A DNA stretch of 64,000 nucleotides from an uncultured delta proteobacterium. GTDB taxonomy: Bacteria > Myxococcota_A > Polyangia > Polyangiales > Polyangiaceae. The DNA is taken from the NCBI GenBank assembly GCA_963782055.1, contig CAWAIF010000003.1, positions 6,688,001 through 6,752,000 of the forward strand, given 5' to 3'. Made by a program: the position numbers and the translations under genes. Under the pieces are notes generated by a model that searched no databases, was not told the DNA's origin, and saw nothing but the letters and a program-made list of their open reading frames with translations. Every line of letters starts with the position of its first letter. Within the stretch, counting starts at the first letter, position 1. This document shows positions 1 to 64,000 of this stretch, in pieces.

Positions 1-128
1 GGGACGACGGAGCGAGCCCACGTCGGCAGGGGTACGTCGCGCGCCGAGGCCCACGGGGGCGCGTCCCCCGCGCGCGCCACCCCGGCGAGCAACAGCGCCG
101 AGAGCACCGCGGCGCGGCGGGCGATCAC
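1..128 (-). CDS. 5' part of a secreted protein, truncated by the window edge (VIARRAAVLSALLLAGVARAGDAPPW...)
   Basis: GTG at 128-126 overlaps the kinase stop (GTGA); signal-peptide-like N-terminus. Confidence 0.55.
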   Translation of the reverse strand, partial: MIARRAAVLSALLLAGVARAGDAPPWASARDVPLPTWARSVV

Positions 129-2002
129 GGCGACCGCTGCGGCAGGCGGACCTCGAAGATCGCACCGCGCTTGGTGGAGCGCACGCTGACCGTGCCGCCG
201 TGCTCGTCGGCGATCTTCTTGACGATCGCCAGCCCGAGGCCGGTGCCGCCCGTCTTGCCGCTCGTCACGAAGGACTGGAAGAGGCGGTGCTCGATGTCCT
301 TGGGGATGCCCGGGCCGGTGTCGGAGAAGGTCAGGAGCAGCTCCTCCTCCGGGTCGCCCTTGTGGACGCGCGCCACCTTGATGGTGAGCTTGCCGCCCCT
401 GTCCGCCATCGCCTCCTGCGCGTTGCGCGCCAGGTTGTGGATCAGGCGAAGGATCTTGCCCTCGTCGAAGCGGGCCGTGCCGCGGTCCTGCACGTCGATG
501 ACCAGCTCGATGTTGTAGCGCTGCATCTCGCGGGTGAGCTGCTGGCGCACGTCCTCCATGAACTTCTGGAGGTAGACCTTGCGGACGAAGACGCTGCGCT
601 CCCCGCGCGCGAACTCCAGCACCTCGCGCTGCATCGCGCTGATGTGATCGAACTGCTTGAGCACCGACTCGGCGTACTCGTCGCGCTTGTCGCGCTTGTC
701 CGCCGCCTGCATGAGCTGCACGTAACCGCTGATGACGGTGAGGGGCGTCTTCAGGTCGTGGATGACGGCGGAGAGGAGCCGGCCGATGGTGGAGAGGCGG
801 TCCTCGATCTCGCGCTGCTCCCGCGCCATCTGCAGGCGGATGGCGGTGGAGGCGTTGGCGGCGATGAGGAGCAAGAGGGAGCGGTCCTCCTCGCTGAAGC
901 CATCCCCGTGGCGCTTGTTGTACAGGGCGATGGCGCCCATCGCGCCCTGGTCCTCGCCCTCCAGCGGCACCGCCAGCGCGGTCTGCGAGGTGAAGCCCAC
1001 CAGCGCGTCCAGGTCGGGGTCGGTGCGGCCGTCCGCCGGCGCGTCGGCGGAGACGAGCACCTCGTTGCGCCACATGGAGTAGCCGATGAGACCCTGGCCG
1101 TCGCGCAGGGGGAAGCGGCGCAGACGCTTGTGCTTGTCGTCCACCAGGTACAGCGAGGTGGCGCCCGTCTCCGGCTCGCGCAGGGCGACGGCGGCGGCGC
1201 GCGACTCGCACGAACGCATCGCCTCGCCGAGGACGGCGATGAAGAGCTCCTCCAGCGAGTGGGCGCGCGCCATGGCGCTCTCCAGCGAGAAGAGCAGGTT
1301 GAGATCGCGGACGCGGTGCTCGAGCTGCTCCTTCGTCTCGACGAGCTGCATGTTCTTCTGGATCGTCGAGAGGAACAGGCGCGAGTTGTCGATGGACACC
1401 GCGGCCTGCGTGACGAGCGACGCGAGCAGACCCTCGTCGTCCTCGGTGAAGGCGCCGTCCTTCTTGTTGAGCACCTGGATGACGCCGATGGTCCGACCCA
1501 GGTGGTTCTTCAGCGGCGCGGCGAGGATGCTCTCGGTGTGGTAGCCGGACAACGTGTCCCACTCCGGGGAGAAGCGGGGGTCCTCCCGCGCGCACGGGAC
1601 GACCAGCAGCTTCCCGGTGCGCGCCACGTGCCCGGCGATGCCGTGCCCCAGCTTCAGACGGATGGAGCGCACCTCGTCCCCCTGGATGATGCGCGAGACC
1701 AGCTCGTCGTTGGCCTCGTCGAGCAGGTAGAGGGTGGCGCGATCGGCCTCGAGGGCGTCGGTGATGCGGTCCAGGATCAGCTCCAGGACCTGATCCAGGT
1801 CCAGCGTGGTGCCCAGCGCGAGGCCCACGTCGCGCAGCGCTGAGGAGACCCTCTTCTCGCGGGCCAGCGCCGTCTCCAGCTCGGCGATCCGGCCGTCGCG
1901 CGGGTCGAGCCGGGTGAGCCCTCGCCCTGCCCCCGACGCCGGTGCCGGGGGCGCGGGCCGCGACGAGCGTCGCGGCGGGGGCGAGTCGGGGTTGTGCGCC
2001 AC
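125..2002 (-). CDS. Cytoplasmic double-GAF sensor histidine kinase
   Basis: Two GAF repeats (GIAGHVA...NK..G.F.EDD), H-box IHDLKTPL, N-box NLARNA, DTGPG and GTGLGL G-boxes. Confidence 0.92.
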   Translation of the reverse strand: MAHNPDSPPPRRSSRPAPPAPASGAGRGLTRLDPRDGRIAELETALAREKRVSSALRDVGLALGTTLDLDQVLELILDRITDALEADRATLYLLDEANDELVSRIIQGDEVRSIRLKLGHGIAGHVARTGKLLVVPCAREDPRFSPEWDTLSGYHTESILAAPLKNHLGRTIGVIQVLNKKDGAFTEDDEGLLASLVTQAAVSIDNSRLFLSTIQKNMQLVETKEQLEHRVRDLNLLFSLESAMARAHSLEELFIAVLGEAMRSCESRAAAVALREPETGATSLYLVDDKHKRLRRFPLRDGQGLIGYSMWRNEVLVSADAPADGRTDPDLDALVGFTSQTALAVPLEGEDQGAMGAIALYNKRHGDGFSEEDRSLLLLIAANASTAIRLQMAREQREIEDRLSTIGRLLSAVIHDLKTPLTVISGYVQLMQAADKRDKRDEYAESVLKQFDHISAMQREVLEFARGERSVFVRKVYLQKFMEDVRQQLTREMQRYNIELVIDVQDRGTARFDEGKILRLIHNLARNAQEAMADRGGKLTIKVARVHKGDPEEELLLTFSDTGPGIPKDIEHRLFQSFVTSGKTGGTGLGLAIVKKIADEHGGTVSVRSTKRGAIFEVRLPQRSP

Positions 2003-2116
2003 GAGCCCATCTTATCGGCATTCGGCCCTGCGTGGGAGCCGCGCCCACTGGCCCTGACGGCCATTTCCGGCTATCGGACGGACCGTCGCCCTCTCGACGG
2101 CCTCGCCCCGGCTTTC

Positions 2117-2836
2117 ATGCACCCCACCCTCATCGTCACGCCCACCTACAACGAGCGCGACAACCTCCCTCGCTTCGTGGCCGCTGTGCGCGGCGCGGCG
2201 CCGGAGGCGCACGTGATGATCGTCGACGACGCCTCGCCCGACGGCACGGGGGAGATCGCCGACGCGCTGGCGAAGCAGGACGACCACGTCCACGTCATGC
2301 ACCGCGCCGGCAAGCTGGGCCTCGGGACCGCGTACGTCGAGGCGTTCCAGTGGGGGATGGGGCACGGCTACGAGCGCTTCTTCGAGATGGACGCCGACCT
2401 CTCCCACGACGTCCGCTACCTGCCCGACTTCTTCCACGCGCTGGACGAGGGCGCGGACGTGGTCATCGGCTCGCGCAACATCCCCGGTGGCGGCGTGGAG
2501 GGCTGGGGCCTCGGGCGGTACGTCATCTCCAAGGGCGGGTCGCTCTACTCGCGGACCATCCTGGGGCTGCGCGTGCGGGACCTGACGAGCGGGTACAAGG
2601 CCTTCACCCGGCGCGCGCTGGAGACGATCGACCTGGGGAGCGTGCGCAGCAACGGCTACTCCTTCCAGATCGAGACGACGTACCGCGCGGCGGTGCGTGG
2701 GATGAAGATCACCGAGGTGCCCATCGTGTTCGTGGACCGGCGGGCCGGGCAGTCGAAGATGAGCCGGAAGATCTTCCTGGAGGCCGTGGGGGTCGTGTGG
2801 AAGCTGCGGGCGGACGCGATGCGGGGGAGGATCTAG
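2117..2836 (+). CDS. Polyprenol monophosphomannose synthase (GT2, Ppm1/DPM1-like)
   Basis: PTYNE, VDDASPDGT, MDADLSH, DLTSGYK, GYSFQIE, F.DR..G.SKM motifs; ATG at 2117. Confidence 0.9.
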   Translation: MHPTLIVTPTYNERDNLPRFVAAVRGAAPEAHVMIVDDASPDGTGEIADALAKQDDHVHVMHRAGKLGLGTAYVEAFQWGMGHGYERFFEMDADLSHDVRYLPDFFHALDEGADVVIGSRNIPGGGVEGWGLGRYVISKGGSLYSRTILGLRVRDLTSGYKAFTRRALETIDLGSVRSNGYSFQIETTYRAAVRGMKITEVPIVFVDRRAGQSKMSRKIFLEAVGVVWKLRADAMRGRI

Positions 2837-2843
2837 GCGGGAC

Positions 2844-3503
2844 TCACAGCGGCGTGATCGACAGGTTGTCGAACCGGCATTCGCTCTCCCAGCCGTCGAA
2901 CGCGAAGTGATCGTGGCCGGCGCCGGCGAGCGGCGCGGGGTCGTCCCAGGACAGGAACGGCTTGCCGTCGATGCGCCAGTCGAGGTGGCTGCCCCGGCGC
3001 GTGATGGTCCAGTGGTAGGTGCGACCGGGCTCCACGCGCGGCGAGGTGCGCAGCGGCACCGTGGGGTCGTGCTGCCAGGTGTGCTCGTTCTCGCGGACGA
3101 GCACCGATCGCGAGTTCCTCCAGCCGCCGAAGATGAAGACGTAGCCGGTCGCCGTGTAGATCAGGTCCTTTCGCACGGCCTCGTCCGACTCGAAGCTCTT
3201 GCCGTCGCCGAAGAGCTCCACCTTCACGTCGCCATCGGAGCTCTTCGGCGTGACGTCGAACTCCACCTTCACGTCGTGGGGGAGCACGCGCCGGAGCCAC
3301 AGGGCGTGGTTGTGCGCGTGGTCGAACACCAGCTCGCCGTCCTCGATCCGGTACGGTCCGCCGGAGTTGAAGTAGTCCGACCCGACGTCGGCGCGGGCGA
3401 AGTCGTCGGTGAAGCCCTTGCCGAGCGGCGGGTCGTGGTGGGTGCACGCCGGCAGCGCGATCAGCAAGGCCAGCAGCGGCGCCTTCCACACCGGGGCTTC
3501 CAT
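2844..3503 (-). CDS. Hypothetical lipoprotein, beta-sandwich (ConA/LamG-like)
   Basis: Lipobox LIALPAC; FTDDF.R...FDNLSI pattern; start chosen at ATG 3503. Confidence 0.6.
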   Translation of the reverse strand: MEAPVWKAPLLALLIALPACTHHDPPLGKGFTDDFARADVGSDYFNSGGPYRIEDGELVFDHAHNHALWLRRVLPHDVKVEFDVTPKSSDGDVKVELFGDGKSFESDEAVRKDLIYTATGYVFIFGGWRNSRSVLVRENEHTWQHDPTVPLRTSPRVEPGRTYHWTITRRGSHLDWRIDGKPFLSWDDPAPLAGAGHDHFAFDGWESECRFDNLSITPL

Positions 3504-3706
3504 GGCCGCTACTCTGCGACCGTTCGCGCGCACGCGCGAGCGCTTCTTGCGCCGGTGCGACGTGCGCGGAGCGGGGCGCTGTGCCCTGCAGCGTGGATGG
3601 AGGCCTCGATGACCCCGGCGCTCGCAGCGCGCCGGCCTTCACGAACCTTCCTCCGCGTGCGGCAAACCGTCCTATCCTCGATCGTCGCGATGACCGCCTT
3701 GACGCC

Positions 3707-5014
3707 ATGAAGATCTCCGGTCCGCGCGTCCTCCCACCTCTGGCGGCCGCGCTCGTGTGCGCCCTCCCGGCGACCGCGCGGGCCGGCAACGACGACGGCG
3801 TGCTGCTCGGCAACCAGGCGGCGATGACCGGCGGCGCCGTCACCGCCGACGTCTCCGACGGCAGCGCGCTCGTCTACAACCCTGCGGGCCTCGCGCGGAT
3901 CACGACCGACCGTGCCGACATCACGGCGCAGGCGCTCGGCGTGCGCATCACCCTCGTCCCGAGCTTCATCACCACGCCGGACGCCGGGCCGAAGGGCGAG
4001 TCGACGGTGGAGATCCTCACCATCCCGAGCGGCATCTCCTACGCGCGCCCGCTCGGCAAGAAGGTCCACGTCGGCTTCGGCGTCTTCTCGCCGAGCGCCA
4101 GCGACTCGGTGCTGCGGAGCTCGACCGACACGGCCCGCCCCGGCGGCTCGGGCACGCTGCAGCTCGCCGTGGCCGAGACGGACTCCACCTACGACTTCAC
4201 CGGCGGCGTCGGCTGGGAGGTGACGCCCTCGCTGCGCGTCGGGGCCTCCCTCGCCGTCGGCTACGACTCGACCTTCGCGACCACCCAGGTCCTGCTGCGC
4301 ACGACGACGGCCGACGACGACGTGGTCGAGTCCTTCTCCACGACCGACAGCTACAAATTCTTCTCGCTGCAGCTCCGGGCAGGGCTCCAGTGGGACGCGA
4401 CGAGGCGCCTGTCGGTCGGGGTCAGCGTGCAGAGTCCGGGCGTCGCCGTCGCGGGCTACGCGCACGAGACGACCAGCAGCGTCGTCGCCTCGGCGAGCCA
4501 GCCACCGGAGTTCGGCGCCGACGACACCGACCAGTTCGACGCGCTGTTCGAGATGTCTCGCCCCTTTCGGCTGCGCGGCGGGCTCGCCTACCGGTTGGAC
4601 CGCGGACACTTCGCGGTGGAGGGCGACGGGATCGCGCCGGTGAGCTCGACGGCGCTCGGCGTGGACCGTGGCCCGACGTGGAACCTCCGCGTGGGCGGGA
4701 CCTACGACGCGACGCGCGACGTGCACCTCGGGCTGGGGCTGTTCACCGATCGCAGCGGCGAGCGCCAGGACCCCATCCACTACTACGGGGTCACGCTGGG
4801 CCTCGGTCTGGACACGCACCTCGACCTCGCGAAGACCGAGCACGCCCACGAGATCAAGTTCGCCTCCTTCTTCGCGCTACGCTACGCCGTGGGCCTCGGC
4901 TCGGTCGGCGGCCTGGTCTTCGACCCTGCCTCGCCCGACGTCTTCCGGACGGTGCAGAGCGACATCGTGGTCCACGAGATCTTCCTGCACCTGGGCTCCT
5001 CGATCGATCTCTAA
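3707..5014 (+). CDS. Outer-membrane beta-barrel, FadL/OmpP1-like
   Basis: Signal peptide, AAMTGGA..A...D.SA.VYNPAGL plug motif, amphipathic beta strands. Confidence 0.75.
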   Translation: MKISGPRVLPPLAAALVCALPATARAGNDDGVLLGNQAAMTGGAVTADVSDGSALVYNPAGLARITTDRADITAQALGVRITLVPSFITTPDAGPKGESTVEILTIPSGISYARPLGKKVHVGFGVFSPSASDSVLRSSTDTARPGGSGTLQLAVAETDSTYDFTGGVGWEVTPSLRVGASLAVGYDSTFATTQVLLRTTTADDDVVESFSTTDSYKFFSLQLRAGLQWDATRRLSVGVSVQSPGVAVAGYAHETTSSVVASASQPPEFGADDTDQFDALFEMSRPFRLRGGLAYRLDRGHFAVEGDGIAPVSSTALGVDRGPTWNLRVGGTYDATRDVHLGLGLFTDRSGERQDPIHYYGVTLGLGLDTHLDLAKTEHAHEIKFASFFALRYAVGLGSVGGLVFDPASPDVFRTVQSDIVVHEIFLHLGSSIDL

Positions 5015-5061
5015 CTTTGGAGTCGCCGCGGCACCCCGACGCCGTAGACTGCGCGGACCGG

Positions 5062-6261
5062 ATGCACCTGGATTTCTGGTTCGACTACTCCTGCCCTTAC
5101 GCGTACCTCGGCTCGACGCAGATCGAGGCGCTCGCCGCCCGCGCCGGCGCGTCGCTCACGCTGCGGCCGATGCTGCTCGGCGGGGTCTTCAAGGCGAATG
5201 ACACGCCGCAGAACCTGATGAACGTCCTGTCCCCCGCCAAGGCGCGGCACAACGGGATGGACATGATGCGCTGGGCGGAGCTGTTCGGCGTGCCGCTGGC
5301 GATCCCCTCCGGTCACCCGCTGCGCACGGTGGAGGCGCTGCGCGCCACGCTGGTGACGGGGGTGGACCCGGAGGTGGTGCACGGTTTCTTCGGCGCCTAC
5401 TGGCGAGAGGGGCGCGCGCCGTCGGATCCGCAGACCATCCGCGACGTCGTCTCCGCGGCCGGCCACGACGCCGACGCGGTGCTCGCGCGCATCGCCGAGC
5501 CGGCGATCAAGGAGGAGCTGCGGCGCCGCACCGACGAGGCCGTCGCCCTCGGCATCTTCGGCGCGCCGGCCCTGGTCATCGACGGCCAGAGGCTCTACTG
5601 GGGGCAGGACCGGCTGCACTTCGCGCTCGGCATCCCGCTCGAGCCCGCACGACCGACGGAGACCCGCCGCATGGCCAAGCACACCCTCGAGATCTACTGG
5701 GACTTCTCCTCGCCCTTCTCGTACCTGGGCGCCACGCAGGCGGAGGCGCTCGCCGCGCGGACGGGCGCGGAGCTGGTCTGGAGGCCGATGCTCCTGGGCG
5801 GCGTCTTCAAGGCCATCGGCCAGGCGGACGCGCCCATCATGAGCTTCAGCGACGCCAAGCGCCGCCACTACCTGCAGGACCTGACGCGGTGGGCGGAGCA
5901 CTGGGGCGTGCCCTTCTCCTTCCCGACGCGCTTCCCCATGAACACCGTCAAGGCGCTGCGCGCGTACCTGGTGCTGCCGGAGGCGCGGCGCAAGGCCTAC
6001 CGTGAGGCGACGTACCGCGCGTACTGGGCCGAGGACCGCGACATCTCCAGCGACGAGGTGCTGCGCGAGCTCATCGGCGCAGGCGCCGACGAGGTGCTGG
6101 CGAAGACGCAGGACCCGGCGATCAAGCAGGAGCTCATGGGCTGTACGCAGCGCGCGGTGGACGCCGGGGTGTTCGGCGCGCCCACCTGGGTGATCGACGG
6201 CGAGGATCTCTACTGGGGTCAGGACCGCATGCCGCTGGTGGAGCTGGCGCTGAAGAAGTAG
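5062..6261 (+). CDS. Tandem two-domain 2-hydroxychromene-2-carboxylate isomerase / DsbA-FrnE (kappa-GST) protein
   Basis: Two copies of the D(F/Y)S(C/S)P.. ..PMLLGGVF.. G.FGAP..YWGQDR module in a single frame. Confidence 0.88.
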   Translation: MHLDFWFDYSCPYAYLGSTQIEALAARAGASLTLRPMLLGGVFKANDTPQNLMNVLSPAKARHNGMDMMRWAELFGVPLAIPSGHPLRTVEALRATLVTGVDPEVVHGFFGAYWREGRAPSDPQTIRDVVSAAGHDADAVLARIAEPAIKEELRRRTDEAVALGIFGAPALVIDGQRLYWGQDRLHFALGIPLEPARPTETRRMAKHTLEIYWDFSSPFSYLGATQAEALAARTGAELVWRPMLLGGVFKAIGQADAPIMSFSDAKRRHYLQDLTRWAEHWGVPFSFPTRFPMNTVKALRAYLVLPEARRKAYREATYRAYWAEDRDISSDEVLRELIGAGADEVLAKTQDPAIKQELMGCTQRAVDAGVFGAPTWVIDGEDLYWGQDRMPLVELALKK

Positions 6262-6271
6262 GCCGGGGCGG

Positions 6272-7930
6272 TCACTTCGTCGAGTAGGCGAGCGTCCAGC
6301 TCTTGAAGACGGGGGCGTTCGCCGTGTCCGTCGTGGTGAGGGTGGCACGCAGTTCGATGCCGGCAGCCGCGGCGACGGCCGGGATGGTGGAGAGGTCGGT
6401 GCCGGTGGCGACGCCGGTCGCAAGGGGCGCGCCCTTGTCGTCCAGCACGTCCACCGCGACGGCGGTGCCGTTGCCGCTGGTGTCGTCGACGTAGTCGAGC
6501 TTCCCCCACCCGCAGAGCGTGCCCGAGCTCGGCGTGATGACGGGGGTGACGGTGGTGCCCGGACTCACGAAGGCGAGGGTGCCGGTGAAGCCGGGCGTCG
6601 GGTTCATCGTGCCCTGGGTGACGGTGTTGCCATCGACGCGGATGCGGCCCACCGAGCCCACGCCGCCGGGAGTGCCGGAGGCGCTGGTCCCGCCGGTGCC
6701 GCCCGTCGACGTGACGCTGCCCTGGTTGTCGATGGTCGGCGCCATCAGCCAGACGGCGCCGCCGGAGCCGCCGCCGGCTCCTCCGCAGTTGCCGCCCCCG
6801 TCGCTCCCGCCGTTGCCGCCCTTGACGGTGACGACGCCGGTGGACGCGATGTCGATGGACGTGCTGGAGGACAGGACGATGACGCCGCCTCCCGCGCCGC
6901 CACCGCCGGAGCCGCAGCTGTTGCCGCCTGAGCCGCCGCCGCCGCCCGAACCGCCGAGGAGCTGCGAGAGATCCGCCGAGCCGTAGCTCGCACCGCCGGT
7001 GATGCCGTTGCCGTAGGAGCTGGTGGGGGAGTTGCCGCCCGCGTTGGCGTAGCCGGCGCCGCTGCCACCCTGCCAGTTGGTGCCCTTGAGCCCCTTGCCG
7101 GAGCCGAAGCCGTCGTTACCGGGCGAGGCGGAGCCGACGTAGACGCCGTCGCCGCCGTTGCTGCCGCCGCCCACCGCGACCCCGCCCTTGCCGTAGGTGC
7201 TGAAGGTGACCCCGTTGCCGCCGTTCGGCCCGGCGGCGGAGAGCGTGCCGGCGATGCTGACGGCGCCCTGCACCTTGACGGTGAGCGCGGTGGTGCCGGT
7301 GACGGTGACCGTCACGCCGCTGGCGATGGTGAAGGTGGTGAAGTTGTGCGTCCCACCGGGGAGCGTGGTGTTGCTGCTGGCGGTGAAGGGTCCGTCGCTC
7401 CCGTCGCCTCCGTCGGCGGAGCCACCCAGGGTGACGCCGTTCGTCCCGACCACCACCGCGGTGTTGGTGTTGCCCTGGAAGTCGCTCGCCTGCGTCTGCG
7501 AGAAGGAGCCGGCGGTGCCCGGCGCGACGGTGACCGTCTGGTCGGAGGACCACGCCGACTCGTCGCTCCCCTTCTTCGCCTTGACGTGCGCGGTCCAGGT
7601 GCCGGGCCCGAGCCCGCCGACGACCTTGTAGCTCGTCTGCCCCGCCGCGACGTTCACCGAGGTGGGGGTGTCGCCCTGCTTGCCGTACTCCAGCACATAC
7701 GACGCCCCGGCCACCTCCGACCACGTGAAGGTGGCGTCGACGAGGCAGGTGCCGCCGGTGACGGGCTGCAGGGTCGGCGCGGCGAGCGCGCCGGTGCCGC
7801 CGTCGCCTGTGGTGCCCCCGTCTCCGCCCGTGGTGCCGCCGCCGTCGGGGTGGGTGGTGATGGTGGTTCCGGTCGCACAGGCGGCGAGCGCGAGGAGCGC
7901 GACGCCGGTCAAGGGGGGGATCAAGCGCAT
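6272..7930 (-). CDS. Glycine-rich surface lipoprotein with an FN3-like N-terminal domain
   Basis: Lipobox LALAAC, W..V.GA..Y.L FN3-like segment, long GGGGG/GGxGG tracts; ATG at 7930. Confidence 0.75.
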   Translation of the reverse strand: MRLIPPLTGVALLALAACATGTTITTHPDGGGTTGGDGGTTGDGGTGALAAPTLQPVTGGTCLVDATFTWSEVAGASYVLEYGKQGDTPTSVNVAAGQTSYKVVGGLGPGTWTAHVKAKKGSDESAWSSDQTVTVAPGTAGSFSQTQASDFQGNTNTAVVVGTNGVTLGGSADGGDGSDGPFTASSNTTLPGGTHNFTTFTIASGVTVTVTGTTALTVKVQGAVSIAGTLSAAGPNGGNGVTFSTYGKGGVAVGGGSNGGDGVYVGSASPGNDGFGSGKGLKGTNWQGGSGAGYANAGGNSPTSSYGNGITGGASYGSADLSQLLGGSGGGGGSGGNSCGSGGGGAGGGVIVLSSSTSIDIASTGVVTVKGGNGGSDGGGNCGGAGGGSGGAVWLMAPTIDNQGSVTSTGGTGGTSASGTPGGVGSVGRIRVDGNTVTQGTMNPTPGFTGTLAFVSPGTTVTPVITPSSGTLCGWGKLDYVDDTSGNGTAVAVDVLDDKGAPLATGVATGTDLSTIPAVAAAAGIELRATLTTTDTANAPVFKSWTLAYSTK

Positions 7931-8016
7931 GGGAGGAGCCTTCCTCTTTGGGGTAGATCGCTCACGATAGCGCGACCCGACGCCACCGACGAGCCCGTCC
8001 GCGCGGCCTCGGCGCG

Positions 8017-9234
8017 TCAGCCGGGCGCCGGCGCGCGGTGGCGCGACGCCGGATCGTCCTTCCGGAAGATGACGCAGAAGACGACGAAGCCCGCCCAGAG
8101 CGCGGAGAAGTGATAGATCATCGCCACCCCGCTCACGCGCTTGAAGATGAAGCTGGAGATGGGCGGCCCCACCAGCATGCCGAGCGCGTAGCACGCGTTG
8201 TAGATGGCGTTGCCGCGGCTGTAGTCCGCCGGCTCGCACACGATCCCTTGCAGCGCCAGGCTCACCGGCGAGATGGAGGCGAGCGTGGCGCCGGTGACGA
8301 AGATCGCCGCGCACATCACCGGCCAGGAGTCGAGCGCGACGAATCCGAGCGTCATCACGATGCCGACGAGCGCGAGCGCGGTCATCACGCGCAGGTGGCC
8401 GACGCGATCGCCGAGCCGCCCCGCGATGTTGGAGAAGAGGAGCATGCCGCCGGCGAAGAAGGCCGTCATCAGGATGGTGCTGCGCTCCGGTACGTGCTTC
8501 TCGCCGATGAGGTACAGGGGCAGGAAGAGCACCACCGAGGCCTGGAAGTAGCCGTAGGAGAAGGTGGCCAGGCACGAGGTCTTGATGCGCCAGAGGATCG
8601 TGGCGGAGGAGTGATGGCTGCCACCGGCGGCGTGCTCGTGGTGCGGCGCATCGGCGGCGCCGCCGCCACGATCCGGATCCAGGCGCGCCGCGGTGAAGGC
8701 GATGGCCACCACCGTGATGGCGCTGGCGACGAGGAACACCGCCATGTACGAGGTGCCGGTGATCTGCGTGATGCCCCGCGCGAGGAGCGAGCCCACCACG
8801 TACCCGATGGCGATGGCCATGGCGTAGAGGCTCGTGACGTAGGCCTTGTTGTCGTCGTCGGAGCGGGCGAGCAGGATGGTCTCGCAGCAGACCCACGCGC
8901 CGACCGACGACGCGCCGTCCAGGGTGCGCACCGCGCACGCGCCGGGATACGTCGTCTGGAAGGGGAAGAGCCCCACCGCCACCACGTACGCGCAGAGGCA
9001 CACCAGCAGCGTGCGCTTGGCGGAGAAGCGCCGGATGAACACGCCCGCCGGGATGGACATGGCGACGATGCCACCCGCGAACCACGACGCCAGCGTGCCG
9101 ATCTCCGTCTTGGAGAAGCCCACGGCGTCCAGCTGCAGCGGCGTGACGGCGAGCGACGACCCGTACGCCACGCCCAGCAGGAAGATGGTCGTGTAGACGA
9201 CGAGGATGTTGCGGTCGCGGATGCGCGCGAGCAC
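8017..9234 (-). CDS. MFS transporter
   Basis: About 12 hydrophobic helices; GRLGDRVG motif-A-like loop. Confidence 0.88.
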   Translation of the reverse strand: MLARIRDRNILVVYTTIFLLGVAYGSSLAVTPLQLDAVGFSKTEIGTLASWFAGGIVAMSIPAGVFIRRFSAKRTLLVCLCAYVVAVGLFPFQTTYPGACAVRTLDGASSVGAWVCCETILLARSDDDNKAYVTSLYAMAIAIGYVVGSLLARGITQITGTSYMAVFLVASAITVVAIAFTAARLDPDRGGGAADAPHHEHAAGGSHHSSATILWRIKTSCLATFSYGYFQASVVLFLPLYLIGEKHVPERSTILMTAFFAGGMLLFSNIAGRLGDRVGHLRVMTALALVGIVMTLGFVALDSWPVMCAAIFVTGATLASISPVSLALQGIVCEPADYSRGNAIYNACYALGMLVGPPISSFIFKRVSGVAMIYHFSALWAGFVVFCVIFRKDDPASRHRAPAPG

Positions 9235-9249
9235 GGGCCGGCCGAAACG

Positions 9250-10002
9250 CTAGCGCTTCGTCGCCGCGATGACGACATGCGGATACGGCAGCACGTCGGG
9301 CACGCGGACGATGCGGACCTTGAAGCCCACGTCGGTGAGCAGCTCGGCCCACGCGCGGTGGTGGCGGTAGGCGAGCGGCTCGCGCATGCCCACCATGAGG
9401 CGATCGAGCGCCTCGGTGAAGAGCAGGCCGTAGTGCGGCTCGGTGGTGATGTCCTTGATGAGGAGCATCCCGCCGGGGACGAGCACGTCGTAGAGGCGCT
9501 CGAGCACCGCCCGCTGGGAGGCCGCCGGGATGTGGTGCATGACGTCCAGCACGTAGACCGCGTCGAAGGGGCCACCCAGCTCGGCGTCGCGCACGTCCCC
9601 CACCACGAAGCGGTGATGGGGCAGGTCCAGCTTCGAGGCCACACGCCGGGCGAGGCGGATGCGGCGCGCATTGGGATCCACGCCGGTGATGCGGCGGCCG
9701 CGGTGCGTCTGGCCGAAGTAGGCGGCGAAGAGGCCGAAGCCGCACCCGACGTCCAGGACGTTGCCCTCGTCGGTGAGCAGCAGGTCCATCACGCTCAGCA
9801 GCTTGGAGCGCAGGATGGAGAAGCGGGCGAAGGCGTAGGCGCGCTCGAAGGGGGGCAGCGCCTGCCCGATGTTGCGCATCGCCTCGCGGCCGAAGACCTC
9901 GTGCGCCTCGTAGGACGGGGCGGCGGCGATGCTCGCGCGGAGCCGGCGGCTCCGGGGGGGGGAGTCGGGCGGTCGAGAGGAGGGGACGGCCACGGGCGGC
10001 AC
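9250..10002 (-). CDS. Class I SAM-dependent methyltransferase (start uncertain; a downstream ATG near 9879 is possible)
   Basis: VLDVGCGFG motif I, FDAVY.LDVMHH, L.PGG.L. Confidence 0.85.
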   Translation of the reverse strand: MPPVAVPSSRPPDSPPRSRRLRASIAAAPSYEAHEVFGREAMRNIGQALPPFERAYAFARFSILRSKLLSVMDLLLTDEGNVLDVGCGFGLFAAYFGQTHRGRRITGVDPNARRIRLARRVASKLDLPHHRFVVGDVRDAELGGPFDAVYVLDVMHHIPAASQRAVLERLYDVLVPGGMLLIKDITTEPHYGLLFTEALDRLMVGMREPLAYRHHRAWAELLTDVGFKVRIVRVPDVLPYPHVVIAATKR

Positions 10003-10305
10003 CCTAGGCTCGCCCGCTTTGGGAGGTCAACCAGCCCACCGAGGGCGTCATGGCTGAGCTGGCCGGTCGAGGCAATCGGCCCCGTCCACCTGCGCCTGGT
10101 GCCAACTGGTCCGATCGCCAGCGTGCTTGCGGTCCGACCAACCGCAGCTCAGCACGGGGCCTGGTCCGCGAGATCGGCCGTTGTTCCGGCACCTTGGCGA
10201 CAATCCGGCCATCCGGTCGAAAAAAGTGCCCCCACCCCCCCAATTGTCCCCGACTGCGTGCCGTAAAGGCACACGGGCGACGCCCCCCAGTTTTAGCATT
10301 GGCTG

Positions 10306-11994
10306 ATGGACTCCACCTCCCCCACCAAGATCGACACCGTACCCCCCCCGGCGGGGGCCGACTTCTCGCTGCTGATTCTGAAGCCACTGTTTCACGCGCT
10401 GGCTCAAGACGTTGGCGAGATGGTGCTGAGCGAGATCGGGCACGAGGTGGGTCTCACCGCGGGGGATCTGCTGCAAGGCCAGCGTTGGGTCACGCATGGC
10501 GATCTCGAAGCCCTGATGCGGCTCGCCCGCGCCCGGTACGGGAGCGACGCGGAGTTCATGAACGCATGCGCTCGCGACATGACGAAGTACTGGGGGATCG
10601 CCGCGCTGGTGTTCCGCGCCGGGACCATCCTCATGAGCTACAAGGTCCTGGCGAAAACGACCCATGTGGTCAGTCACGTCAGCGACTACGAGATGTCGGA
10701 GGGGACCGCCCGGTCGGTGACGCTGACCTACCGGAGCAAGAAGCCGGAGTCTCGCCTGATGTGCCTCTCCCGGCAGGCGCAGCTGCCGTGCGTACCACTG
10801 ATGTTCTGGAAGCTGGCGCCCGCCCGGCTGACCGAGACCCGGTGCATCGCGCACGGCGACGACGCCTGCGTCTACAACCTGCGGTGGAGCGAGCCGCTCG
10901 CCTGGCGCATCCCCGCCCTCGGCGCGCTCATCGGCGGCCTCGGCGCCGGCGTGGCCTACGCGGGCGGGTGGGAGCCGCACACCGCCGCCTTCTTGCCCCT
11001 CGTCGGGGCGCTGATGGGGGCCGCCTTCGCCTTCCGCCGCATGGTGGAGCAGAGCCACGCCTTTCACGCCGAGACCACCGAGCGCGTGGGCGAGCTGGTC
11101 ACGGCTCATCACAGCGCGATCGACGAGGTCATGGCGCTTCACCAGAGGCAGGAGGCGTACAACGCCATGCTGGAAGATCGGATCGAGTCGCGCACCGCGA
11201 CGCTGGAGGCGATGGTCCGCGAGCTTCGCGGCATCCGCGAGAAGAGCGGCACGGCCCTCAAGGGCCTCTCGCACGACATCCGCAACCCGCTGCAGGTGGT
11301 GAAGCTGAACGCGCAGGCGCTCTCCGAGTACCCCGACAAGGAGGTCGCGGAGGTCGCCGAGCAGATCACCGAGAGCCTGGTGCGCGTGGAGGCGCACATC
11401 CAGCGGCTCGCCATGCTGGCGACCGCCGAGAAGGACGCCTTCGCGCTCAAGGCGGAGCGGGTGGACGTGGGCCCGGTGGCCGACCGCCTCCGCAAGCACC
11501 TGCAGGCGCTCGTCATCGCCCGGGACATCCGCGTGAGCGTCTTCCGCACGCGCGAGGCGCCAGACGCCATCGAGACCGACCTCATGCTCTTCGACCGCGT
11601 GCTCGACAACATCCTGAGCAACGCCGTCAAGTACACCGAGCGCGGCAGCATCGTGGTGGAGGTGGGTGGCGCGCCGGAGAAGCTCTCCATCAAGGTCTCC
11701 GACACCGGCCGCGGCATCGCGCCGGAGCGCCTGGAGAAGGTGTTCGTCGGCGGCCAGCGCGACGAGCGCCCGCTCCTGGGCGAGAGCCACGGCATCGGCC
11801 TCGCCAACACCGTGCGCCTGCTCGATCAGCTCGGCGCCCGGCTCGAGGTCATGTCCAAGCCCGGGGTGGGCACCACGGTGTGGGCCCACTTCCCGATGAT
11901 GCCGCCCCCGGCGACCCCGCACCCCAGCCTGCGGCCCGGCCCGCGGGAGATGCTGGCGCGCGTGGTCACCATCCGTAACGCAGCCAACGAATAG
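10306..11994 (+). CDS. Membrane sensor histidine kinase with an N-terminal HNOB/V4R-like ligand-binding domain
   Basis: C-x5/6-C-x-Y V4R-type motif (ETRCIAHGDDACVYNLRW), two TM helices, coiled coil, SHDIRNPL, NILSNAVKYT, DTGRGI, GIGL. Confidence 0.88.
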   Translation: MDSTSPTKIDTVPPPAGADFSLLILKPLFHALAQDVGEMVLSEIGHEVGLTAGDLLQGQRWVTHGDLEALMRLARARYGSDAEFMNACARDMTKYWGIAALVFRAGTILMSYKVLAKTTHVVSHVSDYEMSEGTARSVTLTYRSKKPESRLMCLSRQAQLPCVPLMFWKLAPARLTETRCIAHGDDACVYNLRWSEPLAWRIPALGALIGGLGAGVAYAGGWEPHTAAFLPLVGALMGAAFAFRRMVEQSHAFHAETTERVGELVTAHHSAIDEVMALHQRQEAYNAMLEDRIESRTATLEAMVRELRGIREKSGTALKGLSHDIRNPLQVVKLNAQALSEYPDKEVAEVAEQITESLVRVEAHIQRLAMLATAEKDAFALKAERVDVGPVADRLRKHLQALVIARDIRVSVFRTREAPDAIETDLMLFDRVLDNILSNAVKYTERGSIVVEVGGAPEKLSIKVSDTGRGIAPERLEKVFVGGQRDERPLLGESHGIGLANTVRLLDQLGARLEVMSKPGVGTTVWAHFPMMPPPATPHPSLRPGPREMLARVVTIRNAANE

Positions 11995-12013
11995 AAATAG
12001 CGAGAAGTAAGCC

Positions 12014-13747
12014 ATGCCCGACGCATCCGGATTCACCCGTGCACTCGACGTTTTTCTCCAGTACCTGATCGCGGAGGGGGCCACGGTCGTCTTCGGGGTC
12101 CCCGGCGGGCTCCTTCACCCCTTCTTCGAGGCCGTGGAGCAGCACCCGAAGCTGCGCCTGGTGGTCACCAAGCACGAGGAGGGCGCGGCGTTCATGGCCG
12201 ACGGCTTCGCCCGGACGACGGGCCACCTCGGCGTGTGCGCGAGCACCGCCGGCCCCGGCGCGACCAACCTGATGACCGGCGTCTCCGTCGCCTACGCCGA
12301 CGGCGTCCCCATGCTCGTCCTCACCGGGCAGGTGCAGTCGTCGGCGATCGGCAAGGGCGCCGCGCAGGAGACGGGCGCGGGCGACATGGACATCGTGGCG
12401 ATGTTCCGTCCGGTCACCAAGTACTCGGCGTTCGTCGAGTCGCCCGACCGCCTCGCCCACCACCTGCGCCGCGCGCTGCGCATGGCGATGAGCGGCCGGC
12501 CGGGGCCGGTGCACCTGAACATCCCGGTCGACTTCTGGGGCAAGGCGGTGGAGGAGCACTGGTTCGACCCGGAGACGTACCGCCCGACGTCGCACCTGTT
12601 CGACCGCAACGCGGTGAGCCGCGCGGCCGAGGCGCTGCTCAAGGCGCGCAAGCCCACGCTCCTGGTGGGGTCCGGCTGCGTGGCCGCCGGCGCCGAGGAG
12701 CACGTGCAGACCCTCGCCGAGCTGCTGCAGGCGCGCGTGTGCACCTCGCCCCGCGCCAAGGGCGCGCTGGCCGAGGATCACCCGCTCTCCATGGGCGTGC
12801 TCGGCTTCGCCGGGCACCGCGAGGCGAAGTCCACCCTGCTCTCCAGCGACGTGGACACCCTCTTCACCGTCGGCGCCTCGCTGAACGAGACGACCACCTT
12901 CAACTGGAACCCCGAGCTGCGCCACGGCAAGACGCTCATCCAGCTGGACATCGACTCCGACCGCGTCGGCCGCAGCTACCCCGTCGACATCCCCCTCGTC
13001 GGCGACGCGCAGACGATCCTCGTCGAGCTCGTCTACCACATCCACCGGCGCATCCGGGACGGCGCGGTCCCGGCGTCGGAGTGGCCGAAGGCGAAGCCGC
13101 CCGTGCGCGGGCACGCGCGCTACGACCAGCCGGACCTGCGCAAGTCGGACGCCGTGCCGCTCACGCCGCAGCGCTGGCGCGTGGACCTGCAGCAGGCGCT
13201 GCCCGACGACGCCATCCTCTTCTCCGACATCGGCGGGCACATGCTCTTCAACATCCACAATCTCTGCATCCGCGAGGGCCAGCGCTTCGTGCTCAACCTG
13301 GGCTTCGGCTCGATGGGCCACGGCACCTGCGCGCCCATCGGTGCGGCGCTCGCGCACCCCGGGCGCCCTGTCGTCTCCATCATCGGCGATGCCTGCTTCA
13401 CCATGAACGGGATGGAGCTGCTCACCGCCGCCGAGTACCGCGTGCCCGTCGTGTGGATCGTGGAGAACAACCAGATGCACGGCATCACCTGGCACGGCAG
13501 CCAGAAGGTGGGCAACGGCAAGCCAATGAACGCGGTGAAGTACCAGCGCCCGCTGGAGGTCGCGTCGATCGCGCGGGCCATGGGCCTGCCGGCGTGGGTC
13601 GTCGACAGCCCGGACCAGATCCAGGACGCGCTGAAGGAGGCCCTCCGCATGCACGCGCCGGCGCTCATCGAGGTGCGCGTCGACGGCCGCATCTGCCCTC
13701 CGCTCGGCGACCGCGCGCGCAGCGTCGCGGGGTTCAAGGGTACATGA
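12014..13747 (+). CDS. ThDP-dependent enzyme, acetolactate synthase large-subunit-like
   Basis: VFGVPG, KHEEGAAFMADG, GPGATN, GRPGPV, GSMG and GDACF..N..E...NN ThDP motif; no ilvH small subunit nearby. Confidence 0.9.
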   Translation: MPDASGFTRALDVFLQYLIAEGATVVFGVPGGLLHPFFEAVEQHPKLRLVVTKHEEGAAFMADGFARTTGHLGVCASTAGPGATNLMTGVSVAYADGVPMLVLTGQVQSSAIGKGAAQETGAGDMDIVAMFRPVTKYSAFVESPDRLAHHLRRALRMAMSGRPGPVHLNIPVDFWGKAVEEHWFDPETYRPTSHLFDRNAVSRAAEALLKARKPTLLVGSGCVAAGAEEHVQTLAELLQARVCTSPRAKGALAEDHPLSMGVLGFAGHREAKSTLLSSDVDTLFTVGASLNETTTFNWNPELRHGKTLIQLDIDSDRVGRSYPVDIPLVGDAQTILVELVYHIHRRIRDGAVPASEWPKAKPPVRGHARYDQPDLRKSDAVPLTPQRWRVDLQQALPDDAILFSDIGGHMLFNIHNLCIREGQRFVLNLGFGSMGHGTCAPIGAALAHPGRPVVSIIGDACFTMNGMELLTAAEYRVPVVWIVENNQMHGITWHGSQKVGNGKPMNAVKYQRPLEVASIARAMGLPAWVVDSPDQIQDALKEALRMHAPALIEVRVDGRICPPLGDRARSVAGFKGT

Positions 13748-14448
13748 CCGCGGCGGCGAAGGGCGTGGGGCCCATCGAGGACCGCGAGCTGCCGCAGACG
13801 CTCACCGCCCGGGTGGTGCAGCCCGGCGCGCGGCCGAGGCTGCACGGCTACGACGTGCAGGGCGATCTGGCGCGCCACTACCGCTTCGGCGAGGTGGTGC
13901 TGCTGGCACTCACCGGAGAGGCACCGACGGAGGAGGCGGGCCGCGCCTTCGAGGTGGCGATGGTCTTCGCCGGTGCCGCTCCCATCTCCGAACCGCCTGC
14001 CCACGCCGCGTCCCTCGCCCGGCTGTGCGGTGCGCGCCCCGGCAGCGTGACGGCGGTGGCGGCGGTCGCCTTGACCGAGCAAGCGCGGGCGAGCGTGGAG
14101 CAGCACGGCGAGCTCTTGCGCTGGCTCGCGATGCCGGAAGGTCCCTTGCCCGAGTCGGCCCGCGCGAAGACCGAGGACGAGCACCTCGCCTGCGCCCGCA
14201 TGCGGCGAGCGCTGGGGGACCTGTCGCGCCTGGTCCCTGTGCTCCAGGAGGACTTGGCGCCGGAGGGTGTGCTCCTGGCAGTCCTGTTCGCCTGCGGGCT
14301 TCAGGATCCGGATCGTATCCAGGTCGCCCTGACGCTCGCGCGCCTGGCCGCCACGACGGCGGAAGGGCTCGCCACCACGCCCGGGGCGCTCCGCGACTAT
14401 CCAATGAACGTGCCCGCCTTTCGGTACGAGGAGCTCACCGATGCCTGA
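13744..14448 (+). CDS. Degenerate citrate synthase / citryl-CoA lyase-fold protein
   Basis: RLHGYDV..DL...F.E...L..TGE.P N-terminus typical of the citryl-CoA lyase family; ATGA coupling to the upstream gene; catalytic motifs not recognisable. Confidence 0.65.
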   Translation: MTAAAKGVGPIEDRELPQTLTARVVQPGARPRLHGYDVQGDLARHYRFGEVVLLALTGEAPTEEAGRAFEVAMVFAGAAPISEPPAHAASLARLCGARPGSVTAVAAVALTEQARASVEQHGELLRWLAMPEGPLPESARAKTEDEHLACARMRRALGDLSRLVPVLQEDLAPEGVLLAVLFACGLQDPDRIQVALTLARLAATTAEGLATTPGALRDYPMNVPAFRYEELTDA

Positions 14449-15247
14449 TGACATCACTACCCGCGTCGCGCGCGCCGACTGGGGCGAGAACCACTTTCGC
14501 GGATACCGGGTGAACGGCCAGCTCGTCGGAACCGACGGCTGGGCGAGCGTGCTGTCTCTCGCCGCGGGCGGTCCGCGTCTCGGAAAGGAGGACGCGGCGC
14601 TCGTGGAAGATCTGGCGATCTGCTCCCTGGCGGCGGACCCGCGCATCTGGCCGCTGAAGGCGGCGCGGCTCGTGGCAACGTACGGAAGTGCCTTCGCAGG
14701 CATCGCGAGCGGCCACCTGCTGCTCGCGGGTGCGATGATGGGTCCGGAACCGACGGGGGCCGCGGCCAACCTGCTCATCGAGCTCGCGACGAAGCTGGGG
14801 GACCGTGCGGATGATCCAGCCGCCGTGCAGGAGCTGGTCGACGACCTGCTCGCGAACGGGCGCGTTCCCGGCTTCGGGGTGGCGTTTCGCGGCGCCGACG
14901 AGCGGGTCAATGCAATCAAGGGGTGCATCGCGACGCGCGGGCGAGAATCCGGCCCATACTGGCGTCTCCTGAGCGCGCTCGAGGCTGCCGTCCGAGCGCG
15001 CCGAGAGCTCCACGTCAACCTCGGCCTGGCCGCAGCCGCCGTCTTGCTCGACGTCGGTATGCGACCGGACACGATCACCTTCGTGATGTCCGCGTACCTC
15101 GACGTGTGCTTCTACGCCAACGCGGTCGAGGGCGCGGAGCAGAAGTCGGAGGTGCTGCGACGCCTGCCCGACGACGCCGTGCGCTACGAGGGGCCACCGC
15201 CCCGCGTCTCCCCGCGCGCCGCGCTCGCCGGCAAAGGCGGGAGGTGA
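14441..15247 (+). CDS. Citrate synthase / citryl-CoA lyase-fold protein (DPRIWP type)
   Basis: FRGYRV..L, RVPGFG, D.R, VN.G, C-terminal YEGP..R; overlaps the upstream stop. Confidence 0.72.
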   Translation: MPDDITTRVARADWGENHFRGYRVNGQLVGTDGWASVLSLAAGGPRLGKEDAALVEDLAICSLAADPRIWPLKAARLVATYGSAFAGIASGHLLLAGAMMGPEPTGAAANLLIELATKLGDRADDPAAVQELVDDLLANGRVPGFGVAFRGADERVNAIKGCIATRGRESGPYWRLLSALEAAVRARRELHVNLGLAAAAVLLDVGMRPDTITFVMSAYLDVCFYANAVEGAEQKSEVLRRLPDDAVRYEGPPPRVSPRAALAGKGGR

Positions 15248-15283
15248 TCCGCCGGGCGCCGCGTGCTACTCGTTGTGCCGTTC

Positions 15284-15360
<77 letters not shown>

Positions 15361-15424
15361 CTGCGCGGCCCTCGTCCGCGCCAGGTCGGTCCTGGCCCGC
15401 GCGGGGAAGTTCCGGCAAATCCTC

Positions 15425-16123
15425 TCAGTCGGAGAAGTCGTTGGTCAGGTAGAGGTGGCCGCTGACCTCCACCAGGCCGACGCCCACGCGCTTGAACTTG
15501 GTGTTCATCATGTTCATGTAGTGGCCGTGGGCCTCCCCCTGGCCGGGGCCCTCGTTGTACATGGCGAGCTGGATCGAATCGATCTGGTCGAGCTCGTTCG
15601 TCGTCGGGTCGTTGGACAGCTTGGTCCAGCCGTTGGGGTCGCCCTGGTTCTCACCGGCGCTGGTGGTGAAGCCGCTGGTCCAGAGCGTGCCGTTGTTGCC
15701 GGCGTCGATGAAGTGCTGGTGCGGAGTGTGATCCTGCGTCAGCTCCTTCGACCCCGCGAGGGCGAAGGTGCAGAGCTTGGCGTCGAGCACCAGCGGCGCG
15801 ACCCCCTTGCCCGCGCGGTACTTGTTGATGACGTCCAGGTTGTGATGCTGGAACTGGTCGAAGCCGTCCCCCGCGTCCTGGACGACGCCGCTGTCCTTGC
15901 CGTTGCTGGTGCCCGCGTCCTTGGTGGCCGGCGTGCCGGCATCGTTGCTCGTGGGGGGCGTGGTGCCGGAGTCGTCGTCGGTCGACGACGGCGGCGCGGT
16001 GGTGCCCGCGTCATCGCCGCCCGGCGAGGAGTTGTCGGTCTTTCCCCAGCCACTCGGCGCCGCCGAGCAGGCCGCGAGCCCGATGACCACCAGTCCGCCA
16101 GCAAGAAGGGTGAGCGTTCGCAT
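15425..16123 (-). CDS. CAP (SCP/Tpx-1) domain lipoprotein
   Basis: Lipobox GLAAC, S/T/D/G linker with DAG repeats, IN.YR, GEN, GHY.NM....K.VGVG. Confidence 0.85.
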   Translation of the reverse strand: MRTLTLLAGGLVVIGLAACSAAPSGWGKTDNSSPGGDDAGTTAPPSSTDDDSGTTPPTSNDAGTPATKDAGTSNGKDSGVVQDAGDGFDQFQHHNLDVINKYRAGKGVAPLVLDAKLCTFALAGSKELTQDHTPHQHFIDAGNNGTLWTSGFTTSAGENQGDPNGWTKLSNDPTTNELDQIDSIQLAMYNEGPGQGEAHGHYMNMMNTKFKRVGVGLVEVSGHLYLTNDFSD

Positions 16124-16332
16124 GATGTATCCCTCTGGAGGGGCAGGTACCACATCGGCGCAGAAAGGCGCCCTCTGTGAGGACGATTTCTCGCAAATAG
16201 CGCTGACGTCGGTCGACACGCACTCTCACTGCATCGCGCCGCGCGGCCGGGGCGGATTAATCGCGCGACATCGAACGAGCGATGGGCGTCATCGACGCGC
16301 CCTGCGGGCCGTCGACGGCCTCCGGCCGGACC

Positions 16333-17112
16333 TCAATCCTGCGCGAAGAGCACCGCGGTGGGCGTCGCATGGACCTCGTGCTCCGGATCGTGGATGCGCG
16401 CCACGCCCGTCCCGACGGCCACCAGCTCCAGGATGTGCGAGTCCCACCCGTGGTTGCTCTCGCGCACGTCCACCGCGACGATGCCCGCATCCGCCCCCGC
16501 CTGCGCCGCCTCGTACTGCATGCGGCCCATCGCGAGCTCGCGCGCGTCGTAGAGCGCGGCGGTAAACTGCGGCATCTCCAGGTTCTGGTACTGCTGGCCG
16601 GAGAAGAAGCTGGAGAGCGCCTTGCCGAGCGACTGGTGCGCGATGTGATAGACGCACACGCCGTGCGCCAGGGAGATCGGGCGGAAGCCGGCGCGCACCA
16701 GCGCCCAGAAGTCCACGCCGGAGAGGTCGCAGGTGAAGGGCATCCCGTGCCGGTCGCGCCACGCCGCACCGTCGCCCTTGCGGCGACGCACGGCGGTGCC
16801 GATCGCGCAGAACTCGGCGTGGTCGCCCTCGCGCTCCATCTCGATGCGCATGCCCACGACGCCGTCGGCGCCGAAGCGGCCGGCCTGCTCGAGCAGCCGC
16901 GCCATCGCGAGCTGGCGGGCGCGCAGCATCATCGCCGAGACGTTGCCCAGCTCCTGGTTGGCGGTCCACGCCGCGTACGACCACCCGATGTGGAAGTAGC
17001 TCGTGCCCATCACCAGCTCGAGCGGCTCGAACCCCACCTCCTCGACGAGCATCAGCTCGTCGATGGTGAGGTCGCTCGTGAAGGCGTGGGTAGGCGCCGC
17101 CGCCTGGTTCAT
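16333..17112 (-). CDS. Tandem YbjQ/UPF0145 (heavy-metal-binding) domain protein
   Basis: FTSDL, AR.LAM.RL...A...GADGVVG, EF.AIGTAV repeated twice; ATGA coupling. Confidence 0.85.
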   Translation of the reverse strand: MNQAAAPTHAFTSDLTIDELMLVEEVGFEPLELVMGTSYFHIGWSYAAWTANQELGNVSAMMLRARQLAMARLLEQAGRFGADGVVGMRIEMEREGDHAEFCAIGTAVRRRKGDGAAWRDRHGMPFTCDLSGVDFWALVRAGFRPISLAHGVCVYHIAHQSLGKALSSFFSGQQYQNLEMPQFTAALYDARELAMGRMQYEAAQAGADAGIVAVDVRESNHGWDSHILELVAVGTGVARIHDPEHEVHATPTAVLFAQD

Positions 17113-17960
17113 TCGTTCACCGTCATCACGAGCTGCGGCGTGGGCGGCGCCTCCACCGCGTGGATGGGCACCACGCTGGTGCCGATGGCGAAGAACTCGA
17201 TGACGTGGGCGTCCCACCCGCCGTGCGTCCACTCGTAGACCTCGGTCCCGACCACGCCCTGCGCGCCGTCCGTCTGCGCCTCGTACTGCAGACGCTCCAT
17301 CGCCAGCTCGCGCGCGTCGTACAGGGCCTGGGTGAAGTTGGGCATCTCCACGTTCTGCCCGGCGCTCTGGAACCAGCCGCCGAGCGTCTGGTGCGCGACG
17401 TGGTAGACGCAGTTGCCCATCACCAGCGAGACGGGCCGGAAGCCGCTGCGCAGCAGCATCCAGAAGTCCTGACCGGACAGATCGCTGGTGAAGGGCATGC
17501 CGCTCGGCGCGCGGAAGTTCGGCACCTCGTACTGCTTCTTCGCGGCCTCCTGCGCGAAGACCGCGGTGCCCACGGCGACGAACTCGATGAGGCTCTCCCC
17601 CCAGGCGTGGCGGTTGACCTTCAGCCGCACGCCGATGACACCCTCGGCGCCGAGCTCGTGCGCCTCTTCTTCCATGCGCGCCATCGCAAGCTCGCGGGCC
17701 TGGTAGAGCGCCTGCGTCAGCACGCCCATCTCCTGGTTCTGGCTGTAGCCCGCGCGCTGGTAGCCCACGTGGTAGATGGAGGAGCCCATCACCAGGCCGG
17801 CGCACTCGAAGCCGGCCTCGCGTACCAGCAAGAACTCCTTCACCGAGAGGTCGCTGGTGAAGAAGCGCTGCCCCTGCGGCCCACGCATGCGCTGGATGCG
17901 CTCGGCGGCGTGCTGGGGGATCGCCTGGCGCTGCGCCTGCGGGCGGTTGTAGTTGGCCAT
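17109..17960 (-). CDS. Tandem YbjQ/UPF0145 domain protein
   Basis: Two FTSDLS...ARELAM.R...GA.GV.G...IEF.A.GT modules. Confidence 0.88.
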   Translation of the reverse strand: MANYNRPQAQRQAIPQHAAERIQRMRGPQGQRFFTSDLSVKEFLLVREAGFECAGLVMGSSIYHVGYQRAGYSQNQEMGVLTQALYQARELAMARMEEEAHELGAEGVIGVRLKVNRHAWGESLIEFVAVGTAVFAQEAAKKQYEVPNFRAPSGMPFTSDLSGQDFWMLLRSGFRPVSLVMGNCVYHVAHQTLGGWFQSAGQNVEMPNFTQALYDARELAMERLQYEAQTDGAQGVVGTEVYEWTHGGWDAHVIEFFAIGTSVVPIHAVEAPPTPQLVMTVNE

Positions 17961-17963
17961 CGG

Positions 17964-18914
17964 TCAGTCCTCGCGGTTCTCGAAGCGCACGTTGGGGTTC
18001 TGCGAGGCGAGGCCGTGCTCGCCGTAGCGTGAAGGGCGATCCCGGAGGTCGACGACGACGAGCGGGCGCGGCGGCGCGTGATCGTGCGCGACGTCCGCGC
18101 GGCGCACGACGGCGGTGCCCATGACGACGAGATCGAGCTCGAAGGAGGTGTGGCTGCTCTCGTTGACCTCGTACTCGCGGTCGCGGCCGCGGCGCAGGAT
18201 GCGTACGCCGACGACCCCGTGCGCGCCGAAGTGCTGCGCGAAGGTGCGGAAGCGGTGCACCGCCTGGTCGCGCGCCTCGTGGGCCGCGCGGGTGTGTACC
18301 GGGAGCTCGCCGGAGAACCAGCTCCCCTCGCTGGCGCAGTCGGCGTGGCGCGCGTACCAGAAGCAGTTGCCGATGGCGATGCCGGAGGGCCAGTAGCCGG
18401 CGCGGTGGAGCTTGAAGAGCTCGTCCGCCTTCAGCAGGGTGAGCACCGGCTGCTGCGGTGGCGGCACGTCCTTGACGCGCACCGCTGTGCCCACGGCGGT
18501 GAACTCGATGAGATCGGCGCCCCACTCGTAGCCGCGGCCGAGGAAGCGCACGTCGATGACCATGTGCGCGCCGAGCAGCGCCGCCTCCTGCTGCATGCGC
18601 GAGAGGGCGCGGGAGCGCGCCGTCTCGTAGGCGCGGGTGAGCTGCACCAGCTCCCCGCCGCCCCACCGCGCGAAGCCGCGCAGCCCGACGTGAAAGACGC
18701 TGGAGCCCATCACCTGACTGATGGGCTCGACCCCGGTGGACCGCGCGACCACCGTCTCCGGCACCGAGAGGGTGCTGGTGAAGACCTTCTGCTGCCCCTG
18801 GTTCAGCTCCCAGATCCGGCGCTGCGCGCGCAGCGGCAGTCCGCCCTGCTGGACCTGCGCGGTGCTGCGCGCCTCGTCGACGGGGCGGTCCGGAAGAAAC
18901 TGGTGGCGCGGCAT
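17964..18914 (-). CDS. Tandem YbjQ/UPF0145 domain protein (more divergent)
   Basis: FTSTLS, AR.RAL.RMQ.EA..LGA, IEFTAVGTAV, GAHGVVGV; TGATG coupling. Confidence 0.82.
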   Translation of the reverse strand: MPRHQFLPDRPVDEARSTAQVQQGGLPLRAQRRIWELNQGQQKVFTSTLSVPETVVARSTGVEPISQVMGSSVFHVGLRGFARWGGGELVQLTRAYETARSRALSRMQQEAALLGAHMVIDVRFLGRGYEWGADLIEFTAVGTAVRVKDVPPPQQPVLTLLKADELFKLHRAGYWPSGIAIGNCFWYARHADCASEGSWFSGELPVHTRAAHEARDQAVHRFRTFAQHFGAHGVVGVRILRRGRDREYEVNESSHTSFELDLVVMGTAVVRRADVAHDHAPPRPLVVVDLRDRPSRYGEHGLASQNPNVRFENRED

Positions 18915-19384
18915 CAGCGGTTGCCGCCGCCGCCGCCGAACTGGCCGAGCACCCACGCCGCGCGGGCGTTGGTGTTCGCGTGGCGGGCGAGGGCGTCGAG
19001 GAGCATGTCCACCCACTGGTCGAGGGGGAGCTCCTTGGTGCGCAGGGCGATGCCGCGCACGACCTTGCGGTGCTGCGCCGCCGCGCGCTTGCCCTCCCGG
19101 CGGACCATGAAGACGTCGGGCTCCAGGTTGACCTCGATGGCGAGCACGAAGCTGCCGTTGGCCTCGATGCGGGTGTGCTCGTTGAAGCCCTGGTAGAGCG
19201 TGTTGGCCAGGTGGGAGAGGAAGTTGTCGACGTTGGCCAGGTCGAGCGCCATCCCCTGGGCGATCTGATCGGCGGTGATGCCGACCTGGATCTGTGTCCT
19301 GCAGTAGGGACAGGTGAAGATCTGGCCGTCGGGCGGGGCATCCATGATGCCGCCGCAGTTGCTGCAACGAACGGGATCGGGCAT
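18914..19384 (-). CDS. Zinc-ribbon protein with an uncharacterised C-terminal domain
   Basis: CSNCG...CPYC; first gene of the translationally coupled YbjQ operon. Confidence 0.75.
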   Translation of the reverse strand: MPDPVRCSNCGGIMDAPPDGQIFTCPYCRTQIQVGITADQIAQGMALDLANVDNFLSHLANTLYQGFNEHTRIEANGSFVLAIEVNLEPDVFMVRREGKRAAAQHRKVVRGIALRTKELPLDQWVDMLLDALARHANTNARAAWVLGQFGGGGGNR

Positions 19385-19481
19385 TGCAGGTCGACGATAG
19401 CCAATTCGCGGGCAGATCGAAAGCCACCCGAGGGCGCGGGAGTCCGGCCCGCGGGGCCGGGGGTTGTTATGCTGCCCCGCC

Positions 19482-21329
<1,848 letters not shown>

Positions 21330-21339
21330 CGGGACAGCC

Positions 21340-22227
21340 TCAGCGCGACGAGAGGGCGCGGGCGCGGGCGGCGAGATCGCGCGCGCCCATGCGGTCGGTC
21401 CACGCGCCGAAGTCGGGGCTGGTGCCGCGCCATCGCAGATCCTCCAGCGTCTCATCGAGCGGCACGTCGGTGACCAGCGTGGCCAGCTCCTTGTAGAGCG
21501 CGAGGTCCTCGCGGGCACCGCGGAGTGTGCCGGCGAGGCGTGGCGCGCCGCGCACCCCGGCCGGCCACGCGGCGGGGTCGTCGGGGATGGCCTCCACGTG
21601 CTCGAAGCGCGCGAGGAGCGCCGCCGCGGTCTTGGCGCCGAAGCCGGTCAGGCCGGGGATGCCGTCGGCGGTGTCGCCGGTGAGGGCGAGCAGATCCGGA
21701 ATGCTCGCGGGTCCCACGCCGCGGACGGCGCGCATCGCCGCCTCGTCGATCTCCTTGCGGCGGATGCGGTCCACCTGCACCACGCGCCTGTCCGCCAGAC
21801 ATTGCCCGAAGTCCTTGTCCGGGCTGAGGATGCGCACCTGGGTGCACGCGCCGGCCGCGGGGGTCTCGCCGGCGGGCGGCGCGTGGCGACGCGCGGCCGT
21901 CGCGATGGCGTCGTCCGCCTCGTAGCGGCTCATCGACCAGACGGTGACGCCGGCGGCGCGCGTGGCCTCCTCCGCCGCGTCGAACTGCGCGTGCAGCTCG
22001 GGCGGGACGCCCTCGTCCGACTTGTAGCCGGCGAACATGTCGTTTCGGAAGGAGCGGATGGGGTTGTCGAAGGCGACCGCCAGGTGGGTGGCCTTCTCGT
22101 CGGGGTCGGCGAGCAGGGTGAGGAGCGAGGCGACCAGGCCAACTGTGGCCTTGTGGGGGCGGTCGGGCTTCGGTGAAAAGTGTGCGCGGTACAGCTCGAA
22201 GGTGCCGTCGATGAGGTGGAGGCGCAC
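21340..22227 (-). CDS. Stand-alone 5'-3' exonuclease / flap endonuclease
   Basis: LIDG, FR...F.GYK, YEADD, DKD, L.GDTADGIPG..G.G.KTA helix-hairpin-helix. Confidence 0.92.
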   Translation of the reverse strand: MRLHLIDGTFELYRAHFSPKPDRPHKATVGLVASLLTLLADPDEKATHLAVAFDNPIRSFRNDMFAGYKSDEGVPPELHAQFDAAEEATRAAGVTVWSMSRYEADDAIATAARRHAPPAGETPAAGACTQVRILSPDKDFGQCLADRRVVQVDRIRRKEIDEAAMRAVRGVGPASIPDLLALTGDTADGIPGLTGFGAKTAAALLARFEHVEAIPDDPAAWPAGVRGAPRLAGTLRGAREDLALYKELATLVTDVPLDETLEDLRWRGTSPDFGAWTDRMGARDLAARARALSSR

Positions 22228-22263
22228 GGGGTAGGTCCTGGGGAGAGAGGCTGGGGCGCGTCA

Positions 22264-22285
22264 GACCGTTAGCATGCTAACGGTC
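22264..22285. promoter_or_regulatory. Perfect 22-bp palindrome, candidate operator upstream of the exonuclease gene
   Basis: GACCGTTAGCA|TGCTAACGGTC, about 37 bp upstream of the GTG at 22227. Confidence 0.55.
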
Positions 22286-22370
22286 GCGCGCGGCGGAGGG
22301 GAAATCCTGCGGGGAAGGCGGCGCGGTACTTTTTCGGGAATGAGGGCGCGCGCGCGGTGGTTGCCATCCC

Positions 22371-22519
22371 GAACGACGGAGCGGCGCGGGCCTCTCCCCA
22401 AAAAAAGCAGTCGGCAAGCTACCCCGCCAAGCCAACGCTGTCGGCTGCGCCAAAAAAAAGGCGGCTCCCCCAAAGCCCCCTCCTCCCGGAGTCGCCGCAC
22501 CTGCGCCGCCCCGTCGTTT
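22371..22519. other. Structured intergenic element (candidate ncRNA, tandem terminator or small repeat element)
   Basis: Outer inverted repeat 22371-22390/22500-22519 encloses two hairpins (22407-22448, 22460-22496), each preceded by an A tract (A7, A8). Confidence 0.45.
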
Positions 22520-22826
22520 CTCTAACTCATCGCGATCTCGTCGCGACGCCCCCGCGGGGGGGCCCCTCCGGACTGCGCCCGTCGCCTGTCGGCGATGTTG
22601 TCGCGCGTGCGGTGGTTCGTGTGGTCCACCTCCTCGCCCGGAGGTCGGCCGCGCGTCGTCGGCCCTCGCGCAACCCGCGGGTGGCGCGTTCGACCGTCAG
22701 CACGATTGCGGTCGGCGGCACCCACCGGCTCCGGCAGCGAGGCTGCCATCGCGTGGCCCCGCTCCGGGCCTGAAGAGGTCCCACGCAGGGAGCCCGACGC
22801 GCAGCCGAGGGCCCGCGTGCAGAGCC

Positions 22827-23576
22827 CTAGAAGTCGAAGCTCAGGCCGCCGACGAAGGTGCTCGTCCCCACGCGCATGTCGCTGGAGGAGCCGAAGCCGT
22901 CCAGGTTGGAGAGCATCCACTCGCCGAAGAGGTTGGTGTAGTTGATGCCCACGCTGGTATCGAGGCGCAGGGCGGCGCGCGGGTCGAGCCAGTTGAGCGA
23001 GAGCGCCATACCCACCGCGAGCTGGAGCCCGGGGGTGAGGCCTTCGCCGCGGACGCCCTGGTAGTGCGAGATGCCCGTGTCGGTCGACGTGTTCCACAGC
23101 GCCAGCCCGACACCGCCCTTCACGTACGGGACGAGCGGCACGCCGTAGTCGTGCTCGAAGACGTCCACCCGGAGCACGGCCACGCCGTAGAAGGGGAAGA
23201 TCTCCAGGTTGGTGTCCTCCTGCGAGGCGCCGCCGCCGCTGGAGAGCTGCGCCTTGGCGCTGGACTTGGTGTAACCCGCGGCGAGGGCCGGGCCGATGGT
23301 CCCGAAGTGCGGGATGCGCAGCGCCTGCCAGTCGAACTCGGCGCCGAAGTAGAAGTCGGCGCCGCCGCCGTAGACATCATGGTAGGGGGTGCCGCTCAGG
23401 CCGGGCTGGGAGTCGACCTGCGGCCAGTAGGGGCCGAAGCGGAACTCCAGGGCGAAGTGCTGGGGCGACTGCACGTACCGCGCCTGCTGGCCGAGATCCT
23501 GCGCCGACGCGGTGCGCGCCGCGCCGGCCACGGCGACCGCGCCGAGCAGTGAGACCAGTACCGGTGTGGGCCTCAC
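22827..23576 (-). CDS. Myxobacterial outer-membrane beta-barrel (MXAN_2562-like)
   Basis: Signal peptide, FALEFRFGPY.P.VD, PLVPYVKGG, C-terminal ...GLSFDF beta signal; GTGA coupling to the upstream surface protein. Confidence 0.75.
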   Translation of the reverse strand: MRPTPVLVSLLGAVAVAGAARTASAQDLGQQARYVQSPQHFALEFRFGPYWPQVDSQPGLSGTPYHDVYGGGADFYFGAEFDWQALRIPHFGTIGPALAAGYTKSSAKAQLSSGGGASQEDTNLEIFPFYGVAVLRVDVFEHDYGVPLVPYVKGGVGLALWNTSTDTGISHYQGVRGEGLTPGLQLAVGMALSLNWLDPRAALRLDTSVGINYTNLFGEWMLSNLDGFGSSSDMRVGTSTFVGGLSFDF

Positions 23577-25018
23577 GCGCGACGCCTCCGTCGGACGAAG
23601 GCGATCGCGATGCCCACCATGCCGAGCACCATCACCGGCGCGCCCGCGGGGCCGCCCACCACCTCCAGCGCGCAGAAGCCGCCGCCGGCCGTGCCGCCGG
23701 CCTGCCTGTATTTCTTCCAGAAGTCGTCGACCGGCTGTGGCGTCGCGCACACCGCGCTGGAGACGTCACCGTCATTGCCGAAGGTGTCGTAGGCGGCGAC
23801 CGCGACGGCGTAGCTGGTGCCGTTGGTGAGGCCGGTCACCTGCGCGCTGACGTTGGTCGCGCCCGCCGCGGTGGCCATCGGCGAGAGGCCGGTCGTGTCC
23901 AGCGTGCCGCCATCGCCCGAGGCGGAGCAAGACGCGGTGGTGACGGGTTGCTGGTAGCAGCCGGCGTCGACGGGCACGACAACGGGGTTGCCTGCGTCGT
24001 CGGTGCCACCGTCGGTGAAGCCGCCGTCGGGGCAGACCGTGGTGGTGCCCGCGTCCGCCGGGCTGGCGCCGGAGGCCTCCACGAAGACGTGGTAGCCCGC
24101 GAGGTCCGGCTCGGTCGACGACGCCGACCACGACACCGAGAGGGCGCCGTCGATCCCCTCCGCCGTCACGCCGGTGGGCGCGCCGGGCCCGAGCAGCTTC
24201 ACCTGGATGGGATAGGGCGTGGACGCGGACACCGGGTTGGAGCTGCCGTCCAGCCAGATGAAGTTGACGTTGACCGTCGTCTCGCCGGAGCCCAGCCCGT
24301 TGTCGCAGACCGAGGAGTCCGCCGCCGTGTACGTCAGGTTCTTGGTGGACGAGCCGAGCTGGCTGACGAGGTCCTGGACGCGGACCTGCGCGATGACCGT
24401 GGACGACTGGGCGACGTTGGTCGGGTAGACCGGCCAGCACGTCGGGTTGGTGCCGGTGATCTCGCCCGTCGTCTGGCAGTTGTCCGCGCCCGCCCACACC
24501 TGGAGCGAGCTGCTGGTGGGAAGCCCGGTCAGCACCAGCGGGAAGTTGAAGGTCACGTCCTTCAGGCAATCGTCCCGGCTGATGCCCTGCTGCGTCCCGT
24601 TGACGATGCGCGTCGGCGCCGCCGAGCCGTCCGGGTACGTCCGGTACACCGCGGTCGTGGTGAAGGTCACCGTCTGGGCGAACGCGCGGGCCGGGGCGAG
24701 CCACGCGCACAGGGCGACGATCGCGAACACGAGCGGGCCAAGCGCGCGGGCCCGCCTGAGGTTCCGCGCTTGCGCGGACCGACGGCCCGAAGGGCGCACG
24801 GTACCGAGGTTCCGCGCTTGCGCGGACCGACGGCCCGAAGGGCGCACGGTACCGAGGTTCCGCGCTTGCGCGGACCGACGGCCCGAAGGGCGCACGGTAC
24901 CGAGGTTCCGCGCTTGCGCGGACCGACGGCCCGAAGGGCGCACGGTACCGAGGTTCCGCGCTTGCGCGGGCCGAGGGCGCCATCGAGGGCGGCGCGCACG
25001 GGGGAGACGCGTAGTCAT
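23573..25018 (-). CDS. FN3-domain surface protein with a MYXO-CTERM-like sorting signal (MXAN_2561-like); N-terminus contains a tandem repeat
   Basis: FN3 motifs (L.VSW...DLAGY.V, GLTNGTSY.V.V.AYD..GN), C-terminal GGGFC + TM + RRRRR; start uncertain. Confidence 0.78.
   Translation of the reverse strand: MTTRLPRARRPRWRPRPAQARNLGTVRPSGRRSAQARNLGTVRPSGRRSAQARNLGTVRPSGRRSAQARNLGTVRPSGRRSAQARNLRRARALGPLVFAIVALCAWLAPARAFAQTVTFTTTAVYRTYPDGSAAPTRIVNGTQQGISRDDCLKDVTFNFPLVLTGLPTSSSLQVWAGADNCQTTGEITGTNPTCWPVYPTNVAQSSTVIAQVRVQDLVSQLGSSTKNLTYTAADSSVCDNGLGSGETTVNVNFIWLDGSSNPVSASTPYPIQVKLLGPGAPTGVTAEGIDGALSVSWSASSTEPDLAGYHVFVEASGASPADAGTTTVCPDGGFTDGGTDDAGNPVVVPVDAGCYQQPVTTASCSASGDGGTLDTTGLSPMATAAGATNVSAQVTGLTNGTSYAVAVAAYDTFGNDGDVSSAVCATPQPVDDFWKKYRQAGGTAGGGFCALEVVGGPAGAPVMVLGMVGIAIAFVRRRRRA
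24758..24969. repeat. Perfect 48-bp tandem repeat, 4 full units plus 20 bp, made of REP-like palindromes
   Basis: Unit GAGGTTCCGCGCTTGCGCGGACCGACGGCCCGAAGGGCGCACGGTACC starts at 24758, 24806, 24854, 24902 and 24950. Confidence 0.95.
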
Positions 25019-25034
25019 CGCTGCACCATCTCGA

Positions 25035-25050
25035 AGCATAGCGCGTGCCA
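25035..25050 (-). promoter_or_regulatory. Candidate sigma54 (-24/-12) promoter for the MYXO-CTERM/OM-barrel operon
   Basis: TGGCAC-GCGCT-ATGCT on the minus strand matches TGGCAC-N5-TTGCW. Confidence 0.6.
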
Positions 25051-25210
25051 CGCGACGGCGTCGCCTTTCGCACGTGCGGCGGCCATGCATCCCGTCGGGA
25101 TGGCGGTCAAGGTGTCAGAAGTCGAGGCGGGCGAGGGCGCGTCGTGACAAACTGACAGGCGGAAGGTCCCTCGTTCCCACGCGCACGAAGGTGCGCTAAC
25201 GCGAAAGACG

Positions 25211-26428
25211 ATGCTGCACCTGATCCCCGCTCACCAGGGGCGCCCGGCGGACGACCCCATCTTCGCCCTCAACACCGAGGCCAACGCGCGGCGCGCGCGC
25301 GGCGAGTCGGTCGTCAACGCCACGGTCGGCGCGCTGCTCGACGACGACGGCAAGCTCGCCGTCCTCCCCACCGCGGCGCGTGCCGTCCACGAGGTGGCGA
25401 AGGAGGAGTGGGCGGCCTACGCCCCCATCGCCGGACCGAAGGATTTTCTGGGCGCGGTGATGGACGACCTGCTCCTCTCCCGCCCTTCGATGCGCGAGAT
25501 GGCGGTCGCCGCGGCCACGCCGGGCGGCAGCGGCGCGCTGCGCGAGGCCATCGCCAACTTCCTGGAGCCGGGGCAGGCGCTGCTCACCACCAGCTTCTTC
25601 TGGGGCCCGTACAAGACCCTCGCCGACGAGTCGGACCGGCGCGTGGCGACCTTCAACATGTTCGCGCCCGCGGGCGAGGGCGGGGAGCTCACCTTCGACG
25701 TGGGCGCGCTGGACCGCGCGCTGGACGCGACGATCAAGGAGCAGAAGCGGGCGCTGCTCTTCCTCAACGACCCGTGCCACAACCCCACCGGCTACTCCAT
25801 GAGCGAGGACGAGTGGCGGCAGGTCGTTGCGTGTATTCTGCAACATGCCGGGCGCGCGCCGGTGACTGTGCTGCTCGACGTCGCTTACGCCGCGTACGCC
25901 GCCAGCGACCCGCGCGCCTACCTGCCGGTGCTCGAGCCCCTCGCCGGCAAGGCGGGCCTGCTCTTCGCGTGGAGCGCGTCGAAGGCCTTCACCCACTACG
26001 GGCTGCGCGTCGGCGCGGTGGTGGCGTGCGTGCCCGACGCGAAGGAGCGCACGCAGACGCAGGCCGCCTTCAGCTACACGTGCCGCGGCACGTGGTCCAA
26101 CTGCAACCGCGGCGGCATGCGCGCCGTCACCCGCCTGCTGACCGACGCCGAGCTCGCGCCGAAGGTCACCGCCGAGCGCGACGAGCTCAAGGCCCTGCTC
26201 GCCGCGCGGGTGCGCGCCTTCAACGAGCACGCGAAGGCCGCGGGCCTGCGCTACCCGCGCTACGAGGGCGGGTTCTTCGTCACCGTCTTCTGCGACGAAG
26301 CGGCGGAGAAGGCGGCGAAGATGCGGGAGGCGGGGGTCTTCGTGGTCCCCATCAAGGGCGCGCTGCGCGTGGGGCTCTGCAGCGTGGCGGAGCGCGACAT
26401 CCCGCGCCTCGTCCAGGCGCTGGTGTGA
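25211..26428 (+). CDS. PLP-dependent aminotransferase, class I/II (aspartate aminotransferase-like)
   Basis: TPGGSGAL, DPCHNPTG, LDVAY, S.SK.F..YGLRVG. Confidence 0.9.
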   Translation: MLHLIPAHQGRPADDPIFALNTEANARRARGESVVNATVGALLDDDGKLAVLPTAARAVHEVAKEEWAAYAPIAGPKDFLGAVMDDLLLSRPSMREMAVAAATPGGSGALREAIANFLEPGQALLTTSFFWGPYKTLADESDRRVATFNMFAPAGEGGELTFDVGALDRALDATIKEQKRALLFLNDPCHNPTGYSMSEDEWRQVVACILQHAGRAPVTVLLDVAYAAYAASDPRAYLPVLEPLAGKAGLLFAWSASKAFTHYGLRVGAVVACVPDAKERTQTQAAFSYTCRGTWSNCNRGGMRAVTRLLTDAELAPKVTAERDELKALLAARVRAFNEHAKAAGLRYPRYEGGFFVTVFCDEAAEKAAKMREAGVFVVPIKGALRVGLCSVAERDIPRLVQALV

Positions 26429-26757
26429 AGGCGGGGCGCGCCGCACGCGCCGCGTTCCTCGCGCTGGCCACGCTGGCGGCGGGCGCCTGCGGCGGGAGCA
26501 GCGGCCCGGGGGCGTCCGGGCCGCCGGTCACCTGCAAGGCGAGGGCGTTCACCCCGAGCGGCGGGGACTGCACCCTCAACGCGGCGAGCTGCGACGACCA
26601 GCACGAGTACGAGCTGGACTGCGGCGGCGGCACCTGCACCTGCAACGTCAACGGCACGCCCGGCCGGTCGTTCTTCTCCAGCGACTTCTGCAACGCCGCC
26701 GACCTCGCCGCCGCGATCACCGCGGCCAACGCCCAGTGCGGCTGGAACGTCCAGTGA
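26425..26757 (+). CDS. Small Cys-rich lipoprotein
   Basis: GTGA coupling, lipobox AAGAC, multiple Cys, CGW near the C-terminus. Confidence 0.65.
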   Translation: MKAGRAARAAFLALATLAAGACGGSSGPGASGPPVTCKARAFTPSGGDCTLNAASCDDQHEYELDCGGGTCTCNVNGTPGRSFFSSDFCNAADLAAAITAANAQCGWNVQ

Positions 26758-26764
26758 CTCTCTG

Positions 26765-27985
26765 TCAGGCCAGCGCCTCGAAGAACTCGCACAGCTCGTC
26801 GTGGCGGGCGTGGGCGTCGGCGTAGCCGAGCTCGATGAGGCGCGAGGCGAAGCCGCCGTCGAAGAGGAGGTAGGAGAGGAGGTCGGCCTCGTTGCGACCG
26901 TCCTGCTCTGCGAGGCGGCGCATGAGGCGCCCGGTGATCCCCTGCACGTGCGAGAAGGCGGCGGAGCGCACGTACTCGGTGGCGAGCTGGCCGATGTCGC
27001 GCGACGCCCGCACCAGCATGCTGCTCATCGGCCTCAGGCCCCTGCCCGGCTTGTGGCCGAGCGTGACGTTCAGCTTGTCGACGAAGTCCGGCCCGTAGGC
27101 GCGCTTGCCGGCCTCCAGGATCTTGTTCACGCTCTCCAGCCGCGCCAGGTCGGTGTCGATGCGATCGAGCAGCAGCGCGTTGAGGGTCTTGCCGAGCAGG
27201 AAGAGCGGGCCGGGGAAGGCGTCCTCCACCTCCTCCTCCTCATCGCCGAGGGGAGTCGTCGGGATGAAGCGCGGGTTGATGACGAGCACGCCGTCGGCGC
27301 CCAGCCGCCGCGCCGGGGAGAGCGGCACGTTCTGCCGCAGGCCGCCGTCGCAGTAGTACTCGCCGTCGATGCGCACCGCGCGAAAGAGGATGGGGATGGC
27401 GGCGCTGGCGAGGGCGTGCGCGGGCGTGATCTCCTCCGCGCGCGGCTCGACGGTCGGGTCGGCGCTCCACGGCGGCAGGCCGGGCTCGCGGCGCTGGATG
27501 AAGACGACGGTCCTGCCGGTCGCGACGTGCGTGGTCGAGACGGTGAGGGCGTCGAGCAGCTCGTACTCCAGGTTGGCGCGGATGTGCGCGAAGGGGATCT
27601 CCCGCACGACGAGCCGCTCAAGCCCGGAGGGGTCGAGCAGGCCGCCCTCGCGCGCAGGGACGTCCCGGGCCCTGGGGGCGCGCCCGAGCAGGCGGCCGCC
27701 CATCGCGAACACACCGCGTACGTCCGGCGAGATCATGGCGTCGATGTCCAGGCCACGCCACACGTCCAGCAGCCGGCCGATGCGCTCGGCGGGCGGCATG
27801 TCGGCGAAGGCGGCGAGCGCGCACGCGTTGAGCGCGCCGACGGAGGTGCCGCACAGGATGTCCAGGTGGATGCGCCTGGACAGGGACCGGGCCACGTCCA
27901 GAAGGACGTACTTGACGATCCCCACCTCGTACGCGCCGCGCGCGGCACCTCCCGCGAGCACGAGCGCCACGCGCTTGCGTTTCAC
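26765..27985 (-). CDS. Patatin-like phospholipase
   Basis: LAGGAARGAY, GTSVG nucleophile, ASAAIP, DGG. Confidence 0.92.
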   Translation of the reverse strand: MKRKRVALVLAGGAARGAYEVGIVKYVLLDVARSLSRRIHLDILCGTSVGALNACALAAFADMPPAERIGRLLDVWRGLDIDAMISPDVRGVFAMGGRLLGRAPRARDVPAREGGLLDPSGLERLVVREIPFAHIRANLEYELLDALTVSTTHVATGRTVVFIQRREPGLPPWSADPTVEPRAEEITPAHALASAAIPILFRAVRIDGEYYCDGGLRQNVPLSPARRLGADGVLVINPRFIPTTPLGDEEEEVEDAFPGPLFLLGKTLNALLLDRIDTDLARLESVNKILEAGKRAYGPDFVDKLNVTLGHKPGRGLRPMSSMLVRASRDIGQLATEYVRSAAFSHVQGITGRLMRRLAEQDGRNEADLLSYLLFDGGFASRLIELGYADAHARHDELCEFFEALA

Positions 27986-28007
27986 CCGCCCGAGTATAGC
28001 GCCGCGC

Positions 28008-28718
28008 TCACTCGCAGTGGATCTCGTCGACGATCACCTTGCAGCCACCCTTGCAGTCGCGGGCGGGGGCCATCTTGCCGGAGCGGCACTGCAGCATCTG
28101 CTTGCCGTCCTCGGTGCAGGCGGCGTCGTCCTCGTGCTCGCACGCGTCCCCCACGGCGGCGATGGTGGTGTCACACTGGATCTTGTCGAACTGCTTGCGG
28201 CAGCCGTGCGCGCCGCGGCAGGGCGCGTCCGCCGCCATCTTGCCGGCCCGGCACACCATCATCTGCTTGCCGTCCGCCGTGCAGGCGTACGCGTTGTCGT
28301 CCTGGCAGGGCGCGCCCACCTCGGAGACGCTGTTGTCGCACTTGACCTGCTTGGCGCTGGAGACGCACGAGCCCGGGCCGAGACACTCGTCCACCTTCTT
28401 CCAGCGGCGCGATTTGCACTGGAGCATGGCCTTCTTGTCCACCGAGCACTCGTAGTCGTCCTGCGCGATGTCGCACGGCTCGCCGTCCAGGTAGCCGTCG
28501 TTGGCGCACTGCACGTCGGCGCCGGAGGCGACGCACCCGGCGGCCCCCCGGCACGGCAAGGCCGCCCAGTGACCGTCGGTGCAGACGAGGGAGTCGGTCT
28601 TGTCCGCGCAGACCTGCTTGCCCTCCTTGTCGCACGCCTCACCCGCCTTGGCCTTCGTGCAGCCCCCGAGGGGCACCAGCAGGATCGCGAAGGCGAGGAG
28701 CGCGGCCGGACGGGTCAT
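28008..28718 (-). CDS. Cys-rich repeat lipoprotein
   Basis: Lipobox LGGC; about four repeats of G..C......C..D.K.M..C......C.G..C. Confidence 0.8.
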   Translation of the reverse strand: MTRPAALLAFAILLVPLGGCTKAKAGEACDKEGKQVCADKTDSLVCTDGHWAALPCRGAAGCVASGADVQCANDGYLDGEPCDIAQDDYECSVDKKAMLQCKSRRWKKVDECLGPGSCVSSAKQVKCDNSVSEVGAPCQDDNAYACTADGKQMMVCRAGKMAADAPCRGAHGCRKQFDKIQCDTTIAAVGDACEHEDDAACTEDGKQMLQCRSGKMAPARDCKGGCKVIVDEIHCE

Positions 28719-28796
28719 GGGGACCGAGGATAGATCCCCGCGCTCGCGAGGCGAAGGCTCTTGGCCGCGGCCGCCCGGGGCGCTCAGCCGGGGCGC

Positions 28797-29075
28797 TCAG
28801 CCGGGGGCAGGCACGTCTGCCGCGGCCAGCTTGCGCCCGAGCTCACCGGAGCGATCCAGCGCGTGCAGCTCGTCGCTGCCGCCGATGGACTCGCCGTGGA
28901 TGAAGATCTGCGGGACCGTGCGGCGGCCTGTCGTCTCCACGAGCCAGGCGCGGCGCTCGGGATCGTCGGTGACGTCGATCTCGTCGAAGGCGATGCCCCG
29001 CTTCTTGAGCAGCGACTTCGCCCGGAAGCAGTAGGCGCAGTAGGTGGTTACGTAGACCTGAACGGGAGCGCTCAT
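28797..29075 (-). CDS. grxC: Glutaredoxin 3
   Basis: CAYC active site, TVPQIFI, IGG.DEL. Confidence 0.88.
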   Translation of the reverse strand: MSAPVQVYVTTYCAYCFRAKSLLKKRGIAFDEIDVTDDPERRAWLVETTGRRTVPQIFIHGESIGGSDELHALDRSGELGRKLAAADVPAPG

Positions 29076-29132
29076 CCCTCGTAACGTGGCACCGCTGCGG
29101 CGAGTTTCAAGTGGTACTCTCGTCCCCCCACC

Positions 29133-31727
29133 ATGGCCGAGCAGACCATCCACCTCGAGAAGTACGCCCCGGACGCCAAGGCCCTCGTCGCGGGCGCCCA
29201 ATCCCTGGCCGACGAGCGCAAGCACCCGCAGGTCGAGCCGGTCCACCTCCTGGCGCGCGCGCTGGACCGGGACCGCGGCGTGCAGGAGGTCTTCCGCAAG
29301 GCCGGCGCCGATCCGCGCGATGTCGCGGTGGAGGCGGAGCAGGCGCTGGGGCGCATTGGCAAGTCCAGCGGCGGCCTCGCCTACCTCTCCTCCGCCATGC
29401 TCGACCTGCTCGGCCGGGCCGAGCGCGAGGCGGGCGGGGGCAGCGTGGGCGTCGAGCACCTCCTCAACGCGCTCTCGCAGGAGATCCGCGGCTCGGCCGC
29501 CATCGTGCTTCAGGCGTTCGGCCTCGGGCCGGGCTCCTTCCGGCCGCACATGGCGGCGCTCCACAGCGTCCCGCGCGAGGTGCAGGGCGACGGCGGCAAC
29601 ACCGGGGACCCTGCCGCCCGCTACACCAAGGACCTGGTCGACCGCGCGCGCAAGGGCGGCTTCGACCCGGTGATCGGCCGCGACCTCGAGGTGCGGCGGC
29701 TGCTGCAGATCCTGGAGCGCCGGCAGAAGAATCACCCGCTGCTCGTCGGCGATCCGGGCGTGGGCAAGCAGTCCATCGTGGGCGCCCTCGCCGCGCGCAT
29801 CGCCGCCGGGGACGTGCCCGCCAACATCGCGCACTTCTCCATCCTGGAGCTGGAGGTGGGCTCGCTCGTCGCCGGCGCCAAGCTGCGCGGAGAGGTGGAG
29901 GAGCGGCTCAAGCAGGCGCTCGCCGCCGTCAAGAGCGTGCCCGGCAGCAAGGAGGTGGTGCTCTACATCAACGGCATCGACTCCCTCTTCGGCCAGGGCG
30001 CCGCCGGCAGCGGCGTGGGGGAGTTGCTCAAGCCGCTGCTCGCCCGCGGGGAGGTGCGCCTGCTGGCCACGACGACGCCGGACGGCCTGCGCAAGATCGG
30101 CGAGCGCGACGCCGGGCTACTCCGCCGCTTCACCGTCCTCTCCATCGAGGCGCCCACGCCCGACCAGGCCATCGAGATCCTGCGCGGCATCGCCACCCGC
30201 TACGAGGTGCACCACCACGTGCAGATCGGCGACCCGGCCATCGTCGCCTCGGTGCGGCTCGCCAAGCGCTACATCCAGGACCGCGCCCTGCCCGACTCGG
30301 CGATCGACCTGCTCGACGAGGCGTGCGCCCGCAAGCGCGTGGAGATCGACGGCGTGCCCGCCTCCGTCGACGACGCCATCCGCCGCCTGGCCTCGCTCAA
30401 GGCGCAGCGCGCGTCGCTCGCGGACGACGCCGACGCCATGAGCGTCAAGACGCGCGAGCGCATTGACAAGGAGATCGCCGACCTGGAGCCGAGCGTGAGC
30501 GAGATGCGCGCCAAGATGGACTCCCGGCGCGGCGCGCTGGCGGCGGTCTCGGCGCTGCGCGAGGAGTACTCCCGCCTGCAGGTGGAGCTGGAGGGGGCAC
30601 GCCAGCAACAGAACTTCGCGCGGTTGGGGGAGCTGGAGCACGTGACCATCCCCGACGTGAAGCGCCGCCTGGACGCGGCGGAGGCCGCCATCACGCGCGA
30701 GGGCATCACCCAGACGCCGAACGTCGTGGGCGAGCAGGACGTGGCGGTGGTCCTCGGCGACTGGACCGGCATCCCCGTCGCCAAGATGCTGGAGAGCGAG
30801 GCGGACAAGCTGCTCAAGATGGAGGAGCGCCTCGCGCAGCGCGTGGTCGGCCAGGACGAGGCGGTGCGGGCGGTGTCGCGCGCGGTGCGGCGCGGGCGCG
30901 TGGGCCTGCGCGACCCGGGCAAGCCCATCGGCAGCTTCCTCTTCCTCGGGCCGAGCGGCGTGGGCAAGACCGAGCTCGCCAAGGCCCTCGCCCAGTTCCT
31001 CTTCGACGACGAAGCGTCGATGACCCGCCTGGACATGAGCGAGTTCATGGAGAAGCACATGGCGCAGCGCCTCGTCGGCGCGCCGCCCGGCTACGTCGAC
31101 AGCGAGGAGGGCGGCTTCCTGACCGAGGCGGTGCGCCGCAAGCCCTACAGCGTGCTGCTCTTCGACGAGGTGGAGAAGGCCCACGCCGACGTCTTCAACC
31201 TCTTGCTGCAGGTGCTCGACGACGGCCGCCTCACCGACGGCCGCGGGCGCACCGCCGACTTCTCCAACACCGTCGTCATCATGACGAGCAACATCGGCTC
31301 GCAGCGCATCCTGGACACCGACATCAAGCTCTTCGAGACGGAGGAGGGTCGCGACGCCCTGCGCGACGTGCTGCGCGAGGAGCTGCGCAACTTCCTGCGG
31401 CCCGAGTTCCTCAACCGCATCGACGACATCGTCATCTTCCGCGCGCTCACCAAGAAGGACCTGCGCGGCATCGTCGACATCCAGCTCCGCCGCCTGGAGA
31501 AGCTGGTGGCCGACCGCGAGCTCAAGCTGGACCTGACCGAGGCCGCGAAGAACGCCCTCGTGGAGATGAGCTACGAGCCGGCGTTCGGGGCGCGGCCGCT
31601 CAAGCGCGCCATCCTCAAGAGCCTGCAGGACCCGCTGGCGGAGGAGATCCTCGCCGGCGGCTACACCACGGGCGCGGTGGTGAAGGTGGACGTGAAGGAC
31701 GGCGCCTTCACCTTCCAGAAGGCGTAG
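29133..31727 (+). CDS. clpB: ClpB-type Hsp100 chaperone with a degenerate NBD1
   Basis: Clp-N domain, DPVIGRD, M-domain coiled coil, NBD2 GPSGVGKTE / RLDMSEF / GAPPGYV / LLFDEVEKAH / GARPLKR. Confidence 0.88.
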   Translation: MAEQTIHLEKYAPDAKALVAGAQSLADERKHPQVEPVHLLARALDRDRGVQEVFRKAGADPRDVAVEAEQALGRIGKSSGGLAYLSSAMLDLLGRAEREAGGGSVGVEHLLNALSQEIRGSAAIVLQAFGLGPGSFRPHMAALHSVPREVQGDGGNTGDPAARYTKDLVDRARKGGFDPVIGRDLEVRRLLQILERRQKNHPLLVGDPGVGKQSIVGALAARIAAGDVPANIAHFSILELEVGSLVAGAKLRGEVEERLKQALAAVKSVPGSKEVVLYINGIDSLFGQGAAGSGVGELLKPLLARGEVRLLATTTPDGLRKIGERDAGLLRRFTVLSIEAPTPDQAIEILRGIATRYEVHHHVQIGDPAIVASVRLAKRYIQDRALPDSAIDLLDEACARKRVEIDGVPASVDDAIRRLASLKAQRASLADDADAMSVKTRERIDKEIADLEPSVSEMRAKMDSRRGALAAVSALREEYSRLQVELEGARQQQNFARLGELEHVTIPDVKRRLDAAEAAITREGITQTPNVVGEQDVAVVLGDWTGIPVAKMLESEADKLLKMEERLAQRVVGQDEAVRAVSRAVRRGRVGLRDPGKPIGSFLFLGPSGVGKTELAKALAQFLFDDEASMTRLDMSEFMEKHMAQRLVGAPPGYVDSEEGGFLTEAVRRKPYSVLLFDEVEKAHADVFNLLLQVLDDGRLTDGRGRTADFSNTVVIMTSNIGSQRILDTDIKLFETEEGRDALRDVLREELRNFLRPEFLNRIDDIVIFRALTKKDLRGIVDIQLRRLEKLVADRELKLDLTEAAKNALVEMSYEPAFGARPLKRAILKSLQDPLAEEILAGGYTTGAVVKVDVKDGAFTFQKA

Positions 31728-31896
31728 TCGCCGGCGCGACGGGGGACGGCGCGCGCGGGAGCCAGTGGTTCATCCGCGCCCGCTTCGTGTCGAGGTAGCC
31801 GGCGCTGTGCGGGTTCGCCGCGACGACAATCGGCAGGCGCTCCTCCACCACGATCCCCGTGCCCTCCAGGGCGTAGACCTTCTCGGGGTTGTTCGT
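31708..31896 (-). pseudogene. ribA: 3' remnant of GTP cyclohydrolase II (RibA-like)
   Basis: Frame not in the ORF track reads TNNPEKVYALEGTGIVVEERLPIVVAANPHSAGYLDTKRARMNHWL, the RibA C-terminal signature; no N-terminal part. Confidence 0.75.
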
Positions 31897-31900
31897 CCCG

Positions 31901-32149
31901 GTGCCCGTACATCTGCAGGTACGCCGGCACCAGGAACTCGCCGAACGCCTCCAGCAGCTCCGCCGGCGCTGTGCCCGTCCGCGCCGACGCGGCGGCCACG
32001 ATGGCCGCGATCCCGGCGTCGGGGTAGGCCGAGGACGCCAGGTAGATCTTGCTCCCGATGCCGGCGTCCCCGAGCAGGGCGCCCCACACGTCGGCGCCGA
32101 ACCGGGCCTCCACGAACTGCTCGAGCCGACCGAAGATCATGCCGTGCAT
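31901..32149 (-). pseudogene. 5' remnant of a heme-NO-binding (HNOB/H-NOX) domain protein
   Basis: MHGMIF..L..FV...FG...W......Y.....YPD...LLE.FG; similarity ends at YGH after 83 codons. Confidence 0.78.
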
Positions 32150-32204
32150 GATCCATCGAGTCGCCAGGCCGGAAGGGGTTCCCCGAAATCGACCTGACCT
32201 CGTC

Positions 32205-32717
32205 CTAGTCGAAGAGCGGCGACCCGCGGACCAGGGCGACGGCGAGGTAGAGCACGAGCAAGGACAGCAGCATGGTCGCCCGGCCCAGCCACGATGCCGC
32301 CCGGCGGGCGCGCAGCGCCGCGGGGGAGCCGGGATCGCGCGCCATCGCCTCCAGGGCGCGCTTGCCGGTGAGCAGCTCGTGGCCGGCGGTGGCCAGCAAG
32401 ACCAGATCGACCAGGCCTAGCTTCCACATGAGCGCGCGGCCGAAGGGCGAGGCGCGCCACGCCGGGCTCATGAGGTCGGACCAGCCGATGCCGCGGAAGT
32501 ACAGGTTGCCGACGCCGGTGACGAGCAGCACGCCGAGCGCGATCCAGCCGAGGACGCGGTAGCGGCGGCCGACGGCGCGCACGAGCTCCGCGGTGGCGCG
32601 CGGGTCCGGCGCGCGCCGCAGCACCGGGACGACCACCGCCGCGAAGAAGACCATCGACCCGACCCAGGCCGCCGCCGCGAGGATGTGCAGCCAGACGCAG
32701 AGCGTGTAGGACCACAT
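32205..32717 (-). CDS. DUF4149/CopD-like membrane protein
   Basis: WLHILAAAAWVGSM.F...V.P, LLVTG.N, L.WKL.LV; about 4 TM helices. Confidence 0.72.
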   Translation of the reverse strand: MWSYTLCVWLHILAAAAWVGSMVFFAAVVVPVLRRAPDPRATAELVRAVGRRYRVLGWIALGVLLVTGVGNLYFRGIGWSDLMSPAWRASPFGRALMWKLGLVDLVLLATAGHELLTGKRALEAMARDPGSPAALRARRAASWLGRATMLLSLLVLYLAVALVRGSPLFD

Positions 32718-32721
32718 GCGG

Positions 32722-33231
32722 TCAGTCGTTCTCCCCCGGGGTGCGGCGCGGGTCGGACGCTGACCGCCGGTGCAGGAGCGGCCCGTCGTAGTGCTTCGCG
32801 ACGGGCACCTCGGGCATCGCGCGCAGCCGCTCGACGACCGCCGCGGCCCCGTCGCCCGCGAGCGCATCGCACTGCGCGTAGAGGCCGTCGGCGCCCTCCT
32901 CGAGCGGGTTGTGCGCGGCCAGCACGGCCCGGAGCCTGTCGCAGAGCTCCGGCGTGGGCGTGGGGACCAGGAGCGAGGCGATGGTCCCGTGCTCGACGCG
33001 CAGCCGCGAGGCGATCGGGAGCGGGGAGCCGCGCTTGTCGCGGGCGAAGCGGATGAGCACCTTCTCTTCCATCGCGATGTGCTTCAGCAGGCCGCGCCGG
33101 AACGCGTCGAAGGCGACGGGCTCGATGCCCCCGTCGCCCGGGTCCGCCTGCCGGAGCAGCGCGTCCAGTCGCGCGTGGTCCGCCGTCATGTAGGCCTCGA
33201 CGGGACCCGGAGTCGTGGTGGGGGCAGGCAT
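32722..33231 (-). CDS. Hemerythrin-domain protein
   Basis: DHARLD, HIAMEE.VL, EH, HN..EE di-iron motifs. Confidence 0.82.
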   Translation of the reverse strand: MPAPTTTPGPVEAYMTADHARLDALLRQADPGDGGIEPVAFDAFRRGLLKHIAMEEKVLIRFARDKRGSPLPIASRLRVEHGTIASLLVPTPTPELCDRLRAVLAAHNPLEEGADGLYAQCDALAGDGAAAVVERLRAMPEVPVAKHYDGPLLHRRSASDPRRTPGEND

Positions 33232-33246
33232 CCGAACTCGCGTCGC

Positions 33247-33262
33247 TGCACGTTGAATGCCA
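33247..33262 (-). promoter_or_regulatory. Candidate sigma54 promoter for the hemerythrin/DUF4149 genes
   Basis: TGGCAT-TCAAC-GTGCA on the minus strand, just upstream of ATG 33231. Confidence 0.5.
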
Positions 33263-33469
33263 CCCCGCATGCGGTGCGCCTCCCGCGCGCAGCGTTGGCG
33301 CTCGGCGCAAAGGCGTCGTGTCCGCGCATGCATTGCAGCGCAGGCACGCAGCTCCGTGCGGGCAGGACGTGAACGCAGTGCGCTGGCTATGCGATCCGTC
33401 AGGGCGCCCCACGCGACCTGCACCTACGGTCCTCGTGAGCGCCGCGACGGGCGGCGCGCGGAGGTCGAG

Positions 33470-35455
33470 ATGAAACTGACCAAGCGAGCCATGGCCGTCG
33501 GAGTGCTGCTCGTCGGCGCCATGGGGGCGATCTTCGCCTGCGAGAACAAGGCGGAGGAGCAGTTCCAGAAGCAGCAGTCGTCCGGCGCGCTGGGGGCGTC
33601 GGCGTCGATCAAGGACCTGATGAAGGCGCGCGGCCTGAACGCGGGCGACGTGCAGGCCGCCCTGGAGACCTACACGCCGACGGGCAAGAAGGACGAGTAC
33701 ATCCTCTTCGCGTCGGGCGGGCAGTCGGGGCAGGTACTCGTCATCGGCGTGCCGTCGATGCGACTGCTGAAGGTGATCGGGGTGTTCACTCCCGAGCCCT
33801 GGCAGGGCTACGGCTACGGCGACGAGAGCGACAAGATCGTCCAGTCGAGCACGCAGATGGGCCACAAGCTCACCTGGGCCGACGTGCATCACCCGGCGCT
33901 CTCGGAGACGAAGGGCGACTACGACGGTGACTACCTCTTCGTCAACGACAAGGCCAACGGCCGCATCGCGGTGATCGACCTCAAGGACTTCGCGACGAAG
34001 CAGATCGTCGCCGACCCGATCCTCATGAGCAACCACGGCGCGGCGTTCGTCACGCCCAACACCGAGTACGTCATCGAGGGCAGCCAGTACGCCGCCCCGC
34101 TGGGCCGCGAGTACGAGCCACTGTCCGAGTACAAGGACAAGTACCGCGGGCTGGTCATGTTCTGGAAGTTCGACCGCGCGAAGGGTCGCATCGACCCGTC
34201 CCGCAGCTTCGGGCTCGAGCTGCCGCCCTACACCCAGGACCTCGCCGACGCGGGCAAGCTCGCGAGCGACGGGTGGGCCTTCGTCAACTCGCTCAACACC
34301 GAGATGGCCACGGGCGGAGATCTGGACGGCAAGCCACCCATGGAGAGCGGCGCCTCCCAGAACGACATGGACTACCTGCACGTCATCAACTGGCGAAAGG
34401 CGGAGGAGCTCGTCAACGCCGGCAAGGCGATCACCATCGCCGGGCTCAAGGTGCTGCCCATGTCGGTGACGGGGCCTGCCGGAGTCCTGACGCTGATCGG
34501 CGAGTCAAAGAGCCCCCACGGCTGCGCGGTGACACCCGACGGCAAGGAGATCGTCGTCTCGGGCAAGCTGGACACCCACGCGACGGTCTACGAGTTCTCC
34601 AAGATCAAGGACCTCGTCGCGCAGGGGAAGTTCGAGGGCAAGGACCCCTACGGCCTGCCCATCCTACCCTTCAAGGACACCATCCGCGGGCAGGTGGAGC
34701 TCGGCCTCGGACCGCTGCACACGCAGTTCGACGACAAGGGGAACGCGTACACCTCGCTCTTCATCGAGAGCAAGGTCGCCAAGTGGTCACTGAAGGACCT
34801 GAAGCTGATCGAGAAGATCCCGGTCCACTACAACATCGGCCACCTCGTGGCGGCGGAGGGCGACACGGTCAGCCCGGACGGCAAGTACGTCGTCGCCATG
34901 AACAAGATGTCGATCGACCGCTTCGCGAGCGTCGGGCCGCTGTACCCGCAGAACTTCCAGCTCATCGACGTCACCGGCGACAAGATGCGGCTGCTCGCCG
35001 ACATGCCCATCCCCATCGGCGAGCCGCACTACGCGCAGATGATCAAGGCGGACAAGCTCCACCCGCTGAAGGTGTACCCGCCCGGGTACGACCCCTTCAC
35101 GGGCGCGAAGGACCCCAACGCGGTGGAGGGCGGCAAGGAGCGGATCGAGCGCCACGGCGACGTGGTCGACGTCTACATGACCGCCATCCGGAGCCACTTC
35201 ACGCCGGACCAGGTCGAGGTCAACCAGGGCGACACGGTGAACCTGCACCTCACCAGCCTGGAGCAGGCGGAGGACCAGACGCATGGCTTCACGCTGGACA
35301 TGTACAACATCAACCTGAGCCTGGAGCCGGGGAAGTCGGAGAGCGTCACCTTCAAGGCGGACGTACCCGGCGTCTTCCCCTTTTACTGCACCGAGTTCTG
35401 CTCGGCGCTCCACCTCGAGATGACGGGCTACCTGCTCGTCAAGCCGAGGGGGTGA
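33470..35455 (+). CDS. nosZ: Sec-dependent (clade II) nitrous-oxide reductase, predicted lipoprotein
   Basis: SGGQSGQ..V.GVPSMR, DVHH, NHG, PHG, GPLH, HYNIGH, EPH CuZ ligands; CuA motif CTEFCSALHLEM; lipobox IFAC with no Tat motif; GGAGG RBS. Confidence 0.97.
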   Translation: MKLTKRAMAVGVLLVGAMGAIFACENKAEEQFQKQQSSGALGASASIKDLMKARGLNAGDVQAALETYTPTGKKDEYILFASGGQSGQVLVIGVPSMRLLKVIGVFTPEPWQGYGYGDESDKIVQSSTQMGHKLTWADVHHPALSETKGDYDGDYLFVNDKANGRIAVIDLKDFATKQIVADPILMSNHGAAFVTPNTEYVIEGSQYAAPLGREYEPLSEYKDKYRGLVMFWKFDRAKGRIDPSRSFGLELPPYTQDLADAGKLASDGWAFVNSLNTEMATGGDLDGKPPMESGASQNDMDYLHVINWRKAEELVNAGKAITIAGLKVLPMSVTGPAGVLTLIGESKSPHGCAVTPDGKEIVVSGKLDTHATVYEFSKIKDLVAQGKFEGKDPYGLPILPFKDTIRGQVELGLGPLHTQFDDKGNAYTSLFIESKVAKWSLKDLKLIEKIPVHYNIGHLVAAEGDTVSPDGKYVVAMNKMSIDRFASVGPLYPQNFQLIDVTGDKMRLLADMPIPIGEPHYAQMIKADKLHPLKVYPPGYDPFTGAKDPNAVEGGKERIERHGDVVDVYMTAIRSHFTPDQVEVNQGDTVNLHLTSLEQAEDQTHGFTLDMYNINLSLEPGKSESVTFKADVPGVFPFYCTEFCSALHLEMTGYLLVKPRG

Positions 35456-35462
35456 GGCGGCC

Positions 35463-36188
35463 ATGTCCCTCGCGATCGACCTGAAGGATGGCCGCCGGCA
35501 TCTGGCGACGGCGCCGGCGCGGGGGGAGCCGGTGCCGCGGTGGCGGCGCTGGCTCGTCGTTGGGCTGATGAGCACCGCCACGGGGATGTTCGCCGGCTCC
35601 TTCTTCCTGCCCTGGTGGCACTTCACCCTCTACGCGCCCCAGTACCCCCACGGCCTGCGGATGCAGATGTCGCTCACTGGCGTCGGAGGCGACGTCGGTG
35701 AGATCGACGAGCTGAATCACTACATCGGCATGGCGCGCCTGGAGAACGTCGCCACCACGGAGGAGCACTACGCCGCGTACGGCATCGCCCTGGTGGCGCT
35801 GGTGATCCTCGTCCTGACGCTCGTGCTCGGACGCAAGCTGGGCAAGCTCATCCTGGCGCCTGCGCTCGCCTTCCCCGCGGGTTTCCTGGCGGACTCCTTC
35901 TACTGGCTCTACCACTGCGGCCACGGGCTCGACCCGCACGCGCCCATCCACCTGCCGGCCTTCACCCCGCAGATGTTCGGCAACGGGCAGATCGGGCAGT
36001 TCTTGACCTTCGCGGCGCCGTCGTCGGGGTTCTGGCTGGCGTGCGCCGGGGCGGCGATCGTCGCCCTGGGCGTGATCATCCGGCAGCGGAGCGTGTGCGC
36101 CCACTGCACGCAGCGCGGCACCTGCGGCGCGGTGTGCCGGAGCGCCTTCATCCTGCGGGAAGAGCAGCCGGACGAGGTCGCGCCGTGA
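35463..36188 (+). CDS. nosB: NosB-like membrane protein of clade II nos clusters
   Basis: P.W...L.APQYP.GL, EI..LNHYIGM, WLY..GH.LDP.AP; located directly after nosZ. Confidence 0.8.
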   Translation: MSLAIDLKDGRRHLATAPARGEPVPRWRRWLVVGLMSTATGMFAGSFFLPWWHFTLYAPQYPHGLRMQMSLTGVGGDVGEIDELNHYIGMARLENVATTEEHYAAYGIALVALVILVLTLVLGRKLGKLILAPALAFPAGFLADSFYWLYHCGHGLDPHAPIHLPAFTPQMFGNGQIGQFLTFAAPSSGFWLACAGAAIVALGVIIRQRSVCAHCTQRGTCGAVCRSAFILREEQPDEVAP

Positions 36189-37531
36189 ACGCGCGGGCGC
36201 GCGCGTGGGTCCGGCGCGGCGCCGTCGCCGTCGCCCTGCTCGCCGTGGCCGGCGCCGTCGCGCACGCAGGCCCGGCGGCGGACGACCTGCGCGGCCCGCC
36301 GCCGCCGCCGGACCACACCGGGACCTACCGGCAGACCCCGCCGCCGGGCGCGGCCATCGCGCACGACGAGGCCGGCCTCGCGCGCCTGCTCGCCGACCCG
36401 CGCGGTCCCGCCGACGTCTGGCTCGAGGGCCGCGTCTACCGCGGCGACCTCGTCGTCGCCCGGCGCGTCGCGCTGCACGGGACGGGCGACACCGTGCTCG
36501 ACGGCAGCGGTCGCGGCACCGTCGTCACCGTCACTGCCGACGGCGTCCTCCTCGACGACCTGACCGTCCGCCACTCCGGCCGGCGCTTCACCACCGAGGA
36601 CTCCGGCGTGAAGGTCCACGCGAAGGGCGTGCGGGTGAGCCACCTGCTCGTGGACGACGTGCTCTTCGGTGTGGAGCTCTCCCCCTGCCCCGCGTGCGTG
36701 ATCGAGCACACCCGCGTGCTCGGTCAGGACGGCGCGACCGAGCTGCGCGGCGACGGCATCAAGCTCTGGGAGGCCAACGACGCCGTCGTGCGCGACTGCA
36801 TCGTCGACCACGGGCGCGATCTCGTCGTCTGGTACTCGCGACGCGCGCTGCTCGACGGCGTCGTCGTACGGCACGGCCGGTACGGCGTGCACTTCATGTA
36901 CTCGCACGACGCGGTCATCCAGAACAGCCGGCTGGAGGACAACGTGGTCGGCATCTTCGTCATGTACAGCCAGCGGCTGAAGGCCCACCACGACGTGATG
37001 GCGGGCGCGCGCGGCCCGGCCGGGATGGGCATCGGCTTCAAGGAGAGCGACGGCGTCTCGGTGGAGGACGACTGGATCGTCGCCAACACGACCGGCATCT
37101 ACCTGGACCGGACGCCGCGCGACCCGGAGAAGCCGGTCACCTTCGACCACAACGTGCTCGCCCTCAACGACGTCGCCGTGCGCTTCCTGAGCGCGCAGCA
37201 GGGCCTCACCTTCACCGAGAACGACTTCCACCAGAACGTCCAGGTGGCGGTGGTGGAGGGAGGAGGCGACGCGCTCGGCACCATCTTCGCCGGCAACCAC
37301 TGGACCGACTACGAGGGCTACGACCTGGACGGCGACGGCATCGGGGACGTGCCCTTCGAGCTCCGGGAGGTGGACGGGGGACTCACCGACGCGCACCCGC
37401 AGGTGCGCTTCTTCCAGGGCACCGGCGCGCTCGACCTGTTCGACGCCGTGGCGCGCGCCGTGCCCGTCCTCTCGAGCCGCTCCGTGCTCGTCGACAAGAC
37501 GCCGTCGATGACGGCACCGAGGCCGCGATGA
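36185..37531 (+). CDS. nosD: Nitrous-oxide reductase maturation protein NosD
   Basis: RGDGI.LW, RYGVHFMYS, GN.W.DY.GYDLDGDGIGDVP. Confidence 0.92.
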   Translation: MNARARAWVRRGAVAVALLAVAGAVAHAGPAADDLRGPPPPPDHTGTYRQTPPPGAAIAHDEAGLARLLADPRGPADVWLEGRVYRGDLVVARRVALHGTGDTVLDGSGRGTVVTVTADGVLLDDLTVRHSGRRFTTEDSGVKVHAKGVRVSHLLVDDVLFGVELSPCPACVIEHTRVLGQDGATELRGDGIKLWEANDAVVRDCIVDHGRDLVVWYSRRALLDGVVVRHGRYGVHFMYSHDAVIQNSRLEDNVVGIFVMYSQRLKAHHDVMAGARGPAGMGIGFKESDGVSVEDDWIVANTTGIYLDRTPRDPEKPVTFDHNVLALNDVAVRFLSAQQGLTFTENDFHQNVQVAVVEGGGDALGTIFAGNHWTDYEGYDLDGDGIGDVPFELREVDGGLTDAHPQVRFFQGTGALDLFDAVARAVPVLSSRSVLVDKTPSMTAPRPR

Positions 37532-38442
37532 TCCAGGTATCCCACGTGTCCAAGTCCTTCGGTCCGGTCCTCGCGCTGGACGACGTGTCGCTCGCCATCG
37601 GGCGGGGAGAGCGCGTCGCCTTCGTCGGCTCCAACGGGTCCGGGAAGACGACCCTGCTCCGGTCCATCCTCGGCCTCTTGCGGGTCGAGGGCCGCGTCGC
37701 CGTCGGCGGCGTGGACGTCGCCGCCTCGCCGGAGATCGCCCTGCGCTCGGTGGCGTACATCCCGCAGATCGCGCCGCCGCTGGAGGCGCCGGTCGGCGAG
37801 GTCATCAGGGCGCACGCCGCCCTGCGGCGGATCGACGCCGGGGCCGTCGCCGAGCGCGCGGGGCCGCTCGGCCTCTCGGTCGCCGCGGTGGAGCGCACGC
37901 GTTTCCGCGATCTGTCCGGCGGCATGAAGCAGAAGCTCCTCGCGGCGATGGCCCTCGCCACCGGCGCCGAGGTGCTGGTGTGCGACGAGCCCACCGCCAA
38001 CCTGGACGCCGCGGCGCGCGCCGCCTTCTTCGAGCAGGTCGACGAGCGCGGCCGGGACGGCATCGTGGTGCTCTGCTCCCACCGGATCGAGGAGGTCCGG
38101 CAGCTCGTCGACCGCGTGGTGGAGATGAAGGAGGGCCGCGTCGCGCGGGACGCGTCGCTCCACGAGCTGCTCGCGGAGCTGCGCAGCTTCCGGGTGGAGG
38201 TGGCCCTCGGGCGCACGCGGGGGGAGGCGGAGACCTTCCTGCGCGCCAACGGCTTCGAGTCCGCGGGCCCCGGACGCCTGGGCGCCCTCTTCTCGCAATC
38301 GGCGAAGGTGGACGTGGTCGCCAGGCTCCTGCGCCTCCACCAGGACGACATCGCCGATCTGTCGGTGTACCAGGTCGACGACCTCGCGCTCGGCGAGCGC
38401 GCCGGGAGCGAGGGCCGTCCGCGACTGAAGGTGGTGTCATGA
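37528..38442 (+). CDS. nosF: ABC ATPase NosF
   Basis: GSNGSGKTT, LSGGMKQK, DEPTANLD; ATGA coupling. Confidence 0.88.
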   Translation: MIQVSHVSKSFGPVLALDDVSLAIGRGERVAFVGSNGSGKTTLLRSILGLLRVEGRVAVGGVDVAASPEIALRSVAYIPQIAPPLEAPVGEVIRAHAALRRIDAGAVAERAGPLGLSVAAVERTRFRDLSGGMKQKLLAAMALATGAEVLVCDEPTANLDAAARAAFFEQVDERGRDGIVVLCSHRIEEVRQLVDRVVEMKEGRVARDASLHELLAELRSFRVEVALGRTRGEAETFLRANGFESAGPGRLGALFSQSAKVDVVARLLRLHQDDIADLSVYQVDDLALGERAGSEGRPRLKVVS

Positions 38443-38852
38443 GCGCCGGCCGGCTCGCGCTGGCGCTCGCGCTGGTGGCTGCGCTTCTCGGCGCGTGCGA
38501 GGACCTGTCGCGCCCGGTCGACCCCGTGTGGGGCAAGCAGGCGTGCGCCCACTGCGCCATGCTCGTGTCCGACCCGCGCTTCGCCGCCGAGCTCACGACG
38601 ACCGCCGGCGACCGCCTCTTCTTCGACGACCCGGGCTGCATGGCCGCCTACGTGGACGAGCACCGCACGCCCGTCCGCCGGATGTGGGTCCACGACGTCT
38701 CCGGGGCCTGGATCGACGCGCAGGGCGCGCAGTTCAAGGCGGGGGCGTCGTCTCCCATGGACTACGGGTTCGCGACCGACCCTCAGGGCAAGGACGACTG
38801 GAGCGCGGTGGAGCGGGCGGCGACGAGCCGCATGGCGGGAGGTGAACGATGA
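38439..38852 (+). CDS. nosL: NosL-like copper chaperone lipoprotein
   Basis: Lipobox LLGAC, CAHCAM, FDDPGCM, SPM.YG. Confidence 0.85.
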   Translation: MSAGRLALALALVAALLGACEDLSRPVDPVWGKQACAHCAMLVSDPRFAAELTTTAGDRLFFDDPGCMAAYVDEHRTPVRRMWVHDVSGAWIDAQGAQFKAGASSPMDYGFATDPQGKDDWSAVERAATSRMAGGER

Positions 38853-39700
38853 ATGCCGCATCGACGGGTGGAAGCGCGACGCGCGCCTTCTTTCGACTGG
38901 AGATCGCCGACGCGCTCCGGTCGCGGTGGGTGGTCTTCACGGCCACGGTGTACGTGGTGGTGTTCGGCTCCTTCGTGTGGCTGGGCCTGCGGGAGTCCTC
39001 CGTCCTCGGGTTCACCGGCCTCTCGCGCGTGGTGCTCAACGTGTCCAACGCGGTGGTGATCGTGCTGCCGCTGGTCGCCCTCGTCGCCACCAGCCAGACG
39101 GTGGTTCGCGCCCGGACGACGGGCTTCTTCGAGCTGCTCCTGGCGCAGCCGTGCAGGCGAACCGACTGGTTCCGCGCGGTCGTCGCGTCGCGGCTGACCG
39201 TCATCATCGCGCCGCTCGTGCTCCTCTTGCTGGCGACGCTGGTGGCGGGCGCGTCCGCGCACGAGACCACCCTCGCGCCGCTGGTGGCGCGGAGCGTGCT
39301 CTGCATCGTCTCGCTGGTGTGGGCCTTCGTCGGCATCGGCCTGTGGCTTTCGTCGGTAGCGCGCACGTCGGAGCGCGCGACGGTCTACGCGCTCGTCACG
39401 TGGCTCGCGGCGAGCGCCCTGCACGATTTCGCGCTCATCGGCCTGCTGCTGAAGACGCGCCTCGCCCCGGCCGCCGTGTTCACCCTCGCCGCGCTGAACC
39501 CGGTCGAGTCGGCACGGCTGGCCATCCTGGGCGGCATCGACCCGGACCTCTCGGTGCTCGGGCCCGTCGGGTTCTGGCTCGCGAACACGCTCGGACCTCG
39601 CTGGACGCTGGTGATCGGGGTGGGCTGGCCGCTGCTGCTCGGGAGCGTGTGCGCCTGGCTCGCCGCGCGACGACTCGAGCGGTCGGACCTCGCGGGCTGA
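38849..39700 (+). CDS. nosY: ABC permease NosY
   Basis: ELLLAQP..R, LNP....R, multiple TM helices; operon position. Confidence 0.85.
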   Translation: MNAASTGGSATRAFFRLEIADALRSRWVVFTATVYVVVFGSFVWLGLRESSVLGFTGLSRVVLNVSNAVVIVLPLVALVATSQTVVRARTTGFFELLLAQPCRRTDWFRAVVASRLTVIIAPLVLLLLATLVAGASAHETTLAPLVARSVLCIVSLVWAFVGIGLWLSSVARTSERATVYALVTWLAASALHDFALIGLLLKTRLAPAAVFTLAALNPVESARLAILGGIDPDLSVLGPVGFWLANTLGPRWTLVIGVGWPLLLGSVCAWLAARRLERSDLAG

Positions 39701-39771
39701 CATCCGTCAGTGTCGGACGAGGGCGGCGACGCCACACTCTTCGACAGGAACGACAACGGAGGAACAGACTC

Positions 39772-40215
39772 ATGAATACAGCGGTCCGATACGTCGTCGC
39801 GTGCGTCGCAGCCGCCGCGCTGGTCGCCTGCAGTAAGTCCGAAGCCAGCTCGACTGGCTCCGGCGCAGGCGCCGTGGACACCTCCGGCACGGCCGCCGGC
39901 CTTCCGGCGGACACGGCGACCGCGGCCGCCGACCCCGCGGCGGCGCAGACGCTCTTCAACGCCCGCTGCGTCCCCTGCCACGGCTCGACGGGCCACGGCG
40001 ACGGCCCGGGCGCAGTGGCTCTCAACCCCAAGCCGCGCAACTACACCGACGTCGCCTGGCAGAACAAGGTCTCCGACGAGGACATCAAGAAGACCATCCT
40101 CTACGGCGGCGCCGCGGTCGGGAAGAGCCCCAACATGCCCGCCAACCCCGACCTGGACGGCAAGCCCGAGCTCGACGGCCTGGTGAAGATCGTCCGCGGC
40201 TTCAAGGGCAAGTGA
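39772..40215 (+). CDS. Monoheme c-type cytochrome lipoprotein
   Basis: GGAGG RBS, lipobox LVAC, CVPCH, G.GDGP...LNPKPR, distal MP. Confidence 0.9.
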   Translation: MNTAVRYVVACVAAAALVACSKSEASSTGSGAGAVDTSGTAAGLPADTATAAADPAAAQTLFNARCVPCHGSTGHGDGPGAVALNPKPRNYTDVAWQNKVSDEDIKKTILYGGAAVGKSPNMPANPDLDGKPELDGLVKIVRGFKGK

Positions 40216-40219
40216 GGCG

Positions 40220-40927
40220 CTAGCCGGCGTCGACCGACAGGGCCTCGGGCTGGTGGAGGATGAACCCCTCCCCCGTCGTGGAGAGCAGCCCCTCCTTCTG
40301 CCACCGGCTCATCATGCGGATGGTCGTCTCGATCGTCGCGCCGACCAGGCACGAGAGCTCCGCGCGCGAGAGGACCACCGGGATGATCACCGAGCCGTCC
40401 TCCAGCTCGTCGCCGAAGCGCTCAGCCAGGTGGCCGAGCAGGGTGGTGAGGCGCTTCTCCACCGGCCCTGCGGTCATGATGCGGATCTTCTCGCGCAGGG
40501 CGGTGGAGTGGTCGACCAGCGACCGGTTGATGGCGAGCGAGAGTTTGACGTCGCGCGACATCGCCGCGAGGACCGGCGTCTTCTCCACGCAGAGGAGCTC
40601 CACGACCTCGCTCGCCGCGAGGGCGTCGGCCGGGTAGGTCCCGTGCGAGATCACGGCGACGTCGCCCACGCTCTCGCGCGGGCCGAAGAGGCCCATGATG
40701 GCCGCGTCGCCCTCGGGCCGCGGCTGGCAGATCTTCACCAGGCCGGTGGCGATGATGGTGATGCAGGTCGCGGGCTGTCCGGCGCGCCAGATGACGCCCC
40801 CGCGCTCGAAGCGGCGGCGCACCGTGCTCCGCGCGAGCTCGGCGAGCAGCGACTCGTCCAGCCCTCCTAGGAGCCGAGACGCCCGGAGGCTGGCGTCGAT
40901 TCCAACTGGAGCTGGCGGTGCGTTCAT
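40220..40927 (-). CDS. Crp/Fnr family regulator (DNR/HcpR-like; no FNR Cys cluster)
   Basis: cNMP-like domain (G.VK, G..A), LSR.EL...VG.T.ETTIR HTH. Confidence 0.9.
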   Translation of the reverse strand: MNAPPAPVGIDASLRASRLLGGLDESLLAELARSTVRRRFERGGVIWRAGQPATCITIIATGLVKICQPRPEGDAAIMGLFGPRESVGDVAVISHGTYPADALAASEVVELLCVEKTPVLAAMSRDVKLSLAINRSLVDHSTALREKIRIMTAGPVEKRLTTLLGHLAERFGDELEDGSVIIPVVLSRAELSCLVGATIETTIRMMSRWQKEGLLSTTGEGFILHQPEALSVDAG

Positions 40928-40972
40928 GGCGAGCACGGTGCTAGCGCAAAGGGAACGCGGGCGCCATGGGCT

Positions 40973-41551
40973 TCAGCCGGCTGAGTCGTGGGGGATCACG
41001 CCGTCGAGGGCCGCGAAGACCTCCGGCGTGCGGCGCGCCCGCATCACGGCGAAGAGGCGCCTCCGCTCGGCGACGGGGATCTCCACCTCGACCACGGGAA
41101 AGAGGTCCTGCTCTTCCAGCGCAAGGTGGATGTCCAGCACCGCACCCAGGCGGCGCGAGGCGGCCAGCAGGTCGAGAGCTGCGATGCCCTCCGGCGCCTC
41201 CTGCAGGCGCTCCCACTCCGGGAGGAGCTCCTCGAGGACCTCGTGGACGAGCACGTGCTGGGCCGTCATGCGCTCCAGGGCCTCGGCCACCTGGGCACCA
41301 GCGCCCGTCGAGAGGAGGGCCGGAGCGAGGGACTGCTCCTCGTCCGCTTCGTGCAGGGGGAGCGCGACGCGGAAGTAGCGTACGAGCTGCGTGCTCGCGT
41401 CCCGCACCGGCTCCGCCCCCAGCCCCGACCCCGCGGCGAGGCTCAGCGCCAGGCCGGAGAAGTGACGCAGGCGGGCGTGGCACGCCATGAGGAGGTCGAC
41501 CGGCTCTTCGGTCGTCGGGGGACGGGGTCCGGTGCGTATGTGGTGGAGCAT
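40973..41551 (-). CDS. Hemerythrin-domain protein
   Basis: L.ACH.R, YF..A.PLH..DEE..L.P, QH, H..LEE..LFP. Confidence 0.85.
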   Translation of the reverse strand: MLHHIRTGPRPPTTEEPVDLLMACHARLRHFSGLALSLAAGSGLGAEPVRDASTQLVRYFRVALPLHEADEEQSLAPALLSTGAGAQVAEALERMTAQHVLVHEVLEELLPEWERLQEAPEGIAALDLLAASRRLGAVLDIHLALEEQDLFPVVEVEIPVAERRRLFAVMRARRTPEVFAALDGVIPHDSAG

Positions 41552-41607
41552 GGACTGTTCTGTGTGCCGGGCCGGCGTTCCCGTCCATGCCAAATGTCAT
41601 GAGCGCA

Positions 41608-42606
<999 letters not shown>

Positions 42607-42665
42607 GGCGTTCCAGTTTGGAACATAGGTCCGGCGCGTCCCGCGGACAAGCCGGCGGTGTGCGC

Positions 42666-42681
42666 TGGTACGGGGGCTGCA
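42666..42681 (+). promoter_or_regulatory. Candidate sigma54 promoter of the ric operon
   Basis: TGGTAC-GGGGG-CTGCA, upstream of the GGAGG RBS and ATG 42704, divergent from the activator. Confidence 0.6.
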
Positions 42682-42703
42682 GATGCCACGAGCGGAGGCA
42701 AGC

Positions 42704-43405
42704 ATGCCCGTCATCGACCGAACCGCCAGTGTCGCCCAGATCGCGCTCGATCATCCGCCGTGCGCGATCGTCTTCCGCAACCACCGCATCGACTTCTGCT
42801 GCCGGGGCGGGCTCACCGTCGAGGAGGCGTGCGCGGGCAAGGCCATCGACACCGAGGCCGTCTTCGTCGAGCTCGACCGGGCCGTCCAGGAGCGTGCCGC
42901 GCCGGCCTTCGACCCGCGAGGGCTCGCGACGCCCGAGCTCGTCGCGCACATCGTCGGGCGCCACCACGCGTACCTGCGCAAGGCCTTGCCCTTCGCCGAG
43001 CAGGTCGCGCGCAAGGTGGGCCGCGTGCACGGAGAGCACAACCCGAAGCTCCCGGCCCTGGCAGACCTCGTCGCCGAGCTGCGTGAGACGCTGGAGCCTC
43101 ACCTGGACCAGGAGGAGCGCGCGCTCTTCCCGGCGCTCACCGGCCAGGCGCCGGACCCGGCGCGCGTCGCCGGCGAGCTGCGCGCGATGCACGACGACCA
43201 CCTGCGCGTGGGCGAGATGCTCACCTGCATGCGCACGCTCGCGGACGACTACGCGTGTCCCGACTGGGCGTGCGGGAGCTACCGGGCGCTGATGAGCGAG
43301 CTCGAGGCCATCGAGCTGGACACGCTGCGGCACGTCCACCTCGAGAACCACGTGCTCATGCCTCGCTTCTCCACTCACACAGGCGAGGTCAACGCCAATG
43401 CCTAG
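42704..43405 (+). CDS. ric: Repair-of-iron-centres di-iron protein (RIC/YtfE/ScdA)
   Basis: IDFCC.G, HI...HH.YL, H...EE..LFP, H.HLEN.VL.P. Confidence 0.93.
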
Positions 43406-44549
43406 GTCGAAGGTCGCGGTCCTCAGGTGCAAGCCGGCGACGGTCCTCGCCGACATCGAGCGGCTCTGCGAGCTCGCGGGGATGAAGGAGGCCCTCGCGC
43501 CCGGCAACACGACCATCCTCAAGGACAACATCTCCTGGCACTACCCCTTCCCCGGCGCGAACACGACGCCCTGGCAGATGGAGGGGACCATCCTCGCGCT
43601 GAGGAACGCCGGGCTCGGCGACGTGACGTGCGTGCAGAACAAGACGGTGGTGACCAACGCCTTCAAGGGCGAGGACCTCAACCACTACGTGCCGCTCTTC
43701 GAGAAGCACGGCGTGCCGGTGCGCTACAACTTCAAGGAGACCGACATGACGTGGGTCGAGCACCGGCCCAGGGCGAAGATGCACGTCCTCGACCGCGTCT
43801 TCCCGGAGGGGATCCGCGTGCCCGACTACTTCTTCGGCAAGAACGTGGTGCACCTCCCGACGGTGAAGTGTCACATCTACACGACGACCACTGGCGCCAT
43901 GAAGAACGCCTTCGGCGGCCTGCTCGCGACCAAGCGCCACTACACCCACTCCTGGATCCATCGCACGCTGGTGGACCTGCTCGCCATCCAGAAGGAGATC
44001 CACACCGGCATCTTCGCGGTGATGGACGGCACGACGTGCGGCAACGGCCCGGGCCCGCGCACCATGATCCCGGTGGTGAAGGACTTCATGCTCGCGAGCG
44101 CCGACCAGGTCGCCATCGACGCCGTGGCCGCGAAGATGATGGGCTTCGACCCGATGAAGCTCGAGTACATCAAGGTCGCGCACGACGACGGGCTCGGCGT
44201 CGGCGACCCGCGCGACATCGAGATCGTCGGGGACGACGTGAGCGGCGAGAGCTGGGGATTCAGCGTCGGCGACAACCTGGCGAGCCACGCGGGCGACCTG
44301 CTGTGGTTCGGGCCGCTCAAGCGCATCCAGAAGCTCTTCTTCCACACGCCGCTCGTGAACGTCTTCATCTTCGGCAGCGAGGCCTACCACGACTACTACC
44401 GCTGGCCGCTGAAGGACCGGCGGACGTTCGAGACGTGGGCGCGCCAGACGAAGTGGGGCCGGCTGTTCCAGTCGTACGCCGGCGGGCCCACCTCGGGCGA
44501 GGCTGGCGTGCGCCTTGCACCGCAGGGAGACGCTGGAGGTGACGCATGA
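43398..44549 (+). CDS. DUF362 domain protein
   Basis: LK.N, NT.P, LPT.KCH..T..TGAMKN.FG, DG....G.GP, D.VA.D. Confidence 0.85.
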   Translation: MPRSKVAVLRCKPATVLADIERLCELAGMKEALAPGNTTILKDNISWHYPFPGANTTPWQMEGTILALRNAGLGDVTCVQNKTVVTNAFKGEDLNHYVPLFEKHGVPVRYNFKETDMTWVEHRPRAKMHVLDRVFPEGIRVPDYFFGKNVVHLPTVKCHIYTTTTGAMKNAFGGLLATKRHYTHSWIHRTLVDLLAIQKEIHTGIFAVMDGTTCGNGPGPRTMIPVVKDFMLASADQVAIDAVAAKMMGFDPMKLEYIKVAHDDGLGVGDPRDIEIVGDDVSGESWGFSVGDNLASHAGDLLWFGPLKRIQKLFFHTPLVNVFIFGSEAYHDYYRWPLKDRRTFETWARQTKWGRLFQSYAGGPTSGEAGVRLAPQGDAGGDA

Positions 44550-44941
44550 TCCGGCTCAAGCGCGCGTACGAACCGGCCGACCAGGGCGACGGGCACCGCG
44601 TCCTCGTGGAGCGGCTGTGGCCGCGCGGCCTGCGCAAGGAGCAGGCGCACTTTGACGAGTGGCTCAAGGGGATCGCCCCGAGCGACGCGCTCCGCAAGTG
44701 GTTCCATCAAGACGCGGACAGGTGGTCGGAGTTCCGGCGGCGCTACGTGCGCGAGCTCCACGCGGAGCCGGCGAAGCCGGTGCTGGAGCAACTCGCCCGC
44801 CGCGCGAAGCGGGAGCCGGTCACCCTCGTCTACGGGGCGCACGACACCGAGCACAACAGCGCCGTGGTCCTGGCAAAGGAGCTCGAGCGCCGCGGGGCAC
44901 GGGTGATGCATCGCCCCCACGCACAGCAGGAGGCACCATGA
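44546..44941 (+). CDS. DUF488 (YeaO-like) protein
   Basis: KRAYEP....DG.RVLV.RLWPRG..K, APS..LRKWF, TLVY.A.D..HN.A. Confidence 0.9.
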   Translation: MIRLKRAYEPADQGDGHRVLVERLWPRGLRKEQAHFDEWLKGIAPSDALRKWFHQDADRWSEFRRRYVRELHAEPAKPVLEQLARRAKREPVTLVYGAHDTEHNSAVVLAKELERRGARVMHRPHAQQEAP

Positions 44942-45141
44942 CACGTCCCGCCGAACCCGAGCGCCACGACCCGCGCGTGGGCACCAGCAACCCGCACGCG
45001 TCGCTGTGGCAGGTCGACGAACCGTACCTGGGACCGCCGGAAGCAGGTCAGCCCCGTGCCGGGAGCGCCGGACGACCGGTCGCGCGGCGGGGCGAGGCGG
45101 CCACGCCGGACCTGCAGCGAGCCCCGCCCGCGGCCGCTTGA
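44938..45141 (+). CDS. Small hypothetical protein
   Basis: AGGAGG RBS and ATGA coupling to the DUF488 gene; no recognisable motif. Confidence 0.45.
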   Translation: MTRPAEPERHDPRVGTSNPHASLWQVDEPYLGPPEAGQPRAGSAGRPVARRGEAATPDLQRAPPAAA

Positions 45142-45156
45142 CGCGTACGCCTCGCG

Positions 45157-45381
45157 TCACCGCCGCATGCGCCTGTCGAAGCCGCGCACATAGAGCAGCA
45201 GCGCTCCGCCGAGGGCGAAGAGCACGACCGATGCGCCGGCCCCGGCGACGGCCACCCCGGTGTCGCCTCTCAGCACGGCGTCCAGCGAGGCCGCGAGCAG
45301 CCAGAGCTGGACGACGACCAGCGTGGCGACGAGGGCGAAGATCGCGGTGAAGAGCTGCTGACCCTGCGTGCGGTAGCTCAT
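45157..45381 (-). CDS. Small two-TM membrane protein (DUF6755-like)
   Basis: LVVVQLWLL.A......G....A..AS; last gene of the molybdoenzyme operon. Confidence 0.7.
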   Translation of the reverse strand: MSYRTQGQQLFTAIFALVATLVVVQLWLLAASLDAVLRGDTGVAVAGAGASVVLFALGGALLLYVRGFDRRMRR

Positions 45382-45384
45382 CGG

Positions 45385-45888
45385 TCAGCTCGCGATGCCG
45401 GTGGCGAAGACGTCGTCGCCACGCACGTCCAGCATCACCTGAGGCAGCGGCCGCTCCGGAGGGCCCTCGATGGGTCGCGCGCCGCCGGGCCCGCACTCGA
45501 ACAGGCCCTCGTGGCACGGGCAGAAGAGGTGGTCGTCCGACGCCCGGTAGACGACCGCGCAGGAGAGGTGCGTGCACACGGCAGAGAAGGCGACGAGGAC
45601 GCCCTCGCGCGTGCGCACCAGGATGCACGGGTCCTTGTCGGTCGGGTAGCGGAAGAGGAGCGACTCGGCCGGCGCGAGCGCGGAGGCCGAGGCGATGCGC
45701 TTCTCGCCGTAGCTCTGGTGCGTGCGGAGCCGCCCGGCGATCGCGACGGCCACGTTGGCGCCCGCGACGAGCGCCGAGCCGAGCACCAGGAACTTGGTGA
45801 GCTCGCGCCGCGTGACGTAGTGGTCCTGGTCCCACTCGACGGGGAAGTCCCCGCGCCATCGGGGCAACGACTTCTTCTCGTCAGCCAT
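45385..45888 (-). CDS. Rieske [2Fe-2S] protein with a twin-Arg/TM N-terminus
   Basis: CTHLSC and CPCH boxes, GPP.RPL; TRRE followed by a hydrophobic helix. Confidence 0.92.
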
Positions 45889-46519
45889 GGCTCTCCTCCA
45901 GCAGCGCGGCGACGTCGGTCGGGTCGGGCGCGAGGGCGATGGGCTCGCCGGTCTTCTTCTTGAGCCCCAGGAGCTTCACCTCCACGCGCTCGGTCCGGGC
46001 CGGCACCATCACGTGCACCTTGGTGCGCACCGTCTCGTCGCCGAAGCGCCACTCGTTGACGGCCACGCCCGTGCGTGTCCGCTCCATCTCCTCGCGCGTC
46101 ATGAAGCTCAGCGCCTGCGACGGGCACACGGTCGCGCACATCGGGCGCTTGCCCACGCTGGTGCGGTCGTAGCAGTAGTCGCACTTCATCATCTGGTCGA
46201 AGTCGGCCACGTACTTCGGCACGCCGAAGGGGCACGACAGCACGCAGTTGGAGCAGCCGATGCAGCGCGGCTTGAGCGACGACTGCGTCACGAGATCGGG
46301 CGTCTGCTTGATGGCGTCGGCGGGGCAGACGCGCGCGCAGATGGGGTCCTCGCAGTGCATGCACACCTGCGGCGCCGTCTGGACGGTGTCCCTGCGGTCG
46401 ATGGTCTCCAGGTGGATCATGGACCGGCCGCGGTGGGTGTCGCACTCCTCGCACGCCTGCACGCAGGCCTTGCAGCCGATGCAGCGCGAGTAGTCGATGA
46501 AGAAGACCAGCTCGCTCAT
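45881..46519 (-). CDS. 4x[4Fe-4S] electron-transfer subunit (DmsB/NrfC-like)
   Basis: [38 protein letters not shown]...C..VC. Confidence 0.92.
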
Positions 46520-48737
46520 CCGATCCCCCCGCCTGCGGCTCGAGGTGCGCGTCGGCGTCGTCGGGCGCTTCCACGCGCGTGACGCGGACCGCGCAGATCT
46601 TGAACTCGGGGATCTTCGACACCGGGTCGATCGCCCGGATGGTGCAGTTGTTGGCCGCGCGCTCGAGCGGCCAGTGGTAGGGGATGAAGACGTGGTCGGG
46701 GCGGATCGTCTTGACAATCATCGCGCGCACCGTCGCCACGCCACGCCGGCTCTCCACCCGCACGAAGTCGCCCTCTCCGACGCCCAGGTCGGCCGCCATG
46801 CGCGGGTGCATCTCGCAGTAGGCGGAGGGGTTCTGGCTCACCAGCGCCCCGATGCGCCGCGTCTGGGTGCCCGACAGGTACTGCGACACGACGCGCCCCG
46901 TCGTCAGCGTGATGGGGTACTCCGCGTCGGGCTCCTCCGCCGCCGGGCGCCACTCCACCGGCTGGAAGTGGGCGCGGCCGTCGGGGTGCGCGAACCTGGC
47001 GCCCTCGTAGAGGCGCGGCGTGCCCGGGTGATCGAGCGAGGGGCAAGGCCAGAAGACGCCCATCTGCGCGTCGATCTTCTCGTAGGTGATGCCGTAGTAG
47101 TCCGACGCGCCGCCCCTGGACGCGACCCGCAGCTCCTCGAAGATCGCCCGTGGCGAGTCGAACCCGAACTTGTCGGCGACGCCCAGACGGGCGGCCAGAT
47201 CGCAGATGATCTTCCAGTCCACCCGAGCGTTGCCGGGCGGGTCGACGGCCTTCTGGTGGTGGACGACGCGCCCCTCGACGGTCGTCGTGGTGCCCTCGTC
47301 CTCTTCCATGAGCGAGCCGGGCAGGACCACGTCGGCGTGCCGGAGGGTCTCGGAGAGGAAGAAATCGATGCCCGCGAAGTACTCGAGCTTCTCCAGCGCC
47401 TCGCGGACGAAGTTCTGGTCAGGCAGCGAGACCATCGGGTTGAAGCAGATGAGCAGCAGACCCTTGATACGGCCGTCGTGGATCGCCTCGAGCAGCGGGA
47501 CGGCGCTCAGGCCCTTGTGAGGGATGGACTCCTCCGGCACGCCCCACACATCGGCGATGTAGCGGCGGTGCTCGGGGTTGTCGATGTCACGCTGCCCGGG
47601 GAGCTGCTCCGCCTTCTGCCCCTGCTCGCGCGCGCCCTGCCCGTTGCCCTGGCCGGTGATCATCGCGTAGCCGCAACCCTCGCGGCCGATGCGACCGGTG
47701 GCGACGACGAGGTTGAGCGCGGCCATGCAGTTGTCCACGCCCTTGGTGTGGTGCTCGATGCCGCGCGCGTGCAGGAGGAAGCTCGTCTTCGCCGGCCCCC
47801 AGAGCTCGGCGGCGCGCACGATCATCGACGCCGGCACGCCGGCGATCTTCGCCGAGTACTCGGGCGTGTACTTCTTCACGACCTCCTCCACCTGGTCGAA
47901 GCCGGTGGTGTGCTCCCGGATGAAGTCGCGATCGACCCAGCCGCGCTCGAGCATCACGTGCAGCATGCCGTTGAACACGGCGATGTCGCCGCCGGACCGG
48001 ACCGGAATGTACAGGTCCACGGTGCGCGCGATGGGCGTCATGCGCGGGTCGAGCACGATGATCCTGGCGCCCTTCTCCCGCGCGGACCACAGGTACTCGG
48101 TGGTGATGGGCGCGCACTCGGCGACGTTGGCGCCGGCGATCAGGATCACCTCCGCCTCGCGGATGTCGCTCCAGGGGTTGGCCGCGCGGTCGATGCCGAG
48201 GACCTTCTTCGAGGCGGCGGCCGCCGAGACCATGCAGAGGCGGCCGTTGTAGTCGATGTTGGCGGTGCGCACGGCGACGCGCGCGAACTTGCCCATCAGG
48301 TACGCCTTCTCGTTGGTGAGGGAGGCGCCGGTCAGGATGGCGAAGCTGTCCGGGCCGTGCTTCTCCTGGATGGACCGGATCGCGTTCGCGGTGCGGTCGA
48401 GCGCGGTCTCCCATTCCAGGGGACGGAAGCCGACGCCCTCCACGCGCTCGAGTGGCTCGAGCAGACGGTCGGGGTGATCGCCCTGCATGTAGCGCTTCAC
48501 GCCCTTCGGGCACAGCTTCCCACGGTTGAAGGGGAACTCCTCCCACGGCTCGAACCCGACGACCTTCTCGTGCTTGACCTTGAGCTGGATGCCGCACTGT
48601 TGCCCGCAGAAGCAGCAGTGGGTCTTCACCAGGCGGTCGGCGTCTCCCACCGGCGTCCACCCACCGGCAGGGACCGTGTGCAGGTGCGGGCCCCAGCGAT
48701 CGACGAGCTCGGCAACGGGTACGGGCAGCTTGGCCAT
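46516..48737 (-). CDS. Cytoplasmic bis-MGD molybdopterin oxidoreductase of the Nas/Nap/Fdh family (nitrate-reductase-like); expected stop is out of frame by 1 nt
   Basis: HCCFCGQQC...LCPKG Fe-S motif, [34 protein letters not shown]; no Tat signal; as sequenced the frame runs on to 45435. Confidence 0.88.
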
Positions 48738-48741
48738 GGTG

Positions 48742-49797
48742 TCATCTCCTCGCCGCGGCGCGGGAGTCGCGCCACAGCCGGTCCTGCGTGACGGCCAGCG
48801 ACTTGCGCCGGCACGCCGGGCAGACGTCCTGGTAGTGCCCCGCGGCGGTCGCGTAGGCGATGCCGAGGGACGCCTGGACGTTCTTCAGGTCGGCGACGTG
48901 AAGGGACGTCGCGAAGGGTTCGCCGCAGCTCGCGCAGGCGGCCGGGCCTCGGGCGGCGCCGGCTTCCTTGTAGAACTTGATGCTGAGCTGCGCCGGACGC
49001 TGGAAGACGTGAAAGAACTTGCCGAAGGGCAGGTAGAGCAGCGTGAAGATCACCGTCACGGCGTGGAGCTCGGAGAGGAAGCCGTAGTGCAGCCCCTTCA
49101 TCAGGTGCGTGGAGACGGTGAGGAAGATCCCGGTCATCGAGACCGCGAACAGGAGGAGCAGGGGCAAGAGGTCGTTCGCGAACTGCTGTACCGCGAGCGC
49201 CCCCCGGTCACGGCCGCGCCGGTAGAGCGCGATGGCGATGCCGGCCAGGACCATCGCCGCGGCGACGTCGAGCACGTTGAAGACCAGCGGCGCGACGGGG
49301 CTGGAGAGCGGGAAGGAGAAGACCTTCACGCCGAAGACGAAGGCCTGGTAGACGTCTGGCGCACCCGGGGCGCTCTCGAAGCGGATCCACCCCCACGACA
49401 GCGGGAAGGTCACCGCCGCGGCGAGCAGGCAGCCCCACGCGATGAACAGGTGCGCGAACCAGCGCGCGTGCGAGCGCCGCTCGATGAAGCGCTGCGCGAC
49501 GATGTTGTCCCAGAAGAGGCCCGGCAGCTTCGCGAGGTTGCGCGGCAGCCGCGACGGCGAGAGGAAGGTCTGCCATCCGCGCCGCCAGTACATGCGCGTC
49601 GGCGGGCGGCTCAGCCACATCGCATACCGGTAGCCCAGGCCGAACGCGCAGAACACCGACGCGCCGGCGTAGGCGACGAGCGCCGCGTCGAAGTCGCGCA
49701 GCTCACGGCTGCCGAAGTAGATACCGACCACGACGACGGCGGCGGCGATCAGCCCCCCCATCCACGCGCCGCGGGCGCTCGTTTCCCGCTCGCTCAT
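48742..49797 (-). CDS. Polytopic membrane subunit, NarI/DsrM-like cytochrome b fold, with C-terminal CxxC...CxxC
   Basis: RW..H..I.WG, LH...V, PFGKFFH potential heme ligands; CASC/CPAC; ATGA coupling. Confidence 0.72.
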
Positions 49798-50438
49798 GGC
49801 GGTCCCGACCTGGGCGTGGAGTCGAGGACGGTGCGGCGAGCCCAGAGGGGGTAGTCGAGCCCGGCGAGACGGTTGATCGCGATGGCCTGCAGCGTGAGGA
49901 CCGCGACCGCCACCTCGATCAGGAGGAGGTGTAGGGGCCGCGTGACGATCCCCAGCGACACGATCAGCGTGGTCGCGCCCGCGGGCGGGTGCGCAGCCTT
50001 GAACAGGATCATCAGGGCCCCGGTCGCGGCGAGGGACAGCGCAGCAGCCAGGACACGTGGGCCATCGACGCCGGTGGCGATGGCCGGCGGCGCGTGCGAG
50101 AGCCCGCACAGGAGAAGCGCGCCGTAGCCGCAGAGAATGCCGATGGCGTGCCCGAGCATCGTGTGGCGCGGGCTCGCCGTTGGGGAGGTGGGCGTGAAGA
50201 AGAAGAGAAACGCGGTGGGACCGAGCGACGGGAACACGAAGGGGGTGCCGCTCACCATCGCCACGGCTGCCAGAAGGGCGATGGAGACGAACCCGTTCAC
50301 GAACATGAAGGCGGCCCACACCGGTCGCTCCGGGAAGCGGCCGAGCAGGCGCGTGAGCCGGAGCCGCTGGACGAGGCCGCGCGTGACCTGCGGATGCAGC
50401 AGGTCCAGCTCTGAGGTGCGACGTTCGGTCTCCGGCAT
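49794..50438 (-). CDS. HPP family membrane protein
   Basis: FPSLGPTA.L, A.PR....GH, HPPAGAT.L. Confidence 0.9.
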   Translation of the reverse strand: MPETERRTSELDLLHPQVTRGLVQRLRLTRLLGRFPERPVWAAFMFVNGFVSIALLAAVAMVSGTPFVFPSLGPTAFLFFFTPTSPTASPRHTMLGHAIGILCGYGALLLCGLSHAPPAIATGVDGPRVLAAALSLAATGALMILFKAAHPPAGATTLIVSLGIVTRPLHLLLIEVAVAVLTLQAIAINRLAGLDYPLWARRTVLDSTPRSGPP

Positions 50439-50472
50439 TTCCGCGCTCGAGCCCGCGTGGTTGCGAGCCACG

Positions 50473-50495
50473 GTATGATATATAGGTTCCCATAC
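50473..50495. promoter_or_regulatory. AT-rich inverted repeat between divergent HPP and marR genes, candidate MarR operator/promoter
   Basis: GTATG-ATATATAGGTTCC-CATAC in a 58-bp intergenic gap. Confidence 0.5.
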
Positions 50496-50496
50496 A

Positions 50497-51054
50497 ATGG
50501 CTACCCATGGAACTGCGCGCGCGTCGCCCGCGCGCGTTCGCCGCCCCAACCCCCGCGGCGAGGACGCACGCGACCCGGCGCTCCGCACGGTCCTCGACGG
50601 CTTCCGGCACGTGGTCCAGCAGCTCCGGGCGTACTCGGCGCGTGCGGAGGGGGAGACGGGCGTCACCGGGGCGCAGGTGTTCGTCCTCTACGCCCTGGCG
50701 GGCGCGCCCGCGCTCTCACTCAACGAGCTGGCGCGGCGGACGGCGACGCACCAGAGCTCGGTCTCCGTGGTGGCGCAGCGCTGCGAGGCCAAGGGGCTCG
50801 TCGAGCGCCGCCGCTCCGCCGAGGACGGCCGCCGCGTCGAGCTGCGGCTCACGGCGCGGGGCCGCGCCCTGCTGCGACGCATCCAGGAGCCGCCGCAGGC
50901 GCGCCTGCTGCGCGGCGTCGCCTCGCTCCCCACCGGCGAGCTCGCCGTGCTGGCGTCGGCGATGCGACGCGTGACCGCAGCTCTGGAGGACACCAGCGCC
51001 ACGCCGACCATGTTCTTCGAACCCACGACCAGCAAACATGACCACGACACCTGA
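50497..51054 (+). CDS. MarR family transcriptional regulator
   Basis: G.T.AQ..VL, S..ELA, S.VS, GLV.R..S.ED.R...L.LT..G. Confidence 0.9.
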   Translation: MATHGTARASPARVRRPNPRGEDARDPALRTVLDGFRHVVQQLRAYSARAEGETGVTGAQVFVLYALAGAPALSLNELARRTATHQSSVSVVAQRCEAKGLVERRRSAEDGRRVELRLTARGRALLRRIQEPPQARLLRGVASLPTGELAVLASAMRRVTAALEDTSATPTMFFEPTTSKHDHDT

Positions 51055-52852
51055 CCGTGCGGGGAGCGAGCTCGCGGGCGGCCGCCGCCTGGTGATCATC
51101 ACGCTCGCGGCGATCGGCGTGGCGGTCCTCGCCGCGCTCACGGCGCGCGTGCTCACGCGCGCCATCTACTTCGTCACCAACCTCGCCTTCTACCAGCGCG
51201 CCTCCTTCGCCCAGAGCGGGCCGGCGGGGCACCACCTCGGCGCCTGGGTCGTCCTGGTCCCGGTGGCCGGCGCTGTCGTCGTGGGCCTCATGGCCCGGTT
51301 CGGCTCCGCGGCCATCCGCGGACACGGCATCCCCGAATCGATGGAGTGCGTGCTCCGGGGGGAGAGTCGCATCCCGGCGCGCCTGACCTTGCTCAAGCCG
51401 CTGTCCGCCGCGATCTCGATCGGCACCGGTGGCCCGTTCGGCGCGGAGGGCCCCATCATCGCCACGGGCAGCGCGCTGGGCTCGCTCTTCGGTCAACTCG
51501 CCGCCGTCACCAACGCGGAGCGCAAGACGCTGCTGGCGGCCGGGGCGGCGGCCGGCATGGCGGCGACCTTCGGCACGCCCATCGCCGCCGTCTTCATCGC
51601 GGTCGAGCTGCTGCTCTTCGAGCTCCGGCCTCGCTCCCTCGTCCCCGTGACGCTCGCGAGCGTCACCGCGGCGGCGGTGCGCGCGTGGATGCTGGGCGTG
51701 GACCCCGTCTTCCGCGTCCCCGACCTCGCCCCACCCACACCCGGGGCGCTCGCCTGCTACGCGGTCGTGGGTGCGCTGACCGGCGTCGCGGCGGTCGGCG
51801 TGACGCGCGCGGTCTACTCCGTCGAGGAGTGGTTCGAGAAGCTCCCGGTCCACTGGATGTGGTGGCCGGCCATCGGCGCCGTCGCCGTCGGCGTCATCGG
51901 CTACGTCGAGCCGCACACCCTGGGTGTGGGCTACGACAACATCGAGCACGCCCTCGCCGGCTCGCTCACGCTCCGCGCGATCGCGGTCCTGTGCGGGCTG
52001 AAGCTCGTGTCCTGGGCGATCTCCCTCGGCAGCGGCACCTCCGGCGGGACCCTGGCGCCGCTGATGACCGTGGGGGCCGGCGTCGGCACGGTGGCCGGCG
52101 CGGCGATGCAGCTCGTCCTCCCCCACGCGCACGTCGACCTGCGGATGGCGGCGCTCGTCGGGATGGCGTCGATGTTCGCCGGAGCCTCCCGCGCCGCCCT
52201 CACCTCGGCGATCTTCGCCTTCGAGGCCACCCACCAGATCCAGGGCGTGCTCCCCGTCCTCGCCGGCTGCCTGCTCGCGCTACTCGTGTCGCTGGCGCTC
52301 ATGCGCCACACGATCATGACCGAGAAGATCGCCAAGCGAGGTGTACGCGTCGTCGGCGAGTACCGGGCGGACCCGCTGGAGGAGGCGGCGGCCACCGACC
52401 ACGCGTCGCGTCCGGTCACGCTCCGTGATCACGCCTCGCTCGGCGAGGTGCGCGCGTTCCTGCGCTCTGGCGCGGACGGCTCCCGCCACGCGACCTACCC
52501 GGTGCTCGACGCGGCGGGCGCGCTCGCCGGTCTGCTCTCGCGCCACGAGGTCACGGAGTCCGACGCGAGCGACACGGCGCCCGTCGGCGCCTTGCTGTCC
52601 GGGCTGCCCGCGACATGTCCGGCGACAGCCTCGCTCGCCGAGGCCGCCCACCTGCTCACCGCCCACGAAGCCCCCTGTCTCTGCGTGGTGGATGCGTCGG
52701 ACGCCCGCGCGCTCGTGGGCGTGCTCACCCGCGGCGACGTCCTGCGCGCGCACCGGCGGCGCGTCGAGGAGGGCGAGCTGCTGGGCGAAGCGAGCCTGCT
52801 GCGGAGCCTGCGCCGCCAGATCGCGGGAGCGTCGGGCCGCGCCGGTCCCTGA
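51038..52852 (+). CDS. ClC-family anion channel/antiporter with CBS domains
   Basis: GHGIPE, G.EGP gating Glu, GAAAG.AA.F..P, GVGY, SGG..AP; C-terminal CBS pair. Confidence 0.92.
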   Translation: MTTTPDRAGSELAGGRRLVIITLAAIGVAVLAALTARVLTRAIYFVTNLAFYQRASFAQSGPAGHHLGAWVVLVPVAGAVVVGLMARFGSAAIRGHGIPESMECVLRGESRIPARLTLLKPLSAAISIGTGGPFGAEGPIIATGSALGSLFGQLAAVTNAERKTLLAAGAAAGMAATFGTPIAAVFIAVELLLFELRPRSLVPVTLASVTAAAVRAWMLGVDPVFRVPDLAPPTPGALACYAVVGALTGVAAVGVTRAVYSVEEWFEKLPVHWMWWPAIGAVAVGVIGYVEPHTLGVGYDNIEHALAGSLTLRAIAVLCGLKLVSWAISLGSGTSGGTLAPLMTVGAGVGTVAGAAMQLVLPHAHVDLRMAALVGMASMFAGASRAALTSAIFAFEATHQIQGVLPVLAGCLLALLVSLALMRHTIMTEKIAKRGVRVVGEYRADPLEEAAATDHASRPVTLRDHASLGEVRAFLRSGADGSRHATYPVLDAAGALAGLLSRHEVTESDASDTAPVGALLSGLPATCPATASLAEAAHLLTAHEAPCLCVVDASDARALVGVLTRGDVLRAHRRRVEEGELLGEASLLRSLRRQIAGASGRAGP

Positions 52853-52915
52853 TGGGACGCGCGGATGTGGCGCCCATGAAGGTCGCCTTCGCGCGGTCCG
52901 CCGCGAGGCGGGCGG

Positions 52916-54253
52916 TCACTGCACGACCCGCTCGTCCTCCTCCTCTTCCTTCTTCGGCTCGTCCACCTTCGACTCCGCCTCCGGCAGGTCGAACAGCTCC
53001 TTGAGCACCGCGACCAGATCGCCGGCGCCGCCGTCCGCGGCCGCCGTGCGCAGGCGTGTCATCGGCGAGTGGAGCAGCTTGTTGGTGGCGCTCTCCACCA
53101 TCTGCGTGAGGGCCGCGCGCTCGGTGTCGCCCAGGTGCTTCAGCTTGCCGGAGAAGCTGCGCTCCAGCTCCGCGGTGAGCACGCCCTTGGTCCGCGCGCG
53201 CAGCGCCACGATCGCCGGCTGCACGTCCAGGCCGCGCGCCCACGCGAGGAACTGCGTGAGCTCGTGCGCGACGATCTTCTCGGCGGCGTCCGCCTCCCCC
53301 TTGCGCGCCTCGAGCCCCTGCGCCACCTGCTGCTCCAGGTCGTCGACGTCGAAGACGTAGACGTTGTCGATGCCGTGGGCGGCCGGGTCCACGTTGCGCG
53401 GGACGGCGATGTCGACGAAGAACAGGGTGCGCCCCTTGCGCTGCTTCATCACCCGCTTGACCATCTCGCGCGTCACCACGAAGGTCGGGCTGGCGGTGCT
53501 GGCGACGACCACGTCGGCCTGCTCCAGCTCCTGCTCCAGCGCCGTCAGCGGCGAGGCGGCGCCTCCGAGCTGCGAGGCGATCGCCTCCGCCCGCTCCAGG
53601 CTGCGGTTGCACACCCGCACCGCGCGCGCGGTCTTGCCCAGGCTGCGCGCCGCGGCCTCCGCCATCTCCCCCGCGCCGATGAGCAGGACGGTGCGCTGCG
53701 AGAGATCGCCGAAGATGCGCCGCGCGAGGTCCACCGCCACGCTGGAGATGCTCACCGTGCCCGAGCCGAGGGCCGTCTCGGTTCGCACGCGCTTGGCGAC
53801 GGTGAAGGCGCGGTGCACGCACCGCCCGAGGTGGCTCTTGAGGGTGCCGGCGATCATCGCGGCGTCGTAGGCGCTCTTGACCTGCCCGAGGATCTGCGGC
53901 TCGCCCAGGACCATGGAGTCCAGGCTGGCGGCGACGCGGAAGATGTGGCGCACCGCCTCGTCGTTCTCCTTCTCGTACAGGACGCTCACCAGCTCGGCGT
54001 CGGGCACGCGCGCCTGCTCCGCCAGCTCCTCCCGCACCGCCTTGAGCGCGGAGGCCCGGCCCTCCTCGGTGGTGACCCTCGGCCGGGCGAAGACCTCCAC
54101 ACGGTTGCAGGTGGAGAGGAACATCACCTCCGCGAGCTCCTGCCGGGCGGAGAGGCGCGCCAGCACGTGCGGCAGCGCGTCGGCCGCGGCGGCGAAGCGT
54201 TCTCGCACCTCCACGGGGGCGGTGCGGTGGGAGAGGCCCACCACCAGGATCAC
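52916..54253 (-). CDS. hemA: Glutamyl-tRNA reductase
   Basis: GLSH.TAPV.VRE, STCNR.E, SLDSMVLGEPQILGQVK, IGAGEM, DIAVPR. Confidence 0.96.
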   Translation of the reverse strand: MILVVGLSHRTAPVEVRERFAAAADALPHVLARLSARQELAEVMFLSTCNRVEVFARPRVTTEEGRASALKAVREELAEQARVPDAELVSVLYEKENDEAVRHIFRVAASLDSMVLGEPQILGQVKSAYDAAMIAGTLKSHLGRCVHRAFTVAKRVRTETALGSGTVSISSVAVDLARRIFGDLSQRTVLLIGAGEMAEAAARSLGKTARAVRVCNRSLERAEAIASQLGGAASPLTALEQELEQADVVVASTASPTFVVTREMVKRVMKQRKGRTLFFVDIAVPRNVDPAAHGIDNVYVFDVDDLEQQVAQGLEARKGEADAAEKIVAHELTQFLAWARGLDVQPAIVALRARTKGVLTAELERSFSGKLKHLGDTERAALTQMVESATNKLLHSPMTRLRTAAADGGAGDLVAVLKELFDLPEAESKVDEPKKEEEEDERVVQ

Positions 54254-55101
54254 GAGCCGCCCCCCATCATGGCCACGTGCTCCGCACCGGAGAGGCCGCG
54301 CACGACGTAGATGAGGAGCACGACCACGGCGAAGCCGAAGCCGGCGATGGTGCCGTACGCCGCGCGCTTGCCGCGCCAGCCGGCCGCGGCGCGCAGCAGC
54401 AGCACCGCCGCGAAGAGCCCCCAGGTCGCGTAGCCGAAGGCCGCGCGCCACACGTCGGCCGCGCTCCCCGACTCGACGCGCGCCGCCCACACCGCGCCGG
54501 TGACGATGCCCACGGTGAGCGGGAAGAAGCCAGCGAGCAGGAAGCCGTACTCGGCGCGATCCAGCGCATCCAGCGGGGGCAGCCGTTGCAGCAGGCCCGT
54601 CACCTTCTTCTTCTTGAGCTGCTTCTCGGCGATGAGGTAGGCGACCGCCGCCGCGAAGGCGAGGGAGAAGAGGGCGTCACCCAGCGTGTTGGCGATGATG
54701 TGCACCGGCAGGACGGCGCTCTTGATGCGGCCGGTGCTCGTGGCGTCGGCGGAGACCACCTGCGAGGCGATGAGGAAGGTCAGCGCCAGCGGCGCCACGA
54801 TGACGCCCACGACGTCGATGCGGTAGCGCAGCCGCATGATGAGGTACGCCACGCACGCCAGCAGGGACACCACGCTCAGGGCGTAGTGGATGCCCTTGAT
54901 GGGACACACGTCCAGCACCAGAGAGGAGACGACGATGTGCGTGGCGTGCAGCAGCGCCCCCACGCCGACCAGCGCCACTCCGACCTTGAGCGCGCGCGGA
55001 AACCGGGCGCTCCCGGAGAGGTGCGCCAGGAACGCGGCGCACGCCGCCGAGTACGCCAGGGCGGTCGAATAGAGCAGTAGGGTGGAGAGCACCGGGCTCA
55101 C
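54250..55101 (-). CDS. ccsA: Cytochrome c assembly protein, CcsA/HemX family
   Basis: About 8 TM helices, H...., LPPL..LD, G..TG..W, GWRG.RAA; upstream of hemA. Confidence 0.82.
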   Translation of the reverse strand: MSPVLSTLLLYSTALAYSAACAAFLAHLSGSARFPRALKVGVALVGVGALLHATHIVVSSLVLDVCPIKGIHYALSVVSLLACVAYLIMRLRYRIDVVGVIVAPLALTFLIASQVVSADATSTGRIKSAVLPVHIIANTLGDALFSLAFAAAVAYLIAEKQLKKKKVTGLLQRLPPLDALDRAEYGFLLAGFFPLTVGIVTGAVWAARVESGSAADVWRAAFGYATWGLFAAVLLLRAAAGWRGKRAAYGTIAGFGFAVVVLLIYVVRGLSGAEHVAMMGGGS

Positions 55102-55125
55102 GCAGCGGGAGTATAGCGCGCCGGC

Positions 55126-55752
55126 CTAGCCCCGCAGCGCTTCCTTGCGATACGCGAAGGCGGCCTTCACCCGCGAGAGCGCGCGGTACGCGTGGTCCAT
55201 GCGCATGAGGGCGTCCAGCACGGCCGGGGTGGTCATGTCCGACGCGCGCGCGGCGGGAAGAAGCGCCTCGATCGCCGTCGTGGCGTCCTCGGCGTGGAAG
55301 AGTGCGCCGGGCAGCAGCACGACCGCGCCCGTCTCGGCCAGACCCACGACGCGGCCGTCCACCAGCCCGGCGGCGCTGGCGAGGGCGTCGCGGAGGCCGG
55401 CCGCGTCCGTCGTGGCCAGCAGCTCGACCCCGCTCCAGACGTCGCGCAACAGCCAGGCCCCGCCCTCTGGCGACGCGCGGAAGAGGCCGCGGTGGGCCCG
55501 GGCCATCGGCTCGGCCCAGGCGCGCGCCCCCGCCGGCAGCTCGTCCGCGAGCTCCCGGGCGAGGCCGGCGGAGGTGACCGCGTCGTCCCAGAAGGCGCCG
55601 CTCCGCGCCTCGAACCAGGGGTCGTCCGGGCCGAAGGCGCCGGTCCGCGCCTCGAACGCGCGCCGGAGCTCGGCCACCCGGGCGGCATGCGCGTCGGCGG
55701 CGACGCGCTGGACGGCGAGGATGGCGTCGGCGAGGTCCACGGCTCGTTGCAC
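55126..55752 (-). CDS. Hypothetical protein
   Basis: ORF fills the gap; F...TG.F..DD.WFE.R...FWD motif-like segment. Confidence 0.6.
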   Translation of the reverse strand: MQRAVDLADAILAVQRVAADAHAARVAELRRAFEARTGAFGPDDPWFEARSGAFWDDAVTSAGLARELADELPAGARAWAEPMARAHRGLFRASPEGGAWLLRDVWSGVELLATTDAAGLRDALASAAGLVDGRVVGLAETGAVVLLPGALFHAEDATTAIEALLPAARASDMTTPAVLDALMRMDHAYRALSRVKAAFAYRKEALRG

Positions 55753-55784
55753 TCTACGACGAGGTGCGCGAGCATTGGGGGTCG

Positions 55785-56195
55785 ATGCAAAATCGCGTTT
55801 TTTTCCCGCAGGGGGCGTTCGACCGGTGGCTCGTGGAGGGTGCGGTGGAGCTCAACGGCAAGGAGCTGACCATCCTGGCCGAGCACCGCACCTACCGCAT
55901 CGCCGAGGCGGTGCGTGTGCTCAAGGAGGTCACCGGCGCGACGGACGCCAACGACGTCGTCGGCAAGGTCAAGTCACGCGTCTTCTTCGAGGAGCTCGGC
56001 GCCGAGATCCTGGAAGGGTCCATGATCATCGGCGACAACGCCTACGACGTCGTGTCCGGCTGGCTGGGCGTCCCCACCACCAGCTTCGAGGACCACGTGC
56101 GCGCGCGCGGTGGTCGCGGGGACTTCCCGGCGGAAGAGCCGCGGACGGACGAAGACCTGCTCGCCCGCTTCCTGATTGGCGGCGTGCGGCATTGA
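55785..56195 (+). CDS. Conserved-looking hypothetical protein
   Basis: GC3-rich codons, globular composition (VGKVK...LGAE....SM.IGDNAY.V). Confidence 0.7.
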   Translation: MQNRVFFPQGAFDRWLVEGAVELNGKELTILAEHRTYRIAEAVRVLKEVTGATDANDVVGKVKSRVFFEELGAEILEGSMIIGDNAYDVVSGWLGVPTTSFEDHVRARGGRGDFPAEEPRTDEDLLARFLIGGVRH

Positions 56196-56248
56196 CGGCA
56201 CCGACGGCATTGACTCCCGCGCCCGCGCGTCCCATCCCTCTCTGATCG

Positions 56249-56974
56249 ATGCCCCTCCCGCCCACGTTCGACGTGCGCCTCTCCCGCGCGCGCATGCTGA
56301 CCCCCTACGTCCGCGAGCTCGTCTTCGAGCGGGCGGACGGGGCGGCGTTCGCCTTCGAGGCCGGGCAGTGGGTGAGCCTCGCCCTCCCGCTCGAGCCGGA
56401 GGAGCTCAAGCGGAGCTACTCCATCGCCTCGCGCCCGGACGGCTCTCCGCGCTTCGAGGTCGCGGTGACGCACGTGGACGGCGGCCCCGGCTCGACCTAC
56501 CTGCACCGCATGGAGCCCGGCGCCTCCCTGCGCGCGATCGGCCCGCAGGGCTTCTTCACGCGCCCCGCGGGGGCCACCGGCCCGTCGCTCTTCGTGGCGA
56601 CCGGCACCGGCGTCACGCCGCTGCGGAGCATGCTCCACGACGCGATCGCCCGGGGTGACACGCAGCCCTTGTGGACCCTCTTCGGCGTGCGCGAGGAGGG
56701 CGACATCCTCTACCGCGAGGAGCTGGACGCGCTGGCGCGCGAGCACCCGCACGTCCGTGTAGAATACACGCTATCGCGCCCGCACGCGGCGTGGACGGGG
56801 CGGCGCGGGTACGTGCAGTCGCACGTGCCGGAGCTGTGGAAGGAGCTCGGGGCCTCCGGGACACCTCACGCGTACGTGTGCGGGCTGCAGCGGATGGTCG
56901 GCGCGGTGCGCGATCTCCTCCGCAAGGAGATGAGCGTGGCGCGGCAGCAGGTCCACTCCGAGCGCTACGACTGA
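56249..56974 (+). CDS. Ferredoxin-NAD(P)+ reductase-like FAD/NAD-binding oxidoreductase
   Basis: F.AGQ, RSYSIAS, G.GS.YL, GP.G.F, ATGTG.TP, YVCG...M, E.Y. Confidence 0.9.
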   Translation: MPLPPTFDVRLSRARMLTPYVRELVFERADGAAFAFEAGQWVSLALPLEPEELKRSYSIASRPDGSPRFEVAVTHVDGGPGSTYLHRMEPGASLRAIGPQGFFTRPAGATGPSLFVATGTGVTPLRSMLHDAIARGDTQPLWTLFGVREEGDILYREELDALAREHPHVRVEYTLSRPHAAWTGRRGYVQSHVPELWKELGASGTPHAYVCGLQRMVGAVRDLLRKEMSVARQQVHSERYD

Positions 56975-57393
56975 CCGCGCGTGGCGGCGCACGCGCGAAG
57001 CGTCCAGGACGGGAGGTCCACCTCGGGCCGGTCCGGCTGGAAGAGATCGAAGCGCACCCAGCCTCGCCCGATCTCCGGCGCGGCGGCCGCTCCGGCCTGG
57101 AGCGCCGCCGCGTGCAGCGAGCCCGGAAGCCGGAAGCAGACCGAGAACTGGCCGAGACCCAGGGCGAAGATCCGGCGCCGTGTGAGGAGGGCCACGTAGC
57201 GAAACCCGGCAAAGGACGGGCTGAAGGCGATGCAGTCCCCGCAGGGCTCGGCGGCCCGCAGCAGCGCCTCGCCGGTGTCGGAGTGACACGAGGGCGAGGT
57301 CCGCGCGAGATACCCGAGTACGTCCTGCTGCGTCTCTGCGTCGACGAGCTGCGTGAGCTCCCCACCCTCGACGAAGCGGACGCCGTCACGCAT
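56965..57393 (-). CDS. Hypothetical protein
   Basis: Plausible ORF (FRLP...A...GA......G.GWV.F). Confidence 0.5.
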   Translation of the reverse strand: MRDGVRFVEGGELTQLVDAETQQDVLGYLARTSPSCHSDTGEALLRAAEPCGDCIAFSPSFAGFRYVALLTRRRIFALGLGQFSVCFRLPGSLHAAALQAGAAAAPEIGRGWVRFDLFQPDRPEVDLPSWTLRACAATRGQS

Positions 57394-57453
57394 GCGCCGG
57401 GGCGTACCACGCGGCGAGGCACTTCACCACGCGGGCCGCCCGGAGATCGCCTT

Positions 57454-57945
57454 CTACGGGCCGGTGCAGTTCTCCACGGTCATCGCCATGTTCAGGTCCA
57501 CCGTGCGCGAGTCGCCCGCGAGCGCGAGGCCCGGGCACTGCGCGGCGAGGCCCAGATCGTGCCCCTCGCTCCACCGGTTGGGCGCGACGGTGCACGTCCC
57601 CGCGAAGTCCGCGCCGCCGACCGTGGCGGTGATCGTCGCGCTCGCCGAGTCGTCGGCGACGACAATCCTCATGCGCGCGAGGCCGTTGGCCGCGCCGACC
57701 TGGCTGATGTCCGCCGTCCACGTGCCGCCGGCGTACTGGCAGGTGCCGAAGAACCCGCTGCCCGACCCGGGCGGCGGGTCCACGGGCGTGTGGTCGGAGA
57801 CCAGCCACGGGTCCGGCGTCACGTCCGCCTGTTTTGTTTGGTGGATCGTCAGGCGGGCCACCCCGGAGAGGCCGAGCGCGGAGCTGCCGCAGGCTGTTGC
57901 GAGGACCCAGAGCGCGACCGGGAGGAGACGTCGAGTGCGTGGCAT
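57454..57945 (-). CDS. Hypothetical lipoprotein
   Basis: Lipobox LATAC; beta-rich with paired Cys. Confidence 0.6.
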   Translation of the reverse strand: MPRTRRLLPVALWVLATACGSSALGLSGVARLTIHQTKQADVTPDPWLVSDHTPVDPPPGSGSGFFGTCQYAGGTWTADISQVGAANGLARMRIVVADDSASATITATVGGADFAGTCTVAPNRWSEGHDLGLAAQCPGLALAGDSRTVDLNMAMTVENCTGP

Positions 57946-58003
57946 CCGCGGAGCGTATCCGAAGCGCGGGCCGTGGGTTAGAACGGGGCGTGGAGGAACG
58001 CTC

Positions 58004-58600
58004 ATGGCCACCAAGCGCCGCGCATCCACGACCAGACCCCGACCTGCGACGACCGCCCGCGTCTCCCCGACCCGACCGGGGCTCGGCCGCGATTTCGACC
58101 TCAAGACCTTCTGGAAGAAGTCGGACTGGGCGAAGAAGGACTACATCGACGCGCCGCTCACTCCGACGCGCCTGGCGCGCGTGGAGAAGGCGCTCGGCTA
58201 CAAGCTCCCCAAGGCATACGTCGCGCTGATGAAGCACCAGAACGGCGGGATCCCGCGCAACGGCAACCACCGCACGAAGAAGCGGACATCCTGGGCCAAG
58301 GACCACGTCGCCGTCAGCGGCATCTTCTCCATCGGGAACCGCAAGCCTTCCTCGCTGTGCGGCGGGTGCGGCAGCCAGTTCTGGGTCGACGAGTGGGGCT
58401 ACCCGCCCATCGGCGTCTACTTCGCCGACTGCCCCTCCGCCGGCCACGACATGCTCTGCCTCGACTACCGCAAGTGCGGCCCGAAGGGCGAGCCGCAGGT
58501 CGTCCACGTCGATCAGGAGAGAGACTACAAGATCACCTTCGTCGCGAAGGACTTCGCCTCCTTCGTCCGCGGCCTGGAGCCCGACGAGGCCTTCGACTGA
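58004..58600 (+). CDS. SMI1/KNR4 (SUKH) family protein
   Basis: GGAGG RBS; E..LG.KLP..Y..LM..QNGG, SAGHD..CLDYR.CG..GEP.VV.VD.E, A.DF..F. Confidence 0.9.
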   Translation: MATKRRASTTRPRPATTARVSPTRPGLGRDFDLKTFWKKSDWAKKDYIDAPLTPTRLARVEKALGYKLPKAYVALMKHQNGGIPRNGNHRTKKRTSWAKDHVAVSGIFSIGNRKPSSLCGGCGSQFWVDEWGYPPIGVYFADCPSAGHDMLCLDYRKCGPKGEPQVVHVDQERDYKITFVAKDFASFVRGLEPDEAFD

Positions 58601-58632
58601 AGCGCCCCGCGCGAGGTGGTAGGGTCGCGCGC

Positions 58633-59388
58633 GTGGGCACCTGGCTCGAACGCTACACGGCGGGGGAGACGGAGCGCGTCTGGGCGGAGATGGTCGCCCG
58701 CGGGGCCGCGGTCCGCGACGACCCCGCCTTCCTCTGGGACGCGACGGCCGTGGCGCGCGAGACGATGCGACGCGTCCGTGCGAACGCGGAGACCGTCCAC
58801 CGGCGGCTCGGCGACATCGGCTACGCCTTCATCCGCCCCAAGGCGGCGCTGGTCGCGCCCGCCGCCCGCGTCGCCGGCCAGATCCGCAAGGTGGAGGCCG
58901 CGCTCGGGCCGTTGCCGCTCTCCCTCCACGCCTTCTACGAGATCGTCGGGGCGATCGACTTCCGGCAGTCGTGGAAGCAGCTCGTGAACATCTACGCGCG
59001 CGAGAAGCGCCGCGAGGTCCCGGAGGTGCTCTACCTCGGCGAGGCCAACCCGCTCGTCGTCCACCCCGTTCGCGACATCCTCGCCGCGCTGGCGAAGAAG
59101 CCGGGCGCCACGAAGCTCTACTTCTGCTTCGCGCCGGACGAGTTCCACAAGGCCAACTACAGCGGCGGCGAGAACTATCACCTCGACCTGCCCGATCCCG
59201 CCGCGGACGTCCCCATCCTGGGCATGTACGGGGTCGAGGAGACGTTCGTCCAGCACCTCCGCGAGTGCTTCCGCTTCGGCGGGTTCCGTGGCCACATCGA
59301 GAGTGAAGAGGACGGTGACACCTCGTGGAAGGTGCCGCCGCGCATGACAATCACGCGGGAGCTGGCGAAGGGTCTGCTGCCGCTCTGA
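58633..59388 (+). CDS. Hypothetical protein, SMI1/KNR4-like
   Basis: E...G.LPLSL..FY..VG, APD..HKAN.SGG, F..YLR-like segment, GGF. Confidence 0.65.
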   Translation: MGTWLERYTAGETERVWAEMVARGAAVRDDPAFLWDATAVARETMRRVRANAETVHRRLGDIGYAFIRPKAALVAPAARVAGQIRKVEAALGPLPLSLHAFYEIVGAIDFRQSWKQLVNIYAREKRREVPEVLYLGEANPLVVHPVRDILAALAKKPGATKLYFCFAPDEFHKANYSGGENYHLDLPDPAADVPILGMYGVEETFVQHLRECFRFGGFRGHIESEEDGDTSWKVPPRMTITRELAKGLLPL

Positions 59389-59509
59389 CCGGCGGCGCGA
59401 CACCTCGTCCGGGCCTCGGGGAGGGGTTGATGTGCCCGGTGGAGTTCTTAAGTTGAGAACGTCCGGCGCGCGGGTGCCGAGTGCCGGGCGCCTTCGAAAG
59501 GCGGCTCCC

Positions 59510-59662
59510 ATGTATGCCAAACCGCGACAAGGGTCGCGTGCCCGCCGTCCGGGCGTCCTCCGGCGCGTTCGCGCCGCCGTGCGCCGCTGGCTCCGTGCTC
59601 GGCTGAGCGAGCCGGGCCCGGTGGTCGACTACACCGGCCCGTGGCTCCACGGCCCGGTCTGA
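59510..59662 (+). CDS. Possible small Arg-rich peptide
   Basis: Short ORF in an intergenic gap downstream of an AT-rich palindrome; no RBS or motif support. Confidence 0.25.
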   Translation: MYAKPRQGSRARRPGVLRRVRAAVRRWLRARLSEPGPVVDYTGPWLHGPV

Positions 59663-59705
59663 GGCCTCCCCATCGGCGACGTCCCAGGCGAGGCGCGCCC
59701 GCTCG

Positions 59706-60593
59706 TCACAGCTTCTTGCGCAGCGTGAAGGCGTCGTGATCGAGGACGAAGCCGGCGCGCTCGTAGAGCCCACGGGCGCGTAGGTTGTCCTCCTCGGTGC
59801 ACAGCTCGATGCGCTTCGCGCCCCGCGCGCACAGCGTGGCGATGCCGCGCGAGAGCAGCGCCGCGCCGACGCCTCGCCCCTCGTGCCCCGGGAGCACGCC
59901 GATGGCCTGCACGTACCCCGTCTCCGCCCGCTGCTCGAGGTGACAGAACCCGATGGGCGCGTCGGTCTCGGCGATCCACAGGGCGAAGCCCGGGATGCGC
60001 GCGTGGCTCGCCACCGACGCCTCCGTCTCCGGGAGGAAGCCGGCGTCACGCGAGAGCGTCGCGTTGGTCATCGCGGCCCACGCCGCGTCGTCGCGACCTT
60101 GCTCGTAGGGCCGGAGCGCGACGCCCGCCGGGACCTGCGCCACGAAGGGCGCGTCGCCGCGTGACAGGAACAGATCGCGCACCAGGACGACGAAGCCGTG
60201 CACCTCGGCGAAGCGGCGCGCGCCGGTCTGCGTGCCCTTCACCGACGAATCGATGGTCGCGACGCCTTCGACGCGGGCGGCCGCCTCGCAGTCGGCCAGC
60301 AGCCGCGAGCCGATGCCCCCGCGCCGGTGACGCGGGTCGACGTAGACGCGCGCGTGCAACACGCCGCCCGACGCGCGCGGGTCGTCGGTCAGGCCTGCGG
60401 TGAGCAGCGCGACAATCTCCCCGCTCCGCTCCACGACGCGGAAGCGCCGCCCGCCGTCGAAGCGCGAGACCGCGCGCAGGGCGCGCCAGCGGTCGAGCGT
60501 CACCGTGCCGTAGCGCTCGTCCGCGCGTAGCCGCGCGAACAGGCTCACCACGCCCTCGTCGTCGTCGGGATGGAACGGTCGCGATTCGCTCAT
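59706..60593 (-). CDS. Tandem GNAT acetyltransferase (MshD-like architecture)
   Basis: Two V.P..R/EG.G.G..LL motif A copies; N..A..LY...GF. Confidence 0.85.
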   Translation of the reverse strand: MSESRPFHPDDDEGVVSLFARLRADERYGTVTLDRWRALRAVSRFDGGRRFRVVERSGEIVALLTAGLTDDPRASGGVLHARVYVDPRHRRGGIGSRLLADCEAAARVEGVATIDSSVKGTQTGARRFAEVHGFVVLVRDLFLSRGDAPFVAQVPAGVALRPYEQGRDDAAWAAMTNATLSRDAGFLPETEASVASHARIPGFALWIAETDAPIGFCHLEQRAETGYVQAIGVLPGHEGRGVGAALLSRGIATLCARGAKRIELCTEEDNLRARGLYERAGFVLDHDAFTLRKKL

Positions 60594-60722
60594 GGCTCGC
60601 AGGCGAGTCTACGACGCCCGACACGCCGAGACCTGACAAGCCGGTACGCGAGCGGCGGCATGTTCACGTACATGGCGTTCGACCCCGGCGCGCGGTCCTT
60701 CGGGGCCGGGCCGTTCCGCTCT

Positions 60723-61493
60723 TCAGCCCCCGAGGTAGGCGGCGCGGATCTCCTCGTTCTTCGCCAGCTCCGCCGAGGGGCCCTCCAGCGCGATCTCCCC
60801 GGTCCGCAGCACGTACGCCCGCACGCTCGACGCCAGCGCGATGCGGGTGTTCTGCTCCACGAGCAGGATGGTCACCCCCGCCGCGGCGATGGCGCGGACC
60901 GCCGCGAAGATCTGCTGCACCAGCTTCGGCGCGATGCCCAGCGAGGGCTCGTCCAGCAGGAGCAGCGTGGGCCGGGCCATCAGCGCGCGCGCGATGGCCA
61001 GCATCTGCTGCTCGCCGCCGGACAGCGTGCCGCCCTCCTGCTTCATGCGCTCCCCCAGGCGCGGGAAGAGCCCGGTCACGTCCTCGAGCGTCTCGGCGAT
61101 CGTCCTCCTGTCCCGGTGGTTGTACGCGCCCAGCTCCAGGTTCTCGCGCACCGTCAGGTTGGGGAAGATGGCGCGACCCTCCGGCACGAGCGAGACGCCC
61201 ATCGCGACCAGCTTCGTCGTCGAGACGTTCGCCACGCTCTCGCCCGCGTAGCGGACGTCACCGCCTGCGATCGGCAGCAGCCGCGCGATCGTCTTGAGGG
61301 TCGTCGTCTTGCCGGCGCCGTTGGCGCCGATCAGCGCGACGATCTCCCCGCGCCCCACCGAGAGGCTGACGCCCTTGAGCGCCTTGATCCCGCCGTAGTG
61401 GACCTTCAGGCCGGACACCTCCAGCACCGGCGTCCCCTCCGGGAGCTGGAGCGGCGCGCGGGTCGGGTGGGCGACGCGCATCCCGACCGTCAC
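60723..61493 (-). CDS. livF: Branched-chain amino-acid ABC transporter ATPase
   Basis: GANGAGKTT, VPEGR.IF, LSGGEQQMLA, DEPSLG, AYLG. Confidence 0.93.
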   Translation of the reverse strand: MTVGMRVAHPTRAPLQLPEGTPVLEVSGLKVHYGGIKALKGVSLSVGRGEIVALIGANGAGKTTTLKTIARLLPIAGGDVRYAGESVANVSTTKLVAMGVSLVPEGRAIFPNLTVRENLELGAYNHRDRRTIAETLEDVTGLFPRLGERMKQEGGTLSGGEQQMLAIARALMARPTLLLLDEPSLGIAPKLVQQIFAAVRAIAAAGVTILLVEQNTRIALASSVRAYVLRTGEIALEGPSAELAKNEEIRAAYLGG

Positions 61494-62287
61494 GGCTGCG
61501 CCTCCTGCTCCTTCGCGACCTCGTCCTCGTCCTCGCCGAGGTACGCGGCGATCACGGCCGGGTCCTGTCGCACCTGGTCCGGCGTGCCGTGCGCGATGGT
61601 CTCGCCGTGATCGAGCACGTGGATCTCCTCGCAGACCCCCATGACCACCTGCATGTTGTGCTCGACCAGGACCACGCTCAGGTCGAAGGTGTCGCGCAGC
61701 CAGCGGATCTGCTTCTGAAGGCCCTCCGCCTCGCCGTAGTTCATGCCCGCGGCGGGCTCGTCCAGGAGCAACAGCTTCGGCGAGAGCATCATCGCGCGGG
61801 CGATCTCCAGGCGGCGCTGGTCGCCGTAGGAGAGAGACGTCGACATCTCCTCCGCCATCGCCCCGAGCTCGAAGACCTCCATCAGCTCCTGGGCCTTCTT
61901 GCGCATCGCGACGTCGTCGTCGAAGTGCGCGCGTGTCCGCAGCAGCGCGGAGAACAGGTTGGCCTTGCGCTGCAGCTCGCAGGCGACGAGCAGGTTCTCC
62001 ATCACCGTGAGCTGGCCGAAGAGGCGGACGTTCTGGAAGGTGCGCGCGATGCCCGCCGCGGCGATGCGCGCGGGCTTGAGCGGCAACAGGTCCGTCTCGC
62101 CGAAGCGGATGTGCCCGGAGTCGTGCTTGTAGACGCCGGTGATCAGGTTGAAGACTGTTGTCTTGCCCGCGCCGTTCGGCCCGATGAGGCCGAAGATGCT
62201 CCTCGGGCCGACGGTGAAGCTCACGTCGCCGACGGCGCGCAGGCCGCCGAAGCTCTTGGTCACGCGGGAGAGCTGGAGCGTCGTCAT
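61490..62287 (-). CDS. livG: Branched-chain amino-acid ABC transporter ATPase
   Basis: FGGL.AV, GPNGAGKTT, ARTFQN, L.YG.QRRLEIARA, VI.AYLG. Confidence 0.93.
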   Translation of the reverse strand: MTTLQLSRVTKSFGGLRAVGDVSFTVGPRSIFGLIGPNGAGKTTVFNLITGVYKHDSGHIRFGETDLLPLKPARIAAAGIARTFQNVRLFGQLTVMENLLVACELQRKANLFSALLRTRAHFDDDVAMRKKAQELMEVFELGAMAEEMSTSLSYGDQRRLEIARAMMLSPKLLLLDEPAAGMNYGEAEGLQKQIRWLRDTFDLSVVLVEHNMQVVMGVCEEIHVLDHGETIAHGTPDQVRQDPAVIAAYLGEDEDEVAKEQEAQP

Positions 62288-63432
62288 GCCCGCGCCCGCT
62301 TGCGTCCGGAGAAGAGCTCGCGCTCGCCCAGCAGCCCCTCCGGCCGGCGGATCATCAGGGCGATGACAAGCGCCGCGTACACGATCATCCGCAGGGCGTT
62401 GAGGTCGAGCGTGAGGTCGGCGCCGAAGAGATGGTGCGGGCCGCGGATGGCCGTCGCCACGCCGGTGTTCTGCACCAGCTCGATCGCCTTGACGGTGAAG
62501 GTCACGAAGAGGCCGCCCAGGATCGCGCCGGTCACGCTGCCCGAGCCGCCCAGGATGACCATGGTGATGACGTCGAAGGACATCTGGAAGCCGAAGGTGT
62601 CGGGGTTCACCACGTAGGAGCCATCGCGCATCATCGCCATCAGCCCGCCGGCGATGCCCCCGCCGACGGCCGCGATGACGAAGGAGGTGACCTTGTAGCG
62701 GGTGGGGTCGACGCCCACCGCGGCGGCGGCGATCTCGTCCTCGCGCAGGGCGCGCAGCGCGCGGCCCCACCCGGAGAACTTGAGGCGCCACGCCAGGACC
62801 GCGCAGAGCACCGTGAGGCCGAGCACCCAGAAGGGCCCGGCGTACTGCGGGTTGCCGTTGTTGTCCGGGCCGGAGTAGCCGTTCTGCCCGCCCAGCGCGG
62901 TGAGCATCACCGAGATGGCGTGAAAGAAGCTGCCGAACCCGTGCACGTGGTGCCACGCCTCCCCTACCGTCTCCGGCTCGCCGATCTGGGCGGTGGCGAG
63001 CACCAGCCGGAAGATCTCGGCGAAGCCGAGGGTGACGATGGCGAGGTAGTCCCCCCTGAGGCGCAGGCTGGGCAGGCCGACGACGAGGCCGAAGAGCCCC
63101 GCCATGAAGGCGGAGGCGAGCAGGCACACCGGCACGACGAGGAAGGAGCGGCCGAAGTCGGTGTCGCTCCCGCCGAGCGCCTGGTGAAGGTGCCCGGCGA
63201 TGACCGCGCTGGTGTACGCGCCCAGGCCCATGAAGCCCGCGTGGCCGATGGAGAACTGCCCCGCCATGCCGTTGATGACGTTGAGCGAGAGCGCCGCCAG
63301 GACGTTGACCCCCGCGAGCATCAGCAGGTTGCGGATGGAGCTGTCCGGGACGATGGTATCCAGGCCGAACTCCAGGCCGAGGACCACCGCCAGCGTGAGG
63401 GCGGCGAGGAGGATCGTCCGCATGCGGGGCAT
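62284..63432 (-). CDS. livM: Branched-chain amino-acid ABC transporter permease
   Basis: G..GQ.S.GHA.F..GAY, LRLRGDYLAIVTLGF.EI, REDE.AA, V.LGG.G. Confidence 0.92.
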   Translation of the reverse strand: MPRMRTILLAALTLAVVLGLEFGLDTIVPDSSIRNLLMLAGVNVLAALSLNVINGMAGQFSIGHAGFMGLGAYTSAVIAGHLHQALGGSDTDFGRSFLVVPVCLLASAFMAGLFGLVVGLPSLRLRGDYLAIVTLGFAEIFRLVLATAQIGEPETVGEAWHHVHGFGSFFHAISVMLTALGGQNGYSGPDNNGNPQYAGPFWVLGLTVLCAVLAWRLKFSGWGRALRALREDEIAAAAVGVDPTRYKVTSFVIAAVGGGIAGGLMAMMRDGSYVVNPDTFGFQMSFDVITMVILGGSGSVTGAILGGLFVTFTVKAIELVQNTGVATAIRGPHHLFGADLTLDLNALRMIVYAALVIALMIRRPEGLLGERELFSGRKRARA

Positions 63433-63453
63433 GAGCCCCGCGGTCTTACTCGC

Positions 63454-64000
63454 CTACTTGATCACCCTCAAGTACGGCGGCAGCTCGCGTCGCGGACGGC
63501 GGCCGGGCTCCGCCTCCGCGCGCTGGGCTCCCTCCTGCGGCTCGGCCGGGGCGGGCTCGCCTTCCGCCGGCTCCTCGTCGGACGCGGAGACGGGCTCCGC
63601 GGCGGCGGGATCGACCGAGACCAGGCGCGTACGCACGTCCGCGCCGGGGGCAGGCGACGCGTCCTTGCCGCGCGCGCGGGACCCGCGCGAGGCCTTCTCG
63701 CCGGGGGCGCGGCGGGCCTCCTTGGCCTGGACCTGAGCCGCGCGCTGCTCGGCCTGACGCGCCACCTCGGGCGGGACGTCGTCGGGCCAGACCATCGCGC
63801 GGCCGTCGTCGCCGACCATCGCGAAGATGGTGGGCCACGGCAGGATGCAGAGGAAGCGCGCGCCCTTGAAGCTGAGCGTGCACGAGATGCCCTCCTCCCC
63901 CACGTCCAGGTCGGGGATGGGGACGGCCATGTTGAGGCCGATGTGCAGCACGAGCTGGCTGTTCGCCTTGAGGTGCGGCGGCACCACCACGCCCGTCCTG
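63454..64000 (-). CDS. sspB: SspB-like ClpXP adaptor (5' end outside the window)
   Basis: V.VP......LVL.I, I.DL.V....IS..LSF, PW..I.A; acidic tail ending YLRVIK (XB-like motif). Confidence 0.75.
   Translation of the reverse strand, partial: RTGVVVPPHLKANSQLVLHIGLNMAVPIPDLDVGEEGISCTLSFKGARFLCILPWPTIFAMVGDDGRAMVWPDDVPPEVARQAEQRAAQVQAKEARRAPGEKASRGSRARGKDASPAPGADVRTRLVSVDPAAAEPVSASDEEPAEGEPAPAEPQEGAQRAEAEPGRRPRRELPPYLRVIK

Follow-up and report, generated by a model that had tools for sequence, protein, structure and literature searches.

What does a nitrate-reductase-type molybdenum enzyme do when its gene is joined to those for a membrane cytochrome, a four-cluster iron-sulfur (FeS) subunit and a Rieske protein? 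In the DNA analysed here, a 64,000-nucleotide stretch from an uncultured member of the Polyangiaceae (the window), this combination forms six coupled minus-strand genes that overlap or are separated by ≤8 nt. All six genes listed in an earlier note on this DNA were present with family or motif support, and we describe their gene content, homology, motifs, phylogeny and genomic context below. The features of the locus are as follows.

49794..50438, minus strand: HPP-family membrane protein (214 aa, four helices predicted from hydropathy; PF04982, E 1e-24)
48742..49797, minus strand: NarI-family cytochrome b anchor (351 aa; His116, His245 and His263; C-terminal CxxC-x34-CxxC)
46516..48737, minus strand: Mo-bisPGD catalytic subunit (~740 aa; N-terminal [4Fe-4S]; Cys168-Met169; no Tat signal)
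45881..46519, minus strand: 4x[4Fe-4S] subunit, DmsB/FdnH/HycB type (212 aa; no signal or membrane helix)
45385..45888, minus strand: Rieske [2Fe-2S] protein (167 aa; twin-Arg motif TRRELTKF, one helix)
45157..45381, minus strand: DUF6755 protein (74 aa, two predicted helices; PF20540, E 1e-12)
46525..46530, minus strand: G6 run, one base too short by comparison with the junction in relatives; the catalytic gene loses its stop
50497..52852, plus strand: MarR regulator and CLC-CBS channel (GHGIP motif), divergent, context only
40220..43405: NO-stress context, with a Crp/Fnr regulator (40220-40936), hemerythrin (40973-41593) and RIC/YtfE (42683-43405)

One feature of this copy had previously been overlooked, namely that the stop expected at the end of the catalytic reading frame is missing, the frame continuing to 45435, 1100 codons in all. 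As the catalytic ORF ends within a few codons, overlapping the start of the FeS gene, in 23/24 close relatives, the G6 run is one base short here; among the contigs of two public DNA runs, none spanned it. The missing stop represents either an assembly error or a lesion. A real frameshift allele, leaving this copy inactive or impaired whatever the function of the family, would fit the open frame after codon 740, the absence of the anchor gene from all six same-genus genomes searched and the lack of an obvious nitrate importer in the host. We nevertheless regard it as unlikely, as the site is a homopolymer run in a three-contig assembly, comparable splits occur in other MAG loci (L006, L046, L063 and L074), none of the cofactor residues is lost, the other five genes are intact, and moaA and tatC were found in the host.

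For the catalytic subunit, in which RLCM occupies residues 166-169, the Cys-Met pair at the Mo ligand and the lack of a Tat signal proved to be family traits: Met169 was found in 70/70 sequences, Cys168 in 69/70 and a twin-Arg motif in 0/70, the last distinguishing the operon from Nap. Position 361 is Thr, Val or Ala, and both the His next to the Sec/Cys ligand and the RGQNN Arg of formate dehydrogenases are absent, in keeping with the non-formate active site proposed earlier. No hydrophobic segment was detected in this subunit or in the FeS subunit. Its best NCBIfam match was NasC (NF047855; 812 bits, below the cut-off of 1100), whilst the NarG-type model TIGR01580 (~1230 aa) scored 57 bits against a cut-off of 1084. 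Moreover, the motifs YNGR(L/F)CM, ARGxEH and TGQxNGQGxRE are common to operon Mo subunits and nirB-linked NasC. In two quick trees with few reference rows, from which B. subtilis NasC and cyanobacterial NarB were left out, the Mo subunit clustered with nirB-linked Gram-positive NasC (SH-aLRT 100), the operon Mo subunits formed one side of a branch inside the NasC group (SH-aLRT 96; 86 in the other tree) and NapA lay on a separate branch. AioA, represented by two rows in a quick tree, fell outside the operon clade, and an AioA ancestry within that clade is unsupported. The operon Mo subunits thus appear, from sequence comparison, to be a clade of their own within the Gram-positive NasC lineage. 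The earlier statement that the locus fits none of Nar, Nap or Nas holds for whole systems and does not hold for the catalytic subunit; its clustering with NasC is half of what the note itself had named as counting against its proposal.

As such, the novelty of the operon is in its partner subunits and not in its active site. Operon Mo subunits resemble the NasC (NF047855) of Gram-positive and actinobacterial nirBD operons in active-site motifs, length, lack of a Tat signal and tree position, but they form their own clade, their partners are membrane redox subunits rather than NirB, NirD or NasB, and their hosts need not possess a siroheme nitrite reductase. Whereas NasC is soluble, the operon encodes an anchor and a four-cluster subunit as putative partners of its catalytic subunit.

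A survey of operon conservation found the order anchor-Mo-FeS-Rieske-DUF6755 kept in 80 GTDB loci, representing at least seven phyla, as well as in Deinococcus and Brevibacillus. These loci were selected on the anchor, which precedes the Mo gene in 80/80; the FeS gene was found in 67/80 and DUF6755, by clustering, in 58/80. Full flanks were available for 56 loci, 52 of which have a neighbouring or fused transporter. This slot is occupied by NarK (36), SLAC1/TDT (12), HPP (four) or nothing (four), two types never occurring together; in 12/80 loci NarK and the anchor form a single in-frame fusion. The HPP protein, assigned to the operon in the earlier note, does belong to it here (PF04982) but represents a minority occupant of the slot (4/56). 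Judged by family membership and position, NarK, SLAC1/TDT or HPP would constitute the anion-transporter slot of the operon. The slot NarK was nearer to a nas-cluster transporter than to E. coli NarK in 48/49 matches, and an HPP protein, AtNITR2;1, carries nitrite according to the accessible text of PMC4137279. Together with the active-site motifs, the slot supports nitrate (or nitrite) as the likely substrate, as had been suggested.

The homology of the anchor was seen only with profile and VIA searches: a single-sequence PDB search found nothing, nor did Foldseek at E ≤ 0.001, whilst the anchor profile matched E. coli NarI (E 8e-4; hhalign probability 94 %). An AlphaFold2 model (pLDDT 96) matched EtfD (9OJN; Z 11.2), NarI (Z 10.3) and HycF residues 112-165 (Z 6.0, rmsd 1.8 over 52 residues), so that the NarI-like assignment was upheld. 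The anchor has three haem His and not four (His116 in 46/48, His245 in 47/48 and His263 in 41/48 anchors); the four haem His of NarI are His56, His66, His187 and His205, and at position 126, the His66 equivalent, 48/48 anchors have Ala, Ser, Gly or Val. EMO/EtfD and HdrE share the NarI-family fold and the three His, the last two +18 apart, but their partners are ETF or Hdr-type Fe-S domains, not a Mo enzyme and a Rieske protein. Thr130, present in 38/48 anchors, stands 14 residues after His116, as does Ala101/Ser after His87 in the EMO preprint, a likeness of spacing only; it is no more than suggestive of a stacked twin distal haem. The Cys tail follows the last helix, on the cytoplasmic side of NarI, and the part of HycF that it resembles faces FdhF and HycB (PMC9474812). 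The FdhF-HycB-HycF module of formate hydrogenlyase likewise brings a Mo subunit of the FdhF family together with a four-cluster subunit and has a CxxC-x34-CxxC metal site, but the operon has no hydrogenase and its tail is fused to a cytochrome b. Databases usually annotate the anchor as 'MFS transporter'; for the stand-alone protein we rejected this label, as there was no Pfam family match, and it most likely spreads from the NarK-anchor fusions.

Of the remaining partners, the DmsB-like protein and the twin-Arg Rieske protein were both confirmed, as a four-cluster subunit and by TRRELTKF, and a twin-Arg motif was present in 40/41 Rieske proteins versus 2/41 FeS subunits. The Rieske proteins have a conserved N-terminal WxxDFP peptide and CTHLSC/CPCHxGxF with the disulfide cysteines; CPCHxGxF, with its Gly and Phe, occurs in 41/41, whereas high-potential Rieske proteins have Ser and Tyr at those positions. 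The small DUF6755 protein has an invariant QxWL and is likely, given its predicted helices, to be a membrane subunit; our search found no paper mentioning DUF6755. The nearest solved sequences to the Rieske protein were AioB and then bc-type Rieske proteins, AioB also being its nearest plasmid relative outside the operon, and in AioAB as in the operon a Tat-bearing Rieske stands beside a Tat-less Mo subunit. AioB carries AioA out, and an arsenite-oxidase-like topology would have the Tat Rieske carry the Mo and FeS subunits to the periplasm as an outward-facing enzyme. Although AioA reportedly derives from the NasC/NasA lineage (in the accessible text of PMC7331816), we hold this arrangement to be very improbable. 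The adjacent or fused transporter, the cytoplasmic side of the Cys tail, the position of AioA outside the operon clade and the absence of the AioB insertion and C-terminal tail from the operon Rieske all argue against it. Furthermore, AioAB has no protein ligand to Mo, whilst the operon Mo subunit keeps a Cys ligand and a four-Cys cluster motif, and the operon has extra FeS, anchor and transporter genes.

In the neighbourhood of the operon, a functional link to the nos cluster (nosZ clade II; ~5 kb away on the opposite strand), as proposed earlier, was rejected and the adjacency considered incidental, with nosZ near 2/94 loci and in 1/41 operon-bearing Acidobacteriota. CLC (3/94) and MarR (1/94) are similarly not conserved parts. 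RIC lies near 24/94 related loci, and RIC, NnrS, Crp/Fnr, Rrf2, hemerythrin or globin near 35/80. Genes for nrfHA, narGHJI and NO stress are often next to the operon, and nrfA closely flanked the operon in the same orientation, before or after it, in 5/12 fetched loci, chosen largely for such links. Of the partners whose absence had been noted earlier (nirBD, napBC and narHJ), the 80 loci contained no nirB or nirD (one weak FAD-domain match) and, with E. coli queries, no NapB, NapD or NarJ, the last being without a match in the host as well. A TGTGA-N6-TCACA box was found upstream in 9/79 loci (shuffled mean 0.4) and not in the 64-kb window; within the 79 upstream regions a motif scan detected no GlnR/TnrA box, and FNR, NsrR and sigma54 boxes were not enriched.

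Among 301 sampled Acidobacteriota genomes, the anchor gene was found in 41, narG in 26 and nirB, over the cut-off, in four. Operon carriers had nrfA in 26/41 (57/260 in the others), narG in 12/41, often within 25 kb, and nirB in 2/41; these co-occurrence counts are inflated by kinship and come mostly from MAGs without completeness figures. In a set of 54 operon genomes narG was found in two, napA in two and a NirB match in 12. That the operon replaces Nar as a rule, which holds for this set, was rejected on the Acidobacteriota carriers with narG. Some siroheme enzyme was present in 33/50 operon genomes, and no NIR_SIR domain was found in the other 17 or in the host genome (97 % complete), which also contained no NarK, NrfA, NirK, NirS, NO reductase or narG. 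Lacking a siroheme nitrite reductase, the host cannot be using the known route of nitrate assimilation.

These data bear on whether the operon is an alternative assimilatory nitrate reductase that takes electrons from the quinol pool and not from NirB/NasB. The nested position of the Mo subunit in the NasC lineage and the nas-cluster-type NarK speak for this, as does the assimilatory, quinol-fed interpretation given by Heylen and Keltjens to nasC with FeS and Rieske genes in B. bataviensis (accessible text of PMC3475470); this 2012 Bacillus paper probably saw part of the operon. We consider such a role quite improbable in view of the missing siroheme nitrite reductase in the host and 17/50 carriers, the rarity of nirB (adjacent in 0/80 loci), the failure to find nitrogen-limitation boxes and a second Nas-like match on a Deinococcus plasmid carrying the operon.

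Alternatively, nitrite or another oxyanion may be the main substrate of the complex, in connection with NO stress: it could oxidize nitrite as a means of detoxification, convert nitrite to NO or act on chlorate. The NO-stress neighbours at 35/80 loci, the co-location with narGHJI and the host's nitrite-type HPP without NarK or nitrite reductase would suit such a chemistry, which is distinctly unlikely given that every residue of the active-site motifs agrees with nirB-linked NasC and that the nrfHA linkage points to nitrite as a product. With Gly and Phe at the positions that set the potential, the Rieske protein would also be poorly suited to accept electrons from nitrite oxidation, at about +430 mV. 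Chlorate and perchlorate are reduced by a NapA relative, according to the accessible text of PMC12769810.

We therefore favour, with reasonable though far from complete confidence, a membrane-bound dissimilatory nitrate reductase that faces the cytoplasm and is fed by quinol. It would be a new variant alongside Nar, Nap and Nas, in which a Gram-positive NasC-type catalytic subunit would be joined to a new membrane arm. We infer the following for the assembly of the complex, its haem content and topology, and its substrate, direction and physiological role. (Mena)quinol would be oxidized at the NarI-family anchor and electrons would pass from haem b(P) (His116/His263) through the four-cluster subunit and the N-terminal [4Fe-4S] to Mo, reducing nitrate to nitrite in the cytoplasm. 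The HycF-like Cys tail may help to dock the soluble subunits. On the outer face, the Tat-exported Rieske and DUF6755 would form a cap close to His245, at what is an incomplete version of the canonical bis-His distal haem site. NarK, SLAC1/TDT or HPP would move nitrate or nitrite, and nitrite would be exported, or passed to NrfHA or NirK where present. Under nitrosative stress and at low oxygen the complex would serve respiration or redox balancing, and many soil bacteria probably use nitrate as an electron acceptor via this operon.

E. coli NarGHI with NarK is similarly composed of Mo and four-cluster subunits, a NarI-family cytochrome b and a nitrate/nitrite transporter, and its cytoplasmic active site is what is predicted here. 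The operon differs in its 740-aa, Cys-ligated, NasC-type catalytic subunit (about 21 % to NarG), in the absence of narJ, in its additional Rieske and DUF6755 proteins, and in an anchor that has three His, a Cys4 tail and one more helix at its N-terminus. A simple NarI-like electron path has no need of a Rieske protein, a point counted against the dissimilatory reading. Also counted against it are the active site and NarK type, which are those of assimilatory systems, the siroheme enzymes and NirB matches of some carriers and the absence of the TGTGA-N6-TCACA box from this window, and, as narG is found in 12/41 carriers, the operon looks redundant if both only reduce nitrate. In this host, the lack of NarK, NrfA, NirK, NirS and NO reductase leaves nitrate entry and nitrite fate unexplained. 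A possible, albeit doubtful, extension is a fourth prokaryotic nitrate-reductase architecture, with Qo-like quinol bifurcation or a Rieske protein feeding cytochrome-c electrons inward. In the Qo-like version, the site would be formed by the low-potential Rieske in the periplasm together with a distal haem, possibly a twin, with a single His. Of the quinol electrons, one would cross the membrane to nitrate in the cytoplasm and the other would go outward, to cytochrome c and to NrfA or an oxidase.

A literature search, with subscription journals and supplements outside its scope, found no description of the full operon. The accessible text of PMC7331816 states that within the Fdh-H/Nas/Aio/Nap clade a four-cluster subunit and a membrane anchor never occur together in one member, a statement that the operon contradicts. 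Its cultured hosts (Edaphobacter, Polyangium, Herpetosiphon, Deinococcus and Mesobacillus) make it directly testable. The 'MFS transporter' label on the anchor hides the operon in databases, and NasC-like genes are counted as nitrogen assimilation in surveys; if the operon is dissimilatory, the nitrate reduction and DNRA capacity of soil bacteria would be under-counted. Should it prove to be a fourth architecture, Acidobacteriota would carry it as commonly as NarG, and many DNRA genomes with nrfA only would find in it their missing step from nitrate to nitrite.

In the window, the six genes of the operon overlap or lie ≤8 nt apart and all six families were identified, in keeping with the earlier note, which had described them as coupled; the GC content of the operon is that of its flanks. 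In 5′ to 3′ order of the operon, the gene set is as follows:

45157–50438, minus strand: six-gene run of HPP, a 351-aa membrane protein, Mo-bisPGD subunit, four-cluster Fe-S subunit, Rieske protein and DUF6755 protein
48742–49797, minus strand: the 351-aa membrane protein, termed the anchor

What the earlier note had overlooked is that the Mo frame lacks a stop where one is expected and is open over 1100 codons. The Mo gene of 23/24 close relatives stops within a few codons, overlapping the Fe-S start, and compared with these the G-run at 46525–46530 is one base short, likely an assembly error given that the assembly comprises three contigs. That the missing stop marks a truly broken copy in the window, a matter apart from family function, we consider unlikely. 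A 58-bp spacer (within 50439–50520) separates the divergent HPP and MarR starts and holds an imperfect palindrome, GTATG-N13-CATAC, possibly a MarR operator; MarR lies near the operon in 1 of 94 related loci and is no conserved neighbour. DUF362 and DUF488 genes (43398–44941; near 0/94 and 2/94 related loci) stand between RIC and the operon end without being conserved neighbours. An ORF read by eye as a sigma54-type activator (41608–42714) runs divergently to RIC, and the hemerythrin and Crp/Fnr genes lie downstream of it.

Of 8000 candidates scored, 6472 are homologues of the anchor, and a GTDB scan gave at least 589 confirmed stretches, the best 80 of which, used here as loci, fall in Acidobacteriota, Myxococcota, Planctomycetota, Chloroflexota, Gemmatimonadota, Armatimonadota and Abditibacteriota. 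The gene order recurs, answering the earlier call for a conservation survey: downstream of the anchor, the Mo gene is present in 80/80 loci, Fe-S in 67, Rieske in 64 and DUF6755 in 58, with Fe-S and Rieske absences mostly at contig ends. A Deinococcus plasmid shows an identical order, as does Brevibacillus from anchor through Rieske; Neobacillus and Mesobacillus also carry the anchor gene. Occurrence is patchy (0/6 same-genus, 3/24 same-family and 41/301 Acidobacteriota genomes). A search of openly accessible literature, supplements aside, turned up no description of the complete operon, and it is not described in the available portions of PMC12769810 or bioRxiv 2024.05.17.594689. In Heylen and Keltjens (PMC3475470), Bacillus bataviensis nasC (729 aa, unlinked to nirBD and followed by iron-sulfur and Rieske genes) is named an alternative assimilatory system; as the published gene order and size agree with the Brevibacillus locus, we infer that it is the same operon. 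Wells et al. (PMC7331816; PMC10100899) take NasC/NasA as assimilatory and state that four-cluster and anchor partners are missing from the clade.

The motifs of the Mo subunit (YNGRLCM, ARGIEH and a third of 11 residues) are those of the NasC-type proteins that Paenibacillus, Skermanella, actinobacteria and Deinococcus encode in linkage with nirB. Neither the His after the Mo ligand nor the RGQNN arginine of formate dehydrogenases was found in any of 70 aligned operon Mo subunits, and none carries a twin-Arg motif, which upholds both the non-formate-dehydrogenase active site and the lack of a Tat signal noted previously. Quick maximum-likelihood trees, with few references named by annotation and nirB linkage, separated the operon subunits from all other sequences by a branch (SH-aLRT 86 with 34 rows, two from plasmids and 32 taken from the 69 of GTDB and the window; 96 with 11 rows) and placed them within one group with nirB-linked NasC (SH-aLRT 100), NapA, FdhF, proteobacterial NasA and AioA branching apart. 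The earlier view that the complex fits none of Nar, Nap or Nas holds for whole systems (the operon likewise falls outside FdhF and Aio as systems), but not for the Mo subunit. From its NasC kinship, we infer that the substrate is nitrate. Other oxyanion chemistry or an NO-stress function is quite unlikely against this kinship, even with RIC, NnrS, Crp/Fnr, Rrf2, hemerythrin or globin genes near 35/80 loci. A TGTGA-N6-TCACA box, the HcpR/CRP-type consensus (PMC1274295), lies upstream in 9/79 loci, several of them close kin, versus 0.4 in shuffles. A small gene (∼115 aa) lies between the NasC-type gene and nirB in Skermanella and actinobacteria (loci L087, L094 and L095), and a second, unrelated molybdopterin oxidoreductase (G000:C3:2701225–2703372; 715 aa, 26 % to the operon Mo subunit) has no obvious partners.

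The NarI-like nature of the anchor is supported by a profile match to E. coli NarI (E 8e-4; hhalign 94%), pairing His245/His263 with His187/His205, and by an AlphaFold2 model (pLDDT 96) matching EtfD with Z 11.2 over 219 residues (rmsd 3.9) and NarI with Z 10.3 over 185 residues (rmsd 5.6). Both Z scores are below the 13 suggested for helical bundles but above the next row (7.4), and the sequence result agrees. His116, His245 and His263 are conserved, and in none of 48 representatives is the position of His66 a His. In an EMO preprint (10.64898/2026.08.18.745454), three-His NarI-family domains carry b(P), with the distal position either taken by a stacked twin haem or left empty, and a Ser of HdrE is the predicted ligand of the second distal haem; by spacing, Thr130 (38/48) is at that Ser position. 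The anchor tail, CxxC-x34-CxxC, has the spacing of the HycF quartet and superposes on HycF 112–165 (Z 6.0, rmsd 1.8); because that quartet, which binds one metal ion, sits at the FdhF/HycB interface (PMC9474812), the tail may by analogy serve for docking on the cytoplasmic side.

The Rieske protein bears the twin-Arg motif ascribed to it (40/41, versus 2/41 Fe-S subunits). Its closest solved sequences are AioB, from which it differs in lacking an insertion and a tail; AioAB-like export to the periplasm is highly improbable. The disulfide cysteines are retained, and, a Ser/Tyr rule linking Rieske sequence to potential, CPCHxGxF would predict a low potential. A Qo-like bifurcating or cytochrome-c-fed site is a bolder, doubtful proposal.

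The transporter slot, counted in 56 loci with full flanks (24/80 cut-short loci being left out), holds NarK in 36, SLAC1/TDT in 12, HPP in four and nothing in four, never two together; a fusion of NarK with the anchor occurs in 12/80 loci, and a distant branch (L115) again carries HPP. SLAC1-family channels let nitrate through. A CLC-CBS channel (51038–52852), also encoded in the window, is a candidate for nitrate entry; its selectivity motif reads GHGIP where GSGIP is usual. Such a channel adjoins the operon in three other loci (L005, L006 and L037). An HPP protein carries nitrite, according to a review (PMC4137279).

We consider it probable that the operon serves dissimilation: quinol would pass electrons to haem b(P), then through four Fe-S clusters to Mo, where nitrate would be reduced in the cytoplasm, and Rieske and DUF6755 would sit on the outer face of the membrane. 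NarGHI is most likely nearest in way of working. Against dissimilation stand an active site and NarK of assimilatory type and co-location with narG. Quinol-fed nitrate assimilation would accommodate the former and is nonetheless very unlikely: nirB/nirD adjoins the operon in none of 80 loci, and no siroheme domain was found in 17/50 carrier genomes. A set of 54 carrier genomes (from 50 loci picked among the 80 for long contigs, plus four from the same-genus/same-family survey) had narG in two, napA in two, nirB in 12 (10 over cut-off), nrfA in 16 and nirK-like genes in 10 (three over cut-off). Across 301 Acidobacteriota genomes, carriers versus others had nrfA in 26/41 versus 57/260, narG in 12/41 versus 14/260, nirB in 2/41 versus 2/260 and nosZ in 1/41 versus 23/260, with p-values inflated by kinship and genome completeness figures absent. 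Twelve stretches, chosen largely for nrf/nar links, had nrfH-nrfA right before the anchor in two, nrfA after the operon in three and adjoining narGHJI in four. In L111 (6271–19804) and L112 (590–14247), narGHJI and then alternative-complex-III-like genes (pentahaem c, Mo/FeS fusion and membrane subunits, labelled from weak BLAST and motif counts) converge on the operon, there headed by an Rrf2 gene; a dihaem c-type cytochrome gene lies directly upstream of narG in L110 (12715–13515) and L113 (13391–14233).

The host has clade II nosZ, two haem-copper oxidases, MoaA and TatC. The nos cluster lies in the window as follows:

33257–40215: clade II nos cluster of nosZ, a 241-aa membrane gene, nosD, ABC ATPase, NosL-like ORF, nosY and a small c-type cytochrome

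Its adjacency to the operon, remarked on previously, is real, but as nosZ lies near only 2/94 related loci it reflects a local grouping of low-oxygen genes. The host genome (97% complete) yielded no Nar, Nap, NarK, siroheme enzyme, NrfA, NirK, NirS or NO reductase; nitrate assimilation by the known route is thus unlikely. With its nos cluster and no nitrite or NO reductase found, the host is a non-denitrifying N2O reducer; were the enzyme active there, HPP would likely be the port and the pathway would stop at nitrite.
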